In this document: in pieces, positions 1 through 64,000 of the stretch | How positions within the stretch are numbered: the stretch's first letter is position 1 | How the letters are laid out: each line of letters starts with the position of its first letter | NCBI GenBank assembly: GCA_965140785.1 | Contig: OZ223497.1 | Span: forward strand, 192,001 to 256,000 | Length of the DNA: 64,000 nt | Source of the DNA: an uncultured Ruficoccus sp. | GTDB lineage: Bacteria; Verrucomicrobiota; Verrucomicrobiia; Opitutales; Cerasicoccaceae | Direction: 5' to 3' | The notes under the pieces: generated by a model | Seen by the model: the letters and a program-made list of their open reading frames with translations, nothing else | Told to the model about the DNA's origin: nothing | Databases searched by the model: none | Made by a program: the position numbers and the translations under genes

Positions 1-40
1 GAGAGTGCGCTATGTTGGCCGCGTCGTTCTGTCTGACCGC

Positions 41-1513
41 TTACTCAGAGATCAGATTCGCCGTTATTCTCCCGCTTTCGAAAATGGTGGGCAGTCCGCT
101 GCCGGGGTGGGTGCCGCCGCCGACGAGATAACAGTTGTCCACTTCTTCGAACTTATTCCGGGGGCGGAAATAGAGCATCTGCGGCAGTGAGTGGGCGAGA
201 TTGAAAGTCGCCCCGTCATAGACCCGGAACTGGTCGCGCCAGTCGGCAGGGGTGACGATTTTTTCCGTGGTGATGTGCTTGCGCAGGTCGGTCATCCCGC
301 AGCGGGTTTCCAGCAGTTGGAGCGTCTGTTCGCGTATCCGCTGTTTGGCACTGGCCCAGTCGGTGCCGCTGCGGCAGTTGGGCATCGGCACGAGCACGTA
401 CACCGCGCTGTGTCCGGCGGGGGCCAGCGTGGGATCGGTGATGGAGGCGTTGCGCACGTAGATCGAGAGATCGTCCGGAACTTCGTTGCCGAAGATCTGG
501 CGGACGTTTTTCGCATAGTCCTCGGCGAAGAAAATCGTGTGGTGCGGCAGCTTTTCGTAGAGCTTGTCCACCCCGAGGTAGAGCATGAAGGTCGAGCAGG
601 ACACGCCCATGCCGGCAAGCTTCTGCGGGGTGAATTTCTTGATCACGCCCTCGGGAAAAAGGTGGCTGGCGGCCCAGCCGAAGTCGGCGTTGATGATGAC
701 CTCGTCGTGGCGCTCCAGGCTCCCGTCGGCCAGCCGCACGCCCTTGACCGAGCCCTTGACCACCTCCAGCTGAGCCACGTCGGTCGAGAGGCGGATTTTT
801 GCGCCGAGTTTTTGTGCGGCCCGGGCGATGCCGGCGGAGATCTCGCTCAGCCCACCTTTGACATGATACACACCGAAGGCGTACTCGATGTATGCGAGCA
901 TGGCGAAAAAGCCCGGACACTCCCACGGGGACATGCCGAGATATTTGCTCTGAAAGGAAAAGGCCACCGCGAGCTGATCCTCGCCGAAGTAGCCCTTGAG
1001 CACGTCGAAGACGGACCGCCGCCCGAGGACATCGGGGATCAGGCGCATCGTCCGCTGGTTGATCAGGTCGGTGAAGCGCAGGTAGGGCCGCTGAAGGCAG
1101 GGGGCGATCCGGTCGAAGCGCGCTTTCTCCGCCTTCATAAAGCGATCGACACCGAGCTCGGCACCGGGGTAGCGCGCGGCGATCTGGGCCTTTGCCCGTT
1201 CCAGGTCACGCGTGGCATCGTAGGTAAACCCGTCGGCGAATTGGAGTCGGTACATCGGGTCCAGCTCCATGAACTCGATCCAGTCGGAGCTGTTCTGGCC
1301 CGCCTCGGAGAAAATCTCGTCCAGGAGATACTTCATCATGAGAAAGGTCGGGCCGATGTCGAAGCTGTAGGCATCGAGCATGAACTTGCCGTTGCGTCCA
1401 CCGACCTGCTTGCCGCGCTCGTACACGGTGACGTCCATGCCCCGGCTGGCCAGCAGCAGGGCGGAAATGAGTCCGCCTGGTCCGGCGCCTACGATACCTA
1501 TGCGTTTAGTCAT
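41..1513 (-). CDS. crtN: 4,4'-diapophytoene desaturase (CrtN; phytoene desaturase family)
   Basis: FAD-binding GAGPGG, FDIGPTF motif and C-terminal LVGGGTHPGSGLPTIFESG; sits in a cluster with crtO/crtQ/crtP/aldH. Confidence 0.8.
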   Translation of the reverse strand: MTKRIGIVGAGPGGLISALLLASRGMDVTVYERGKQVGGRNGKFMLDAYSFDIGPTFLMMKYLLDEIFSEAGQNSSDWIEFMELDPMYRLQFADGFTYDATRDLERAKAQIAARYPGAELGVDRFMKAEKARFDRIAPCLQRPYLRFTDLINQRTMRLIPDVLGRRSVFDVLKGYFGEDQLAVAFSFQSKYLGMSPWECPGFFAMLAYIEYAFGVYHVKGGLSEISAGIARAAQKLGAKIRLSTDVAQLEVVKGSVKGVRLADGSLERHDEVIINADFGWAASHLFPEGVIKKFTPQKLAGMGVSCSTFMLYLGVDKLYEKLPHHTIFFAEDYAKNVRQIFGNEVPDDLSIYVRNASITDPTLAPAGHSAVYVLVPMPNCRSGTDWASAKQRIREQTLQLLETRCGMTDLRKHITTEKIVTPADWRDQFRVYDGATFNLAHSLPQMLYFRPRNKFEEVDNCYLVGGGTHPGSGLPTIFESGRITANLISE

Positions 1514-1574
1514 AAATGTTTGTGAAAGTTATAGATAAGGATTTTCAAGTGATAAGCAAAGTCTATCCGGACCC

Positions 1575-2075
1575 TCAGGGTGATGGCGACCCGGAGATGG
1601 CCGGGGCGCGGGGGCGTTCCGGCAGCCGTACGATCCGCAGGCGGGTGTAGCGCAGGTTGACGATGCAGGGCAGGTTGGAGGCCAGGGAGTAGGCGAGGAT
1701 AATCAGCAGGGCGGGCCAGGGCGTCCAGGCGACGAACCCGGCGATAACGGCCATCTGGCACCAGTGCGAGAACTCGCCGCGGCAGGTTTCGCGGCTGTAG
1801 GCGTGCAGGTAGGCCGGGTCCGAAGCGAGCAGCTTTTTTTTCGGAAAACCACCGAACCAGCTGGCCGCATCGGGCAAGAGGTGCTTCCAGGCGCGTACGT
1901 GGAGGCAGCGCTCGTAGCAGGCGGCTTCCCAGGTAGCGGTGGAAAAGAAGCGGCGATGGCGTTCGAAAAACGTGGCCGGCAGCCGCGTCGCCAGCCACGA
2001 CAGGCCCAGATGCGCACAGAGGATGCCCCCGATATTGACCCCGTAAAGCCAGGCTGTGGGCAGTTCAATGAACAT
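1575..2075 (-). CDS. crtO: Glycosyl-4,4'-diaponeurosporenoate acyltransferase (CrtO family)
   Basis: 166-aa membrane protein with WKHLLPD, ETCRGEFSHW and NLPCIVNLRYTRLR motifs typical of CrtO; overlaps the crtQ stop. Confidence 0.8.
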   Translation of the reverse strand: MFIELPTAWLYGVNIGGILCAHLGLSWLATRLPATFFERHRRFFSTATWEAACYERCLHVRAWKHLLPDAASWFGGFPKKKLLASDPAYLHAYSRETCRGEFSHWCQMAVIAGFVAWTPWPALLIILAYSLASNLPCIVNLRYTRLRIVRLPERPRAPAISGSPSP

Positions 2076-3165
2076 GGCGGCCTTTCCAGAGCGTACCGGC
2101 CCGGCGGCCTGGCATCAGTGCCGTGAAAAACAGGGCCTGATAAAACAGCAGCGGGACCGGATAGAACACCGCCGTCCAGATCGAATAGGCCCCAACCAGA
2201 CGGAAGCTCCAGGCACACTGGACGGCATACAGCCCGTAGGCCAGCAGGGCGGTGAGGATGTAGGCCGGGGAGGGATTCACGACGGACAGCAGGAGCAGGG
2301 CCACCATGGCCGTCATCGCCCCGGTGATCCAGGCCGAGCACAGGGCCAGCGGCAGTCCGGCGGTGGCGGACGCCCCGGAGAGAAACCCCTTGGACCATCC
2401 CCGCCACAGAGAGCGCAGGCTCTCCGGGTACATGCGCATGCGGATCGTTTCCCGGCCCAGGTAGCAGACGCGTCCGATGCCTTGCCGGGAAAACGCCTCG
2501 GCCAGGTAAAGGTTTTCCAGTACGTGGTTTTTGACCGTTTCGTGGCCGCCGACCTGATTGTAGTTATCTTTGGATACGAGCAGACACTGGCCGAAAAGCG
2601 CCCCCGCGCCCCCGATGCCAAAGGCCCCCGCGCCGGCCACCATGCACAGGTTGAAAAAAGCGGACAACTGCTCGTGGGTCCGGCTCAGGCTGTGGTAAGG
2701 ACAAACGGAATAGGCGGCTGCCGCGTTGGCGGTGAGCGCGGTGAGTTTGTTCATCGCATCGGGTTCCAGCTCCGTGTCCGCGTCCAGAAACAGCAGCCAG
2801 GGGGCGGCGGCGGCGCGGGCTCCCTGAAAGCAGGCCCACGGCTTGCCGCGCCAGTCCGGGGGAAGGGCTTGGCCACTGAGGACGGTGGCTCCCTTTTCGC
2901 GGGCGATAGCGGCGGTCTTGTCGGTCGAGCCGTCGTCCACGACGATTATTTCCCGCGGGCGGAGGGATTGCGCATGGAGCGAGTCCAGCAACCGCCCGAT
3001 GACGTCCTCCTCGTCGCGAGCGGGAATGATAATGGAAATCCCTGCGTCCGTCGCGCCCGTGTCTGGGCTCACGGCGTCCGCTTCGGGTACCTTTCGCGGT
3101 CGTCCCAGCACCAGCCAGAGACTGGGCCACAGGAGCAGGGCGAGGGCGGGGATCACAAAGAGCAT
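2065..3165 (-). CDS. crtQ: GT2 glycosyltransferase, 4,4'-diaponeurosporenoate glycosyltransferase (CrtQ-like)
   Basis: SIIIPARDE, VVDDGSTD, WRGKPWAC, FLDAD, GQC, RMY..LWRGWSK motifs; C-terminal TM helices; ATG at 3165 preferred. Confidence 0.8.
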   Translation of the reverse strand: MLFVIPALALLLWPSLWLVLGRPRKVPEADAVSPDTGATDAGISIIIPARDEEDVIGRLLDSLHAQSLRPREIIVVDDGSTDKTAAIAREKGATVLSGQALPPDWRGKPWACFQGARAAAAPWLLFLDADTELEPDAMNKLTALTANAAAAYSVCPYHSLSRTHEQLSAFFNLCMVAGAGAFGIGGAGALFGQCLLVSKDNYNQVGGHETVKNHVLENLYLAEAFSRQGIGRVCYLGRETIRMRMYPESLRSLWRGWSKGFLSGASATAGLPLALCSAWITGAMTAMVALLLLSVVNPSPAYILTALLAYGLYAVQCAWSFRLVGAYSIWTAVFYPVPLLFYQALFFTALMPGRRAGTLWKGRHVH

Positions 3166-3171
3166 GGGCAA

Positions 3172-4671
3172 TCAACTCAAGGGGTGCGCGGCGGCGACTC
3201 TGTCCGCGACTTTTTGCCCGCACAGCACGACCATGGGCATCCCGCCGCCGGGGTTGACGCTGCCGCCGGTGAAGTAGAGGTTGCGGTACCGGGAACTGGT
3301 CTTGGGCGCCTTGAAGCCGTGGTTCAGGCGCCAGTCCGTGACCACGCCGTAGATGGAACCGCGGTTGGAGCGGTAGCGGCGCTCGATGTCCACCGGCGTC
3401 ATAAAGTCCTCCGTGATGATGTGCTGGCGCAGGTCTTTGAGGCCGCAGCGCTCCATCTTGTCGAGCATGCGCTCGCGCAGGGCCAGATAGTCCGCGTGGG
3501 TGATACCCGAGTCCGGGTCCAGCGGGGGGATGTGCGGAAGGATTTTTATGTTGTCGCACCCGGCGGGGGCTTTGGAAGGATCGGTGCGGGTGGGGGCGAC
3601 GACGTAGAGCGTGGGATCTTCGGGCAGCTGGTGCTTTTGAAAAACGCTCTGGAAGTGCTTGTGCTGGTTTTCCGAGTAGAAGAAATTGTGATGGGCCAGC
3701 TCGGGATAAATCTTGTCCGTGCCGATGTGCAGGACGAGGCCCGAGCAGGCGGGCTGGAACTTTTTCAGCTTGCGCATAAAGCGTGGCGCCTCGCCCAGCA
3801 GGTGCTCGTAGCAGGGGATGACCTCCATGTTGCTGACCACGATGTCGAAGGCGCGCCGCTCGCCTCCGGTCAGTTCCAGCGAGGTGACGGTTTTGCCGGT
3901 TTTATGCAGGCGACTGATCTCGGCGTTGAGGTGCACGGGGATGTCCAGCTCCTGCAGCAGCCGTTCGAGGCCGCGGGCCAGCTCGTACATGCCGCCGCGC
4001 ACATACCACAGGCCGTAGTCGAACTGGATGATCGGCATGAGGTTCATATAGCCGGGGGCGTCCAGGGCCGAGGAGCCGACATACTTGATAAAATACTCGA
4101 AAATGCTGCGCAGCTTCGGATGGGTGAAGAAGCGGGCGATGGAGTCGCTCATGCGGCGGCGGTAGTCGATCTTTGACCCGATCTTGAAGAGGCCGTAGAA
4201 GCGGATGAACTCCCACAGGTTGTCCAGACCCTTGTCGAAGTACCCGGCCTCGGTGATGGCGTATTGCTCCCGGCCGTAGTCGAGGAAGCGTTGCAGCTCC
4301 TGCCAGTGTTGGTCCGGCTCGCCATCGAGTTTTTCCAGCTCCTGGCGCATCCGGCTCTGCTCCTGATAGAGATCCAGCACGGTGCCGTCCTCGAAAAAGT
4401 TTCGCCACTGCGGCTCGACGGGCTCCAGTTGGACATAGTCGCGCATCTGTCGACCGGCGCGGGCGAAGAGTGACTCGAAGTACTGCGGCAGCGTGAAGAT
4501 GGACGGCCCGAGGTCGAAGGTGAAGCCGTCTTTCTCCAACAGGTTGAGTTTTCCTCCGATGTGGTCATTCTTCTCGAAGATTTCCACCTCGTAACCTTTT
4601 GACTTGAGAGCGATCGCGGCAGATAATCCACCAAGTCCGGCTCCAATGACTGCAATTCTCTGTGGCTTCAT
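3172..4671 (-). CDS. crtP: Diapolycopene/diaponeurosporene oxygenase (CrtP/CrtNb; phytoene desaturase family)
   Basis: GAGLGG FAD motif, GGKLN..FTFDLGPS, KYVGSS, GGSVNPGGGMPMV; ATG at 4671. Confidence 0.75.
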   Translation of the reverse strand: MKPQRIAVIGAGLGGLSAAIALKSKGYEVEIFEKNDHIGGKLNLLEKDGFTFDLGPSIFTLPQYFESLFARAGRQMRDYVQLEPVEPQWRNFFEDGTVLDLYQEQSRMRQELEKLDGEPDQHWQELQRFLDYGREQYAITEAGYFDKGLDNLWEFIRFYGLFKIGSKIDYRRRMSDSIARFFTHPKLRSIFEYFIKYVGSSALDAPGYMNLMPIIQFDYGLWYVRGGMYELARGLERLLQELDIPVHLNAEISRLHKTGKTVTSLELTGGERRAFDIVVSNMEVIPCYEHLLGEAPRFMRKLKKFQPACSGLVLHIGTDKIYPELAHHNFFYSENQHKHFQSVFQKHQLPEDPTLYVVAPTRTDPSKAPAGCDNIKILPHIPPLDPDSGITHADYLALRERMLDKMERCGLKDLRQHIITEDFMTPVDIERRYRSNRGSIYGVVTDWRLNHGFKAPKTSSRYRNLYFTGGSVNPGGGMPMVVLCGQKVADRVAAAHPLS

Positions 4672-4725
4672 GAAATAGGCGATTGTCAAGCGACCGGACA
4701 ATAGCCCGAAAATGACAAAAATCCA

Positions 4726-6105
4726 ATGCCCGGAACAGTTTGTAGTAAAATAACTCAGGAGGCAGCTCGACGGCTGGAGAGCCAGCGTGCATTTTTCCAG
4801 GCGGGCCGTACCCGGGATCTTGCGTGGCGCTGCGCGAGCCTGAAGCGGCTGGAGGAGGCGCTGGCGCGACGCACGGATGACGCTCTGGCCGCACTCGCCC
4901 AGGATCTGGGTAAACCGGCGACGGAGGCTTACCTGTCGGAGATTTATTTTCTACAGCAGGAGATTCAGCGAACCCGCAAGCGTCTCAAGCGCTGGCTGAA
5001 GCCCCGGCGCAAGCCTAACCCGCTGTATTTTTTTCCCATGACAAGCCGGGTGCAACTGGAGCCCTACGGCTGCGTGCTGGTCATGGCCGCCTGGAACTAT
5101 CCGCTCCAGCTCGCACTGGCGCCGGTCATTTCCGCCGTGGCGGCCGGAAACACTGTCATCCTCAAGCCCTCCGAGTCGGCCAGCGCCACTGAGCGCCTGC
5201 TGGTCGAGCTGGTGACCGACTGCTTTGAGCCGGAACATGTGTCGGTGGTGACCGGGGGTGCCGAGGTGGCGGAGGCATTGACCGGGCTGAATTTCGATTT
5301 CATTTTTTTCACCGGCAGCGAACGGGTGGGCAAGCTCGTCGCCAGCCGTGCTGCCGCCCGCATGATCCCGTGCGTGATGGAGTTGGGGGGTAAGTGTCCG
5401 TGCGTCGTTGACGAGACCGCCACCCCGGCTGTGGCGGCGCGGCGCATCCTCACCGGTAAGCTCTTCAACGCCGGGCAGACCTGCTTTGCGCCGGACTTCG
5501 TCGTCGCGCATGAGTCCTGTTATGAGGAACTCGTCCGTGAGATGCAGCGCCTCCTGAGCGAGGGACGCTGGGAGCATGAGCTTGCGCGGCTGGTGAACCG
5601 GGAGCACTACGAGCGGGTCAAGAGTCTCGCCGGGTCTGAGGCCCTCGTCTATGGCCGGGACGAGCCGGAGGCGCTGCGGCTGGCTCCGCGTCTGATTCTG
5701 CGCCCGGCGTGGTCGCACGCGTGCATGCGGGAGGAGATTTTCGGCCCCGTGCTTCCGGTGCTGGCTTATGCGGATACGGGTGAACTGATCCGGCAGCTCC
5801 GGCAACTTTCTGCGCCCCTGGCGCTCTACTGTTTTTCGCGCCGGAAAGATTTTATTTCGATGCTGACGCGCTCGCTGCGCTCCGGCAGCGTGTGTCTCAA
5901 CGACACGATGAAACAGGCGGCAAACCTGGATCTGCCCTTTGGCGGGGTGGGGGCCAGCGGCTACGGGCGCTACCGCGGCGAGGCGGGGGTAGAGGCTTTC
6001 AGCTACCGGCGCAGCATCGCCCGGCGCTATTTTCTACCGGACCCGTTCGGGCTCATGCCCCCTTACGGAGATAAAATCCGTTTACTGCGGCGCTGGCTGA
6101 AGTGA
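4726..6105 (+). CDS. aldH: Aldehyde dehydrogenase (AldH/CrtNc-like, C30 carotenoid aldehyde oxidation)
   Basis: WNYP, FFTGS, ELGGKCP, NAGQTC (catalytic Cys), EEIFGP, PFGGVG.SG; divergent from crtP. Confidence 0.8.
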   Translation: MPGTVCSKITQEAARRLESQRAFFQAGRTRDLAWRCASLKRLEEALARRTDDALAALAQDLGKPATEAYLSEIYFLQQEIQRTRKRLKRWLKPRRKPNPLYFFPMTSRVQLEPYGCVLVMAAWNYPLQLALAPVISAVAAGNTVILKPSESASATERLLVELVTDCFEPEHVSVVTGGAEVAEALTGLNFDFIFFTGSERVGKLVASRAAARMIPCVMELGGKCPCVVDETATPAVAARRILTGKLFNAGQTCFAPDFVVAHESCYEELVREMQRLLSEGRWEHELARLVNREHYERVKSLAGSEALVYGRDEPEALRLAPRLILRPAWSHACMREEIFGPVLPVLAYADTGELIRQLRQLSAPLALYCFSRRKDFISMLTRSLRSGSVCLNDTMKQAANLDLPFGGVGASGYGRYRGEAGVEAFSYRRSIARRYFLPDPFGLMPPYGDKIRLLRRWLK

Positions 6106-6112
6106 GGTGCGC

Positions 6113-6748
6113 CTACTTGGTCAGCTTGCCGTATTCGGAGTCCGGGGCGAGGCGGTGGCAGTCGGCCTTCAACTGCTCGGCTCCGGGCATGTCCGCGTCT
6201 TCATAGCTAAGGTAGGCGTAGTAGAGGATCGCCTGCCGTTCGCTGAGGGTCAGGTCGCTCTTGCCGTCACGGGCGATCGGCACCAACTGCTGAAAGTCGG
6301 CCAGGGCGACAGGCCGCTTGTCGAAGCGCTCGGGAAGCTTGTACAAGCTGATGGCCCGGATCATCCGGACGCGGGGATTATCGGGCGCTTCCGCGACCGC
6401 TTCGTTCATGAGCTGATCGGCCCGCTCCAAATATTCGAGCTTGGTCATGCCCCAGAAACTCTCCTTGGCCCGCAGGGCACACGTACTGCCCAGATAGACT
6501 TTGGCCAGCGAATCTTCCGGGTGGAGCCGGAGTTGCTCCTCGAATTTCTCAATGCACACATCAATCTCGTCCACATCGCCCTGAAGAGCCGCTTCATGCC
6601 AGGCGCGATACTGGTTGAGCGGCTCCGAAGCGTCGGCGGGCGTAGCTATTGTGTTTATTTGGACTCCCAGCAAAAGCACTAAAGCCGCAAGGAGTCTGCG
6701 AGTCGGGTGTAATGATGCGCTTCTTTGTGATGTTGAAAATGCAATCAT
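6113..6748 (-). CDS. Secreted alpha-helical (TPR-like) hypothetical protein
   Basis: Hydrophobic signal-like N-terminus; helical pattern (AKVYLGS, APDNPRVRMIRA). Confidence 0.6.
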   Translation of the reverse strand: MIAFSTSQRSASLHPTRRLLAALVLLLGVQINTIATPADASEPLNQYRAWHEAALQGDVDEIDVCIEKFEEQLRLHPEDSLAKVYLGSTCALRAKESFWGMTKLEYLERADQLMNEAVAEAPDNPRVRMIRAISLYKLPERFDKRPVALADFQQLVPIARDGKSDLTLSERQAILYYAYLSYEDADMPGAEQLKADCHRLAPDSEYGKLTK

Positions 6749-7133
6749 AGGCTTATGGGCGCAGTGTAAATCGTTACCATTTGGGTAACATTATCGATTT
6801 CATGGCGGAGTCAAGGGACAGGGGGGAAGTATTGATGTACTCAAGGTCCAACCATTTCTCGGACGGCGAAAAGCGCTTTAGCAGAGTGGCCTGATACAAG
6901 GGTGGTTTCTGCATTGGATTGTCGTAAAACTCATGCAGCCCGGTTGATGACTTTCCGGTACTTCTCTACCGAAAAGCCCGTCATCTAGGCATAAAAAAGC
7001 CTTCTCTATCAGGAGAGCTGGCAAGTATTGATGGAGCCGATCAGGATCAATCGTGGCGCTTGAGGCTGTGCGGGAGTTGTTGGAGAAGGTCGAATCGCTT
7101 TTACTTTTGCCGATGCATCTTTAGTCTGCGGTG

Positions 7134-7973
7134 ATGTTAAGACTGGGAGAATTTCATAAACTGATCATTGATAGGGATGTCGGACCTGGGCTGTTCCTGA
7201 GAAATGACGACGGCGACGAGGTCCTGTTACCCGGTAAGGACATGCCCAAGAGCTTTCAGCTCGGTGAGGTTATCGAGGTCTTTGTGTACCTGGACCATAA
7301 GGAACGTCCGGTGGCAACCACGCGTAAGCCGCTGATTGAGAAGGGTCGCTTCGCATACCTGGAATGCACATCGGCGACCGGGATCGGAGCTTTTGTTGAT
7401 TGGGGGCTGGATAAGGAGCTGTTGGTACCGTTTGCCAATCAGGACTCGGCTATGCGCAAAGGCCACTCATACATCGTCTACATGGGGCTGGATGAAATTA
7501 CCGGCCGCCTGGTCGGGTATACGAAGCTGAACCGCTTCCTCAAGTGCGAGAAGCCCGACATCAAGCGCTTTGAGCAGGTTGATCTGCTCGTCTCCCACTT
7601 TACAGACATCGGCGCCAACGTGATCGTTAACGACCGACACCGCGGGATGATTTTCAATGACTCGATTTTTGAGAAAATCCATGTCGGAAGCCGGATGAAC
7701 GGCTATGTGAAAAATGTGCGTCCAGACGGTAAGCTCGACATCGTGCTCCAGCCGGAGGGGGAGCGCGGGGTGGCCGACTCGACGGCGTTGGTCTACGCGG
7801 CGATTGAGAAAAACGGCGGTGTCCTTCCGCTCCACGATAAAAGCTCGGCCGAGGACATTTACGCCGCGCTAGGAATCAGTAAGAAGGTGTTCAAGCGCGC
7901 CGTCGGCGCTCTCTACAAGGAGCGCCGCATCGAGCTGAATAAAGACAGCATTTCGGTCCCGAGAGTTGACTGA
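7134..7973 (+). CDS. cvfB: S1-domain RNA-binding protein, CvfB family
   Basis: VLLP, VFVYLD..RPVATT, GAFVDWGLDKELLVP, C-terminal winged helix SKKVFKRAVGALYK. Confidence 0.85.
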   Translation: MLRLGEFHKLIIDRDVGPGLFLRNDDGDEVLLPGKDMPKSFQLGEVIEVFVYLDHKERPVATTRKPLIEKGRFAYLECTSATGIGAFVDWGLDKELLVPFANQDSAMRKGHSYIVYMGLDEITGRLVGYTKLNRFLKCEKPDIKRFEQVDLLVSHFTDIGANVIVNDRHRGMIFNDSIFEKIHVGSRMNGYVKNVRPDGKLDIVLQPEGERGVADSTALVYAAIEKNGGVLPLHDKSSAEDIYAALGISKKVFKRAVGALYKERRIELNKDSISVPRVD

Positions 7974-8439
7974 ACTCTGCCCGGCGGTGGGCGGGGGAGG
8001 TTGACGTGCCCTTGCCAATTGCCGGGAAATGCATTCCTTTGCACGCTTAGTTCATGATGGGAAAGCTTTTGCCGAAACGCCTCGGGCCAATCGCTTTGGA
8101 GTTCAGCCCGGCAAGTCCCGGGAAATTCTAAGCAACAAGAGCTCCAAGGCGGCTCCGCCGTCTCGGCTCCCGGTACCGGTTCAGACGCAGGAAACCACCT
8201 CACCGCCTCAGTCGGAAATCGTTGCCGCCGTCGTCCCTCACTGCCCGTAGTCAGAGCCTGCCTTGCGCAGGCTCTTTGTGTATCCGTATATGAATACGCG
8301 GAAGGAGTGTCCTGTGGCATTTGCATGTATGCCAGTAGGCAATGGAGGGGTAGCGGCCTTGCTGGCCGCGTACCCGCGTGTACTCGTCGATGAGATTAAA
8401 CACGTGCAGCTTGCCACCACCTTCGCGGCGGCGCGGCGC

Positions 8440-8609
8440 TGGCGATCCGCGCTCAGACCGCCATACTGCTTCTTCCAGCGGTGGTACGTCGGCGAACTGA
8501 CGCCGTACTCGAGGCAGATGTCATCTACACGCATGCCTTCGCTCGCGCGAAGAATGCGAATGATCTCTTCGGTCTTCGTTCGTCCTTTTTTATCTGATTT
8601 TGCGGTCAT
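8440..8609 (-). mobile_element. IS3-family OrfA N-terminal HTH fragment
   Basis: EEIIRILR..VDDICLEYGVSSPTYHRWKKQYGGL, then similarity is lost; no OrfB. Confidence 0.6.
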
Positions 8610-8701
8610 TTCTGATCGAAAAATCTATCAACAGCAATGGGCCAGTGTTAGGGGGGGGGCTGCCAGGTTCTCTTTTTCGATGAGGTGGTTTAAAGAGCAC
8701 G

Positions 8702-8790
8702 TACGGGCAGATGTAGCTGCGCGAGGTAAAACGCCTGAAGGAGCTTGAACGCGAGAACTCCGAGCTGAAGAAGCTGCTGGCCGACCGCAT
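8702..8790 (+). mobile_element. IS3-family OrfA C-terminal coiled-coil remnant
   Basis: Reads YGQM*LREVKRLKELERENSELKKLLADR, with an internal TAG. Confidence 0.6.
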
Positions 8791-8860
8791 GGACAACGGA
8801 GTGAGCGTTTGGGATGATTTACTCTTGGCTAAACAGACCGCTGGAGTTTTAATCGGTGGA

Positions 8861-10392
8861 ATGAAAACCATCTTTGTGCTGTTTGATTCCCTTAATCGGC
8901 ATACGCTGCCTCCGTATGGAAGCACGGTTATCGCCCCCAACTTCGAGCGGCTTGCGCAGCGCACGGTCACGTTTGATAACGCTTATGTGTGCAGCATGCC
9001 CTGCATGCCGGCCCGGCGGGATATGCACACCGGGCGTCCGAATTTCCTGCATCGCTCCTGGGGGCCGTTGGAGCCGTTCGATGACTCCATGCCGGCGATG
9101 CTCAAGGAAGCCGGCGTCTACACGCACCTGATCAGCGATCACTTCCACTACTGGGAGGAGGGAGGTGCTAATTATCATACGAAGTATAACTCCTGGGAGT
9201 GCATCCGCGGACAACAGGGCGATCCCTGGATCGCCCAGGTTCGCGACCCCGAGCCTATTGACGGCCCGGCCCTGCGTGAGGAGGCCTTAACTCTGCCAGG
9301 GGGCTCGGTGCGCCAGGATACCGTCAACCGCCAGGTCATGCGCGAGCCCGAGCAGTGGCCCATGTCTCAAGTGTTTTCACAGGCCGAAAAATTCCTCGAA
9401 CGCAATCACGGCGAAGACAACTGGTTCTTGCAGATCGAGGCTTTCGATCCGCACGAGCCGTTTTTCGTCCCCGCCGCTACCGGGAACTTTATCCCGAACA
9501 TTTCAACCAATACAACGGCCGTGATCTGGACTGGCCACCCTATCGCCGGGTCGAGGATTCCCCGGAGGAAGTCGAACACATCCGCCATACCTACGCCGCG
9601 CTGGTGTCGATGTGCGATGAAAAGCTGGGCAATCTGCTGGACAGGATGGACCGCTACCAGATGTGGGACGATACCCAACTGATCGTGGCCACGGATCACG
9701 GTTTTCTTCTGGGGGAGCATGATTGCTGGGCCAAGAATTGGATGCCATTTTATAACGAGATTGCCCACACGCCGTTTTTCATATGGGACCCGCGCAGTCG
9801 CATCCATAATGAACGCCGTGAAGCGCTGGTGCAACCGGCCATCGATATTGCGCCGACGGTTTTAAAGTCTTTCGGCCTCGATCCGACCGAGCGTATGACC
9901 GGCTGTGATCTGGCCGACACGGTCGCCGATGACACGCCGGTGCGCGAGACCGCGGTCTTTGGCCTGTTCGGCGCTCACGTCAATATCACGGATGGGCGCT
10001 ACGTGTACATGCGCGGCAACCCCGGCGGCCAGTCCAACCAGCCGCTTTTCGACTACACGCTCATGCCTGCTCATATGCGGACGCCGTTCCCTCACTGGAA
10101 ATTTGAGGCGCCGCTGGAGTCGGCCACCTTCGACTTTACCCAGGGTTGCCACGTCATGAAGCTGCGCACGCCGATGAGTGCGGACAAACGATTCGAGACA
10201 CAGCTTTACGACCTGAAAATCGATCCCGTGCAAGGGCAGCCGATCCGCAACGAAGCCGTTGAATCCCGTCTGCAGGCTGCGCTCAGCGAACATCTCGAGG
10301 AACTGGACGCGCCCGCCGAGCAGTGGGAGCGACTCGGTTTATCCCATTCCGTTCAGGCAGGCAGCACTTCAATGCCGAAGATCAACGCTTGA
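8861..10392 (+). pseudogene. Formylglycine-dependent (S1) sulfatase, split by one frameshift (possibly a sequencing error)
   Basis: MKTIFVLFDSL, CMPARR signature, FDPHEPF, TDHGFLLGEH; one extra C in the C4 run at 9469-9472 restores a single frame. Confidence 0.8.
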
Positions 10393-13300
10393 TTGGCGCT
10401 GACCTGCGGGAAGTGGAGGGTGAGGACCTCGCTCTTGATCGTGACGGTATAGCTGCGGCAAAGTGCGTGGTGCGAACCTCCGCTTTCGCTCCAGACATCG
10501 AGCTTGGACTCGACGGTCTCGCCGTTGATCGCAACATCGAACAGCCGCCAGCCGCGGCAGTCGGCGGCTCCGCCCACGCCGAACCAGGGCTCGGCGAAAT
10601 GGCAAACGATCCGGTAGCGTCCCGGCCCGGTGCGGAAGTGATACTTGAGCTGCTCGCGACCGTATCGGTAATCTCGATACATCCCTTGAAGTCCACTCCC
10701 GCGCACCGGTGTCATCGTTTCGCCCCGGCTGGCCAGATCGTCCGGTATGTTGTCAAAGTGACAGCCCCAGCTTTCCCAGCCCCAGTAGGCTTGCTCCCAT
10801 GGTTTGTCGGCTGCCCAGACCAGTCCGCGGGGATCCTGATAATCCACCTGCGCGCCACAGTTGACGCGAAACAGGGCCTGTCCCGTCGTTGGCTCAATGT
10901 CTTTGGGATGACCGATCCAATCATTGACGGTGCCGTCTTCGGGCAGGTGATCGAGCACGATCAGGTCCTCGGCCACGACGCGGCCCGCCTCGCGGGCTAC
11001 GGCGTGCAGAATGTTCGTTGCGGGTTCCACATTCTGCCATTCGAAGTGACACCCTCTGCCGGGATTTTTGCGTACGCCGAGTGAGCGCTTGCCCACGCCG
11101 TTGTAGAGCTCCACCTCCTCGCAGTTACTGTACACAATCGACACTGCGTGGTGCGGGTATTTTCCAGCGGTCCGGCCAGGTATGGGAGACTATGTAAACC
11201 ATCGGATCGGTGGCCGGGTCAGTATAATTGGAACGAAACAGGTAGTACAGATCGCTCGGCTGATGCCAGGCGGTGAGAAGACCTTTGTTATTGATCGGTC
11301 CGATCTGGCCGTTGCCCGGCCCTTCGTAGTTCTCCGCCGTGCGGCCCGGATTCGGGAAGCTGTTGAATACCCAGTGAAAGTGCCCGACGGCTTGGTCGCG
11401 CGTTTGCTCGGCCAGACGGATCTTGGTCTCCATCGCATAGCAGGCCCAGCTTTCCGAGCGGTCGTTTTCATTGCCGATGTAGGGAATCTCCGTGTGGACG
11501 CCGAAGGCCCGCCAGGCCCCGTACTCGCCGACGAGTTGGCGGCTGGGCAAGTCGTAGTCGTGGCAACTGCCGCCGTACGTGCCGCTCCATTCCTGAGGCA
11601 CATTCCAGTCGGTTCCTTTGCCCCCGTTGCACGTCGTGGTGAGGCGCCACGCCGGGCTGGTCGGGTCCAGTTCACGGATGAGGTCGCGCATTTCGCGGGC
11701 GAAGTCCTCGGGGATGGCGGACTCATTTTGGAGGCCCCAGAGGATAATGCACGGATGGTTGCGACGCTCCTTCACCCACTCGGTGACGATGCGTCGGTGG
11801 TTGGCCCGGAAGCGGTCATTGTCGGCCCACATGTGCGAACCGATCTGCGTCCAGCAGACAATCCCCGCCCGGTCCCAGTGGTCGTAATAGCGGAGGTTGT
11901 GAGGGTGATGGGCATCACGAAAAGCGTTGAACCCGGCCGCCTTCATCATGGCGACATCGGCGTCGATCTGCGCATCGCTAAAGGCATGGTCGCAGCCGAG
12001 CAGGTTTTCGTATTCGCAGGTGCCGTTGAGGAAGAGGGGCTCGCCGTTGAGCTTGAGCACGCGTGGTTCGTCCTCAGTGAGGGCCTCGGCTTCAGCAGCG
12101 GGCAAAGGCTCATAGGTCGGGCGAGCGAGGTTGAGTGGTTTGCTCAGGTCCCAGTTCGGCCCGCGGATGCCGAAGCAGGTCTCGCTGCGCTCCCCACAAG
12201 ACGCCCTCGGGCGAACGCAGCTCAATGATCAGGCGATGCAGGTAGGGATCGATCTCGCGCCAGCGATGCGGATGCAAAATCGCCGGGACGTCCCACTTCA
12301 ACTCATGCCGCCCGGCCTCCAGTTTCAGGTGTTGCTGCCACTGGTGGAAAAAAATTGTGCCGCCGTCGTTCTGGACTTCGCAGAAGAGTTCGGCCTGTCC
12401 GGCTTTGAACGTGTCTATCGTGATCGAAGCCAGCAGCAGGGCACGGTCTTCAGCACTGGTATCGGGGCGTTGCTCGATCACGACACCCATGGGGGCCAGC
12501 CGGGCGGGTGATTCCTCCGCATGCTCCAGGATGTTTGTCAGGCCATTGTTGGATGCGGTGCGTTCCTCCAGCCCGGTTGAAATGATCTCCCCATGCCGTG
12601 AACTGCAAAAGGTGTTATGGTCGGCATCGGGTTCCAGGATCGTCGGCCACTCCAGCCAGCGCAGGCCGAATGTTGTTTCGGTCTGGTGGCTAAGTTTTCC
12701 GTCTACGTAAACTTCCGTTTGTGACAGATGCAGGGCAGGGGACGCCGGGCACCACAACTCGGGGTCGGCGATCGGCTCAAAGGTAAAATCAACCACCGCC
12801 TGCTCTCCCTCGACCCACAGGCTCCGCTCGTCCTGCCGCAGGCATGAGCCCGCCGGAGAATATATCCGTTGGTTAACACGGATCTCCCGCGCCTGCCCGT
12901 CGGGGTTGAGGACGGTCACGCGGCTGGCCACCGTGGCGCTCGCCTTGGAAACCTCCGGTGTCAGCATGTGCACCCCGAACGGCTCGATGCGCACCGGCCC
13001 GCAATACTCCAGCCAGGCCGGGCGGCTCATGCCGAAGGGCTGCGTGCCCTCGGTATTGGGCGCGCCCCAGCAGCCGCCACAGACAAAGGGGAGGTCGTCG
13101 ATCCCCTCTGGATGGTGAGCCCGTACCGCCAGGAGATTCTCTCCGGCTTGGAGGGCCGGCGTCAGGTCAACCGTGAACGTCGTCCTCCCCCCGGCATGGG
13201 AGCCGCAGTGCCGACCGTTTGCATAGACGTCTGCATAGCTGCCCACGCCTTCAAAAAAAGCATACACCCGCTCCTGTGAATCGCGTGGTTCCCAGATAAA

Positions 13301-13555
13301 ACTTGTCTGATACCAGGCCGTGCCATGCTGGTTGCCGTGGGAATCCACCCGATAGCCGTGATAGTCGTCCCAATTGTGCGGGACGCGTACCGCCTTCCAG
13401 CCCTGGCCGTTTGCCCTTTCGCTCGCATAGCTCGCCTTGTCTCCCAAAATGGAGTACCAGTGTGCCAGCTGCTGCCTGGGCTTGCCGAAGGGCGCAGGGG
13501 TGGGGGCTGTTGCATGTCCCCGGGGCAGTGTTTCCGATTCAAAACATGTATTCAC
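10353..13555 (-). pseudogene. GH2 glycoside hydrolase with C-terminal malectin-like domain, split by two frameshifts
   Basis: Three consecutive ORFs: VPHNWDDYHG/FEGVGSYA; FRDAHHPH/WGLQNES/VGEYGAW; YSNCEEVELY, HFAEPWFG, RLFDVAING. Junctions at about 12193 and 11150. Confidence 0.75.
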
Positions 13556-13594
13556 ATACTAGCAGTGGCGGTATGATGCCCAATAGCGCCTTTG

Positions 13595-13608
13595 CTCATC
13601 ACGATGAG
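13595..13608. promoter_or_regulatory. Putative LacI operator, copy 1 (CTCATCACGATGAG)
   Basis: Near-palindrome 40 bp upstream of the GH2 start; matches three other sites. Confidence 0.65.
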
Positions 13609-13700
13609 TTTGGTTTTCAAGGAGTACCCGTGTCCTTGGGCATACTCCAGGGCCTGATTATTCTCCAGGCGCGGAGGGCTCCGACCTGACTATGGACGGG

Positions 13701-14618
13701 TTAGCAGGGTTGTTTGTGTTTCTTACTCCGCACCAGACGCATCGAAAGGAGTCCGGCGGCAGCCAGGCCGAGCAGGAGGGAAACGCTTGAGGATTCGGGG
13801 ATTGAGGACTGGCGGATACTTTCGATTTCCGGAGCAGAGAGAGCACCCGAGGAGCCGCTGGTGCTGCCGTAAATCTGGATATCGCTCAGGGTGGTATCGA
13901 TGATCGCTCGATTGTTGGCGGATGTCCCTGCGTTGTAGGAGTTACCCAGCACAATCGTACTTGAATCGTCCATGGCCAGACCACTTGTATTGCCTACGCT
14001 GCCGGATGCATTGCCGAGCAAGCTGGCGGCATCCGTTTCGGTTCCGAAGTAAAACTTTACAGCATCGTTAAAAGAAGCCTGGGTCGAATCGATAGCCATG
14101 GCAAAAAAGACCCAACCTTGATTGAGCATGGTGTAAGTTCCGCTATCTTTACGGGCCGTAGTGCTTTCGACTGTGTTTTGAATTCTGAGGTAGTCGTCAT
14201 TCAGGTATATTTGCATAACCGCGCTCCCGTCGCCACTGGCGATAGATAGAAGACGCCCTCCCGCCTGTGCAGAGCTCATATTGATCCAGCCCGTGACCGT
14301 ATAGGATGTGAGTCCGTCAAATGTCGTACCCGTTGAGGTGTTACTCGCACGCTGGTTATAGTTGCTCTGGATAGCGCTATCGTACAGCGCGATACCGGTC
14401 CCGCCAACACCGGCACCATCGGCGGTCCATTTCAGGCCCACTGAAGTCAGATTTACGCCGTTGGCGCTGGAGTCGTTGATCGTCGTTGCTTCGGTTCCAG
14501 CTGGACCGTCATTCAGTTGATAATGGGCAAGTAATGTCTGCGCGTGAACCGCCCCTGCGCTGAGTGAAAAAGACGCGAGGGCAGTGATGATGAGTTGGGT
14601 AATAGGCATACGTTTCAT
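13701..14618 (-). CDS. PEP-CTERM surface protein with LamG-like jelly-roll domain
   Basis: Signal peptide; SYTVTGWI, WVFFAM; C-terminal IPESS-hydrophobic stretch-basic tail. Confidence 0.75.
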   Translation of the reverse strand: MKRMPITQLIITALASFSLSAGAVHAQTLLAHYQLNDGPAGTEATTINDSSANGVNLTSVGLKWTADGAGVGGTGIALYDSAIQSNYNQRASNTSTGTTFDGLTSYTVTGWINMSSAQAGGRLLSIASGDGSAVMQIYLNDDYLRIQNTVESTTARKDSGTYTMLNQGWVFFAMAIDSTQASFNDAVKFYFGTETDAASLLGNASGSVGNTSGLAMDDSSTIVLGNSYNAGTSANNRAIIDTTLSDIQIYGSTSGSSGALSAPEIESIRQSSIPESSSVSLLLGLAAAGLLSMRLVRSKKHKQPC

Positions 14619-14667
14619 AAGGCAACCATTGTTATCGCCTGTGCTGGAAAGGGCGAAATATAGTTTA

Positions 14668-14681
14668 CTCATCAAGATAAG
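14668..14681. promoter_or_regulatory. Putative LacI operator, copy 2 (CTCATCAAGATAAG)
   Basis: In the divergent promoter between the PEP-CTERM gene and lacI (autoregulatory position). Confidence 0.6.
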
Positions 14682-14717
14682 CGCATAGCTTCATTGGATA
14701 CTTAATTCTTCAGTTCT

Positions 14718-15788
14718 ATGGCTAACCAACGAACGATAGCGAAAATGGCCGGGGTCAATCAGGCGACGGTTTCCTTGGCTCTGCGCAATGATCCCTCCAT
14801 CCCCCCGAAAACACGGGAGCGCATCCGGCGGATCGCGGAAGAGATCGGCTACAAGCCGAACACATATGTGTCCTCCCTCATGTCCCAGATCCGCTCGGGG
14901 CGGCCGCCTCAGGACAAAGGCTGCATCGCCATTCTCGTCGGGGCGCATAAGCCCGTGTCAGGCTCTGCGGACAAATGGCCGGGCAAGGTGGTTTACCAGT
15001 TGCAATACCGGGGGATGACGCAACGCGCCGAAGAGCTGGGGTTCAAAACGGAGTTCTTCTTCCTCATGGATACGGACATGAGCATGAAGCGGGTGAACGA
15101 TATTCTGTGCGCGCGCGGGATCACGGGGGTGGTGTTGGGAGCGCCGAATGTTAACGAGGCCGACCCCACGCAACTGTCGTTGGATTCGCTGGCGATTGCC
15201 ACCATTGCCTATACCTGGAAGGGGATTGACCTGGACCGGGTCACTTCCCACCACCGTCATAACGTGCAAATGGCTTATGCGCAGTTACGCGAACGCGGCT
15301 TTAAGCGCATCGGCATGTGCCTGCCAACGGAAGCCGCCACGGGCGTCGATACGAACTGGCGGGCCGGCTACCTGATCGAGCGGGAGAACACACCTGCGCG
15401 GCACCGCATCCCGCTCTTTGTCGGCAGGCCCGATCAAACCCCGCGGGCCAAGTTTACGGCCTGGCTCCAGAAATGGAAGCCCGAGGCGATCGTCACCCTC
15501 TTGGGGCATGAAAAGCGCTGGCTGGACGAACTGAAGATTCCCATCCCCGAGGAGCTTTCTGTGGTTTGCATCAACCGGCTCCCCAGCAGTGAGTTTTCCG
15601 GTACCCAAGAGAATCACGAGATGATCGGCGCCGCCGCGATCGACCTGGTGGCGACCCGATTGATTCACAACGAGTACGGCCTGCCGAAATTTCCCAAGCT
15701 GATTCTCTTTGAAGGCACCTGGGTGGAGGGCAAAACGATAGGAAAGCCTCCACGCCGTCGAAAGCAATGGCCGGAGACCCCGCAGTAG
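14718..15788 (+). CDS. LacI-family transcriptional regulator
   Basis: IAKMAGVNQATVSLALRN HTH, GYKPN, C-terminal GAAAIDLV..GTWVEG. Confidence 0.9.
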   Translation: MANQRTIAKMAGVNQATVSLALRNDPSIPPKTRERIRRIAEEIGYKPNTYVSSLMSQIRSGRPPQDKGCIAILVGAHKPVSGSADKWPGKVVYQLQYRGMTQRAEELGFKTEFFFLMDTDMSMKRVNDILCARGITGVVLGAPNVNEADPTQLSLDSLAIATIAYTWKGIDLDRVTSHHRHNVQMAYAQLRERGFKRIGMCLPTEAATGVDTNWRAGYLIERENTPARHRIPLFVGRPDQTPRAKFTAWLQKWKPEAIVTLLGHEKRWLDELKIPIPEELSVVCINRLPSSEFSGTQENHEMIGAAAIDLVATRLIHNEYGLPKFPKLILFEGTWVEGKTIGKPPRRRKQWPETPQ

Positions 15789-15851
15789 GGGGCAATCGCT
15801 GGCGCATCCTCCGGACGACGTGGAGTTTTCCCAGTGTCAGGCGTGCGTGCT

Positions 15852-18053
15852 TTAAGGCTGAGAGGCAAGCACACCCGAATGGTAAAGCAGGTTTTGGTAC
15901 TCGATCTCGTCGAGCACGACGTGGTTGCCCATGCCGTCGATCACGGGCTTGCCGTCGCGCATCAGTTCGAACTCAGGCGTGAAGGTTTCGCCCTCGGGCA
16001 GCGGGACCTTGAACGACACGATGCCCGCTTCGGCTTGCTTGCGGTGGACTTCGCCGCCCACACGGATGATGAGTTCTCCAGGCTCCTTGAGAAAGGCGAG
16101 CAGCGCGATCTGGTTCAGCGAACCCATCTCCGGGCCACCGTACTGCTGCACCAGTTTCCATTTGCTGCCATACTTCGGCTCCAACTCCGTGTGGTGGATG
16201 CGATAGCTGTAGTAGAGGACGTCGCGGATGATCTCCGGCTGCTGGCCTGTCTTGAACCACTGGATGTAGTAGGTGTTGATGTCGTGCAGGGCGTAGCCGA
16301 CACGCGTCGAAGGTGCCATCGCCTGCTCGGAATAGTCCGACCAGGTGTTCAGGATGGCCCAGTCCGCGTTCCCTTCGATGGCAGCCTTCCAGGTGTCCAG
16401 CAGAGTGTCGAAGTTGGCCGACTCCCAGTAGATTTGTCCCCGTGTGCGTATGTCGTGCGAAGCGATGGGCGCGCACAGCGTCTGTGTGTACGGGCGTGCC
16501 TTGTCCAGCCAGCCGTATTTTCCGGGTGAGCGGGGTCCCCAGTGGGACAGCGCGTAGGAAAACTCTCCGAACTCCTCGACGGTGTCGGTCGAGTTCAGTT
16601 GGGAGAGGAATGCGGTGCGAATTCCGCGCTTTTCCAGGTCGGCCATTTCCTGCTTCCAAAACTCGGCCGGCCATTGCTCCGGACGCCACTTGCTGAAGAG
16701 CATGCGGCCATCCTCGGTACGATAGACACCGGGCATTTCATTCAAGCGGGTGAAAATCTCCGATTCGGAATATTTCTGCGCACTCTCCTTGCCCGGAAAA
16801 ATAGAAGGAATGACCTTGAAATGCGGATCCACCAGCGGCGCCGCTTCGATCAGGGCGAAGGAGATAGTGTTGAAGTGCTTCTGCCCGCCCCGGTTGGTGG
16901 GATAGGAGAAGATATCGGTAATGAAACCGTCCAGCCCCATGGTATCGGCGATGCGAATCTCCTCTTCGGCGGCGCGAACTTTTTCCTCGTGGAGGGTTAG
17001 CCCGGACTCCATCGGGGGGCGGGGCAGCGGGGTGTACATCAGCTTGGTTCCGGCATCCGTGCGGCGAGGGTCTACCGAGACGGACGGGTTGAGAGTTTTG
17101 AGGGCATAGTAGTTCAGGCCCGGGTCGTCCGAGCTCCAGCGCGAGCTGTAAATTTCATAAAAATAGGCGAACACCTTTTTCTCACTCTGCTGTAAAACCT
17201 CGAGCGGTGCCTGCTTGAAGGGGAGCCAGGCCGTGCGGTCGGCATCCACCTGTCCGGCCATGAGGATATTATCCACCGCCCAGGTTCCCCTGCGGTTATT
17301 TCCACCGGAACTGGTGAAGGAGAGCTTCACGGGTGTCTCAGCCGGGAGCAGTTTGACCACGCCGAGCTCGATGGGTTTGGGGTGCCTGGAGTCGTCAAAC
17401 AAAACGACATTGGCGATGCGGTCCTCGTCCACGGTCACGCCGATGCGGTACCAGTGCCCGGCTTTGAGCGGGCGGTGCAGCCAGGCCTGCTGGCCCTCGT
17501 CGGCCTCGACGATGACGCCGTTGTCATTGCGCAGGCGGATGGCGAGTCCGTCGCCCGCCGGGTCGGTCAGCTCGACGAAGAGGCCCGGTCCGTCCGTGTC
17601 CTCGGCTGTCTCGCCCAGGCGAAAGTCAAAGCCGAGATACACCTTGCCGGCCGGGGGTGGGGTGAAGGTAGTGCTGAAGCCGACGCCTTCGCCGGTTTCC
17701 TGACTTTCGTCGCGCAGCAGGAACCCTTTCCCCGTGACCTGGTTGTTGCGGAAGGCCGACTCCGCCGATTCCTCCAGGCTCACTTCTACACCCGGGGTAA
17801 AATCGTTCTCCATCACCCAGGGGTAGGGTGGGATGTCTCCGGCGGGGTACTCATCGAAGTGTTCCAGGGGGAGGTTTTCGGTCGTGCCCAGCTCCATCTT
17901 TTTTTCCGGCTGGGCGGTGGCCGCAGAGGACGCTTTTTCGTGAGCTGAACCGGCGGCAGGGGGTTGGCCGGATTCGGCGCATGCCACGAGCAGGGTACTG
18001 ATCAGCCCGCAGGCTGCAAATTGGCGAAGGGGGTGGAGGTGTTTTCTGAGCAT
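15852..18053 (-). CDS. Lipoprotein with N-terminal beta-sandwich and GH71-like (endo-alpha-1,3-glucanase-like) domain
   Basis: Lipobox LLVAC; KKVFAYFY, GLDGF, TWKAAIEGNADW..LNTWSDYSE, DVLYYSYR. Confidence 0.6.
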   Translation of the reverse strand: MLRKHLHPLRQFAACGLISTLLVACAESGQPPAAGSAHEKASSAATAQPEKKMELGTTENLPLEHFDEYPAGDIPPYPWVMENDFTPGVEVSLEESAESAFRNNQVTGKGFLLRDESQETGEGVGFSTTFTPPPAGKVYLGFDFRLGETAEDTDGPGLFVELTDPAGDGLAIRLRNDNGVIVEADEGQQAWLHRPLKAGHWYRIGVTVDEDRIANVVLFDDSRHPKPIELGVVKLLPAETPVKLSFTSSGGNNRRGTWAVDNILMAGQVDADRTAWLPFKQAPLEVLQQSEKKVFAYFYEIYSSRWSSDDPGLNYYALKTLNPSVSVDPRRTDAGTKLMYTPLPRPPMESGLTLHEEKVRAAEEEIRIADTMGLDGFITDIFSYPTNRGGQKHFNTISFALIEAAPLVDPHFKVIPSIFPGKESAQKYSESEIFTRLNEMPGVYRTEDGRMLFSKWRPEQWPAEFWKQEMADLEKRGIRTAFLSQLNSTDTVEEFGEFSYALSHWGPRSPGKYGWLDKARPYTQTLCAPIASHDIRTRGQIYWESANFDTLLDTWKAAIEGNADWAILNTWSDYSEQAMAPSTRVGYALHDINTYYIQWFKTGQQPEIIRDVLYYSYRIHHTELEPKYGSKWKLVQQYGGPEMGSLNQIALLAFLKEPGELIIRVGGEVHRKQAEAGIVSFKVPLPEGETFTPEFELMRDGKPVIDGMGNHVVLDEIEYQNLLYHSGVLASQP

Positions 18054-18093
18054 AAGGTCTATGGTGGGCGTTATCGGTTCAAGGGGGCGGAGA

Positions 18094-19626
18094 CTATTGG
18101 GCGCTCCATGCATCCGTGCGAAAAGGTGCGGCGGGAAGCCCGCTTTCGTCGAACAGGATCGGGTGCGGCCCGGCACGCCAGGCATAGCGCAGGGCGACCG
18201 GTTCAGCAACCTCGGCGCTGCTCACCCGTATGCGGTTTCCCTGGAGGCTGGCCTGGGCGGGGTGAAAGACATGGTCCGCCCCAGCCAGTTCGAAGGCTCC
18301 CCACGTATCCGGTGAGTCCAGTAGCACGAGGTTTCCCTCACTGGCGACCTGCACGAGCATGGCGTCGCCATCCGGTGTGGCCGCGATAATCCGCGGGCCA
18401 TGTGAGCGGATGTCCTCTCCGAATATATCCGCGCGGATCACCCGCAGGGCGCGGTCGGCGAAGGCTTGCTTGTTAGTGGGATGAACTTCCGTTCCGTCGC
18501 AGAGGTCGATCGTGACGACAAGCGAAGTGTGCGAAGTGTCTTCAACGGTACGGGCCTGTCCCTCGCGCAGAACGGGCCAGCGGCTGGTATCGTCCGTCCC
18601 GAAGGGAGGAAGCTGGACAATGATAAAGGGCAAGTTTTCGTTCCGGGCGCGCTGGCGCCAGCCATGGATCAAGCCGCGCAACAAAGCGGCATACTCCTGG
18701 GGGTATTGCCAGTTCGATTCTCCCTGATACCAGATGACGGCGCGCACGGCATATTCCAGCACCGGATAGGCCATGCCGTTGTACAAGCTGAAGGGCATGC
18801 GGATGCTCCCGGGCTCTCCGTCGGGCTTGCGCGGCTGTTTGTTCTTAAAAGGGACCCCGGTTTGTTCGGCTTCGGCCTTGGCCTGTTTCCATGCCGCCAA
18901 TTCCTGGTTGTAGGCTTCCGCCTTTTGCGGATAGGCCGCCGCCGCGCGGTCCCAGCGCTCCGTCACCACCGCGAGCGAATCGTCCGTGGCCAGTCCCTCC
19001 GGACTGATCCAGGATTCGATGCGGGTGCCGCCCTTGGTGCAGTTGATCAGTCCCTGGGGGATGTGGTTCTCGTTAAAAAGCTCGCGCGCGAAAAAGTAAC
19101 CGATGGCGGTGAACCGCTCCACTGTGTCCGGGCTGCAAACCACCCACTTCCCCTTCGGCTCATACTGGGGCGTGCTGCTGGGCCGGGGGATGACCTTGAA
19201 GTGGCGAATCTGAGTGAAGTCCGCGGTCGCTTTCTCCTGCTCAAGATTATCCGCCAGGCGTACGGGGCGCTCCATGTTCGACTGACCGGCGCAGAGCCAG
19301 ACGTCTCCCACCAGAATGTCGTGGCTGGTCACCGAGCCCTGGTCACTGCTGATGACGAGTTCGCCCGAGTCGCCGGCCTTCATCGCGGGCAGCGTCACGC
19401 GCCAGTGGCCGTGCGCATCGGTCGTAGCCTGGACCGAGCTGTCGCCGAAAGTGACCCGGACCACCTCCCCGGGGTCGGCGCTGCCCCAGACCGGGACCGG
19501 GCAGTTGCGCTGGAGGACGGCATGATCTCCGAATAGGCTGGACGGTTCGGGCTTGGCCGAGGATGAACACATCGAAGCCAGGAGGCCGAGCATGATCAGT
19601 GACGAAACTTTGGACAATGGACGCAA
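18094..19626 (-). CDS. Sialate O-acetylesterase (SASA) family protein
   Basis: DHAVLQR, GDVWLCAGQSNME, GGTRIESW, WYQGESN, VHPTNKQ; signal peptide. Confidence 0.88.
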   Translation of the reverse strand: MRPLSKVSSLIMLGLLASMCSSSAKPEPSSLFGDHAVLQRNCPVPVWGSADPGEVVRVTFGDSSVQATTDAHGHWRVTLPAMKAGDSGELVISSDQGSVTSHDILVGDVWLCAGQSNMERPVRLADNLEQEKATADFTQIRHFKVIPRPSSTPQYEPKGKWVVCSPDTVERFTAIGYFFARELFNENHIPQGLINCTKGGTRIESWISPEGLATDDSLAVVTERWDRAAAAYPQKAEAYNQELAAWKQAKAEAEQTGVPFKNKQPRKPDGEPGSIRMPFSLYNGMAYPVLEYAVRAVIWYQGESNWQYPQEYAALLRGLIHGWRQRARNENLPFIIVQLPPFGTDDTSRWPVLREGQARTVEDTSHTSLVVTIDLCDGTEVHPTNKQAFADRALRVIRADIFGEDIRSHGPRIIAATPDGDAMLVQVASEGNLVLLDSPDTWGAFELAGADHVFHPAQASLQGNRIRVSSAEVAEPVALRYAWRAGPHPILFDESGLPAAPFRTDAWSAQ

Positions 19627-19731
19627 GGGTTTAGAGGTTACGGGAATAACGATAGATACGGGGTGAATAGATCAAAGGCGGGATAAATATTATTCTTCGA
19701 GAAAGGCTGTTCGGTTTCCAATCATTCCGGG

Positions 19732-19745
19732 CTTATCACGATGAG
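19732..19745. promoter_or_regulatory. Putative LacI operator, copy 3 (CTTATCACGATGAG)
   Basis: Upstream of the esterase-GH71 unit; identical to copy 4. Confidence 0.7.
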
Positions 19746-19788
19746 CTGGATGGAGGGTTTTCTCTGCGAAACCTCATGCGCCCCGCCT

Positions 19789-20517
19789 TTATTGCGTTCG
19801 GGCCGCTACGGGTTTGAATATATATTCGGGGATGACAAACATGGAGAGACCGTTGTCGTCCGGCATGGAGGGGACCGGTGTGGCGGTGGTGTCCTGAATG
19901 ATCATGAAGTAGCGATAGCGGGGCCTTAAAAGCATGTTTGTCGAAAACTTGACCCGGTTGTCCGAGTCGCGGAACCCGGCCACCTGGATGTTCGTATGGG
20001 CTCCTTGATTCTGGAGCTTGGGGACGGCGACTTCACCCGGACTGAGCAGAAACATTTCGTCCTCGATCTTGATCCCGATCTTGTAGGGGACGAAGCTACA
20101 GAGGACCATGCTGCCGACGGGGTAGTCCTCGCGGCTGTCGTTGATCGCCTTGAGGTAGTAAGCGTTTTCTCCTTTCGGGGTGACGACGACCAGGTTGCTG
20201 TCGGACTTGAGCCCGGAAGCGGCCAGATTTGCCACGGGCAGGTAAGGCGGGGCACCGGGCTCGGTGCTTTCATTTTTGCGATACAGCGTCAGGTCTTTGC
20301 CCGAAGCCAGCGTATAGTATTTTGACGGTTTTCCAAATGCGATGGAGGCGGGGACCATTTCGCTGTCCGCCTGGCAGTAGAGCCTATCGATCGCCGCTGG
20401 CCAACCAATGAGCCGGTACTGGCCGCCGTGTAGAGCGACGGTAAGAGCCAGATAGAGGCCGGTGAAAAAAAGGCGTCGTTGCACGGCGTATTTGCGGGGG
20501 TTAAACATCGTTTTCAT
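19789..20517 (-). CDS. Exported hypothetical protein, coupled to the PilX-like gene
   Basis: Signal-like N-terminus; overlaps the upstream gene end by 17 bp. Confidence 0.6.
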   Translation of the reverse strand: MKTMFNPRKYAVQRRLFFTGLYLALTVALHGGQYRLIGWPAAIDRLYCQADSEMVPASIAFGKPSKYYTLASGKDLTLYRKNESTEPGAPPYLPVANLAASGLKSDSNLVVVTPKGENAYYLKAINDSREDYPVGSMVLCSFVPYKIGIKIEDEMFLLSPGEVAVPKLQNQGAHTNIQVAGFRDSDNRVKFSTNMLLRPRYRYFMIIQDTTATPVPSMPDDNGLSMFVIPEYIFKPVAARTQ

Positions 20518-23500
20518 TCAGCCAGCGGAAATGGATCACACGGAAGCGGCGGCCCGCGGAAGGGGCGGCGGAGTCGATCCCGACCGGGGTCCGCTGAACG
20601 ATGGCTTCGCACCAGGTGCGGCTCTCGACCTTGCCGGTTACGGGGTTCACGGCATCGCCGTAGCAGCGGATGGTGAAGGTGTCCGAGCGCACCGTCAGCA
20701 GCGGGGCGAGGGCGGTCAGAATGTCTGTCTGCGACAGAAAGCCCGGGGCATCGGTAGAGAAGTACCCTTGGCTGTTTTCGCGGTACTGCGGTGCCAGCAC
20801 ACTCCAGGTTGACGTGACCACCTGGCGCTGTGCTCCGGAGTCGATAATGCCGAGCGGGTCTTCCACATTGCCATCAAAGGCCGGGGTCACGGCGGAGCCC
20901 AGGCTTTCCTGGAAATCCGCCTGCCGCAGGTCTTCGTTGATGTCGGGCAGGCCGTCCTCATTGACATCCACATGGTCGATGGCCGCCTGCAGGGTGCCTT
21001 TCAATCGGGTGTCATGCTGATCGACAAGGACGCGTAGCCGTGCATTGCCGCTCGGAGCCGGGTCCGGGTTTGGCTCCGGGTCCTCGTCTGTCAGGGTGCG
21101 GTTGACAAAGCTGGCCAGCGAGGGGAAGGGGCCGCGCAACTTTACCTGCTCGACGATTTCCTCGGCCAGAGCATCGAGCTGCGCATCGCTCAGGCTACGG
21201 AAGCCGCTCCACATGCGCGGGATGTTGCTGGTGTCGGTGTTGTCACCGATGTCCCCGCTGCGGTAGTCCTGAAAGGCCCAGTGGGTGATTCGCGGGAAGG
21301 CGTTGTCGAGCTTTTCCCCGGCCCCGTCCGGATCGTCGATGATGTCCGACAGGCCGCCCAGGAGTGCGCGCCAGGCATTGACCGAAGTCGAGTTAACATT
21401 GAAGGCCCCGTCCACGGCGAGGTAGCCGGCCGCCTCATCCCGCTCAAGAATGGCATCGACTTGAAGCGGCTCATTTACATCCAGAAACAGAGGGACGATA
21501 CGCGCGTTGGCAAACGGTTCTGACCAGTCCGTCGTGCCGGCGGGGATGGACGAGAAAAAGTACTGGTCCCAGAGCGCTTCGTTCACCCGGTAGGTGTAGT
21601 CGGCCTCATCCAGGGGCATGAAAGAGTTGGACCAGGAGTTGCCGATGACATAACTCGGGATCGTGTAATCCTGCGGGTTGTCGTTGGACCCGAGGTAGAG
21701 GGTGTTGCGCAGGTTCGCGTGGCGCAGGTCGCCGAGAGAAAAAATGCTTTCGCGGGGAACCGAGAACAGTACGACTTCATGCTCGCCGTCTTCATTGACG
21801 GAACGCCCGGCAAAGGCGGCATCTTCGTCACCGGGATCGTAGGTGATGCTGTTGGAGCCCATCGCGCCATTGACAAATGCGCCGCTGAGCCAGTTGCCGC
21901 CACCGTTCCAGAGCGTATAGGCAATATTCTCATCGCCGGGAGTTTTTAGGGCCCGGTAATTGAAATCCGCCAGCAGCCGCCAGCCATACCCGCCGGAGCT
22001 TCGCGGCAACAGGGTGCGCACACCGCCGATTCGGGCGCCGATGTGAGTTTCCGGAATCGTATCCCGAATTTGAGAGCCACTGGTGACTGTCCCTGAGCCC
22101 ATATGCGTGATGCCCCCAATATAAGCTTCCCCGCCATCGGGCGTGACTGCATACACATTTAAGGACACGTCGCCGCCACTGTCTATACCCATGGAGTAAG
22201 GAACGGGATTCGCCGGGTCCGTTTCATCAATCAAATCTTCCCGCTTATAAATGCCGTCCGGGTAGGTGAAATGAGCGGGCGAATTCGCGTTGTCATTCTT
22301 GAAGTTCCGGGTCAGGGGAATCATGAGAAAGCCGTTGGACTCACGATAACCCGGCGCCATCACCTTGGCCTCGTCGGGCATGTCTGAGGCATGATAAAAT
22401 CCATCAAGCACGAAATCATCGTCGGCCTGCATGCTGAGGACTTTGACCTCGCCCGGCGCGAAACCGACGGGCTCCTTTGTCATGTAGCGAACATAGCGTG
22501 TATTCGTGCCCGTTGCGTCCGATACGTTCTCCTCCACAAAGTACCGGTTGACGCTGTTGTCCTTGCTCAATCTGAACCGCAAATGGTTTTTGGACTGTTC
22601 GGGCAGGTTGTTGCTTTCGAAGATATAATTGGTGGGGGCGAGAGCGACGTCGTACGGGTTATGCAGGACGACGGCGGTCCAGATGATGGCGTGCAGCTGA
22701 TAGTCGGTCGTAGCGGGGATCTGTTTGAAATAGAAGCCATAGGCCAGGTCGTCGGCGAGCAGAACCGGATAGACACCCTGGGTGGTGTCGGTCTGGCCGC
22801 GCACGCTGATGATGTTTCCGCTGACGGCATCCTTGAGCCCGTAGTAGGAGCTGAGCAGCTCCCAGCGGGGGGCGGGCTTGTCGTCACCGGAATCGTTGAA
22901 CACCTTTCCCGTCAAGGGCTGGTCGTCGAGGCCGCGGGTGAGGTCGGTTTTGAGCCCGCCCTGGAGCGCGTTCGTGAGGAGCCCGTCGGAGGTCAGGGTG
23001 TAATCGTGAAAACCGGTTTTAACGATGCCCGGCGTATCGGCGGCGTTTCGGTCGATCAGCTCCAGCAGGCCGCGGGAAGCGGCCCGGCTCAAGCTGCTGC
23101 GGTCCGCTTCGTCGTCATAGTCCAAGCCCAGGCCGTCCTCGAGGACCTCGGGGGCGATCTTCTGCACGGCGTGAAGCCGGTTGAAGGTGTCCTCGGCGCT
23201 CGGGTTGGCGGCCAGCTCGTCGGGCGATTCGATCATATTGAGCTTGGCCTTCACCCCCTCGTCACCGATCCAGTAGGCGTAGTGGCCGAAGACATCTCCG
23301 TCCCCGCCGGCGACCTCGACCTTTTGCGCGGTGATCGCGTAGGGGTTGTCATTGCCCGTGGTATTGTCGCTGTCGGCGGTGCTGTCTCCGACCAGGGTGA
23401 CCCTGTCTCCGGCCCATGCATGGGTATGCCAACCGGACATATTCGCCCCGCTTTCCTCGGGGGCTCCCGAGACCAGCCAGCCCAGGAAACGCATTTCGCC

Positions 23501-23902
23501 GGTGCCGTTCGCGACGGGCTCATTGGACCATACGCCGGTCAGGTATTCTTTACCCTTGGCGGGGGCTCCCTGCGAATTACTCAGGTCGGTTAAGATGTCC
23601 GCGCGGGCTGTCGTGCGTTGGTCCGGTCCCGCCATCTTCTGTAACTCACCGATGGCGATATTGAGGGCGAGCAGTGCGTTTTGTTCGGATTGGCTTTTGT
23701 ACTGATGGTTCTGGGTGGTGGCGATCTCGACCTGAATCAGGGTGGAGATCCCGACGATCAGCAACATGACAAACGCCATGAGCGACAGCGCCAGGACCAG
23801 GGCGAATCCGGGCGACGGGCGCTTGGAAGCCCCGGGAGCGTCACCCGGCAGTAACCGGGGGTAGCGGGGCCGTTCATCACGAAGGGGTAAAGAGACTGTC
23901 AT
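20501..23902 (-). CDS. Large PilX-like / Verru_Chthon cassette protein A-like protein (1133 aa)
   Basis: Class III-like leader G|FALVLALSLMAFVMLLIVG; GELQKMAGPDQR, YWIGDEGVKA, GAFNVNSTSVNAW, RGPFPSL, VRSDTFTIR.YGDA, GRRFR..FRWL. Confidence 0.7.
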   Translation of the reverse strand: MTVSLPLRDERPRYPRLLPGDAPGASKRPSPGFALVLALSLMAFVMLLIVGISTLIQVEIATTQNHQYKSQSEQNALLALNIAIGELQKMAGPDQRTTARADILTDLSNSQGAPAKGKEYLTGVWSNEPVANGTGEMRFLGWLVSGAPEESGANMSGWHTHAWAGDRVTLVGDSTADSDNTTGNDNPYAITAQKVEVAGGDGDVFGHYAYWIGDEGVKAKLNMIESPDELAANPSAEDTFNRLHAVQKIAPEVLEDGLGLDYDDEADRSSLSRAASRGLLELIDRNAADTPGIVKTGFHDYTLTSDGLLTNALQGGLKTDLTRGLDDQPLTGKVFNDSGDDKPAPRWELLSSYYGLKDAVSGNIISVRGQTDTTQGVYPVLLADDLAYGFYFKQIPATTDYQLHAIIWTAVVLHNPYDVALAPTNYIFESNNLPEQSKNHLRFRLSKDNSVNRYFVEENVSDATGTNTRYVRYMTKEPVGFAPGEVKVLSMQADDDFVLDGFYHASDMPDEAKVMAPGYRESNGFLMIPLTRNFKNDNANSPAHFTYPDGIYKREDLIDETDPANPVPYSMGIDSGGDVSLNVYAVTPDGGEAYIGGITHMGSGTVTSGSQIRDTIPETHIGARIGGVRTLLPRSSGGYGWRLLADFNYRALKTPGDENIAYTLWNGGGNWLSGAFVNGAMGSNSITYDPGDEDAAFAGRSVNEDGEHEVVLFSVPRESIFSLGDLRHANLRNTLYLGSNDNPQDYTIPSYVIGNSWSNSFMPLDEADYTYRVNEALWDQYFFSSIPAGTTDWSEPFANARIVPLFLDVNEPLQVDAILERDEAAGYLAVDGAFNVNSTSVNAWRALLGGLSDIIDDPDGAGEKLDNAFPRITHWAFQDYRSGDIGDNTDTSNIPRMWSGFRSLSDAQLDALAEEIVEQVKLRGPFPSLASFVNRTLTDEDPEPNPDPAPSGNARLRVLVDQHDTRLKGTLQAAIDHVDVNEDGLPDINEDLRQADFQESLGSAVTPAFDGNVEDPLGIIDSGAQRQVVTSTWSVLAPQYRENSQGYFSTDAPGFLSQTDILTALAPLLTVRSDTFTIRCYGDAVNPVTGKVESRTWCEAIVQRTPVGIDSAAPSAGRRFRVIHFRWLNENDV

Positions 23903-24026
23903 GTCTGTGGGGTAGGGAAGTCTGTGCTCCTTTGCAGGCCATGGTGGGTTATGTCAAACCTCGCTTGAGCGGATAAGATTAACCCATTGATAGAGCGATA
24001 CCGGATAAAAGACAAACCGGGCCTGA

Positions 24027-24040
24027 CTTATCACGATGAG
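24027..24040. promoter_or_regulatory. Putative LacI operator, copy 4 (CTTATCACGATGAG)
   Basis: 125 bp upstream of the PilX-like gene; shares the flank CTGGA..GGGTT with copy 3. Confidence 0.7.
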
Positions 24041-24073
24041 CTGGAGGGTTAAGTCAGAGCAATTCTCTTACGC

Positions 24074-25282
24074 CTACCGTGTATTCACCGGGGCGAGAGC
24101 CTTGCGGAGCGTTTCGACTCCGGCTTGCAGCATGTCGTCCACGGCATGCAGGGTTCGGGTGACGAGTTCCCGGCTGGCCTCGGGCTCCATGATCTGCCGC
24201 ATGGCCGCGTCAGCGACCGCGTCGGCATCGACCTCGTCAATTTCCAGGATGCAGGACTCCAAGCCGATGTCTCGCCACATCTGGCCCTTGATCGAGTCGG
24301 TCGGTTGGCGCAGGTAAATCACAGGCACGCCCTGCCGCAGAGCCAGGATAGGCGAGTGGCATTCAAAGCTGACCAGGCTTCGGGCCTGCGCATAGACGGC
24401 GGTGGCTTCGTCCGGTAGCCAGTAACGACGTCGTACGTGGACGCGTGCCTTCACATCGTCAGGCAACGGATCGTAGAGTAGGGCGTCCATGATATCGACC
24501 TGGTAGGTCATCTCCGGGCACAGGAGCACGTCCAGTCCAGTTTCGCGGACGATGCGGATGATGGCGGCGCGCATTTTGCCGTGGTCCTGTTCTGCGTATG
24601 TGTCATTAACGGCATCGCGTCGGCGATGCTCGTCGTTTACATCAAAGCCGTGTATCTGGTGGTAAGGCGTGTAGCGCAGGCGTGGAACCATGCAGACAAA
24701 GCCACCGGGCCGCAGGCCGGTCTCCCGCAGGTAGGCGGATGCCTTGGCATCGTCCCGCAGGTCACAGGCAAAAGTGGCGTCCGGGCAGAACGCGACTTCG
24801 GGGCCCACAATGCCAGCCTCTTTTACATGCTGGATGGAAGTCGAATCTCGGGTCAGCAGAAACTGAGCAGGATTGGCGGCCTCGATGTGCTCCGGGCGTG
24901 GCCGCTCCGCCGTTATGCCGAAAAAGCCGTAGGGCTTGTCCGTCATGCGGTGCCAGGCGGACGCTTCCCGGTAGGCGCAAAACCCCGGTCCCGACCCATG
25001 CAGGAATAAATCCGCTTGCTCCCAGGCGGCTTTTACCTCTTGGGAAACCGGGCACCCCTCCGCATCCGCGTCCCCTTGCACAATTCGAAGGTCCGGGAAA
25101 TAGTGGCGCAGCAGCTCATCGGCTCCCCTGCCGAGGTTGCGGGGCCACAGGACCACCTCGGCTTCCGGATAAAACCGGGCCAGGGTACGCAGTAAACCGG
25201 GGGTGTGCGCGATGTCTCCGATATTGACCGACTGCCAGGAGGAACGCAAAAGCAGCACGGGCGGTCTGTTCTTTTTAATCAT
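24074..25282 (-). CDS. Polysaccharide pyruvyl transferase family protein
   Basis: SSWQSVNIGDIAHTPG, LHGSG, RDSTS, PDATF, ECHSPI, KGQMWRDIGL. Confidence 0.75.
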   Translation of the reverse strand: MIKKNRPPVLLLRSSWQSVNIGDIAHTPGLLRTLARFYPEAEVVLWPRNLGRGADELLRHYFPDLRIVQGDADAEGCPVSQEVKAAWEQADLFLHGSGPGFCAYREASAWHRMTDKPYGFFGITAERPRPEHIEAANPAQFLLTRDSTSIQHVKEAGIVGPEVAFCPDATFACDLRDDAKASAYLRETGLRPGGFVCMVPRLRYTPYHQIHGFDVNDEHRRRDAVNDTYAEQDHGKMRAAIIRIVRETGLDVLLCPEMTYQVDIMDALLYDPLPDDVKARVHVRRRYWLPDEATAVYAQARSLVSFECHSPILALRQGVPVIYLRQPTDSIKGQMWRDIGLESCILEIDEVDADAVADAAMRQIMEPEASRELVTRTLHAVDDMLQAGVETLRKALAPVNTR

Positions 25283-25401
25283 TAGCTCGCTTGTTTTTAG
25301 CTCTCGAGAAGGGTGGAGAGGGCATAGCTACCGCAGGACCACGCTACCGGCTTCGGTAGGCGCCGCCTGAATGATGCAGTCTTTACTGGGTTATAATATG
25401 C

Positions 25402-26232
25402 CTATTTACCCGAGCCGCTGACGGCACGCCGCCGACGGTAATAGAGACATGCGATCAAGGCAGCCATGCCCCCCCAAATTGAAAAAGCCGATATTTCCGG
25501 GATGCTCTGCGTCCCCAGGTCATCCAGGCCCCACAGCGGAGCGTTCAGGGTTTCTGCGGTAAAGCTAATTTCCACATAGGCGATAGCGCTGCCGGCTGAT
25601 TGGTAGCCCGTGTAGCCCACGCGGCTCTCCGTGCTGTCCAACACCTGTGTACTCAGGAGGGAATCGCTGGCATCATAATAAGCGATGGTGACTCCGCCGG
25701 TTGCGTCGGTATTAGGATAACGGCCTGTCAGCGTAAAACCAAGTGCCTGCGTTCCGCCCCCGAGGGTAAACGTATCGGAATCGCTGTCGTAAGATCCCAG
25801 GTCGATGCGGTACGTAGCCGACGATGAGGTGTTTGAAGCGACACGGAACGAACCACCCTCCGATGAGCGAAAAGATGAGTTGTTGATATAGACGCTATCC
25901 GCGGGGATGCTGCCGGAATCGGCGGTGAGGCTGATCCGGATGTCCGGTCGGGTCTCGTCCGAAAAGGCGAAGATATAGGCGTCCGAGGTGCTCAGGTTGT
26001 TTCCGTTAAGTGCGGAGTAGTTCTGAATGGACGCAAAGCCGTCCAACCCGACGAGCGTGCTGGCGCTGGTGGCATTCGTAGCGGTGATGGCGGTATTTCC
26101 TCCCAGCGTCGGAAGCTCAATCGCATTGCTGCCGGAGGTGAGGCTGGTGTCCGTGACGACCACATTGACCGCCTGTGCCCAAGGCATGAGGCCCAGGCAG
26201 GAGGCTACATATAAGAGTTGTAATTTCTTCAT
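25402..26232 (-). CDS. PEP-CTERM surface protein
   Basis: Signal peptide, S/T/G-rich body, C-terminal IPEIS-TM-YYRRRR. Confidence 0.75.
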   Translation of the reverse strand: MKKLQLLYVASCLGLMPWAQAVNVVVTDTSLTSGSNAIELPTLGGNTAITATNATSASTLVGLDGFASIQNYSALNGNNLSTSDAYIFAFSDETRPDIRISLTADSGSIPADSVYINNSSFRSSEGGSFRVASNTSSSATYRIDLGSYDSDSDTFTLGGGTQALGFTLTGRYPNTDATGGVTIAYYDASDSLLSTQVLDSTESRVGYTGYQSAGSAIAYVEISFTAETLNAPLWGLDDLGTQSIPEISAFSIWGGMAALIACLYYRRRRAVSGSGK

Positions 26233-26358
26233 AAGGGGAGGGGTTGGAATTATGATTTTGCAGCATTGGCGCTACGCTTGTAATCTTTCTAAATCCTCGT
26301 TAATAAACAAGGCTCAAGGAAGTTCACCCTGGCCCTTTGTGTATTCAAAAAAGCTCAT

Positions 26359-27240
26359 TTGACTATGCCCGTAGCCTCACCAGCCCAATTGCCGCCGTAC
26401 GCGAGCGACCGTCCCCGCCTGCAGATCAACCTGCGCTGGGCCTATGCGGCGCGTATTCCTGAAGACCGCTCGAACACGCACACGGTCAGTGGCATCACTA
26501 CCTGGCATCTGAAGGAAGGCGCCGTTAGACTGCTGACTGTTGATGGAGAAGTAAAAGTCAGCGCCCCCGGTGTCATCGTGCTGGGGCCTGGAAAGCGTTC
26601 GCACCATTTCCAGGGCGGTACCCGGCTCAGTTCGATTAATTGTCAGATCCAGTCCGCGCACGGGCCCTACCTGAAAATACCCTCCCTGGTGCAGGTTCCG
26701 ACATCCTTTCACTTGGGCAACGCCATGGAAGTGGTGACCGACTGCATCAACCGGCATAAAACCAACCCGACAGAGCCCGAGCAGGGGCTGTTGCAAATAG
26801 AGATGCACGCGGTTATCGCGCAATGGGGCTACCGGCTGACTGAGGTCTTGTGCGCGTTGCTGGACAACCCCTTCGCCCTTCCCGTCAAGCACCCCGGTCT
26901 GGCCCGTGCGCTGGCCTGGCTGAATGAGCATCCGCGGGATCACACCATACGGGAGGGTGAATTGGCGCAAATAGCGGGCCTGAGCTTGAGCCATTTCAAA
27001 CGTCTCATCCAGGCGGAAACCAAGCAGTCGTTTCGCGACGTCATGCTCGAGCGTAAGCTCGACGCCTGCAATGATCTGCTACTGCGGACAAACCTCCCGA
27101 TCAAGCACATCGCCCGTGAGCTTGGCTTCAACAGCGCCTCGAACTTTGTCCGATGGTTTCAACATCACAGCAGTCAAACACCCGCCGCCTACCGTAAGCG
27201 TCATCGTGCCTGGGGTCAGTCAGTCGGGCTGCAGGGATAA
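26359..27240 (+). CDS. AraC-family transcriptional regulator
   Basis: C-terminal LAQIAGLSLSHFKRL..IKHIARELGFNSASNFVRWF..TPAAYR; divergent from the PEP-CTERM gene. Confidence 0.88.
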   Translation: MTMPVASPAQLPPYASDRPRLQINLRWAYAARIPEDRSNTHTVSGITTWHLKEGAVRLLTVDGEVKVSAPGVIVLGPGKRSHHFQGGTRLSSINCQIQSAHGPYLKIPSLVQVPTSFHLGNAMEVVTDCINRHKTNPTEPEQGLLQIEMHAVIAQWGYRLTEVLCALLDNPFALPVKHPGLARALAWLNEHPRDHTIREGELAQIAGLSLSHFKRLIQAETKQSFRDVMLERKLDACNDLLLRTNLPIKHIARELGFNSASNFVRWFQHHSSQTPAAYRKRHRAWGQSVGLQG

Positions 27241-27429
27241 ATGTGCGAACCGATTCACACCCCGCTGTTACGGCAGCAAACCATCGGAGGTAGATTTTCA
27301 AAAATGTGAAATCAGCCTTGTTCGAGGGCAGTAGGATCAAGCACGCACTCAAAAGGATAGTGCCCAGATCATTGCGCGCCCTTCGATTCGGGGGGCGGAG
27401 GAAGGTTTTGTTTCTTTGGGGACGCTTGG

Positions 27430-27870
27430 ACTTCATCGCTGACGCTTCCGATAAAAGCGGCGCAAAAAAGAATGGCTAGTCGGTCGATAAATCCGTTGAG
27501 AACGGCTAAGAGTGTAGCGACAAATCCTCAGTAGCACATGGCGATACATCCGACACGCTTTGTCTGCATACGGATGGAGGCCGGCTCCGATTTTTCGCAG
27601 ATATTCAGAGGGTGGGTCATAGGGTGAAAGAATGCCCGCACGTATTCTTGTCGATGTTCGCGTTACTGCTTGAACGAAAAAGCAATGCCTAGGTACACCA
27701 ACGAACCGGCCAAAAATTTCCGAGGGTTAGAATCATGTAACGGTTGGTATCAATCCCCGTCATCATGTCTTCTAAGCCGAGCTTATGCGCCCACTCCGCC
27801 ACCGTCGGAATAGAGCCGAAGCTGTTGACGATGATGCTGCCGGCCGGGACGATCTTCTGGTTCATTCCGC
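27430..27870 (-). pseudogene. Decayed C-terminal remnant of a membrane transporter (probably sodium:solute symporter)
   Basis: Reads ..LAGSLVYLGIAFSFKQ*..EYVRAFFHPMTHPL..MQTKRVGCIAMCY*GFVATLLAVLNGFIDRLAILFCAAFIG, with stops and a frameshift. Confidence 0.45.
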
Positions 27871-28096
27871 CGATTGACGGCCCGGCTGCTCGACAAATCT
27901 GACGTGCTCGCCGTGCCCCTGTCGAATCCAGCCGAGGCCAGCATGGCAGTGCTGAGCGTCAAGCTCCTGCCCAATCCCTGGCAATGGAGGGGCAAGAGGA
28001 AACCCGCTGAGCCTATCTTCTCAACCTTCTACCATTCTCAATTGAGGGCGCGGTGTCTGCTTGCCATCGACACCCGACTTCGCCCATACTCGGGCC

Positions 28097-28696
28097 ATGT
28101 GGGACGAGCGATACCAACAATCAGACTATGCCTACGGCTCGGAGGCGAACGATTTTCTCAAGGCCGAGTACGCACGCATACCGGCAGGCGGACGCGTCCT
28201 GTGCCTGGCCGAAGGGCAGGGGCGCAACGCGGTCTTTCTGGCCCGGCAGGGCTATGCGGTGACGGCGTTGGATCAGTCGCCCGTCGGCCTGCAACGAGCG
28301 CGTGAACTCGCCCGCGCGCGTGGCGTGTCTATCGAAACCATCGTGGCCGATCTGGCCGACTATGATCTTGGTCACGCGGCTTGGGACGGCATTGTCTCAA
28401 TCTTTGGCCACACGCCGCCGCCGGTTCGGCAGCGCGTGCACTGTGCCGTGCCGGAAGCGCTGAAAGCGGGCGGGGCTTACCTGCTTGAGTCTTACACGCC
28501 GCGCCAGCTCGACATGCCGGGCACCGGCGGCCCTCCACCCGAACGTTGCGACTGGCTCATGGAGTTGGCCGTCTTGCAGCAGGAGTTGGCGGGGTTGGAC
28601 TTCAGTATCGGGCGCGAAATCGACCGTACCGTCAACGAGGGACGCTACCACCATGGGCTCAGCGCCGTCGTCCAGGTCGTGGCGACAAAGGCTTGA
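28097..28696 (+). CDS. Class I SAM-dependent methyltransferase
   Basis: MWDERY..YAYG.EANDFL, VLCLAEGQGRNAVFLA, GTGGP. Confidence 0.85.
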   Translation: MWDERYQQSDYAYGSEANDFLKAEYARIPAGGRVLCLAEGQGRNAVFLARQGYAVTALDQSPVGLQRARELARARGVSIETIVADLADYDLGHAAWDGIVSIFGHTPPPVRQRVHCAVPEALKAGGAYLLESYTPRQLDMPGTGGPPPERCDWLMELAVLQQELAGLDFSIGREIDRTVNEGRYHHGLSAVVQVVATKA

Positions 28697-28755
28697 ATAA
28701 ACTCCGGTTTTTGATAGTCTCTGGCATTACCTCGTTCACCCTTACGCCTGATCTC

Positions 28756-29261
28756 ATGAACTCCAACAAACGCCTCCTTCTCGGTGCGGCCTTCGCGGCT
28801 AGCCTACTCATTTTCCCGCTGGAGTTGACTGCTCAGCAGTCCTCCATCTCCAATCGTCGCGTGCTGAACTCCGGGATTCGTCCAGCACCGCCGAGGAAGC
28901 CCATGGCAATGTCGGCCTCACCCTGAAAGTTCTTCAGGACGGTAAGCCCAAGGACGTCATCGAATTCCAACTGGTAAGAACGCGTGCGGATTTTTCTGTC
29001 CAGCATGTTCGGATGATCGATGACGAACCGGCTATCCTGCAGTTTAGCGGACAGATGACCCCTCTCGATGAGCAGACCTACCGGATTGACTATCAATTGT
29101 CGCAGTCCCTGCCCTACAAGTCCGTCAATGCCGTCCAGTATCGGGATTCCGGCTGGAAGGCCACGATCGAGCTCAAAATAGGCACGCAGGAAGTGCTCAT
29201 GCGCAACGGCGAGACCACCTATGTACTCGAGCTGAGCGACGGGATCAAAGAGCAGGAGTGA
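28756..29261 (+). pseudogene. Exported hypothetical protein split by one frameshift (likely a sequencing error)
   Basis: Signal peptide MNSNKRLLLGAAFAASLL; one extra G in the G3 run near 28873 joins it to the frame ending at 29261. Confidence 0.5.
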
Positions 29262-29281
29262 CGCCAGTATCCGCCCCCCTG

Positions 29282-30400
29282 TTACGTATACTTTTTCGCG
29301 GACGCCCGGGCTTTCAGACTCGCGATAAAAGCTTCGAAGCGCTCATAGGCGTGAGCCCAGCTCAGGGATTGCACCCGCTGCCAACCAGCCTGGGCGATTT
29401 GGCGGCGCTTGGGTTCGTCTTTGAGCAGCAGGGCGATCCGCTCGGCCAGTACGCTGGGCTCTGAGTGGTCGATGAGGAGGGCTTCCGCCCCGTCCTCCAG
29501 CGAGGCCGGGAAACCCCGCCGCGTGGCGACCAGCGCGGCTCCGCAGGCCATGGCCTCGGCTGCCGCCAGCCCAAAGCTCTCGTAGCGCGAGGGCATCAGT
29601 GCGATAGACCACTGATGGTAGCGCTCGCGCAGTTCCTCCCGCGTGAGCTTGGGCAGGTGGACAAGGCGTTCGCAGAAGGCGGGCGGAAAGACCTTTTCCG
29701 GTTGCAGGCTGTCCAGAGTGCCCACGATCTCGAATTCGGCCTGGGGGAAGCGTTCGGCCAGGCGGGGGAGGGCGGTCTCCAGCGCGTCCTTGCCTTTCAG
29801 GCTCGTCCACGTGCCGCAGTAGCCGATCCGCAGCGGGCGTTCGTGTTCGATCTCCTGCCCAAGAAAGAAAACGGGCAGCGAGTTGTTGATAGCGGTCACT
29901 GCGTCGGGGCTTTGCCAACCCTTTTGCCGGACATAGTCGGCGTCGAACTCCGAGACGGTGATAACCCCGTCGGCGCAACTGAAGGCCCGCTCATAGTGCA
30001 GAAATGCGTCAAAGAGTTTGCCCAGCCGGGTACTTTCCTCCGCGCCGATGCGGCGAAGCTGCTCGGTCACATGGGGCTCGACGCCATTGGAGTGGGCGAG
30101 CAGCAGCGGGCGCTGGGCTAATTTGTGCGCGTGGGAAAAGCCCTGCCACGCCTCCGCTCCGAACGCCTGGATCAGGTCGTAGTGTCCGCTGCGGATAGCC
30201 CGCTTGAGAGCGGAGGTGTAGCCGAGCTGGAGTCGCAGCCGGTGGGCCTTGGTCAGGCCGGGCCAGCGTTGATAATCGCCGGGTGTCAGCAGGTCCACCG
30301 TGTGGCCGTGCTCGCGCAGCCGGTCCACGAATCCCTGGATCACGTACCCCGAGCCCTGGCTGGCGATGACCGGTACGTTGCTGATCGTGAAGATGTTCAT
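29282..30400 (-). CDS. GT4 glycosyltransferase
   Basis: TVSEFD, MPSRYESFGLAAAEAMACG (E-x7-E motif); ATG at 30400. Confidence 0.85.
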   Translation of the reverse strand: MNIFTISNVPVIASQGSGYVIQGFVDRLREHGHTVDLLTPGDYQRWPGLTKAHRLRLQLGYTSALKRAIRSGHYDLIQAFGAEAWQGFSHAHKLAQRPLLLAHSNGVEPHVTEQLRRIGAEESTRLGKLFDAFLHYERAFSCADGVITVSEFDADYVRQKGWQSPDAVTAINNSLPVFFLGQEIEHERPLRIGYCGTWTSLKGKDALETALPRLAERFPQAEFEIVGTLDSLQPEKVFPPAFCERLVHLPKLTREELRERYHQWSIALMPSRYESFGLAAAEAMACGAALVATRRGFPASLEDGAEALLIDHSEPSVLAERIALLLKDEPKRRQIAQAGWQRVQSLSWAHAYERFEAFIASLKARASAKKYT

Positions 30401-30593
30401 GGGCGGGTTGATCCGCTTTCGGGGCTTATTACACTCTCTCACAATGCTCTGCCGCCAGCCGGGTTCAGTCAAGCGCCAAGCCCGCTTGCAGGACGGACTC
30501 CCCCTGTTTTTATGCACACACCGGGGCGAATCTGCCGTTGGCGTGAGTTTAGGCTTTTCGTGGGCGGACTTTCCGCGTGGAGTGATGGGCTGC

Positions 30594-32543
30594 ATGCTAC
30601 AGGTCTCACAGCTCGGCAAAGCCTTTGCCAGTCAGGTTCTTTTTGAGGACGTGACGTTCCGCATCAACCGCGAGCACCGCGTGGCTCTCGTCGGCCCCAA
30701 CGGCGCGGGCAAGACAACACTCTTTTCCATCATCCTCGGGGAGACCGAGCCGGACGCGGGCGTGGTCGATCTCGAGCGCGGTGCGCGTATCGGCTACCTG
30801 CCGCAGGAGACCGCCCCGGAGGGCGACCAGACGGTGATCGAAATCGCTGCCGGGATCACGCCCGAGCATGCGCGGGTGCGCAAAATAATCGGGGACTGCG
30901 AGCGGTCGGGAGACACCTCCTCCAGCGCCTATGCCGATGCGGTGGCGCGCTACACCGAGCTGGGCGGCTATCAGGCCGAGCCCAAGGCCAAGCGCATCCT
31001 CGCCGGGCTGTCCTTCCGTGAGAGCGATTACGACCGGCCCGCCCGCGTGCTCAGCGGCGGCTGGGTCATGCGCGCCCACCTGGCCCGCCTGCTCACCGCC
31101 GAGCCAGACCTGCTCATGCTCGACGAGCCGACCAACCACCTCGATCTCGAGTCCCTCGGATGGTTTCAGAACTATTTAAAGAGCTACCCGGGCGCGATTT
31201 TCCTGATCTCGCACGACCGCGCCTTTCTCAACGCTCTGGTCGATCACGTGCTGGAGATTCGGCACTACCGGATCCACAGCTACCGCGGCAACTACGACGA
31301 TTACGTCGAGGAGTCCGCCGCCCGCGACGCCCAGCACATGGCCGCTTATAAAAACCAGCAGGGCAAGATCGCGCAACTCGAGCGCTTCATCGAGCGCTTC
31401 GGGGCCAAGGCGACCAAGGCCACCCAGGCCAAGTCCAAACAGAAGCAGATCGACCGCATGGACAAGATCGACGCTCCCCTGGACAAGGCCCGCCAGCTCA
31501 AGGTCAAATTCCCCGAGCCCCCGCCCAGTGGCCAGACTGCGATCACATTGGAGGACGTGCACTTCGCCTATGGCGAGCACCAGGTTTACCGGGGGATCGA
31601 CTTCCAGGCGCAGCGCGGCGAGCGGATTGTGTTGGTCGGTCCCAACGGCGCGGGCAAGTCCACGCTGCTCAAGCTCTTGGCCGGTGCCCTGACTCCGCAG
31701 TCCGGCGAATGCACGCTCGGCCACAATGCCAAGCCCGGCTACTTCTCCCAGAGCCGCCTGGATGTGCTTAACGCCGAGAACACCGTGCTGGAGGAGGTCC
31801 AGGGCATCAACCGCTCCATCAACGAGACTACCGCGCGCACTGTGCTGGGCTCGTTCCTCTTCAGCGGCGACGCGGTCTTTAAAAAGGTGGCCGTCCTCTC
31901 TGGCGGGGAAAAGTCCCGCCTCGCCCTGATCAAGCTCCTGCTCGATCCGCCCAACCTCCTGCTCATGGACGAGCCGACGACGCACCTCGATATCGCCAGT
32001 ATCGACGCCCTCATTGCGGCGCTCCAGGATTATCCGGGCACCCTGATCTTCATCAGCCACGACGTGTACTTCATCCGCAAGATCGCCCGCAGCGTGCTGC
32101 ACATCAGCGCGGGCGCGCTCACGCCCTACGCCGGCGACTACGACTATTATTTGTATAAGTCCCAGTCCGGCGACGAGCGGGAGGCCCTCACCGTCGGGGA
32201 CAAGCTCAGCAACCTGCGCCCGGACGAAGCCGCCGCCCGCCCGCAGAAAGGCCCGGCGGAAGCCACCGCTTCGTTCAAATCGAAGGAGCAGAAGCGTGCT
32301 GAGGCGAAGGCCCGGCAGGAGCGGGCGAAGATCCGCGCCGAGGTGGACCTGCTGGAGGAGCAGATTTGCAAGCTGGAGGATAAGCAGCGCGAGCTCACCG
32401 CTCAGTTGGAGGACCCGGAACTCTACGAAAGCGACAGTGCGAAGGTCATGCAGCTGAACCGCGACCTGCTCGCCCTCAACGACGAACTGGAGCGCCTGAA
32501 CGAGCAGTGGATGCAGGCGGCGGAAAAACTCGGCGAGGGTTGA
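30594..32543 (+). CDS. ABC-F family ATP-binding protein
   Basis: Two GPNGAGK Walker A motifs, LSGGW/LSGGEK signatures, DEPT Walker B, no TM segments, C-terminal coiled coil. Confidence 0.92.
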   Translation: MLQVSQLGKAFASQVLFEDVTFRINREHRVALVGPNGAGKTTLFSIILGETEPDAGVVDLERGARIGYLPQETAPEGDQTVIEIAAGITPEHARVRKIIGDCERSGDTSSSAYADAVARYTELGGYQAEPKAKRILAGLSFRESDYDRPARVLSGGWVMRAHLARLLTAEPDLLMLDEPTNHLDLESLGWFQNYLKSYPGAIFLISHDRAFLNALVDHVLEIRHYRIHSYRGNYDDYVEESAARDAQHMAAYKNQQGKIAQLERFIERFGAKATKATQAKSKQKQIDRMDKIDAPLDKARQLKVKFPEPPPSGQTAITLEDVHFAYGEHQVYRGIDFQAQRGERIVLVGPNGAGKSTLLKLLAGALTPQSGECTLGHNAKPGYFSQSRLDVLNAENTVLEEVQGINRSINETTARTVLGSFLFSGDAVFKKVAVLSGGEKSRLALIKLLLDPPNLLLMDEPTTHLDIASIDALIAALQDYPGTLIFISHDVYFIRKIARSVLHISAGALTPYAGDYDYYLYKSQSGDEREALTVGDKLSNLRPDEAAARPQKGPAEATASFKSKEQKRAEAKARQERAKIRAEVDLLEEQICKLEDKQRELTAQLEDPELYESDSAKVMQLNRDLLALNDELERLNEQWMQAAEKLGEG

Positions 32544-32679
32544 GCACGCACTCCGGTTATCCCGGCCCGCGCATTCGCGGTTGACGCCGGGGTGGGGGTG
32601 GCGTTTTTATTTGCCAGGCGTATCCATGCGGGCCACCTGTTCGCATACGTTCCAGTGATCCGGCCATTCCCTCTCTCAC

Positions 32680-34332
32680 ATGACCGACCAAAGCGCTGCC
32701 CAACTCTTGGTTAAATGTCTCGAAGCCCACGGGGTCGAGTTCGTCTTCGGCATTCCCGGCGCGAAGATCGACAAGGTGTTCGACGCGCTGGAAGATTCGC
32801 CGATCAAGGTCGTCCTCTGTCGGCACGAGCAGAACGCGGCCTTCATGGCGGCTTCCTACGGGCGCCAGACCGGTAAGCCGGGCGTGGTGCTCGTCACCTC
32901 CGGCCCCGGCGTGGGCAACCTCGCCACCGGCCTGCTCACCGCGACGACCGAGGGAGACCCTGTCGTGGCACTCGGGGGCAATGTCCCGCAGAACATGAAG
33001 TTCAAGGAGTCGCACCAGAACACCGACAACGCCAAGCTGCTCGAATGTGTGACCAAATCGAGCGTCGAGGTGACCGCGCCGGAGGTGGTGCCCGAGAGCT
33101 TGGCCAACGCCTTTCGCCTGGCGGCTGCTCCTCGCGCCGGGGCCTGCTTCATCAGCCTGCCGCAGAACATCATGCTGACCGATGCTTCGAAGCTGTCCGC
33201 CTATACCGCCCCGCCCATCGCCTTCGGGCGGGCACGCACGTCGGCCATCGCCGATGCCGCCGAGCGCCTGGGCCAGGCCCGTGCGCCCGTGCTGCTGCTG
33301 GGCGAGGAGGCGAGCCGCCCGGACAACCACGCCGCTATCAACGCCTTTCTACAAAAACACCCGATACCGGCCATCAACACCTATCAGGCCGCCGGGGTCA
33401 TCTCGCGGGAGAATATGCCCTGCTTTTATGGGCGGGCGGGCCTGTTCCGAAATCAGCCCGCCGACCGCGTGTTGGACAAGTCGGACTTCGTGGTGAGCGT
33501 CGGCTTCAATCCGGTGGAGTACGATCCGGAGACCTGGAACGCCGACATGGACAGAGACATCCTCCACATCGACTACGCCTGCGCCAACGTCCACTCCCAG
33601 TACCGACCCGTGTGTGAATTGTTGGGAGAGATCAGCGTGAACCTTCGCCTCCTGACCGACGCCACGCCGTCCGTCCGACGGGTCAGCTACCCGGAGATTC
33701 AGCACGAGCTTTTCTCCATCGTGGAAAACGCGGGGGAGAAGACGGGCCGCCCCGGCACTGTCCATCCGCTGCGCTTCGTGCACGAACTGGCCCAGGTCAT
33801 CGACGACGACACGGTCGTATGCTGCGACATCGGTTCGGTCTATATGTGGCTGGCGCGCTACCTGTTCTCTCACCGCCCGCACCAGATCCTTTTTAGCAAC
33901 GGCCAGCAGACGCTCGGCGTCGGACTGCCCTGGGGCATGGCGACGAAGTTTGCCTTCCCGCAGAAAAAGGTCATCTCCATCTCCGGCGACGGCGGCTTTC
34001 TCTTTTCCGCTATGGAGCTGGAGACCGCGGTGCGCGAGGGCCTGCAATTGACGCACATCGTCTGGCGAGACGGCTCCTATGACATGGTCAAGGAGCAGCA
34101 ACTCATGAAGTACCACCGGGAGGCCTCGGTCGCGCTCGGGACGGTGCATCTGCCGAGCTTTGCCCGCGCCTTCGGAGCGAAAGGCTACCAGGTCACCGCG
34201 CCCGAGGAAATTTTGCCTACCCTCCGTGAAGCCCAGGCCGTGGCCGGGCCGACACTGATCGATGTCGAAATCGACTACTCGGACAACCGGCAGCTCTTTG
34301 CCGATGCGCACGACAAGGACGTGGGGAACTGA
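32680..34332 (+). CDS. alsS: Acetolactate synthase, catabolic type (AlsS/BudB)
   Basis: FGIPGAKIDKVFDAL, RHEQNAAFMA, SNGQQTLGV, ThDP motif SGDGGFLFSAMELETAVR. Confidence 0.85.
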   Translation: MTDQSAAQLLVKCLEAHGVEFVFGIPGAKIDKVFDALEDSPIKVVLCRHEQNAAFMAASYGRQTGKPGVVLVTSGPGVGNLATGLLTATTEGDPVVALGGNVPQNMKFKESHQNTDNAKLLECVTKSSVEVTAPEVVPESLANAFRLAAAPRAGACFISLPQNIMLTDASKLSAYTAPPIAFGRARTSAIADAAERLGQARAPVLLLGEEASRPDNHAAINAFLQKHPIPAINTYQAAGVISRENMPCFYGRAGLFRNQPADRVLDKSDFVVSVGFNPVEYDPETWNADMDRDILHIDYACANVHSQYRPVCELLGEISVNLRLLTDATPSVRRVSYPEIQHELFSIVENAGEKTGRPGTVHPLRFVHELAQVIDDDTVVCCDIGSVYMWLARYLFSHRPHQILFSNGQQTLGVGLPWGMATKFAFPQKKVISISGDGGFLFSAMELETAVREGLQLTHIVWRDGSYDMVKEQQLMKYHREASVALGTVHLPSFARAFGAKGYQVTAPEEILPTLREAQAVAGPTLIDVEIDYSDNRQLFADAHDKDVGN

Positions 34333-34345
34333 TCTTTTTATACTT

Positions 34346-34804
34346 ATGGAAATACTCGCCTGGTTAACGCTTCGGATCGTGTACGCCTGGATGTTCCTGT
34401 GGCCGCTCAAGGCCCTGTTCGCTGACTGGAAGGCGACCGAGGGCGTGGTCGGGCTGATCTGTCCGGCCCGGCTGGTCGGCCCCGCAGCGAAGCTCATGGT
34501 CGTGGTCATGGTGACCGGTGCACTCTCGATCCTCCTGGGCGTGCTGCCCGCGGTGGGGGGAGTCCTGCTCTTTATCTACTGCCTGATCGGAGCGGTGGCC
34601 CACTACCGGCTCGGGGCCTCGGCGACGGCTCTCTCCTTGAGCGCAACGGCGGCGGATGAAGACCGGCAAGCCTTGGCCAATGCGGCGGCCCTGGCCACCG
34701 TCGGGCACGTTACCTCGGCGGAGAAAAACTTCGTGCTGGCGGCGTTGGGGCTTTTTTTCGCGCTCGCGGGTACCGGTCCGTGGAGCCTGTGGAGGTTGTG
34801 TTAG
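34346..34804 (+). CDS. DoxX-like membrane protein
   Basis: Four hydrophobic segments, H and KN residues, C-terminal GTGPWSL. Confidence 0.6.
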   Translation: MEILAWLTLRIVYAWMFLWPLKALFADWKATEGVVGLICPARLVGPAAKLMVVVMVTGALSILLGVLPAVGGVLLFIYCLIGAVAHYRLGASATALSLSATAADEDRQALANAAALATVGHVTSAEKNFVLAALGLFFALAGTGPWSLWRLC

Positions 34805-34807
34805 GCC

Positions 34808-35500
34808 ATGAAGTATTGGTCTGCAGTTTTAGGGTACTGGGCGCTGATGGCTACGCTTTGCGCGATTGAAACAAGGACCATCGAGAATGACACGTTCGGT
34901 AAAGTCTATATTCATGCGCTGGTTATCAATCCATCGGAGAACGCTGGCTTTGGGATGATCGACAACCCCCCGGCGCAAAAGGGGAACGCTTACGCCTCGG
35001 CCCATTTTGTTCCCGGCCAGCACGCCATGATTATCAACGGCGGTTACTTTGACGCGAATTTTCACCCCGACGGTTACTGTAAGATCGATGGCCAGGTGGT
35101 TTCCGCACAGGTCAACCCAAAGCTGTCAGGCTACGTTGTCATATCCCCGGAAGGTGCGCTCGATCTCTTAGAGAAAAACGCTTCTATTGAAGGCTACCGG
35201 GATGTCATGCAAAGCGGTCCATTCATTATCGACCCCGGTGGTAAGGTCGGTATTTACTCACCCTCCGGCGATGCTAACAAGCGAACCGTCATTGCTAAAG
35301 AAAATGATGGCACGCTGCTCATTCTGACCACCTCTGGGGTTCGCCTGTTCGAATTGGCCAAGATACTCCGAGAGGAATTTCCCGATATTGAGCGGGCTCT
35401 GAATCTGGACGGTGGGCCGTCAACTGCCGTAATCACGGATAAACTGCGGATGAATAATCTTAATCCTGTACGCAATTTTATCATAAAAAAACATGAGTGA
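34808..35500 (+). CDS. Phosphodiester glycosidase (NAGPA) family protein
   Basis: INGGYF, QSGP, RTVIA, ALNLDGGPS; signal peptide. Confidence 0.75.
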   Translation: MKYWSAVLGYWALMATLCAIETRTIENDTFGKVYIHALVINPSENAGFGMIDNPPAQKGNAYASAHFVPGQHAMIINGGYFDANFHPDGYCKIDGQVVSAQVNPKLSGYVVISPEGALDLLEKNASIEGYRDVMQSGPFIIDPGGKVGIYSPSGDANKRTVIAKENDGTLLILTTSGVRLFELAKILREEFPDIERALNLDGGPSTAVITDKLRMNNLNPVRNFIIKKHE

Positions 35501-35876
35501 CCGATACAACAAGGGCCTGAAAGTCATGCGTGAACACCTCGGCCCTGACGCCGACAAGTACGTGGAAAACATCCGCGAGGTCTCACCACTCTTTGCCAAG
35601 GTGAACGTCGAGTTCGCCTTCGGGGATATCTACGGGGACAAGCGCAACGTGCTCGACCCCAAGGTGCAGGAGCTGATCACGCTCTCAGCGCTGACTGTGA
35701 TGGGCAACGCCCTTCCCCAGCTCCGGTTGCACGTGCACTGCGCCCTGAACGAAGGAGCGACCAAGGAGGAGATCACCGAAACGATCACCCAAATGATCGC
35801 CTACTGCGGCTTCCCGTCAGCGACGAATGCCATCATGGCGGCGAAAGAGGTTTTTAAGGAAAAAGGCCTCTTGTAG
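35493..35876 (+). CDS. Carboxymuconolactone decarboxylase family protein
   Basis: EFAFGDIY..LDPK.QELITLSAL..PQLRLH..ALN.G..EI..YCGFP. Confidence 0.85.
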   Translation: MSDRYNKGLKVMREHLGPDADKYVENIREVSPLFAKVNVEFAFGDIYGDKRNVLDPKVQELITLSALTVMGNALPQLRLHVHCALNEGATKEEITETITQMIAYCGFPSATNAIMAAKEVFKEKGLL

Positions 35877-36340
35877 TGGCCGGGTATGACAGCCTTCGAC
35901 TCTTAGTTTAAAAAGTCGAACACGCCTTTATCGTTGGCAGAGGGGAGAGAACCCCGGCCCTACTCGACATCGACCGGTGCCACATGCCAGTCGAAATAAA
36001 GACTCATGCGGACATCTCCCCGCAGCGGGCGGGGGGGGTGCGCTCAATCACGTTGTCCCGACGTCCCCAGGAGTGCCAGATAAAGGGCAGCTCTTCTTTC
36101 TGCAACCGGTGGGTGAAGTTATAGACATGGGCGCGCTCCACCGACCTAGCTTTTTGAAAGCGATAGAGACATCGAAGTCAATATTATGGCTAAAATCCAT
36201 CTGGTCTATATTTTATAAAGGTAAGCATTTTCCTTTAGATTGATTCTTTAGTTCAGGCTGTTCGAGATTAGCAAAGGTATATTTGTTTTGACATCGATGT
36301 AACTATTGGTTCTTTTAGATCGCAAACTTAAGAAAGAAAT

Positions 36341-37828
36341 ATGATGGCTCAAATATCTAATGATGAGATTGCGGACTATCGCCGGAAGGTGATGGGTTGC
36401 TGGCTGGGAAAGGCTGTGGGCGGCACCCTTGGCATGCCCTATGAAGGATGTGCTGGTCCGCTGGATTTAGACTTTTACCGGCCGGTGCCGGAGACGATGC
36501 TGCCCAATGACGACCTGGACCTGCAGGTGCTCTGGGCCTGCCTGCTGAATGAACAGAAACACCCCCGGGTCGGGCCAGAGGTGTTTATCCGAGGCTGGTC
36601 GGAGTGCGTGGATTTCCCTTGGGATGAATATGGGGCATGCAAGCGCAATCTTAAGAACGGCATCCTGCCTCCGCTCACCGGGAGCTTTGACAACTGGTTC
36701 ACCAACGGTATGGGCGCAGCTATCCGCAGCGAGATATGGGCCTGTCTGGCGCCTGGAAATCCGGCCCTGGCGGCGGCCTATGCGCGGGAGGACGCCTGTC
36801 TTGACCATGCCGGCGAAGGCCTTTGGGCCGAGGTTTGGCTGGCGGCTTTGCAGAGCGCGGCCTTTGTGGAAAGCGACATTAACCGGGTGATCGAGATCGG
36901 GTTTGAATACATCCCGGAGAGCACGAGCCTGCGTGCGGCCATTGAGGATACGCGTCAATGGTTCGAAGCCAGCGGAGACTGGCGTACGGTGCGTTGTCAA
37001 ATCCTGGAGCGCTACGGACACGAGAACTTTACCAACGTGACGGAAAATCTGGCCTTTATCTTCCTGGCGCTGCTGGACGGGGCGGGAGATTTCAGCCGGA
37101 GTATTTGCACCGCCGCCAACTGCGGGAAGGACACCGACTGCACAGCGGCCACGGTAGGTGCTTTGTTGGGGATCATGAATCCAGACTCGATCGATGAAGA
37201 ATGGCTGCGCCCCATTGGCAGAAACCTGGTGCTCAGTCCGGAAATAACCGGCATCAACCCGCCGGATACGCTGGATAAGTTCACGGACATGGTGCTCGAA
37301 CTGCGCGAGCGTCTGGGCGGCGAAATGCCCATTCGCGCCGAGGCCGAGACCCTGCCGCGAGACATGTCTGTCCCTGCGCGCATCGGCAGCGCCAATCTGG
37401 ACTGGTTCAGCCATGGTTGGGGGACCGGCCGCCCGCTGGAGTTGAAGATGCCGGAGATGAAGCCGGTGACTTTCTCCGGCACATTTGTCACCTTTGATGC
37501 CGCGCAGGTGGAGGAGGACGCCCTCTTCATCGAGTACCGGTTTAAGCTCGAACGGTCCACGCAGGCGCGGGTGATGTTCAACACGCACGAGAACTGCCGC
37601 GTCTTCCTGAACGGAGAGTATGTCTTCGGGCGGGAAGAGGGACGAATGGCGCCATCTCCGCATCGGGTCCCCTACAATCAATCGGTGGACGCGTGTCTCG
37701 ACGCAGGTGAGCATACGCTCGTCGCGGTTTTGAAGCGGCCCGAACCGGTGCGCCAGATCGAGTGGGTGGTCGGAGTGAGTGATTGCGAAGACAACGACCA
37801 GTTTATCCCCGGCATTTGGGTAGAGTAG
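36341..37828 (+). CDS. ADP-ribosylglycohydrolase family protein with C-terminal beta domain
   Basis: GCWLGKAVGGTLG, NDDLD, GAAIRSEIWA, GKDTDCT. Confidence 0.85.
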   Translation: MMAQISNDEIADYRRKVMGCWLGKAVGGTLGMPYEGCAGPLDLDFYRPVPETMLPNDDLDLQVLWACLLNEQKHPRVGPEVFIRGWSECVDFPWDEYGACKRNLKNGILPPLTGSFDNWFTNGMGAAIRSEIWACLAPGNPALAAAYAREDACLDHAGEGLWAEVWLAALQSAAFVESDINRVIEIGFEYIPESTSLRAAIEDTRQWFEASGDWRTVRCQILERYGHENFTNVTENLAFIFLALLDGAGDFSRSICTAANCGKDTDCTAATVGALLGIMNPDSIDEEWLRPIGRNLVLSPEITGINPPDTLDKFTDMVLELRERLGGEMPIRAEAETLPRDMSVPARIGSANLDWFSHGWGTGRPLELKMPEMKPVTFSGTFVTFDAAQVEEDALFIEYRFKLERSTQARVMFNTHENCRVFLNGEYVFGREEGRMAPSPHRVPYNQSVDACLDAGEHTLVAVLKRPEPVRQIEWVVGVSDCEDNDQFIPGIWVE

Positions 37829-37859
37829 CTATCATTAAAATAACCCGCATATTAAATTT

Positions 37860-38075
37860 CTGTTTGTCGAAGGATCGCTCCGTTCAGGCGCTGGCTGTCA
37901 TGCGCCTGCCTCGTCCTGTCTCTGAGCCCATGTGTCGCTCAAACCGAAGAAGTGGAGACGGTCGTCTTCATCGGTGACAGCAACACTCCGCATGCCCCCA
38001 ATGTGGAGCGGCTGCGGACGGCTGCGTAAGTATCGAGCTGGCGGATTGTTGTCTCCTCGAACTGCTTATCCATAA
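37860..38075 (+). pseudogene. Truncated SGNH/GDSL hydrolase remnant
   Basis: Signal-like RRWLSCACLVLSLSPCVA followed by block I VVFIGDSNT (from 37961), then similarity ends. Confidence 0.45.
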
Positions 38076-38103
38076 AAAAAGGCCTGCGCACGTGCGCAGG
38101 CCT
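38074..38103 (-). terminator. Rho-independent terminator of the giant glucanase gene
   Basis: Perfect inverted repeat AGGCCTGCGC-ACGT-GCGCAGGCCT followed by T7 on the minus strand. Confidence 0.8.
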
Positions 38104-38134
38104 CGAAGGTCAATCAGGTTGATGTTGGCATTCG

Positions 38135-41100
38135 CTACTGAACATCCACCGTCCAGGTCGTGCTGGCGTCGCGGGCCAGGCCGGTGCCGTTGACCGCACG
38201 GACGCTCCAGGTGTGGGAACCGGCGGCAGGGGCGGGGATGGTGACGGACTGTAGCTGGTCGCCATAAACTTCCACTTCCCACAGCGAATGCCCGTAAGGC
38301 GTCGGCGTGTAGATGAAGTAGATATTGAGGTAGCGGGCGATGCCGGAGAGGTTAGTCAGATCGTCGGTGTCGCCGTCACCGGTGGCGGTGTAGTACAGCT
38401 CCGTCCAGGTCTCGCCGTCGATGGAGGTTTCGACGCGGTATTCTGAGGCGTAGGCATCTTCCCATTCGAGCACCACGCGGTTGACCAGGTAGTCGGCGCC
38501 GAGGTCGATCGTGAGGGTCTGCGGACTGAAGTTGTCGCTGGACCAGCGCGTTCCCAGGTCGCCGTCGGTGACGGCGTCGTAGGTGCCTTGGTTCGTGGAT
38601 GAGGCGACGTAAGGCCGGTGCAGGGCGATATTGGAACTGTCGGTGATAAGCGCTTCCGGCTCGACCTCGCCGATTTTGACCCCGTCGTAGTAGAACTCAT
38701 ACGCCTCGATCCCGCTGCCGGCGTCCACGATGTTCTCCCAGAAGAAGGACAGCGGCGTGCCCGCCGTGGCGATCGCGTTGTTGGTGGGAGCGATCAGCGC
38801 GAAGACAGGCGGCAGGGTTGTGTCGCTGAGTGTAAACGTGGCCGTGCCGGAGCTCTGCTCGCCGCCTGCCCAGTTCACGGCCCGCACTTCCCAGGTATGG
38901 GCGCTACTGGTCAGGGCGAGGTTGCGGTGGTCCCACGAGGTTTCGGTGGTCGAGTGGACCTTGACGCCGTCAACATACACGTCGTAGCCGCGGATGCCGG
39001 TGTCGGCGTCTGTGCTCGCCGTCCACGAGAAGCTCGGCAGGTCGGGGCCGTAGGTGGCCGCATCAGCCGGGACCTGAAGCGCCGGAGCGCTCGGGGCGGA
39101 GGCGTCGGTCAGGCCGTAGTTGTCCAGACCGGAACCATACTGGAACAACGGATCGCCGTAGATCGGCGGGACGGGTTCGCCCGCCGCGATATGAGCGACG
39201 ATGGCGTCAATTTCGGCCTGAGTCGCGCCGAGGTCGAAGGGCAGGTCCCAGCGCTCGACAGCGTCGATCTGGTCTTTACCGCCGATCTGGGCCATCGACC
39301 GCGGCAACTGCCAGGGCGTCTTGCCGGTGGGCACGTAGTCCCCGAAGAGGATCTGGGCCAGGGCCGGGCCGCCACCGTCACCGGCGCGGTAGGTCAGTAG
39401 CAGCGCGTCGGCATCGAGTTCGGGTGAGCCGAGCACGCTGGGACGTGCCATGACATAGACCACGACCACGGGGATATTCTGGTCCAGGTAGCCCTGGATG
39501 ACCGCCGTCTGCGCTGCGGGCAGGTAAGGCTCGTCCTGGGCCCAGGCCGTGCCGTGGGTGTAGGAGGCTTCACCGACCACCACGACGGCGAGATCGGGCG
39601 TCGTCGTCAACTCGGCGGCGGTGAAGACATTGATGCCCGCTTCGGCCGCCCGTTCCCGGATGGCCTGCACCGGCGTGCGGGAGCCCTCCGTCTGGTGGAA
39701 AAAGCTCGTCCAGATGACCCACTGCGAGCCGGTCTCGGCGAACGGGCCGTCCACCACGATGTTGCTGCCGGCGGGCAGGCTGAGCGGGAGGATGCCGTCG
39801 TTGGTCAGCAGGGTCATGGACTCGCGGGCCGCCTGGATGGCGAGGTCATAGTTGTGGTGACTGCGCCATTCGCTTTCGCCATAGAGGTAGTCGCCGTAGG
39901 GATTTTCGAAGAGGCCCAGGCGGAACTTCATGTCGAGGATGCGGCGAACGCGATCGTCGATAATAGCGGGGGAAACTTCCGTGTCGAAGTCTTCCAGCTC
40001 CGGCGTGCCCGGGTCGCAATCATGCCGCAGCGAGGGGTCGGAACCGCCCATGACATCGCAACCGGCTTGGGCGGCGGAAATCCACACCCAGCTGTCGAGC
40101 CAGTCGCTGCAGATCAGCCCGTCATAGCCCATGTTGTTGCGCAGGTAGGAGATGATGTACGGGTTGTCGCCTGCGCCATTGGAACTCGGGCCAAACAACG
40201 GCGCACCGCCGTAGCCGGGCATGATGCCGCCGGTCCCGGCTTCGATGGCCGCATGCCAGGGGCGCATGTGGTAATGGACAGTGGTGCCGTCGTAAACCAT
40301 GACGCGCTCGCCGCCGGCGCCCTGGCCCGGCCAGTGCTTGGTCGTGACCCAGACGGATTGCGGGTTGATTTCCGGCCCGGCCTGCAGGCCGACCAGGAAG
40401 GAGCGGATAATGGCGGCGGCCACATCGGCATCCTCGCCGCAACCTTCCTGGATGCGCGGGTACAGCGCCATGGTGCCGACTTCGGCGATGGGGGAGAGCG
40501 TACCGCGAGCACCGACGGCGATCATTTCGCGCCGCTGCATGTCACCGAGTTCACGGATGAGGTCGTAGTTCTGCATCGCCGCGAACGAGCTCCCGGTCGG
40601 GAACGACGTCCGGTAGCCATGGGTGGTGTCCGCGGTCGTGATGGACGGGATGCCCAGTCGCGTGGCGGCATTACCCAGTTGGGTGGTCTCCTCGTAGGAG
40701 GGATCGACGGGGCCGAAGTCGAAACCGGACAACGGGTCGTCATCTGCCGCGAAGAACATTTGGGAGACTTTCTCAGTCAGCGTCATGCGCGAGAGCAGAT
40801 CGTCCACGCGGGTATCGATGGACTGCGTCCAGTCTTCGAACGGCTCGATGGTGCCATTACGGTTCATGTCGCGGCAGCCGTTGACGATGTCGATACCGTC
40901 GTCCACCTGTTCCAGGGTGGGCTGATAAACGCTGAAGGTGTGGATGTCCGAGCGCGGATCGGTGGCTCCGTCCACAGCGACGACGTACCACTTATAGGTC
41001 CAGCGGTCGGGCAGGGGTTCGGTCAGCGCGAAGGACGTGGTGGTGGATTCGCCGATCTTCGTGTAGCGGTCGAGCAGGCTGCCCGGCTGCGTGAAGTCGT

Positions 41101-44100
41101 AATCGTCCTTCGTGATGTTCATATAAACATCGTAGCGGGTGGCACCTGTCACCGCGTCCCAACTGAGGGTCGGCGTGCGGGTGGCCGTGACCATCGTGCT
41201 GTCGGCCGGGCCTTGCAGGGCGAAGCTTCCCACCGGGTCCGGCGCCTCGGGCGCAGTGTAGGGGTCCGGGATAATGTCGTCCGGGTTGTAGCCTTCGCTT
41301 TCGTAAACTTCGAAGCTCCAGAGGGAGTAACCGTATTCGGTACCGCGGGTGATGCCCTGCATGCGGACATAGCGTCCGGTCGCATCTATCTGCAGGTCGT
41401 CGGTCTGGCCATTGCCACCGCGCACTTCGTAAACCGTCGTCCAGGTGTCGGCATCGTCGGAGACCTGGATGTCGTAATCGAGGCCGTAGGCGGTTTCCCA
41501 GAGCAGGAGGACACGCTTGAAGTTGTACACCTGTCCGAGATCGACATAGATCCAGTCGTCGTCGTTGCCAGCAATCGAGGCCCAGCGGGACTCATTGGTT
41601 GTCTCGCCATCATTGGCCAGGCTGGGGTAGAGGGGGTCCTGCGCGGAGGACGCGACAATCGTCTTACCGAAGGCCAGGTCGAGGCCGTTGCTGGTCTTGA
41701 TCTTTTCCAGGTGCAGGGTCAGGCCCTCATAGACCGTGACCGTGAAGGGGAAGCCGAGGTCCTCGCCACCGGCGATGGGATCGCCCTCCGCATCGACGGC
41801 GTGAATCCGCAGGTCGTAGTCGTTGCCCAGGCTGACGTAGTGCTTGTTCACGGTCAGCTCGGTTCCGATATCGTAATTCACCGTATCGTCGATGACCGTG
41901 TTCTGGAAGATGACGTGGTCTTCAGCATCGTTGGAGACGGGGCTCAGGTTGAGCTGAACGTACTCGACGTATTCGCCCGAGAGCGTGACGTCCGTCGGGC
42001 CGGAGGGGCCGGGCTCCTCGCCGCCTCCCGTGTCACCGCCAAAGGCGTAAACTTCGAAGTCCCACAGGCTGTAGCCGTAGATGGTGCCGCGGGTCACACC
42101 CTGCATTCTCACGTAACGCGCCGTGACGGTGTCGAAGGTCAGCTCATCCAGCCCGCCGTCGCCGTCGGTCACAGTGACAACATCCGTCCACGTCGATCCG
42201 TCGTCCGAAACCTGGATGATGTAAGCCAGGCCGTAAGCGTATTCCCAGTTGAGTACGACGCGGCTGATGGATTTGGACGAACCCAGATCGACATAAATCG
42301 ACTCCGTGTCCGACTCGGCCGAGGCCCATCGGGTTTCGCTGTCGCCGTCGTTGGCCATCCCGGCGTTCAGGTCGTTGGGGTCCTGTGCGCTGGAGGCGAC
42401 GATCGTCTGCCCCTCGGTGAGGTCAACGGGGATCGGCGGCCCGCCGTAAACCTCGAACGCCCACAGGGAGTAGCCCCAGCCGGTGCCGCGCAGGAGACCC
42501 TGCATGCGCACGTAACGGGCATTGTGGGGCTCGGTCAGCGTGATGTCGTCCAGGCAGCCGTCGCCGGCCATTTCGATGTAAACGTCGGTCCAGGTCTCGG
42601 CGTCTTCCGAGACCTGAAGGATGTACTGGGCGCCGTAGGAGGCTTCCCAGTCGAGGATGACGCGCTCAACAGAAATCACCTGTCCGAGATCGACATAGAT
42701 CCAGTCGTCGTCGTTGTACTCGCTCGCCCAGCGGGTGCTGCCGTCGCCATCGGTGGCCTGATCGGCCACGTAGCCGCCTTCGGTCGAGAAGGCGTAGGAG
42801 GGGCGGCCTTCGGCATAATCGATGCCGGAGGGGCCGCCGGTGCCTTCGGCCAGGACTTCGAGTTCCCAGAGCGAATAGGCATAGGGTGTGCCACGGGTGA
42901 CGCCCTGCATGCGGACATAGCGCGTCGTCGCCTCTACGATATGCGAATCTTCGCCGCCGTCGCCGTCCGTGACGTGAACGGCATCGGTCCAGGTTTCTCC
43001 GTCATCGGAAAGCTGGATATAATACTCCGAGCCGTAGGCGGTTTCCCAATACAAATCGACGCCCTTGATCTCGGTGGGCACTCCGAAGTCGATGGTAATC
43101 TGCTCCGCGTCGGCAGGCTGAGAGGCCCATCGGGTGCCTTTACAGGCGTCGTTGACGTACTCGGCCAGGACGGCGCCGTTCTCCTCGGAGGAGGCGGTCG
43201 CGGTTCCGTTCGGGGCGATGTTGATCAGGCTCAAGCCCCCGGTGACGGAAACGTTGACCGTCGCCGTGGTGGCGAGGGTACCGCCGCCCGCTACGCTGCC
43301 GGTGTAGGTGCCTGTGACCGTGAAGGTGCCGCTGGTGCCGTTGGAGGTAAAGACGCCATTGGCATCGATCGTTCCTCCGCCATCCACGGTCCAGTTCACC
43401 AGGCCGGTGGAGCCGCCGTTGTTGTTTTCATCATAGGCGGCGGCGTCGAAGTCCGCTGTCTCGCCCTCGGCGATGTTAATCGTCGCCGGGGTGATGGTCA
43501 GCGTCGTGGCGCCGCCGGAGCCGGTGCCTCCTTCGCCGAAGCCGTAAACTTCGAACTCATAGAACGAGTAGCCGTAAGCGGTGCCGCGCGAGACGCCGAC
43601 AAAGCGGACGTAGCGGGCCAAGCCCTCCAGCTCGAGATCGTCGGCGTTGGCGTTGCCCTTTTCGACGGTCAGGACCGTCTGCCAGGTGATGCCGTCCTCG
43701 GAGATTTCGATGTAGTATTCGCTGGCGTAAGCGGCCTCCCAAATGATGACCAGGCGCTTGAGATCATAGACCGATCCCAGGTCCACGGTGAACGATTCGT
43801 CGTCGCTCTCGCCCTGGCTTTCCCATCGTGTGCCGTTAAGGCCGCTTCCGTCCAGCGCGAGGGCGGCGGGCGTGACTTCGCTCGTGGCGGTGGCGGTTTT
43901 GCCGAGGGCGACGTTCTGCAGCGGAGGGTTGACCACGACGGTAGCTGGGGTCGAGACCGCGCCGCTGGTGGCGGTGATGGTGTAGGTGCCGAGCGTGCCA
44001 TCGGAGGTGAAAACGCCGTTGGCGTTGATCGTGCCGCCGCCATTCACAACCCAGGTGAGGCCCGTCAGTTCGTAGGGGTCGCCATACTGGTCAATACCCG

Positions 44101-47100
44101 TGGCGCTGAAGGTCGAGGTGCTGCTCTCTTCAACATTGAGGAAGGCCGGTGTGACTGCGAGGGAATCGAGCACGGGCGCATCCCCGACGCGGAAGGTGTA
44201 GGTTTCCTCAAGGCCGTCGGCGGTCACCGTGACGGTGACAGGATCGGTGTTGGTCGTGGCGCTGAAGAGGCCGTTGGTACCCATGGTGCCGCCGCCATCA
44301 GCGGACCAGTTGATTGAGCTCAGCGGATGTGTGGCCCCGTACTGGTCGTAGCCGGTCACGGTAAACTGTATGTCGGAGCCGGGCGTGATCGTGCGCGCCG
44401 GATCGGAGGCCGTGATCTCCAGCGTGTCGAGGGCTTGGTCGAGATGGTGCTGGACCAGCTTCTTCGGCGGGACGGGAAAGGAGCCGAGGACCGTGCCGTT
44501 GGCTGCATAGACGGTGGCGGTTTGCTCGATGTCGAGCGGGTTGTAAACCGCATAGCTGTACACGCTCGTGCCCGGATTGTAGAAAACCTGGCTGGTCGGG
44601 ATATCGACATAGCGGTCATAGACAATGTGTCCCAGCGAACGCAGCGCGTGCGTGTAGTAATAGGTGAGGCCCGAGGTATCGTTGCCGACGCCGATGGGGT
44701 TCTCCGCGTCGTAGAAACCGTCCAGCAGTTCGGCCACGAGGTCCGGGTCATAATGGGCCATGTAGCCCAGGACGACATTGCCGAGGCCGACGCCCCAGGC
44801 ACCGATCACTTTCATTGCTTGTTCGGTATCCACGCCGCTTTCATACCCGAGCACGTCGAACTCCCACAGGTCCTTGAGGTAGGCCTCGTCGTAAGCGTAG
44901 TTGGTAAAGAGGTAATCGTACAGCGGCCAGTTGCCTTCCAGCGGTACGCCAGTTGCCGGGGGCAGGAGGTCCGGGTAGCTGGGCAAATCCGTTTCGTTCC
45001 AGATGGCCGGGTCGAGCGTGATAGCACCGTCGGCCTCCACGGTGAAGCAGAGCTGGCCGTTGATGTAAAGGGGGTTGGCTGCGGTTTCGGCTGCCGTGTA
45101 GCTGGGGTTGTGATCGTAGGCGAGTTTGATCGCGCCTGCGAATTTATCCAGCGCACCGTCTTCGGTGGCGATGTTGCCGTTGTACCAGTCGTCGCGGGCA
45201 GGGGCCAGGTTGTAAACACTGATCACGCCGCGAGCGGCGGAGCCCATGGTCGGCACGCGGTCCAGGATCATGGAGCTCATCTGGGCCTTCGCGAAGGCTT
45301 GGTCTTCACCGAGGTAGGCGAGACCGGGCTGGATGGGCAACCACTGAATACCGTATATCCAGCCGGGGTCGCCGTTGAAGAAGGTGGCGAAAGCCGGACC
45401 GCTGTCAAAGACGATGCCGCCGATATCGTGCCCGTATTCTGTGGGCAGCACGCCACCGTCGCCCAGGACGGGGTTACTGGCGTTCGGATTGCCGTGGTAG
45501 TCGTTCCAGTATTCCTTGATCGCCAGACGCTCGATCGCGTAGCCCATGGCGCCTGCGGCGGCCATGTCGGCATCGTCCATCGCTTCGCCGAGCAGGAACA
45601 AGCCACACCAGGACTGGATCGATTCCGAGCTGGATTCCTGATTGTTACCGTTGCCGGCGCTGGTGCCGCCCGCGTAGGAGTGGCCGTGCCAGATGTCAAA
45701 GGTGCGCAGGAAGGGGAAGTCGGTGTCCGTGCGATCCCAGTTCGCATATTCCTTGGCCACGAGTGTGATCATACCGCCGTAATCGGCGAGGAACTGCGGG
45801 TCCTGAAAGCCCAGCAGCGCGGCCGAGCGGGTGAAGTACCCGTAGTGAAAGTGATTGTCCGTGAACTGCGAAGAGCCGTACGACTCGTTGAAGCCGATCA
45901 GGGCCTTGTAGCGGTCGTAGCGGGCAAAGTAATACTCCTGCTCGACACCGTCGTAGGTCAGCCAGTCCGTCAGGGCGGTCGTCAACACGGCCTGAAGCGC
46001 AGTTTCGTTTTCGGAGCCCAGATCGGCGGCCATCGTCATGTAGTCGGCGAACTGGGTCAGGCTCTTGCCGCCCCAGTAGGTGTCGCCACCGTAGTCGGTG
46101 CGGGTGGCGTAGTTATCCAGGAAATACTCCATCCGCTCGGGCGAATAATCATGCGTGCCGCCGAGCTGGCTCGGAACCGGCAGGTTGGGCAGGATGCCCA
46201 TGAACGGAAAGTCGATCTGTGCGGTGTTGGAGGCGGAGAGTTTAAGTTTACCGCGCGGGGTGACGTAGCTGTCGCCGGTAAAGGTCAGGTCGTTGGTTGT
46301 CTCGCGGTAGTGGTGGGGGATCCATCCTTGCAGCACGGTGGTGGCCGAGCCTTTGAGGGCTTCTGCGGTGACGCTCCACTCCGTGCGGACATAGCCGTCG
46401 GCGGGGTCATAGGACCAATCCATCTGCGTATGGCGCGGAATGGCGTAGGCATAGGTGTCGAAGGCGCTGAGCGAAGCGGCGTCGGGAAGGGCACTGATCA
46501 CCAGGTAGGTGTCGGTGCCGCTGAAAGTGACCAGCACATCTTCGTTGGCATCGGAAAAAACCGTGCCATCCGGAGCATGCAGGCCGAAGACGCGGCCCTG
46601 GACCTCGACCGCGAGCGCGGCGCCCGTGTAGGGAAGTGTCACTACATTTCCGCTGGTGTCGCGAAAGACCGCCGAGGCGTCGATGGCCAGCAAGGGGCTG
46701 ACGCCGGTAGATTCCACCCAGACGAAGGGCAGGCCGTGGCCCATGGTCACGTCATAATAGGCGTTTTCATTCTGTTCGAGACGCATCTGCACGAGCCAGT
46801 CCGACCAGTCCAGCGCCACGGCGCTGGCAGGCGCGAAGTCCGTGCTGAACTTCACTGCCGGGTCGGCATCGTCGGTCATCACGATCTGGTCGGCGAGGAT
46901 GTGGCCCCAGCCACCGGTGACGTTATCCACCACTTCGATGTGCGCTGTCTGGCCGCTCAGGGCCGAGACGTCCCAGGTGCTCCAGGCGAGATTCTCGGAG
47001 TTGACCCCCGTGGCTGTGCGGACGACATTACCGCCGACGACGAGGCGGACTTCCGCGTCGCCGGGATGATTACCACCGCCCACCAGCGCGTGAATGTATT

Positions 47101-47752
47101 GGGCGTTAACCGTGAAATCAGGAGACACCAGCGTGCCGGTCGAGCCGTCGCCGTCGTGAAAAGAGTTCGCCAGCCCCGAGCCGCTATAGTTTGTCACCAG
47201 TGACTGCCCCGTCAGCGAGCCAGCCGCCGGAGCACTGCCGAAGGCCGTGCCCGTGGTCGTCCAGCCGCTCGGCCAGGCTCCGCCCTCGAAGTCGGCGAGG
47301 ATAGTATCGTTCGGTCCCAGAATGATCTCGGCCTGCCCATGGACGCCGATCGGATAGTCTGTGATCATGTCGGTGCCGGAGGGCGAAAACGCGATGGGGA
47401 AGTAGACATTCAGCCCGGTATTATTCGTGCTGACGGTAAGCGGATAGGCCCACATGTTGCCGGAGTACTGACTGAAGATCAGATCCGTCCACCAGTCATT
47501 GCTGGGGACCGGTTCTCCGGTCTTGGAGGCGTGGATGTAGAGCTCCCGGTTCAGAAAACCGGTGACCATGTTCACATCCTGACCGTCGACGATATCCTCG
47601 TGTTCGGGCGGATACTCGGCATAGCTGCCAGATCCGACGGGGACCGCTTGTTGGGCGCGAAGTTGACCTGAGAAAGAGAAGAGGAGGGGGAGCAGGAATA
47701 CCGCAAGACGGATCAAGCAGCAGCAGGAAGTGACAGGGTACATCTGAGGCAT
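38135..47752 (-). CDS. Giant multimodular beta-1,3-glucanase: GH81 + Ig-like + 6 discoidin/CBM32 + GH3 + FN3-like (~3205 aa)
   Basis: Signal peptide; GH81 motifs DNHFHYGYF and GNNQESSSE; six TRW(A/E/S)S..E(V/L) discoidin modules; GH3 motifs KHWPG and ICSDW. Confidence 0.88.
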   Translation of the reverse strand: MPQMYPVTSCCCLIRLAVFLLPLLFSFSGQLRAQQAVPVGSGSYAEYPPEHEDIVDGQDVNMVTGFLNRELYIHASKTGEPVPSNDWWTDLIFSQYSGNMWAYPLTVSTNNTGLNVYFPIAFSPSGTDMITDYPIGVHGQAEIILGPNDTILADFEGGAWPSGWTTTGTAFGSAPAAGSLTGQSLVTNYSGSGLANSFHDGDGSTGTLVSPDFTVNAQYIHALVGGGNHPGDAEVRLVVGGNVVRTATGVNSENLAWSTWDVSALSGQTAHIEVVDNVTGGWGHILADQIVMTDDADPAVKFSTDFAPASAVALDWSDWLVQMRLEQNENAYYDVTMGHGLPFVWVESTGVSPLLAIDASAVFRDTSGNVVTLPYTGAALAVEVQGRVFGLHAPDGTVFSDANEDVLVTFSGTDTYLVISALPDAASLSAFDTYAYAIPRHTQMDWSYDPADGYVRTEWSVTAEALKGSATTVLQGWIPHHYRETTNDLTFTGDSYVTPRGKLKLSASNTAQIDFPFMGILPNLPVPSQLGGTHDYSPERMEYFLDNYATRTDYGGDTYWGGKSLTQFADYMTMAADLGSENETALQAVLTTALTDWLTYDGVEQEYYFARYDRYKALIGFNESYGSSQFTDNHFHYGYFTRSAALLGFQDPQFLADYGGMITLVAKEYANWDRTDTDFPFLRTFDIWHGHSYAGGTSAGNGNNQESSSESIQSWCGLFLLGEAMDDADMAAAGAMGYAIERLAIKEYWNDYHGNPNASNPVLGDGGVLPTEYGHDIGGIVFDSGPAFATFFNGDPGWIYGIQWLPIQPGLAYLGEDQAFAKAQMSSMILDRVPTMGSAARGVISVYNLAPARDDWYNGNIATEDGALDKFAGAIKLAYDHNPSYTAAETAANPLYINGQLCFTVEADGAITLDPAIWNETDLPSYPDLLPPATGVPLEGNWPLYDYLFTNYAYDEAYLKDLWEFDVLGYESGVDTEQAMKVIGAWGVGLGNVVLGYMAHYDPDLVAELLDGFYDAENPIGVGNDTSGLTYYYTHALRSLGHIVYDRYVDIPTSQVFYNPGTSVYSYAVYNPLDIEQTATVYAANGTVLGSFPVPPKKLVQHHLDQALDTLEITASDPARTITPGSDIQFTVTGYDQYGATHPLSSINWSADGGGTMGTNGLFSATTNTDPVTVTVTADGLEETYTFRVGDAPVLDSLAVTPAFLNVEESSTSTFSATGIDQYGDPYELTGLTWVVNGGGTINANGVFTSDGTLGTYTITATSGAVSTPATVVVNPPLQNVALGKTATATSEVTPAALALDGSGLNGTRWESQGESDDESFTVDLGSVYDLKRLVIIWEAAYASEYYIEISEDGITWQTVLTVEKGNANADDLELEGLARYVRFVGVSRGTAYGYSFYEFEVYGFGEGGTGSGGATTLTITPATINIAEGETADFDAAAYDENNNGGSTGLVNWTVDGGGTIDANGVFTSNGTSGTFTVTGTYTGSVAGGGTLATTATVNVSVTGGLSLINIAPNGTATASSEENGAVLAEYVNDACKGTRWASQPADAEQITIDFGVPTEIKGVDLYWETAYGSEYYIQLSDDGETWTDAVHVTDGDGGEDSHIVEATTRYVRMQGVTRGTPYAYSLWELEVLAEGTGGPSGIDYAEGRPSYAFSTEGGYVADQATDGDGSTRWASEYNDDDWIYVDLGQVISVERVILDWEASYGAQYILQVSEDAETWTDVYIEMAGDGCLDDITLTEPHNARYVRMQGLLRGTGWGYSLWAFEVYGGPPIPVDLTEGQTIVASSAQDPNDLNAGMANDGDSETRWASAESDTESIYVDLGSSKSISRVVLNWEYAYGLAYIIQVSDDGSTWTDVVTVTDGDGGLDELTFDTVTARYVRMQGVTRGTIYGYSLWDFEVYAFGGDTGGGEEPGPSGPTDVTLSGEYVEYVQLNLSPVSNDAEDHVIFQNTVIDDTVNYDIGTELTVNKHYVSLGNDYDLRIHAVDAEGDPIAGGEDLGFPFTVTVYEGLTLHLEKIKTSNGLDLAFGKTIVASSAQDPLYPSLANDGETTNESRWASIAGNDDDWIYVDLGQVYNFKRVLLLWETAYGLDYDIQVSDDADTWTTVYEVRGGNGQTDDLQIDATGRYVRMQGITRGTEYGYSLWSFEVYESEGYNPDDIIPDPYTAPEAPDPVGSFALQGPADSTMVTATRTPTLSWDAVTGATRYDVYMNITKDDYDFTQPGSLLDRYTKIGESTTTSFALTEPLPDRWTYKWYVVAVDGATDPRSDIHTFSVYQPTLEQVDDGIDIVNGCRDMNRNGTIEPFEDWTQSIDTRVDDLLSRMTLTEKVSQMFFAADDDPLSGFDFGPVDPSYEETTQLGNAATRLGIPSITTADTTHGYRTSFPTGSSFAAMQNYDLIRELGDMQRREMIAVGARGTLSPIAEVGTMALYPRIQEGCGEDADVAAAIIRSFLVGLQAGPEINPQSVWVTTKHWPGQGAGGERVMVYDGTTVHYHMRPWHAAIEAGTGGIMPGYGGAPLFGPSSNGAGDNPYIISYLRNNMGYDGLICSDWLDSWVWISAAQAGCDVMGGSDPSLRHDCDPGTPELEDFDTEVSPAIIDDRVRRILDMKFRLGLFENPYGDYLYGESEWRSHHNYDLAIQAARESMTLLTNDGILPLSLPAGSNIVVDGPFAETGSQWVIWTSFFHQTEGSRTPVQAIRERAAEAGINVFTAAELTTTPDLAVVVVGEASYTHGTAWAQDEPYLPAAQTAVIQGYLDQNIPVVVVYVMARPSVLGSPELDADALLLTYRAGDGGGPALAQILFGDYVPTGKTPWQLPRSMAQIGGKDQIDAVERWDLPFDLGATQAEIDAIVAHIAAGEPVPPIYGDPLFQYGSGLDNYGLTDASAPSAPALQVPADAATYGPDLPSFSWTASTDADTGIRGYDVYVDGVKVHSTTETSWDHRNLALTSSAHTWEVRAVNWAGGEQSSGTATFTLSDTTLPPVFALIAPTNNAIATAGTPLSFFWENIVDAGSGIEAYEFYYDGVKIGEVEPEALITDSSNIALHRPYVASSTNQGTYDAVTDGDLGTRWSSDNFSPQTLTIDLGADYLVNRVVLEWEDAYASEYRVETSIDGETWTELYYTATGDGDTDDLTNLSGIARYLNIYFIYTPTPYGHSLWEVEVYGDQLQSVTIPAPAAGSHTWSVRAVNGTGLARDASTTWTVDVQ

Positions 47753-48280
47753 AATGAACGTGGGTAGAGTTCGGAGAGGATCTCCTAGATGTTGCAATTA
47801 AGTGCAATCATCAAGTGCAAATTTATGCAACACGTCACGCTTGGCCCAAATGTACTGATTATAGGCGCAGCGGAAATCTCAGTGAAATTTTCCGAAGTTT
47901 ATTGTTACGTGCCGGTTATCGCATCGAGTAAGTGGCTAGTATGTTTTATCACACCAGGAGATTTTTTACACGTTTTTGACATGCGAGAAAGCCCGGCCAT
48001 TGCGATAAATTCCACTTGGATTCTCGCGATGTTGAGGCGTTCTTCCAGATAGCGGTTCGGAGAGCCACAAGAGGGTCTATTAGGGCCTGTTCAGATAAAC
48101 GCTCAAAGTGGCAGGAAATGGGTCTTTTCGGGCCGGTGCCGACGTTTTTCGACTCGACGAATCTGGATTCGACTCACCTCGAAAACCGAAGAACCGCCTC
48201 AAACCCAGCCTGCGCGGTCTCACTCCGTAATTGGAAGACACTGTCTAGGCCGCATATGTCGCGTTGAGCTAGCGGCCTGT

Positions 48281-48660
48281 TCAGAGTTTGCCGCGGCGGG
48301 TTTCCAGCAGTTGACGGATATCCTCGAGTTTCTGGCGGGTGAGGGGATAGAAGTCGATCATCAGCAGCGACGAGGACCAGATGATGATCGGCGTGACGAT
48401 GAACATCCACTTCATGTATGTGAGGACTTCGGGCGGCTGATTTTGGAACGCGACGTCGAAGCCCGACAGCTCCAGCATGACGTCGCTCAAGCCCATGGCG
48501 GCGGTGCCTGCGGCCGGCACCGGCCCAGCGGGTCCGGGCGTTGTCGGAGATATTGCGCATGACCGGGTCCGAAATGGCGTCTCAGGCGCGTAGGGGCATC
48601 AGACACAGGGCCCAGCAGGGCCGGGCGCATGCCCAGGGCAAGCAGTGGAGCAATCCACCG
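48281..48660 (-). pseudogene. Internally deleted GPH (MelB-like) MFS sugar transporter
   Basis: N-terminal R.*DAISDPVM.NISDNARTRW joined almost directly to C-terminal ..FYPLTRQKLEDIRQLLETRRGKL. Confidence 0.65.
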
Positions 48661-48727
48661 GGCCGGGCAATGACGGCACCCTTTAATCCGTCACGCTTCC
48701 GTTCCGCTCGGACTAATGTAAACCAAC

Positions 48728-49834
48728 CTACTGGAGGGGGGCTCGCAGGGTTTCGCCCTCATGGAAATCGCTGTTGATCATCATGATCTTGGGCTTGCCC
48801 TCCGTGGAGGAGATACTGCCCTCGACCAGGCTGGCGAGAAACTCCAGGGCGGCGCCTCCGAGTTTTTCGGTATGTTGGTACATACCGCTGAGCGTGCCGT
48901 CGCGGCGGCAGTCCAGGTGCAGGAAGCCGATGTCCTCCGGGATCGAAAGCCCCAGTTCCAGCAGCCACAGATAGGTGTTTTTATGCAGGCCGATAACGAC
49001 TTCAGGCCGCTCGCGCTGGAACCATTCGTGAAAGGCGGCGGGGGTAAAAGCATTCTCCTTGTAGATGGAAAATTTCAAATCCGGGAAGCGGTACTGCGAG
49101 ATGGCCAGCCCGCCCCACCACAGGTAGTTGACCTGCTGAATCTCCAGTGCCGAGATGGCGAAACCGATATGACGGTAACCGCGCCGGACCAGCTGCTCGA
49201 CGGCATCCTGAACGGTTTGGGCATGATTGTTGCAAAAGCGGTGGATACTCGGGCTTTGCAGGGAATAGCCAAAGGTCACGGCGCTGAAACCGCTCAGGTC
49301 GAGGGCGAAGGTGTGATCGTCCTGAGGGAGCGGAGGAATGAGCACGCCGGGAATCCCCCGGGCCTGGAGAATTTCCACCAGACGAGACGGCTTGGCCCGG
49401 TGTTCCCCCAGCCAAAAATGCTCCACTTGGTACCCCAGGCTCCGTCCCCGCGCCTGTGCCCCCTTGAAATACTCGGCATAGACGACGCTGCCGGTCCGCC
49501 AGCAATCCGCGGTCTCAAGGTTGGTAATGAAGCCCAGAGTCGCCTGATAGGTGATCTTGCGCCGTTGGCGCACCTCCGCCATGAGCGTTCGCACCATGGG
49601 GTTGGGGTGATAGCCCAGCTTACGGGCGATGCCCTGGATGCGCTCGCGGGTAGCGGCGGCGACTTTGGACGAGTTGCGCAGGGCCATCGAGACCAGAGCA
49701 CGGGTGACGCCGGCCTCGTCCGCGATCACCTGGAGGGTGATCGGTTGTTTGTGTTTTTCATCGGGCAAGGGAGAACCTTTCGCTACAGCGTTTAAATGAC
49801 CGGTTCGGTTGAAGGAGGGCGACTCCAGGGGCAT
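48728..49834 (-). CDS. LacI-family transcriptional regulator
   Basis: ITLQVIADEAGVTRALVSMALRN HTH, GYHPNP; TGATG overlap with the upstream lacI (true start may be slightly downstream). Confidence 0.88.
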   Translation of the reverse strand: MPLESPSFNRTGHLNAVAKGSPLPDEKHKQPITLQVIADEAGVTRALVSMALRNSSKVAAATRERIQGIARKLGYHPNPMVRTLMAEVRQRRKITYQATLGFITNLETADCWRTGSVVYAEYFKGAQARGRSLGYQVEHFWLGEHRAKPSRLVEILQARGIPGVLIPPLPQDDHTFALDLSGFSAVTFGYSLQSPSIHRFCNNHAQTVQDAVEQLVRRGYRHIGFAISALEIQQVNYLWWGGLAISQYRFPDLKFSIYKENAFTPAAFHEWFQRERPEVVIGLHKNTYLWLLELGLSIPEDIGFLHLDCRRDGTLSGMYQHTEKLGGAALEFLASLVEGSISSTEGKPKIMMINSDFHEGETLRAPLQ

Positions 49835-50874
49835 CAGGTGCTTGTCGGGGCCGGGGGACGGACCAGGGTGCCTTCCGCCCACGTGCCCCGGATGAGGACT
49901 TCCTTGGGGAACTCGGGCAGACCGTATTCGTTGTTGTTGATCTGTTCGGCCACCAGGTCGACAGCGGCGGCTCCCATGCGTTCCCAATTCGGGTCCACGC
50001 CGGAGTACTCGGGGTAATTCGGGCTGCAGGTGAGCATGGCCACGCTGACCTCCTCGGGGATGCGGGCGCCCAGCTCGGACAGGATGCCCGCCACGTGCCA
50101 GTTGAGGGAGATGACGCCATCGGGTTTGTGTTTTTGGAACCAGGCCTTGATCTCCTTTTTATACAGGTCGTCGAGCAGGAGGGGAGGGATGCTCATTTTT
50201 TTTCCACCCGTATGCAGCGTGTGGGTCCGTTCATACGCGGCGCTGATTCGGTAGTGGCTTTGAGGTTCGTGGAACTTCTTGCACAGCAAGCCGATGCGCC
50301 GGCAACCGCGCTCCCACAACTTCTCATAGGCCAGGCAGGTGTTGCCAAAGAAGTCTTCCGCCACACAGTGCAACTGGTGCGGGGCAACATTGTAGTTGAT
50401 CGTGGTGACAGCGAAGTCTTCCCAGGGCATGTTGATGACCGCGGTGTGCCGCATCCACGGTAAAATAATGATCCCCCGTACGCCCCGCTGACTCAGCATG
50501 TCCGAGAAGCGCTTGGAGGTGAGGTTGGGTTCGCTGTACCAGAGGATGTTCGGGAAAAAGCCCAGCTTCTGGCAACGGGAGCGGATGCCGGAGATCAGCC
50601 GGGCGTCGCTTTCAAACTCCATCCATCCGTTGCGCTCGGGAAAGGTGTGGACGATGGCTAGCGCCGACTGCAGGGAGAGCGGCCGGGATTGCCGGACATG
50701 GCTCATCAGCGCGCTCACATGGGGATTGTTGCGGTAGCCCAATCGGTCGGCTATTTCCTGGATACGCTGCCGGGTGGCTTCGGCCACATCCGGGTGATTA
50801 CGCAGAGCCATGGAGACAGTGGCCGTCGTCATCTTTGCCTCTTGGGCAATGGTTTTGAGCGTCACATGGGCCAT
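49834..50874 (-). CDS. LacI-family transcriptional regulator
   Basis: VTLKTIAQEAKMTTATVSMALRN HTH; MGAAAVDLV..GTWAEG. Confidence 0.9.
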   Translation of the reverse strand: MAHVTLKTIAQEAKMTTATVSMALRNHPDVAEATRQRIQEIADRLGYRNNPHVSALMSHVRQSRPLSLQSALAIVHTFPERNGWMEFESDARLISGIRSRCQKLGFFPNILWYSEPNLTSKRFSDMLSQRGVRGIIILPWMRHTAVINMPWEDFAVTTINYNVAPHQLHCVAEDFFGNTCLAYEKLWERGCRRIGLLCKKFHEPQSHYRISAAYERTHTLHTGGKKMSIPPLLLDDLYKKEIKAWFQKHKPDGVISLNWHVAGILSELGARIPEEVSVAMLTCSPNYPEYSGVDPNWERMGAAAVDLVAEQINNNEYGLPEFPKEVLIRGTWAEGTLVRPPAPTST

Positions 50875-50885
50875 AGGGTAGGGGA

Positions 50886-50901
50886 TTTTAACGAATTAAA
50901 A
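50886..50901. promoter_or_regulatory. Putative operator TTTTAACGAATTAAAA
   Basis: Palindrome in the divergent lacI/LamG promoter; 14-bp core repeated in inverted orientation at 57732. Confidence 0.6.
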
Positions 50902-51009
50902 GGTGCTGGCCTTGTTCCTGTCAAGGTTGTGGGGTAGGCTTTTATGCATCCTAAGGCGATGTCAATTTCGTCTGAAATTCTTTTAACCCCGACAACTCTT
51001 ATCTTTGCG

Positions 51010-51810
51010 ATGATCACCCCAAGTTTGTATAAAACCTTTCCTTCGATCCTGGCTGGACTGGCCCTGTGTGCCAGCTCCCTGTCGGCTCTCCATGCCGCTG
51101 TCCCTCAACGCGATAAGCTCGTGCTTGAGCTTACCTTTGACGAGGCCGGAGAAGCGGGCTCGAAAACCCTCGACGCGTCCGGTCAGGCCGCCGATCTCCG
51201 CGGGGAGCCGGGAAGCGGCGTCGATGGACGCGCGTTCGACAACACGGGCTCCTCCACCATGGGCGGCAACAACCAACATCCCGGCGAAGGCGGGCAGGTG
51301 AAGATCGCCAATGGCTCCGAGCTGCTGGCCGGGGCCAAGTCCTTCACCCTGCAGGGCTGGTATCGTACTCAAGAGGGCGAAAAACCGGGCAACTACGCGC
51401 GGCTGCTTGCCAGCGCCCGCGTCTCCAGCTATTTCGATAGCGCCAAGGGCAAGGGACTGGTCATCTCCGTCAACCGCGATCACTGCCTGAGCCCGGACGG
51501 GGCCTATCGTCTGCCCGGCGAATGGGTCTTTTTCGCCATCACCTACGACGGCACCAAGGACAGCGACAACGTCTGCTATTACGTCGGCTCAGCCCGGGCC
51601 GAGGTGAGACTGGTCGGGCGGGACAGCATGGCGGCGGGTGAGGTTTCCACCAGCGGTTCTTCGCAGGCGATGATTATCGGTAATGTCGGCTCTGGCGATC
51701 GTCCGTTTGATGGACTGCTGGATAATTTCCGCTTGTGGGTGGATAAGGGAGGGACCGGCGCCGTGCTTTCGAAGAGCGAGCTGGAGCAGGTGCGCAAGTC
51801 CGATTCCTGA
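51010..51810 (+). CDS. Secreted LamG-like jelly-roll protein without PEP-CTERM anchor
   Basis: Signal peptide; SFTLQGWY, WVFFAITYDG, RPFDGLLDNFRLW. Confidence 0.75.
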   Translation: MITPSLYKTFPSILAGLALCASSLSALHAAVPQRDKLVLELTFDEAGEAGSKTLDASGQAADLRGEPGSGVDGRAFDNTGSSTMGGNNQHPGEGGQVKIANGSELLAGAKSFTLQGWYRTQEGEKPGNYARLLASARVSSYFDSAKGKGLVISVNRDHCLSPDGAYRLPGEWVFFAITYDGTKDSDNVCYYVGSARAEVRLVGRDSMAAGEVSTSGSSQAMIIGNVGSGDRPFDGLLDNFRLWVDKGGTGAVLSKSELEQVRKSDS

Positions 51811-51844
51811 ACCTCTCTCGCCCCCCTTTACCCCGAAGGACATC

Positions 51845-52591
51845 ATGTTTTCTCTTTATGCTCAACGATTTCCCGACCGGCGACCTGACAGGCCCCGGAC
51901 GGGATTCAGCTTGATCGAGCTGCTGACGGTGATTGCCGTGGTGGCGGTGTTGGCTTCGCTGGTGGTCGCCGGACTGAGCAAAATCAAGGTCACGGCGATG
52001 AAGTCCGAGGCCACTGCCAATCTGCGTCAAATCGGGACGGCTGTCCTCGCCTTTGCCAACGAGCACAACGGCACGCTGCCTGGCCCCAGTTCGCTCGGAT
52101 TGGTTCCTTACTATTACAATCCCTATCCGCGTGACCGGTCGATGCAGGCGGCGATTGCTCCCTACTTGGGGATTTCGCCGGACTCGGTCCCCAGGCAGGG
52201 GAGGGATCATGTTTTCGTGCCCCAACTGGTTTGCCCGGCGGCTTCCAAACTCGTGGACGATCCGGACCACCCGCCGCCTTACTACGTGCAGAACTTTACC
52301 CTGCCAATTCCGCGGGGGCGTATCTTCGGCGCGCAGGCCTGGGGCGAATCCGATGCGGTCGACGGCTGGATGCTCTCGCGTATCGAGCAGTTGGGCCAAA
52401 GCGGAAAAATCTGGCTCCTGACGAATTTGGACCAGGCCCTGCCGTCCGACTGGTCCGGCATCGGCACCGGGAGTATCAGCTCGTCGGGTTGGTTCAGCCG
52501 CCTGCCGGAAGCCCCGGTGTGGGGGGACGGGCGCCTGCGCCTGTATCTGGACGGCCATGTCGATTTTGTCCCCCGGGCTACAGAACCTTGA
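51845..52591 (+). CDS. Prepilin-type N-terminal cleavage/methylation protein (H-X9-DG-like C-terminus)
   Basis: G|FSLIELLTVIAVVAVLASL, NLRQIG, CP, C-terminal W-X9-DGHV. Confidence 0.85.
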   Translation: MFSLYAQRFPDRRPDRPRTGFSLIELLTVIAVVAVLASLVVAGLSKIKVTAMKSEATANLRQIGTAVLAFANEHNGTLPGPSSLGLVPYYYNPYPRDRSMQAAIAPYLGISPDSVPRQGRDHVFVPQLVCPAASKLVDDPDHPPPYYVQNFTLPIPRGRIFGAQAWGESDAVDGWMLSRIEQLGQSGKIWLLTNLDQALPSDWSGIGTGSISSSGWFSRLPEAPVWGDGRLRLYLDGHVDFVPRATEP

Positions 52592-52631
52592 GAAATGAAC
52601 CCGTTGCGGCCCCTCGCGGCCAACCCCTTTT

Positions 52632-55142
52632 ATGATAAACTTAGATCGAAAAATGCTTTCCCTGCTGGTGACGCTGTGTGCCGCTCCGCTCTGGGGCCAG
52701 GCCGACGAAGTCCTTTTTCAAGACGGCTTTGAATCGGGCCTGGGCTCGTGGGTGGTGACCGAAGACGACCCCATCAGCACCGTCCACCCGAAGGCAGCCC
52801 ATACCGGCGAACGCGGACTCCTGCTCAATGACGAGTACGACAATGCCGGCTCCTCCGTCTCCACCCCCCGCTTCCCGGTCGATCCCGAGATGGGCTACCG
52901 GCTGACTTTCTGGGCCCGGTCGGTGGAGGGAAATGGCGCGGGCGTTTACCTGCGCTTCTTCGACCAGAACGGGCGTCAGCTCCGAAGCGGCAGCGACATG
53001 CAGTCCATCTCCGGTGAGTCCTGGCGCGAGTACCGTTTGGAGGCTTACCCGCCGGAAGGCGCGGTCGAGGTGGAGGGCTGGGTCCACTCCTACAACGGTG
53101 CTACCGTGGTCGTCGTGCTGGATGATGTCGTGTTGGAATCCTTTGTCCCGCAGATCGCGCCGCCCTGGGAGTCCACTTATAAACTCACGCCCGACGATCC
53201 GCTGACAGCGGCGGATGTCCCGGGCCCGGATGGACTGGTCTATCCCGACTGGCGCATGTGCGGGATCGCCGGCGGCATCCCGGCGGTCAAGACCGTGATC
53301 GGACCCGAGCGCTTCGCCGGGATGGAGGGCAAGGACATTGCCCCGCTGATTAACACCGCACTGGATGAAGCCGCCGCCCAGGGCGGGGGAGCAGTAGAGT
53401 TGCCTGCCGGTGAATTCCTCCTGGAGAGCCCCGTGCTCATCCAGCATTCCGGCGTGGTGCTGCGTGGAGCCGGGCGCGACGAAACCCGACTGATTTACCA
53501 GGAGCACATTCCCTACGGTGAGTTGCGCGCCCGTTGCTGGACGCCCTCCGGTGTCATCGGGCCGAACGGCTTTTTCGAAATTCAGGCCAATCCCAAAGAC
53601 CTCGTTCTGCTCCGGGCGACCAGCGGCGATACCGTCATTTACGACCGCGACCGTAGCGCGCACTGGGGGAACCGTTTCGGTATGCGTTTTCGCGGCAAGG
53701 ATGTGTTGGAAGCCCTCGGGCCGGGCACGCACCCGGCCAAGGCCGAGATCGCCTACGCCAATGGAGATACCTTCACCGAGGAGTTCGAGATAAGGGTTTC
53801 TGAGGAAGAGCAGCCCGACGATCTCTGGATCGATCAGCACGGGGCGATCATGGCGGTGGGCCGCGGGCCCACCGGCCCCGAGATCAAGCTGACCGCCACC
53901 TCCGAACGCGGCAGCAACCAGCTCCATCTGCCAGCAGACCACGGCTTAAAAACCGGCGATCGGATCATGATTCTGGCCCCCACTACCGACCGCTGGAATG
54001 CCCTGACCGGCAACACCTGCCCCTGGGGTACTTTTCGCAGCAACTACCTCGAAGTCACCGCTGTCGATGGCGGCACGGTGACGGTGAACCAGCCCTTCCG
54101 AATCGACTTCCCGGTCGAGGACGGCACCTACGTGCAGAAGGTCGGCGTGGTTGAAAATGTCGGCGTCGAGGACCTCACGGTGGAGCAAAAGGTTTTTACC
54201 ACCGAGCTGGTCGGCCCGCGCATCCCCGCCACCCTGTGGTACCCGATGGAGGACCTCTGGGCCAATGGGGTGACCTTCTCCCACGGTTGGAACAGCTGGG
54301 TTCGCGGGGTCAAGGTCGTCAACTCCGGGCGCAACCCCCTTTACCTGACGCGGTCAAAGTTCTGCGAGATCCGCGACTGTATCGCCGACCGGGCGATCTT
54401 CCGTGGGGGTGGCGGTACCGGCTACGTGGGCTTCGAGCGCTCCTACGACTGCCTCATGGACACCATAAGCACCTACACCATGCGCCACGCTCCGGACCTG
54501 CAATGGGGCTCGGCGGGCAATGTCGTGCGCAACGGCCACTTCGTCGGAAGCGATGCGCAGTGGCACGCCGGTTGGACGCACGAGAACCTCTTCGAGAACA
54601 ACGTGATCGAGCAGACCAAGGACAACATTGGCGACGGCACCTACGGGCACGCCTTCTTCGCCACCGGCCCGAGTGACTCGGCGCACGGGCCGCAGGGCCC
54701 GCGCAACGTCATTTACAACAACGATGCCACCGCCCCGAAGAGCGGCTTCGTCATGCTCGGCGGCAACGAGGCCTGGCTCATCCTCTACAATCGCCTCGTG
54801 CTCGAAGAGGGCCGGGCCGTGTACGCCAAGGAGATGAGCTTCGACCACATCATCGCCTACAACACCTTTGTCCTGCCCGGCTCCCAGGGGCCGGCCATCC
54901 TGATCGGTTCCGCGAACTGCACGGGGATCGAGATCTACGACAACAAATTCTACGGACCGGTCGAGGAAGTGGCGGCGTTTGCCTCCGGCCTCGGCGAGTT
55001 CGAGTGGGTCGGGGACAACGAGATCCTGCCCATTCCCGCCGGGGGAGCCGCCTCTGTGCCGCGCCCGGAGCCGGCGGTCAAATCGATTTTCGAGTGGCAG
55101 CGTTCCCACTTGGAGCCGGTTGCCACCCATGTTTCACCCTGA
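52632..55142 (+). CDS. Secreted protein with CBM-like jelly-roll plus parallel beta-helix (pectate-lyase-fold) domain
   Basis: Signal peptide; DGFESG..YRLTFW; PDW..G..GGIP, GGGAVELPAG, VVLRGAG, ENLFENN. Confidence 0.65.
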   Translation: MINLDRKMLSLLVTLCAAPLWGQADEVLFQDGFESGLGSWVVTEDDPISTVHPKAAHTGERGLLLNDEYDNAGSSVSTPRFPVDPEMGYRLTFWARSVEGNGAGVYLRFFDQNGRQLRSGSDMQSISGESWREYRLEAYPPEGAVEVEGWVHSYNGATVVVVLDDVVLESFVPQIAPPWESTYKLTPDDPLTAADVPGPDGLVYPDWRMCGIAGGIPAVKTVIGPERFAGMEGKDIAPLINTALDEAAAQGGGAVELPAGEFLLESPVLIQHSGVVLRGAGRDETRLIYQEHIPYGELRARCWTPSGVIGPNGFFEIQANPKDLVLLRATSGDTVIYDRDRSAHWGNRFGMRFRGKDVLEALGPGTHPAKAEIAYANGDTFTEEFEIRVSEEEQPDDLWIDQHGAIMAVGRGPTGPEIKLTATSERGSNQLHLPADHGLKTGDRIMILAPTTDRWNALTGNTCPWGTFRSNYLEVTAVDGGTVTVNQPFRIDFPVEDGTYVQKVGVVENVGVEDLTVEQKVFTTELVGPRIPATLWYPMEDLWANGVTFSHGWNSWVRGVKVVNSGRNPLYLTRSKFCEIRDCIADRAIFRGGGGTGYVGFERSYDCLMDTISTYTMRHAPDLQWGSAGNVVRNGHFVGSDAQWHAGWTHENLFENNVIEQTKDNIGDGTYGHAFFATGPSDSAHGPQGPRNVIYNNDATAPKSGFVMLGGNEAWLILYNRLVLEEGRAVYAKEMSFDHIIAYNTFVLPGSQGPAILIGSANCTGIEIYDNKFYGPVEEVAAFASGLGEFEWVGDNEILPIPAGGAASVPRPEPAVKSIFEWQRSHLEPVATHVSP

Positions 55143-55170
55143 AAAACCCAACCTCAAACGCATCAAGATC

Positions 55171-56061
55171 ATGATTCACAAAAAAATCTTCACCGTACTT
55201 TTGACCGCAGTCGCGGGGAGCCTGCTGCACGGGCAGACCCTGCTCTACGAGTTCCAGTTCAATGACCCGGCCAACGGCACCAACACCGTCGGCACCGGCA
55301 ACCCCGGCGGAACCGCCGCCTTCACGAATAACAACAATGTCGATCACGACGATTTAGCCGCCGACTTGCACGGCTCTGCTGGCAGCGGCGTTTCCGGAAG
55401 CGCAGGCGACTATGCCTTCGACAATACCGTTTCCAGCCAGATGGGTGGTAACAATTCCAACCCGGGTTACGGCGGCATAGCCTCAATTACCAATGGGGCT
55501 TTGCCTCTCGACGGCATGGGTTCCTTCACCGTTTCCGGCTGGTACTCTAGCTCAAGCACAATCGGCAACTATGCCCGCTTGATCGAGGTCGGTAGCACCG
55601 GTGTGTGGTTTCAAGGATCGACCCTGCAACTGAGTACAAACGTAACGGGGGGTAGTGGCCAAAAGCTGGCCAGTGGGGACAACTCACTGCTCACTACTAA
55701 CACTTGGCACTTCTTCGCATTCACTTATGACGGTGCCACCGGCACGGCCACGCTCTACGCCGGGACAGATGCAGACTCCGTGGGTTTCATCGTCTCCGAC
55801 ACACTTGCCTCCGGCGATGTCTCCCTCGGCTCGGGTGTTAACCTAGCGATCGGCAACTCCAACTTCAACGATCACCAGCGTCCCTTTGACGGCCTCCTGG
55901 ACAACTACCGGGTCTGGGCCAGCGAAGATTCCTCCGGTGCACTCAGCATGAGCGCCCTGGAAGCTGTCCGCGCCGGTGACGTGATCCCCGAGCCATCCAC
56001 CTACGCGGCCCTGCTCGGCCTCTCCGTCCTGGCGCTGTCCGTGCTCCGCCGTCGGCGGTAG
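55171..56061 (+). CDS. PEP-CTERM surface protein with LamG-like domain
   Basis: Signal peptide; SFTVSGWY, WHFFAFTYDG, RPFDGLLDNY; IPEPSTYAALLGLSVLALSVLRRRR. Confidence 0.88.
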   Translation: MIHKKIFTVLLTAVAGSLLHGQTLLYEFQFNDPANGTNTVGTGNPGGTAAFTNNNNVDHDDLAADLHGSAGSGVSGSAGDYAFDNTVSSQMGGNNSNPGYGGIASITNGALPLDGMGSFTVSGWYSSSSTIGNYARLIEVGSTGVWFQGSTLQLSTNVTGGSGQKLASGDNSLLTTNTWHFFAFTYDGATGTATLYAGTDADSVGFIVSDTLASGDVSLGSGVNLAIGNSNFNDHQRPFDGLLDNYRVWASEDSSGALSMSALEAVRAGDVIPEPSTYAALLGLSVLALSVLRRRR

Positions 56062-56233
56062 GACCGGACTCGACGCGACCTTTACCAAGCCGCTGACTCC
56101 GGGCTCCTGCTGAGCGCCGGAGGAGGGAGGCTTGTCTTGATGCGCCTCGGCGTACCGGTTTTATTCCGGCACGCCGGGGATTTTGTCGTAATTACTCCCC
56201 CGATAGCGAGGGTCGCAGAAGCCTTGCACTAAA

Positions 56234-56273
56234 CAAAAAAGCTCACCGGTCTTTTGTCGGTGAGCTTTTTTTG
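56234..56273. terminator. Bidirectional rho-independent terminator
   Basis: AAAAAA-GCTCACCG-loop-CGGTGAGC-TTTTTTT between convergent genes. Confidence 0.8.
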
Positions 56274-56286
56274 CTATCTGTTCGTG

Positions 56287-57501
56287 TCAGCGAGCACCGC
56301 TGCCGACGAGGGCAGGGATGCCGACGCGCTTGGCCGGTCTCGCCCACGGCAGGGCCGCTTCGCTGAACAGGAGCCCCTCGTCATAAGCCTGCCGCATGGC
56401 CGCATTCAGCGGGGGGAAGTAGGTCAAGTGCTCGCCGGGCTGGATCTCCCGTGTGCTGAGCCGGTCGTTTGAAAACGTGTGTACGGGGACGGTTTGGATC
56501 GCCTCGACACAGAGGGTGTGGGCGAGGGCGGCTTCGGCTCCGCAGATGTCCGTGGATGCGTCCGGGGCGCGGCAGCGTTGCAGGCAGCGCCGGAATTTAT
56601 TCATCTTGTGTTCATCGGGGCTGCCATAGCTGATACGCTGACCATTGGTCAGGGTGGCTGTGATCTCCCCGCCCACGGAATATTCGACTTGGGCTTCTTC
56701 GCATTCGAAGCGGAAATGTGGCCCGTCAACCTCCCTGACGCAGTGGGCGGTGTAAAACAGGATTTCCGGCCCTTCCTCCGTTTCCACGCGGCAGCAGGCC
56801 GCGTCAAAGTTCTCGATCGGGTTGGCCCGGTAGCATTCCGCCTCCAGCGTCAGCGGTGTGACCGAGAGCCCCGGCGCTGGCCCGCAGACGTAGAGCATGT
56901 TGTGCAGGTAGTGCGCGGTGGCGTTGTTGACCGGACTGTCGAACACACGGTGGCCCTGCGGGTCGCGGATGCAGCCCGCCCAGTTGTTGCGGCCGTAGTA
57001 GCTGTCGGACCGGGGCCAGGCCACGCGGGTCAGCAACCGCCGGGGTGCGCCCAGACGACCGGCCAGCAGGTCGGCCTTCAAGCGCTGAATGGCCTCGCTG
57101 AAAGACCATTGATAACCGATTTCCAGAAACTTCCCCGCGGCGTCGCGTGCGGCCATCATGCGCCGGGCCTCTTCCACGGTGGCGCTGATCGGCTTTTCGC
57201 ACAGGACATGCATCCCGGCACCGAGGGCGGCGCAGGTCTGGTCGGCGTGATAAGCGATGGGCGAGACGATGACGGCGATATCCGCCCGGATGCCGGCGGC
57301 GAGGCAGCTCTCCAGGTCGTCAAAGCAGGGAACGCCCTCGGCGATCAACTCCGGCCAGATGTCTTTCTGGCGTGCGAAGGGATCGACCGCCGCGCACAGC
57401 CGGGCCTCGCCCGTGGCTTTGAGTGCGCGCAACTCTCCGAAATAAACATCACCGTACCCGCTGATGCCGACAAGTAAGACATTTAGGGGGGCGCGCTTCA
57501 T
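56287..57501 (-). CDS. Gfo/Idh/MocA family oxidoreductase
   Basis: LVGISGYG, HVLCEKP, IGYQW, NNATAHYLHN. Confidence 0.88.
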   Translation of the reverse strand: MKRAPLNVLLVGISGYGDVYFGELRALKATGEARLCAAVDPFARQKDIWPELIAEGVPCFDDLESCLAAGIRADIAVIVSPIAYHADQTCAALGAGMHVLCEKPISATVEEARRMMAARDAAGKFLEIGYQWSFSEAIQRLKADLLAGRLGAPRRLLTRVAWPRSDSYYGRNNWAGCIRDPQGHRVFDSPVNNATAHYLHNMLYVCGPAPGLSVTPLTLEAECYRANPIENFDAACCRVETEEGPEILFYTAHCVREVDGPHFRFECEEAQVEYSVGGEITATLTNGQRISYGSPDEHKMNKFRRCLQRCRAPDASTDICGAEAALAHTLCVEAIQTVPVHTFSNDRLSTREIQPGEHLTYFPPLNAAMRQAYDEGLLFSEAALPWARPAKRVGIPALVGSGAR

Positions 57502-57731
57502 CCTCGTTCCTCTTCATAAACAAAGGTTGAGCCCGGGCTGAGGTCGTGTCGGTTGGAGATAACGTCGGCGGAGACATGAGTGTGCCGGGCACGAGATCGG
57601 TAAACCCGCTCCGTCTCGTGGTCGGAAGATAAGTGATGGATGGAAGTCGCGGGCATGAAGCGGCCAGGGTTGGAATTGGAAAAACGGAAACAGTCTGTCT
57701 GTTTCCGTTTTTCCCAACAATGCCCCGGGTC

Positions 57732-57745
57732 TTTAATTCGTTAAA
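57732..57745. promoter_or_regulatory. Putative operator TTTAATTCGTTAAA
   Basis: Exact reverse complement of 50887-50900; upstream of the Gfo/Idh/MocA gene. Confidence 0.6.
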
Positions 57746-57849
57746 TTCGGGCAAATGCGGCTAAATTTCTCCGCGCGGGCCGCAGTGGGTCTCATCGGGG
57801 TAGGAGCATTTTTTGGACGCGGTGAGGCTCGTGCAGGGGATGGGGAGTC

Positions 57850-58390
57850 TCGCTGAGGCGACAGACAACGGGTCCAGGATTTCGTTGATTTGACACAAGG
57901 GCTTTTCGATGCGGGGCTTGTCCTGGTCTTCGCAAGCGTCGTAAAGCTCTTTCATCACCTCAGGGATAATGTTGGGCAAACAGATGGGCAGCCTGATGTG
58001 GTCGGCGGCACGCAGGAGAAACTCCAGAATGTCAGCCTGAGGAAGGTGGAAAAAGGAGGGCGGCATGAGGGCAACCCCATCGGCTCCTGAGCTCCAGGCA
58101 TACTCGGCCAGGGTGACGACGTTTTCCAGGCGGGTGTCACTCACATTGATAATAATGGACAGAGTAGGGGCGAGGTCGGCGATGGCGCTTATCAACTCTA
58201 TGCGGGGTCGGAATATCCAAGCGCGTGAACTCCCCGGTACTGCCCAGCGCGATAACACCGTCGACCCCGTTTTGCTTCAGGAAAGTTCTGTGGCTGGCCA
58301 AGGCCTGATTGTCGATGTTTCCATTGGCCTGAGTCGGCGTCTACAGGGCGTTAATTAGGCCCCGATGGGGCAGGAAGGAGATTCGCGCAT
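57850..58390 (-). pseudogene. DapA/NanA-family aldolase pseudogene
   Basis: GLINAL*TPT..GVDGVIALGSTGEF..GADGVALMPP; in-frame TAG, a frameshift, and loss of the central YN..K region. Confidence 0.7.
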
Positions 58391-58461
58391 GATCGGTTAC
58401 CTCTAAACGATTATCTATTCGATGCTGTTGTCCGGCTATCAACGCATTCAAAACAGAGTTA

Positions 58462-58479
58462 GGAAAAAACGTTTTATCC
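58462..58479. promoter_or_regulatory. Putative LacI operator GGAAAAAACGTTTTATCC
   Basis: AAACGTTT core; related site at 61679-61694. Confidence 0.5.
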
Positions 58480-58539
58480 AAATCGGCTCATTTCGCGATT
58501 TATCGATGGGCAAAGCTCATTCACTCGCCGATTTTCTGA

Positions 58540-59634
58540 TTAACTGTCCGCCCGACGGGAGGAAGCAGGCCTGGATGAAACAGGGGGCAGGGCGAGGGAG
58601 GCGCGCTGGATGGAGCTGAAAGGCGTGACGATCTCTGTATTGTGTGAACCGCGCCGGTGAATCAAGTCCATCAGCAGGCGGACGGCGCTCAGGCCTTGTT
58701 GTTGAGGGCTGGCCCCGACAGTGGTGAGGGGAGGGTCGAACAGGGCCGAGAAATCATAGTCGCCAGCTCCGACCACCGCAATATCTGCGGGGATGCGCAG
58801 GCCAGCCTGCTTGATTGCGTGGAGGGCGCCCAAGGCCATGCCGTCGGTGACGGCGTAGAGCCCGTCAATGCGCTCTCCCTGCTCGATCATGGCCTGCATG
58901 GCCTCGACCGCCGCGGTCTCGGTCAGGCTTTTTGCCACGATCTCCTGCACCGGGGAGCCCAAGCGGGTGGAGACTTGCCGCATGAAGCCATTGATACGAG
59001 TGTCTGTCACGTGCGTGACGGGGTTGCCGTGGAGCACCGCCAGCCGGCTGCGGCCACAGTCGAGCAGAAGGTCGGCGGCCCGGGAACCGGTTTCGGGATC
59101 CTCATACACACGCGAATAGCCCGGGATAGAACGGTTCACCAGTACTGCCGGGTAGGGAAGTTGGTTGCGCTGGAGGAATTGGTCGTCCCGGGGCGTGGTA
59201 TTGGTGATGATGGCAGCGTTGAAGTGACTGCCGCTCAGTAAGCCCGGCACCGAGTGCAGATCCCCGGCGGCGAACATTTCGATCGTGACGGTGAAATGAT
59301 AGGGGCTGCCGTTCGCGCGCTCCTCGTCCACGCACTGTCGGATGGCCTTGATGATGTGGTTGACCAGGGTCAGGGGCGCTTCGTAACTCGTGATGACGGC
59401 CAGGGTGACCGTGTTGAGTGAATCACTGCCGCTGCGCAGGCGGCGGGCGTTGATGTTCGGCATGTAGCCGAGGCGGGCGGCTGTTTCGCGGACCTTGGCC
59501 ACCGTCGCCGGAGATATCCGGCGCTCGGCGTGCTTGTTATTAAGGACGCTCGAGACCGACCCGATGGTCAGCCCCGCTTCCTCCGCAATCATGCGTACGG
59601 TGATCCTGTCCTTGCTTGCACTAGGCTTCTTCAT
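58540..59634 (-). CDS. LacI-family transcriptional regulator
   Basis: ITVRMIAEEAGLTIGSVSSVLN, GYMPN..AR.LR, D.MALGAL, PPLTTV. Confidence 0.9.
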   Translation of the reverse strand: MKKPSASKDRITVRMIAEEAGLTIGSVSSVLNNKHAERRISPATVAKVRETAARLGYMPNINARRLRSGSDSLNTVTLAVITSYEAPLTLVNHIIKAIRQCVDEERANGSPYHFTVTIEMFAAGDLHSVPGLLSGSHFNAAIITNTTPRDDQFLQRNQLPYPAVLVNRSIPGYSRVYEDPETGSRAADLLLDCGRSRLAVLHGNPVTHVTDTRINGFMRQVSTRLGSPVQEIVAKSLTETAAVEAMQAMIEQGERIDGLYAVTDGMALGALHAIKQAGLRIPADIAVVGAGDYDFSALFDPPLTTVGASPQQQGLSAVRLLMDLIHRRGSHNTEIVTPFSSIQRASLALPPVSSRPASSRRADS

Positions 59635-59760
59635 GGCTGTGCCTTGATTTGATCATAATCAGCCGGTACTGTGCACAAGGCAATCCACTAACGACAGGAG
59701 ACCTTCCCTTCATGGGACGAAATTATCTCCCCGCAACGGTCCGTATGAAACCCGTGGTGT

Positions 59761-61431
59761 TTACGCTTCAGCCATGGTTTTTCTGTATGCGATAAAGTCC
59801 TTATGCATACGCTGGAAGATCTGGTACTTGGCCTGGTGGTAACGGGCGGTGGCGCCTTGGGTGGGTTTGATGCTTTTACCAACGGCGTTCATGGCGTTCA
59901 TGGCAGCGAGGACGGTGTTGTGGGTGCCGGCAGCGACCGAGCCGAGGACGGCTCCCCCGAGCAGAACGGCTTCGGGCTCCTGGGGGAGAATCAGCGTGCA
60001 GCCGGTGATGTCGGCATGCTCGCGCATGAAGACCCGGTTTTTCGTGCCACCCCCGCAGATAAAAAGGGTGTTGATGGCATAGCCTTTCTGGTTGAGCGCC
60101 TCAAGGATGTGGCGGGTGCCATAGGCGACGGCCTGAATGGTGGCCAAGTACTGGCGAGCGAGGTCGTCGCGGGTGGCCGAGAGGGTTAGACCGCTGATCA
60201 TGCCCTTGAGTGTGGCGTCGGCGCGGGGCGAGCGGTTGCCGTGGAAGTCAGGCTGGATGTGCAGCTCGCGGGTCACCTCGGCGGGGAAACGGCAGCCTTC
60301 GGCTTCAGCCAGGGCATCGGCATGATCGTTGAGCAGGTCGAAGATGCTTCGACCGCTCTTGTCGGCATCGGCCTGAAGCGCGGGCGTGGCCGGGTGGTTA
60401 AAAATAACGTGGTCGATGAGGGCGCCTACGGCGGACTGGCCGCCCTCGGTCAGCCACAGGCCGGGGACCATGGCCGAGAAGTACGGACCCCAGACACCCT
60501 TGATGTAACGGGGCTCGGGGGAGACGGCCATATGGCAGGAAGAGGTGCCGCCGATCAGTGCCAAGCGCCTGTTCAAGGTGGCCGGGCCAACCTTTTGTTT
60601 GCCCAGCTTGGCCCCGAGCAGCCCGAGGCCGCCGGCGTGTGCGTCGATGATCGAGACACCCACGGGCGTGCCCTCGGCCAGGCCGAGAGCTTTGGCTGCG
60701 GCGGCGCTGAGGCCGTTGCCCACCGGCTCGCCCATGGGGCGCACGCGGGTGCCGATGCGCTTGAAATTCTCCTTCACGAAGTCGCCCAAGCCGATGCTTT
60801 CAAAGTATGCTTTATCCCAGCCGGCACCGTCGAGGCCCTGATGACCAAGGTAGGTCCACTTGCACACGAGCGAACACAGCGAGCGGGTTGTCTCGCCGGT
60901 GGCGCGGTAGGTCAGGTAGTCCGGCAAATCAAAAAAGTGTGCGGCTCGCTTCCAGGCTTGAGGCAGGTTTTCCTTAACCCAAAGCAGCTTCGGGGTCTGC
61001 ATCTCGGGCGAGATGACCCCGCCGACGTAGCGCAGGACCTTATGCTTGCCGCGGTTGATGCGCGCGGTTTGCTCCAGAGCGCGGTGGTCCATCCATACGA
61101 TTACGTTCTGCTCGTCAGAGCCGGTGGGGCTGAGCGAGACCGGGGCGCCCTCCGCATCGATCGCAACCAGCGAGCAGGTGGCATCGAATCCGATTCCGGC
61201 TACCTGTCCGGGCTTGGCCCCGGCCTGCTTCAAGGCGGCGCGGGTAGCCGTGCAACAGGCCTGCCAAATGGCCTCCGAGGACTGCTCCACGAAGTCCGGC
61301 TTGGGCTTCCACATCGGGATGTCTTGTTTGGCGCTGGCGAGCATCTGCCCCCCCGCTGTGAAAAGTCCGGCACGTGCGCTGCCGGTGCCGACATCGATAC
61401 CAAGGAAAAGGGAAGAGGGAGACTTCTTCAT
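59761..61431 (-). CDS. FGGY-family pentulose kinase (D-ribulokinase-like)
   Basis: [50 protein letters not shown]. Confidence 0.88.
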
Positions 61432-61678
61432 CAGGTTATTCTTGAATAAGACAAAGTATGTTCAGGGTGCGAAAAACGATGCCCCAGTAACGCCAGTAGC
61501 CGTTAGTAATGAAGCGCCGTCTTGGTGGTGTCCAGTGGCACCTTATCAATGCAGTCGAGATGGGGAATTATCAGTAGTAGCGAAGATTAAGAGACGATAA
61601 GCGCGGTATGACTCAAGGTACTTTGACGAGTATTTCTGTATATTGCGAATCATTGGCGTGGAAGTGAGGTTTTGCCAA

Positions 61679-61694
61679 GGACAAACGTTTTTTC
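61679..61694. promoter_or_regulatory. Putative LacI operator (reverse complement GAAAAAACGTTTGTCC)
   Basis: Upstream of the FGGY kinase; shares GAAAAAACGTTT with 58463-58474. Confidence 0.5.
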
Positions 61695-61739
61695 AAAAGA
61701 TTTTTGTTTGGCACCTGTGGATATCGAAAGAGGCGCTCT

Positions 61740-62010
61740 GTGCCGGGGCTGGCCTGGATGGAGAGAAGCGGGGGCCGTAACTGTGTTTTTCGCCGAACAT
61801 GGCAAGTGCAGCATGCTCCCGGCCATCGAGCATATGGCAATGGTTCGCACGCGGGAGTGGAAACTGGTCGGCCTATGCGGATCGGGAGTATGGCGAGCTT
61901 TACAACATGACGAGATATCCCCAGAAAGTGGACAACCATTGGGCCGAGCGGCTATCCCGCGTGAGCTTGAGGAGAGCCTGGTGGAGCATCAGTGCGACCC
62001 GGTTCCGGCA
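61740..62010 (+). pseudogene. Sulfatase C-terminal remnant
   Basis: VF(F)AEHG..MVRTREWKLV..YGELYNM..P..DN.W spread over shifting frames. Confidence 0.55.
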
Positions 62011-62120
62011 TGCTGACTGGAGGCTTCGTGGGCACGCTTCTGCACGATGAACGCGAGGATGACCGGGAGCAGAGAGTTGCGAGGCTTTCTTTACGCTCTA
62101 ACGTGCCATACCCAGACAAC

Positions 62121-62160
62121 CCCCGCGCTGGTTTTGAAATGAATCAAGACCAGCGCGGGG
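62121..62160 (-). terminator. Hairpin downstream of the GH81-like gene
   Basis: CCCCGCGCTGGT-T-TTGA..TCAA-G-ACCAGCGCGGGG stem; weak U-tract. Confidence 0.55.
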
Positions 62161-62172
62161 AGGGGTATGCCG

Positions 62173-64000
62173 TTACTCGACGGCAAAGTTCTGCGTAACG
62201 CTGATCATTTTCTTGGGCGGCACGGTCATGACGCCAGAGACATTGGCGGCGGCGACGCTGCCGTCGGCGCCGAGCCGGTCGAAGACCGCATAGCGGGTTT
62301 CCCAGCCGGGGTTGAAGGCGATGAAAGTCGTCTCCACCGAGTCGCCGCTTTCGGAGAGTTTGGAGAAGCTCGCCAGCATGAGGATGGAGCCGTCGTCGTC
62401 CGTGCCGCCGCTGTCGGTGGCGCGCCCAAGATAGGTCCAGTCCGGCGTGCCGTAGGCATCGAGTGCGTGCAGGAAGTGGAGCATCGAGGTCGCCGAAAAG
62501 GCGGGCTGGTGCGGGACTTCGCGCCCGGCCGCTCCGTTGAGGGAGGCCCAGCTCGCCCAGACGCGGTCCACATACGGGTCCGGCCCGTCGGGGTCGAGGG
62601 CGGTGCCCGCCGCGTCCAGCGGCTCGTCGCCGGGGTTGTAGGGGACACCGGAGAGGGCGGAGGTCATAGCCATGGCCAACCAGTTGCCCGGCTGGTACAG
62701 GGCGGAGTCGCGCGCCGCGCGCCACTCCTCACGCATCATGGCTCCGGCCCACTTGCGCATGTAGCCGGAGTTGCGGGAGATGCCCAGGGTCCACGCGGTG
62801 GGCGGGTAGGCGATGATGAACTTCGAGCCCGTCGGGTAGGCGTAGAAGAAGTTGTTCAGCGTGGGGCCGAACTTGCGGTAGAGGGAGACCCCAGGCGAGG
62901 CCTCACCGCCGAAGTACGGCTCGGACTTGTAGAAGGCCTCGTGCGCGCCGTCGTTATAGGTGGAGTTGGGCGGATAGGAGTTGTTGCCGCCGTTGTTGGG
63001 TATGCTGGAGGAGGCAACGGTGGTGACCGGAATCCACGAGTACTGGTTGAGCGTGTCGTTGTCGGAGAGGTTGTAGTTCTTGTCCTGGAAGTACAGGTCG
63101 CTGGTGGCCATGCCCGTGGCGAGCATGTACAGGCCCACGTCCACGAGGGGTTTGCGGTCCGTGCCCGCGCCCCAGAGAATGGCAGCACTGTAGGCCTGAA
63201 GCCCTTCCCAGGTGGAGTTCTCGTTCTCGTCCCCGAAGCCGAAGTTACCCGTGCCGGAGCTGACGGCGACGCTCCAAGGGGTGGCCGGGTCGCGCAGGCC
63301 GGCGGGGCCGGGCGGGATGCCGGTAGCCCAGCCGTGGCCGTTCCACTGGTCGAAGAAGGGTAGCTTCTGGTAGGTGAACTCGCTGACCTCGTAGATGTCG
63401 TTGAGCAGGGATGAGTTGTCCGGGTCGTAGGCGACGGAGAGGTACCACTGCTCCATCGCGGTGCCCATCTGGCCCGGCGAGGCCCACAGGTCGTTGGGCT
63501 TGCCGGAGATGCTCTCGTCCCACGAGTGGTCGAAGATCGCGGCCCAGCCGGCCACACCGAGGTAGTAGCCGAAGAAATAGTGCTGGTCATTCCACTGATC
63601 GGAGACCCCGAAACCGCTCCAGAGCTTACCCGGCTTCCAGGCGCTGAGGCCGGTCTTGCCCGCGTTGTCCGGCGGGTTAGCGGGCGGATTGTGGATGGAG
63701 CTGACCACACCGTAGACGGGGATTGTCGCGGTCGGGTTGATCAGGATGCGCCCGACGTTGGTGTCGTAGAGCGTGAAGTAGTCCATCTGCCAGGTCTGGC
63801 TCAGCTCGCCCGGCGCCAGGTTCTCGGTCGGGTTGTTATGGTAGGTCGGGTCCTGTTGCAGGATGCTGAGCGTGCGCTGCATCATTTGCACCGAGCTTTG
63901 GAGCGCACCCCGCAGCGTGAAGAGCGGGTTGTGCTCGCGCAGGATGGGCAAGCCGCGCTCGTAGGTGTAGGGCTCCTCGGTCCGGAAGACTGTGTTGCCC
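62173..64000 (-). CDS. Divergent GH81-like glycoside hydrolase (5' end outside the window)
   Basis: Frame open to the window edge; WNDQHYFFGYY, FFDQWNGHGWATG, ENENSTWEG, ILWG. Confidence 0.6.
   Translation of the reverse strand, partial: GNTVFRTEEPYTYERGLPILREHNPLFTLRGALQSSVQMMQRTLSILQQDPTYHNNPTENLAPGELSQTWQMDYFTLYDTNVGRILINPTATIPVYGVVSSIHNPPANPPDNAGKTGLSAWKPGKLWSGFGVSDQWNDQHYFFGYYLGVAGWAAIFDHSWDESISGKPNDLWASPGQMGTAMEQWYLSVAYDPDNSSLLNDIYEVSEFTYQKLPFFDQWNGHGWATGIPPGPAGLRDPATPWSVAVSSGTGNFGFGDENENSTWEGLQAYSAAILWGAGTDRKPLVDVGLYMLATGMATSDLYFQDKNYNLSDNDTLNQYSWIPVTTVASSSIPNNGGNNSYPPNSTYNDGAHEAFYKSEPYFGGEASPGVSLYRKFGPTLNNFFYAYPTGSKFIIAYPPTAWTLGISRNSGYMRKWAGAMMREEWRAARDSALYQPGNWLAMAMTSALSGVPYNPGDEPLDAAGTALDPDGPDPYVDRVWASWASLNGAAGREVPHQPAFSATSMLHFLHALDAYGTPDWTYLGRATDSGGTDDDGSILMLASFSKLSESGDSVETTFIAFNPGWETRYAVFDRLGADGSVAAANVSGVMTVPPKKMISVTQNFAVE

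Follow-up and report, generated by a model that had tools for sequence, protein, structure and literature searches.

A probable LacI-family regulon joins glycan-degrading enzymes with a giant pilin-headed protein and its secreted partner

In the 64-kb window (the whole stretch of 64,000 nucleotides that was analysed), we found a palindromic operator which is specific to one locus of the genome and conserved in related genomes, and a giant gene which forms a fixed module with the gene of a secreted partner. We consider it somewhat probable that the locus forms a LacI-type regulon directed at a single glycan, esterified and possibly sulfated, with the giant and its partner as a cluster-specific filament cap or envelope module. 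Verrucomicrobiota and related groups have a major part in breaking down algal and host glycans, while SusC/SusD machinery is, to our knowledge, largely absent from them. The locus contains the following features:

8789..10392, plus strand: sulfatase, in two frames here; regulon member in the congeneric genome G002
10353..13555, minus strand: GH2 with DUF4982 and malectin domains, resembling NF049877 beta-glucuronidase/beta-L-arabinofuranosidase
13595-13608, unstranded: operator site 1, CTCATCACGATGAG, 40 bp ahead of the GH2 start at 13555
13701..14618, minus strand: PEP-CTERM-like, LamG-like secreted protein; the longest ORF reaches 14675, but translation likely begins with the Met at 14618
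14668-14681, unstranded: operator site 2, CTCATCAAGATAAG, in the PEP-CTERM-like/lacI intergenic region, 37 bp ahead of the ATG of lacI
14718..15788, plus strand: LacI-family repressor, 356 aa; PF00356 46 bits (cut-off 27), PF13377 40.8 bits (cut-off 26.5)
15852..18053, minus strand: GH71-like protein, lipoprotein-type leader; residues 592-757 match PF03659 (46.9 bits)
18094..19626, minus strand: SASA-type carbohydrate esterase, 510 aa; PF03629 77 bits; signal or lipoprotein-like leader
19732-19745, unstranded: operator site 3, CTTATCACGATGAG, 106 bp ahead of the start of the SASA esterase at 19626
19789..20517, minus strand: secreted partner, 242 aa, assigned to no family; 17-bp overlap between its start and the stop of the giant
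20501..23902, minus strand: giant 1133-aa protein; pilin-type N-terminal helix, body of no known family
24027-24040, unstranded: operator site 4, CTTATCACGATGAG, 125 bp upstream of the giant's start (23902)

A sequence-only reading of the same DNA had placed one 14-bp near-palindrome upstream of the GH2, the PEP-CTERM/lacI pair, an esterase-GH71 unit and the giant, and we recovered it at all four promoters, at 13595, 14668, 19732 and 24027. The esterase-GH71 unit does have a site upstream, but it consists of two genes, SASA (18094-19626) and GH71-like (15852-~18053). When up to two mismatches were allowed, the motif gave 7 strand-matches in the window against 0.63 expected, and none of 100 shuffles reached 7. 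The exact sequence CTYATCACGATGAG occurs three times genome-wide, every copy in this locus. The same reading had named a motif common genome-wide as a point against it; the broader pattern CTHATCRMGATRAR has four matches in the 4.36-Mb genome, all of them in this locus, and its reversed control has none. With the same pattern, four of five matches in G002 and six of seven in G322, a genome from another family, fell in the orthologous locus, and the reversed control again gave 0 in both.

The positions of the sites are conserved as well. Between this genome and G002 the 14-mers stand out as islands of identity amid diverged spacers. Site 2 is kept in G002 as CTCATCAAGATGAG, such an island within diverged spacer DNA, and two operator sites lie upstream of lacI in G322, so that a site precedes lacI in all three genomes. 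Site 2 is located in the divergent PEP-CTERM-like/lacI promoter region and is likely the autoregulatory site. Site 3 is kept in G002 as CTAATCACGATGAG, and the counterpart of site 4 is also CTAATCACGATGAG, upstream of the giant orthologue, despite a different upstream neighbour gene there. The G002 counterpart of site 1 at the GH2 promoter is degenerate; upstream of the G322 GH2 we found CTTATCGAGATAAA. The G322 giant has only a weak match upstream, TTTATCGCTATAAA. A perfect-palindrome variant with a central CG, CTCATCGCGATGAA, lies between two divergent sulfatases in G002, while for the sulfatase at 8789..10392 we found no intact upstream operator within the window. The palindromic operator is thus present at the putatively regulated promoters, including the regulator's own, and the pattern is locus-specific in three genomes. 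Because it is locus-specific and kept at matching positions in G002 and G322, a LacI-family regulon of GH2/malectin, the PEP-CTERM-like protein, lacI, the SASA esterase with the GH71-like lipoprotein, and the 1133-aa gene is well supported at the sequence level. The earlier idea of a single LacI-type operator shared by the CAZymes, the PEP-CTERM-like protein and the giant gains support from this specificity and from the conservation in two genomes.

The repressor has the LacI/GalR make-up, an N-terminal HTH and a C-terminal periplasmic-binding-protein-like effector domain, both over cut-off, and its orthologues in the same locus share 79% identity in G002 and 46% in G322. The giant, partner, GH2/malectin, lacI, SASA and GH71 genes are grouped in three genomes of two families despite rearrangement. 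The G002 orthologues of the SASA esterase and the PEP-CTERM-like protein are 68% and 69% identical, respectively, and that of the GH71-like protein 80%, with the alignment starting from residue 46; the likely start of the GH71-like protein is Met53 of the long ORF 15852-18209. Inspection of the PEP-CTERM-like sequence indicated a signal peptide and a C-terminal IPES (not PEP), followed by a hydrophobic helix and a basic tail. Its scores stay below cut-off for both Laminin_G_3 (21.2 bits, cut-off 27.6) and TIGR02595 (10.2 bits, cut-off 16, residues 273-294 of 305). Exosortase PF09721 was found over cut-off at three places in the genome.

The GH2 gene is split into three reading frames in this assembly; compared with G002, where the gene is intact, one base is inserted near 12195 and one near 11139. 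The contigs of run X2 do not have the additional base at 11140, and the X1 unitigs (depth 2) are interrupted at 11139/11141 and 12193/12194; therefore, these frame breaks are probably assembly errors. In the X2 contigs, moreover, position 9468 is followed by an additional C, with which the sulfatase frame would be restored. When the N-termini of the GH2 and the sulfatase were inspected, no leader was visible in either.

The giant starts with a prepilin-type leader (...KRPSPG/FALVLALSLMAF) and a hydrophobic N-terminal helix that lacks Glu at +5, as in GspK. All 15 paralogues examined have a leader of prepilin form (basic residues, then G/FAL) and read G-F-A-L-[IV], without Glu at +5; each has one N-terminal hydrophobic segment, and a single paralogue has a further window at 339-358. 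Residues 32-95, and only these, match GspK NF037980 (E 1.2e-5, 25 bits) and Verru_Chthon_A TIGR02600 (E 1.6e-5, 23 bits). When the giants were aligned with 38 canonical GspK sequences by hhalign, residues 27-95 fell onto GspK 8-76 with a probability of 81% and E 1.2e-5. Membership of the GspK family fails at the threshold, as NF037980 requires 130 bits. The same holds for Verru_Chthon-A, where the curated cut-off is 332.3, the best paralogue scored 39.1 and only profile positions 1-63 are covered. We observed no passing hit to the Pfam T2SSK and T2SSK_1st domains; PF21687 hit only the canonical GspK on contig C40, and PF03934 gave E 0.3-0.4 against the giants. The C-terminal giant profile does not match GspK significantly in hhalign (E 0.009, probability 4%), and the resemblance of the giant motif G-x-F-N-[VI]-N-S-T-S...A-W to the GspK motif G-x-x-N-x-N-T-A...V-L is likewise not significant. 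GspK-likeness can thus be demonstrated from the sequence for about the first 70-95 residues only. The description of the giant as PilX/Verru_Chthon-A-like with a class III leader holds for the N-terminal ~70 residues, but not for the family cut-offs, and no pilin genes adjoin it.

Pfam and profile searches found no known domain in the ~1000-residue body, and a giant profile searched against all PDB sequences gave no hits at E <= 10. By language model, the giant falls closest to the Verru_Chthon A, TadG-like and T2SSK clusters, and Verru_Chthon A is the nearest named cluster in the ESM Atlas. Some regions of the giant differ among paralogues and are kept among orthologues: residues 500-700 share 9-20% identity with distant family members and 76-86% with the 80% orthologue. 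The family has no Pfam model, and a profile search retrieved 5812 cluster representatives (clusters at 50% identity), and 3661 of these had E <= 1e-30. An orthologue is on record from the named species Coraliomargarita algicola.

The giant is flanked by a pyruvyl transferase gene and by the gene of the 242-aa partner, to which it is translationally coupled. The partner has an ordinary Sec leader, and its nearest named look-alike is the periplasmic AlgF, a mere lead with a score of only 0.77. When we searched all ORFs of the genome with 11 partner sequences, we obtained 15 ORFs, each directly downstream of a giant, and none away from one; 15 of the 17 giants of this genome thus have a partner. 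By coordinates, a partner hit lies just downstream of all 14 listed giants in G002 and all 10 listed in G007, and the L012 subfamily keeps the pair in 8/8 loci. The giant and the partner are a fixed module, of which we found no published description in the literature searched. The partner gene at the giant's stop and the placement of the module, mostly in sugar clusters near LacI genes, are points beyond the earlier reading.

That reading had also asked whether homologues have CAZyme and LacI neighbours, and they do. CAZyme or sugar-transport genes are present in 13/16 paralogue loci of this genome. A LacI gene lies within 10 kb of 13/17 giants (3.95 expected; 0/1000 random placements reached 13), and the same test gave 7/27 against 2.9 expected in G007 (P 0.018) and 10/33 against 3.9 in G322 (P 0.002). 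Among seven distant loci in other genomes, six contain LacI or AraC genes and six contain CAZyme or CBM genes. The CAZyme content varies between loci around giants that are 41-51% identical, so at this level of identity the link between subfamily and substrate is not a tight one. Other pilin (N_methyl) genes are not enriched near the giants (3/17 within 10 kb, 4.4 expected), nor do the giants sit in an operon with gspH, gspI and gspJ. A specific partnership with PEP-CTERM lectin-like proteins, which had been proposed, was not borne out genome-wide, since such proteins lie within 3 kb of 6/17 giants against 3.2 expected (P 0.08). As had been noted, there is no TonB-dependent receptor or SusD in the window, and we found none on its contig C26; the TonB-receptor barrels of the genome are on C46 and C9 only and SusD on C9 only. 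Across 31 relatives, the numbers of giants and TonB receptors showed no significant anticorrelation (rho -0.24, P 0.25). The genome encodes one prepilin peptidase and one complete T2SS operon (gspG-H-I-J-K-D-E-F, contig C40) with its own 374-aa GspK.

From these data we infer control by repression and induction and, for the giant, cleavage as a prepilin, assembly into a filament and binding of a ligand, in the following way. At the four promoters, the palindromic operator CTYATC-RM-GATRAG is most likely bound by the LacI repressor (14718-15788), and a sugar inducer would release the repressor. This would switch on five units together: GH2/malectin, the PEP-CTERM-like gene, lacI, SASA with the GH71-like lipoprotein, and the giant with its partner. 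The single prepilin peptidase of the cell would cleave the giant, which would then serve as a cluster-specific alternative cap, either for the pseudopilus of the sole canonical T2SS or for a related type IV filament. Its ~1000-residue body and the partner would act in the envelope, where they may recognise either the cluster's glycan for capture or hand-over or the cluster's exported proteins. Published precedents for this reading are the pulG-like pseudopilin in an alginate-induced cluster of another Verrucomicrobiota member (PMC13274419) and the dextran-binding pili-like fibres of Planctomycetes (PMC5394234).

The giant could also be an alternative T2SS tip subunit which, together with the partner, recruits the SASA, GH71-like and PEP-CTERM-like proteins for passage through the secretin and does not bind glycan at all. 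We regard this as rather unlikely. It shares the pilin-head evidence with our favoured reading and is consistent with the single canonical T2SS for 17 giants and with the export leaders on the SASA and GH71-like proteins; moreover, in the accessible part of a report on another Verrucomicrobiota member, T2SS export of alginate lyases was proposed by the authors for an alginate-induced cluster that includes a pulG-like pseudopilin (PMC13274419). However, some giant-bearing clusters consist mainly of transporters and cytoplasmic-type enzymes, and the GH2 and sulfatase here have no visible leader. We see a similarly small chance that no filament is involved and that the N-terminal helix is an uncleaved anchor. 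The giant would then be an inner-membrane-tethered periplasmic scaffold, a glycan-binding or processing protein or a sensor, working with the periplasmic partner. The restriction of GspK-likeness to residues 27-95, the lack of nearby pilin genes, the ~1000 residues without a known domain, and the Sec leader and tentative AlgF likeness of the partner would fit, whereas the prepilin-form leader in 15/15 paralogues, the language-model neighbours and the GspK-like motif, though not significant, argue for a pilin-type protein.

Finally, the 14-mer could be a short repeated element, with the genes as mere neighbours without shared control. Sites 3 and 4 do share the identical 19-bp stretch CTTATCACGATGAGCTGGA, as repeat copies would, but in three genomes the sites occupy orthologous promoter positions between diverged flanks, their sequence is palindromic, they neighbour lacI, with one of them in front of it, and hardly any copy lies outside the locus in each genome, which makes this explanation highly improbable.

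If the favoured reading, a LacI-type regulon with a cluster-specific cap or envelope module, is taken further, each sugar cluster would supply its own exchangeable cap, the giant, together with the partner as its helper, to a retractable type II/type IV filament that all clusters have in common. This filament would bind the cognate polysaccharide outside and draw it through a secretin into the periplasm. We think this quite unlikely. If true, it would mean glycan import built like DNA uptake and a functional SusC/SusD counterpart in Verrucomicrobiota and relatives, and it would name the molecule behind the glycan-binding fibres of Planctomycetes, in which, according to the available text, dextran is bound by pili-like fibres (PMC5394234). 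The locus offers a concrete, testable handle on how Verrucomicrobiota and their relatives seize and import polymers, as it appears to tie a very large protein family by a defined operator to glycan-degrading enzymes. Deletion, induction and localisation could be studied in Coraliomargarita algicola, provided that the strain is culturable and genetically tractable.

Compared with GspK/XcpX, the cap minor pseudopilin of the T2SS (NF037980, PF21687, PF03934), the giant has the same type of leader, an N-terminal helix that likewise lacks Glu5, and a profile match in its first ~70 residues. However, it is three times longer and under every family cut-off, and the giants lie outside a gspH-I-J-K operon in 17 copies, mostly paired with a secreted partner and mostly in sugar clusters. 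The Verru_Chthon cassette comprises four genes, including those for the prepilin-type B, C and D proteins. Its protein A (TIGR02600) is similar to the giant in size, phylum and the N-terminal 60 residues, but the locus lacks the cassette; we found no paper carrying the Verru_Chthon name in the literature searched. With LacI/GalR systems the locus shares the HTH and sugar-binding domain, a palindrome of even length centred on CG or nearly so, and an operator site ahead of the regulator's own gene, and nothing is unusual except the pilin-headed giant in the regulon. Bacteroidota PULs likewise join glycan-degrading enzymes with envelope proteins for glycan acquisition, as do the Akkermansia MUL1/MUL2 loci, whose co-regulated genes include, in the accessible account of MUL2, pilus-type proteins (PMC13174399). 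In contrast to a PUL, our locus has no adjacent SusC/SusD pair, and its envelope component is the giant with its partner. The same idea is met in Streptococcus sanguinis, where PilB and the glycan-binding PilA-PilC complex are described, in the parts available, as modular minor pilins with grafted binding modules (PMC8179133, PMC9934059): a pilin head bears a sizeable additional module through which the filament gains the ability to bind. As described there, those modules are recognisable (vWA, lectin) and encoded in a monoderm pilus operon, whereas the giant body has no known domain. Unlike genes of known tip operons, the giants are not near pilin genes, and unlike those of the S. sanguinis pilus operon, they are scattered over sugar clusters under sugar regulators.

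Assembly G000 totals 4.36 Mb in 50 contigs, and the window lies on contig C26 (192001-256000). By the source names of its protein relatives, the genome falls in Verrucomicrobiota, close to Opitutales and Puniceicoccales. The genes in and around the stretch marked by the 14-bp near-palindrome are:

8789-10392, plus strand: sulfatase
13555 down to 10353, minus strand: GH2 enzyme with DUF4982 and malectin domains
13701-14618, minus strand: secreted LamG-like protein with a PEP-CTERM-like tail
14718-15788, plus strand: LacI-family regulator
15852-~18053, minus strand: GH71-like lipoprotein
18094-19626, minus strand: SASA-type esterase
19789-20517, minus strand: secreted protein of 242 aa (the partner)
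20501-23902, minus strand: protein of 1133 aa (the giant), whose stop overlaps the partner's start
24074-27240, directly upstream of the giant: polysaccharide pyruvyl transferase, second PEP-CTERM-like protein (25402-26232) and AraC regulator

Four copies of the 14-mer are present at 13595, 14668, 19732 and 24027, as the sequence-only reading had placed them, each within a promoter region. The exact word CTYATCACGATGAG has three copies genome-wide, all in this locus. The degenerate pattern CTHATCRMGATRAR, which spans every site seen, matches G000 four times, each time inside this 10.4-kb stretch, and its reversed control gave no match in the whole genome. The pattern was built from these very sites, so its informative part is the near-absence elsewhere, by which the motif is locus-specific and not common genome-wide. 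Within 24074-27240 no operator copy accompanies the pyruvyl transferase, the second PEP-CTERM-like gene or the AraC gene. A sigma-70 promoter scan found one site, with 3.4 expected. A single CGATGAG half-site is found near 8677-8683.

In the congeneric genome G002 the genes follow the same order (GH2, PEP-CTERM-like gene, lacI, GH71, SASA, partner, giant), and its locus proteins are 68-83% identical to those of G000. There the motif is retained before lacI, SASA and the giant as islands of identity in diverged spacers, the GH2-proximal site is degenerate, and the region between two divergent sulfatases has a near-perfect palindrome centred on CG. Four of the five pattern matches in G002 fall inside this locus. 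The gene upstream of the giant is not the same in the two genomes; the operator nonetheless stays with the giant. Since the sulfatase in G002 adjoins the giant and has its own operator, the locus has been rearranged in G000.

In G322, a genome of another family in the same order, the giant is 56-59% identical and LacI 46%. Giant, partner, GH2/malectin gene and lacI are contiguous, and beta-helix proteins, SASA, a PEP-CTERM protein, a GH13-like enzyme and GH71 are found nearby. Six of seven pattern sites lie within C1:54173-77709; sites precede GH2, lacI, a beta-helix gene, a 333-aa gene, a GDSL esterase and a second GH71 with a divergent BD-FAE esterase. A second near-match before lacI, CTTATCACGATAAT, falls outside the pattern, and the giant is preceded by a weak operator match only. 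A scan of genome contigs for related loci gave a single distant one (L031), in which the motif is absent. A locus-specific, conserved LacI-type operator stands before five units, and the regulon is real and conserved. Its assignment to the LacI type is well supported by this operator; we infer that LacI binds the sites and that the units are inducible.

In this assembly the GH2 gene is spread over three reading frames and the sulfatase gene over two; compared with the intact G002 genes, one base is inserted near 12195 and another near 11139. Contigs from a second public sequencing run, X2 (depth 7-10), show the corrected form at 9468 and 11140. Unitigs of X1, the probable source run (depth 2), end at 9468/9469, 11139/11141 and 12193/12194. 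Two of the three frame changes are missing from X2, and the low-depth X1 unitigs break at all three; we therefore rejected true pseudogenes as the likelier reading of GH2 and the sulfatase; the frame changes are most likely low-coverage assembly errors. Just 5' of the sulfatase lies an IS3-type transposase remnant (HTH_Tnp_1, 8238-8609, minus strand), a multi-copy sequence with X2 depth up to 585 over 8500-9023 and many contig loose ends at 8655-8784.

The many esterases, GH71 copies and sulfatases point to a target glycan that is esterified and perhaps sulfated. Elsewhere in the window, an ORF of 3220 aa (38135-47797, minus strand) carries GH81 and GH3 together with six F5/8 type C (galactose-binding-like) domains. 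It is a very large multi-domain hydrolase of the beta-glucan type.

The giant and its partner form a fixed module seated in sugar clusters, which the sequence-only reading did not mention. We found 17 giants in G000 by tblastn. Searching all G000 ORFs with 11 partner queries gave a partner family of 15 ORFs; all of them (15/15) directly follow a giant, and no partner ORF lies away from one. Two giants have no partner: one runs off the end of contig C46 and one, on C47, is fragmented. The partners share a Sec leader and a body of ~210 residues at only 13-19% identity. The partner profile matched 22 times in G002, 28 times in a further relative (G007) and 34 times in G322, and in a first-look listing by coordinates, which assumes a giant gene of 3.3-3.7 kb, a match lies just downstream of 14/14 G002 and 10/10 G007 giants. 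The pair is also kept at all eight loci of a second subfamily (L012). Pairwise identities of giants and partners are uncorrelated (rho 0.07, P 0.63; 45 pairs from 10 loci). A word-indexed search with the partner profile returned five proteins, none of them named. In this order the module is a real and widespread part of sugar clusters, and one that has gone unstudied. FAD_oxidored genes (PF12831) recur next to the pair in several genomes (L004, L005, L048, L049, L050, L052, L053).

Genes for CAZymes, CBMs, sulfatases or sugar transporters occur within ~8 kb on each side at 13 of the 16 other paralogue loci in G000, the exceptions being L008, L015 and L016. The enzymes include GH36, GH42, GH26, GH39, GH88, GH130, GH4, alginate lyase, heparinase-like, SASA and GDSL families, and the transporters MFS_2, SSF and ABC types. 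At several loci the giant stands in a same-strand array with such genes:

L005: beta-helix gene, giant, partner
L012: giant, partner, GH26
L009: GH130, giant
L001: giant, partner, PEP-CTERM gene, MFS_2

A lacI gene lies within 10 kb of 13/17 G000 giants (3.95 expected), a count reached by none of 1000 random placements. The corresponding figures are 7/27 in G007 (2.9 expected, P 0.018) and 10/33 in G322 (3.9 expected, P 0.002). Homologues do sit beside sugar genes and LacI regulators, as had been anticipated; because the enzyme counts have no CAZyme-density baseline behind them, the LacI enrichment is the sole statistical statement on context. At seven loci in seven other genomes with L012-like giants (41-51% identical), LacI or AraC is present at six and a CAZyme or CBM likewise at six. 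The enzyme families there are not the same as at L012, whose neighbours GH26, GH39 and SASA recur in the congeneric genome only and at 0/7 of these loci.

Upstream of 14 other giants we found no shared palindrome at ≤1 mismatch with at least two copies, and one case (L006) at ≤2 mismatches with at least three. This palindrome, CGTTACCTGTAACG, stands on contig C43 at 11227, 11332 and 15864. Two copies lie between the L006 giant and its divergent esterase gene, and the third precedes a pectate-lyase-like gene. The element may act as a second operator at this locus.

Other parts of the proposed glycan-capture system found no support. Proximity of PEP-CTERM genes to the giants did not reach significance: 11/17 giants have such a gene within 10 kb (7.3 expected, P 0.06) and 6/17 within 3 kb (3.2 expected, P 0.08), in a genome where PEP-CTERM-like genes are common (~95-101 by regular expression). 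The protein at 13701-14618 itself scores under the TIGR02595 and Laminin_G_3 cut-offs. N_methyl pilin genes are not enriched near the 17 G000 giants, which counts against the fuller model. The idea that giants replace TonB receptors found no support either, as their numbers did not fall with receptor number (rho -0.24, P 0.25, in 24 non-independent genomes of at least 2.5 Mb; rho 0.05 in 31 related genomes, again not independent). G000 is poor in TonB receptors, with two matches. One of them adjoins the sole SusD match at C9:17130-20563, on a 44-kb contig; the two are either the sole SusCD-type pair or part of a foreign contig. At 48728-55142 the window has a second sugar-type cluster of different make. 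It encodes a 419-aa LacI, a LamG-like protein and a 302-aa PulG-like N_methyl pseudopilin, along with a protein of 836 aa whose CBM_4_9/NosD matches are weak; an operator variant with two mismatches lies at 51104.

The giant belongs to a very large group. In a search with its profile, 5812 representatives of 50%-identity clusters scored E ≤ 0.001, of which 3661 reached E ≤ 1e-30, and genomes of the same family have up to 48 first-look candidates each. The named relatives are all from Verrucomicrobiota and are labelled hypothetical or, by automatic annotation, PilX/PilV. No Pfam family was found for the giant, and none was consistent across all 30 members of alignment A1; a PDB profile search gave no matches. 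All 15 paralogues examined start with a basic leader followed by G/F-A-L-[IV]...LSLMAF, with no Glu at +5, and have one N-terminal hydrophobic segment, with a further window at 339-358 in one. Profile-profile alignment to 38 canonical GspK proteins paired residues 27-95 with GspK 8-76 (probability 81%, E 1.2e-5), and nothing significant was found beyond this head. An hhalign comparison with a single GspK sequence was not significant, and at the C-terminus the giants' invariant G-x-F-N-V-N-S-T-S...A-W aligned with GspK's G-x-x-N-x-N-T-A...V-L at a probability of 4%. The giant is far under the NF037980 and TIGR02600 cut-offs. Because it falls below both and the similarity is confined to the head, it is not a demonstrated member of GspK or Verru_Chthon_A. 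The supposed pilin-like nature is shown for residues 27-95 only; by its sequence, the giant is a GspK-type head on a body without known family.

The stretches most variable among paralogues are residues 500-700 and 950-1050, at 9-20% identity to distant members. The orthologue (80% identical) keeps both, at 76-92% over most and 66% at 1001-1050. Specificity determinants would show such a pattern. The closest paralogue, at L001 (C4:108700-128200), is 35-40% identical and is preceded by a second protein of no family, of 1143 aa, with a weak GH5 match. Most L001 ORFs fail the GC3 ≥ 0.62 filter passed by the rest of the genome, which hints at a foreign origin.

The G000 genome has one complete T2SS operon, which includes a GspK of 374 aa, as well as one prepilin peptidase, five secretins and 66 N_methyl matches. 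A pseudopilin nature of the giant is plausible, with the head as the part that shows it. In the most likely mechanism, a sugar would relieve LacI repression, the prepilin peptidase would process the giant, and the giant would serve the T2SS, or else a related filament, as an alternative cap, where its body and the partner would recognise the glycan or the cluster's exported proteins. In a rival reading, giant and partner act as a secretion adaptor, a role that the T2SS operon would suit; we consider it rather unlikely. It is also improbable, in our view, that the giant is a membrane-anchored periplasmic protein and not a filament subunit: the lack of N_methyl enrichment would be compatible with this, and the leader form seen in all 15 paralogues speaks against it. 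Glycan capture by the giant is put forward as an open hypothesis.

In the literature searched, no paper describes a giant protein with a GspK-type head that has a secreted partner and is controlled by sugar, and none uses the name Verru_Chthon. A term search of PMC13750104 and 10.1101/2023.11.21.568195 gave nothing bearing on the giant family. Related arrangements are described in several papers. An alginate-degrading member of Verrucomicrobiota has a substrate-induced cluster with a pulG-like pseudopilin, which has 67 paralogues, and its authors interpret the cluster as T2SS export (PMC13274419). Akkermansia has pilus-related mucin-utilisation loci (PMC13174399), and Planctomycetes have fibres that bind dextran (PMC5394234). 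A pilin head with a large grafted module is a design known from modular minor pilins (PMC8179133, PMC9934059), and it is in this combination of head and module that the giant resembles them.
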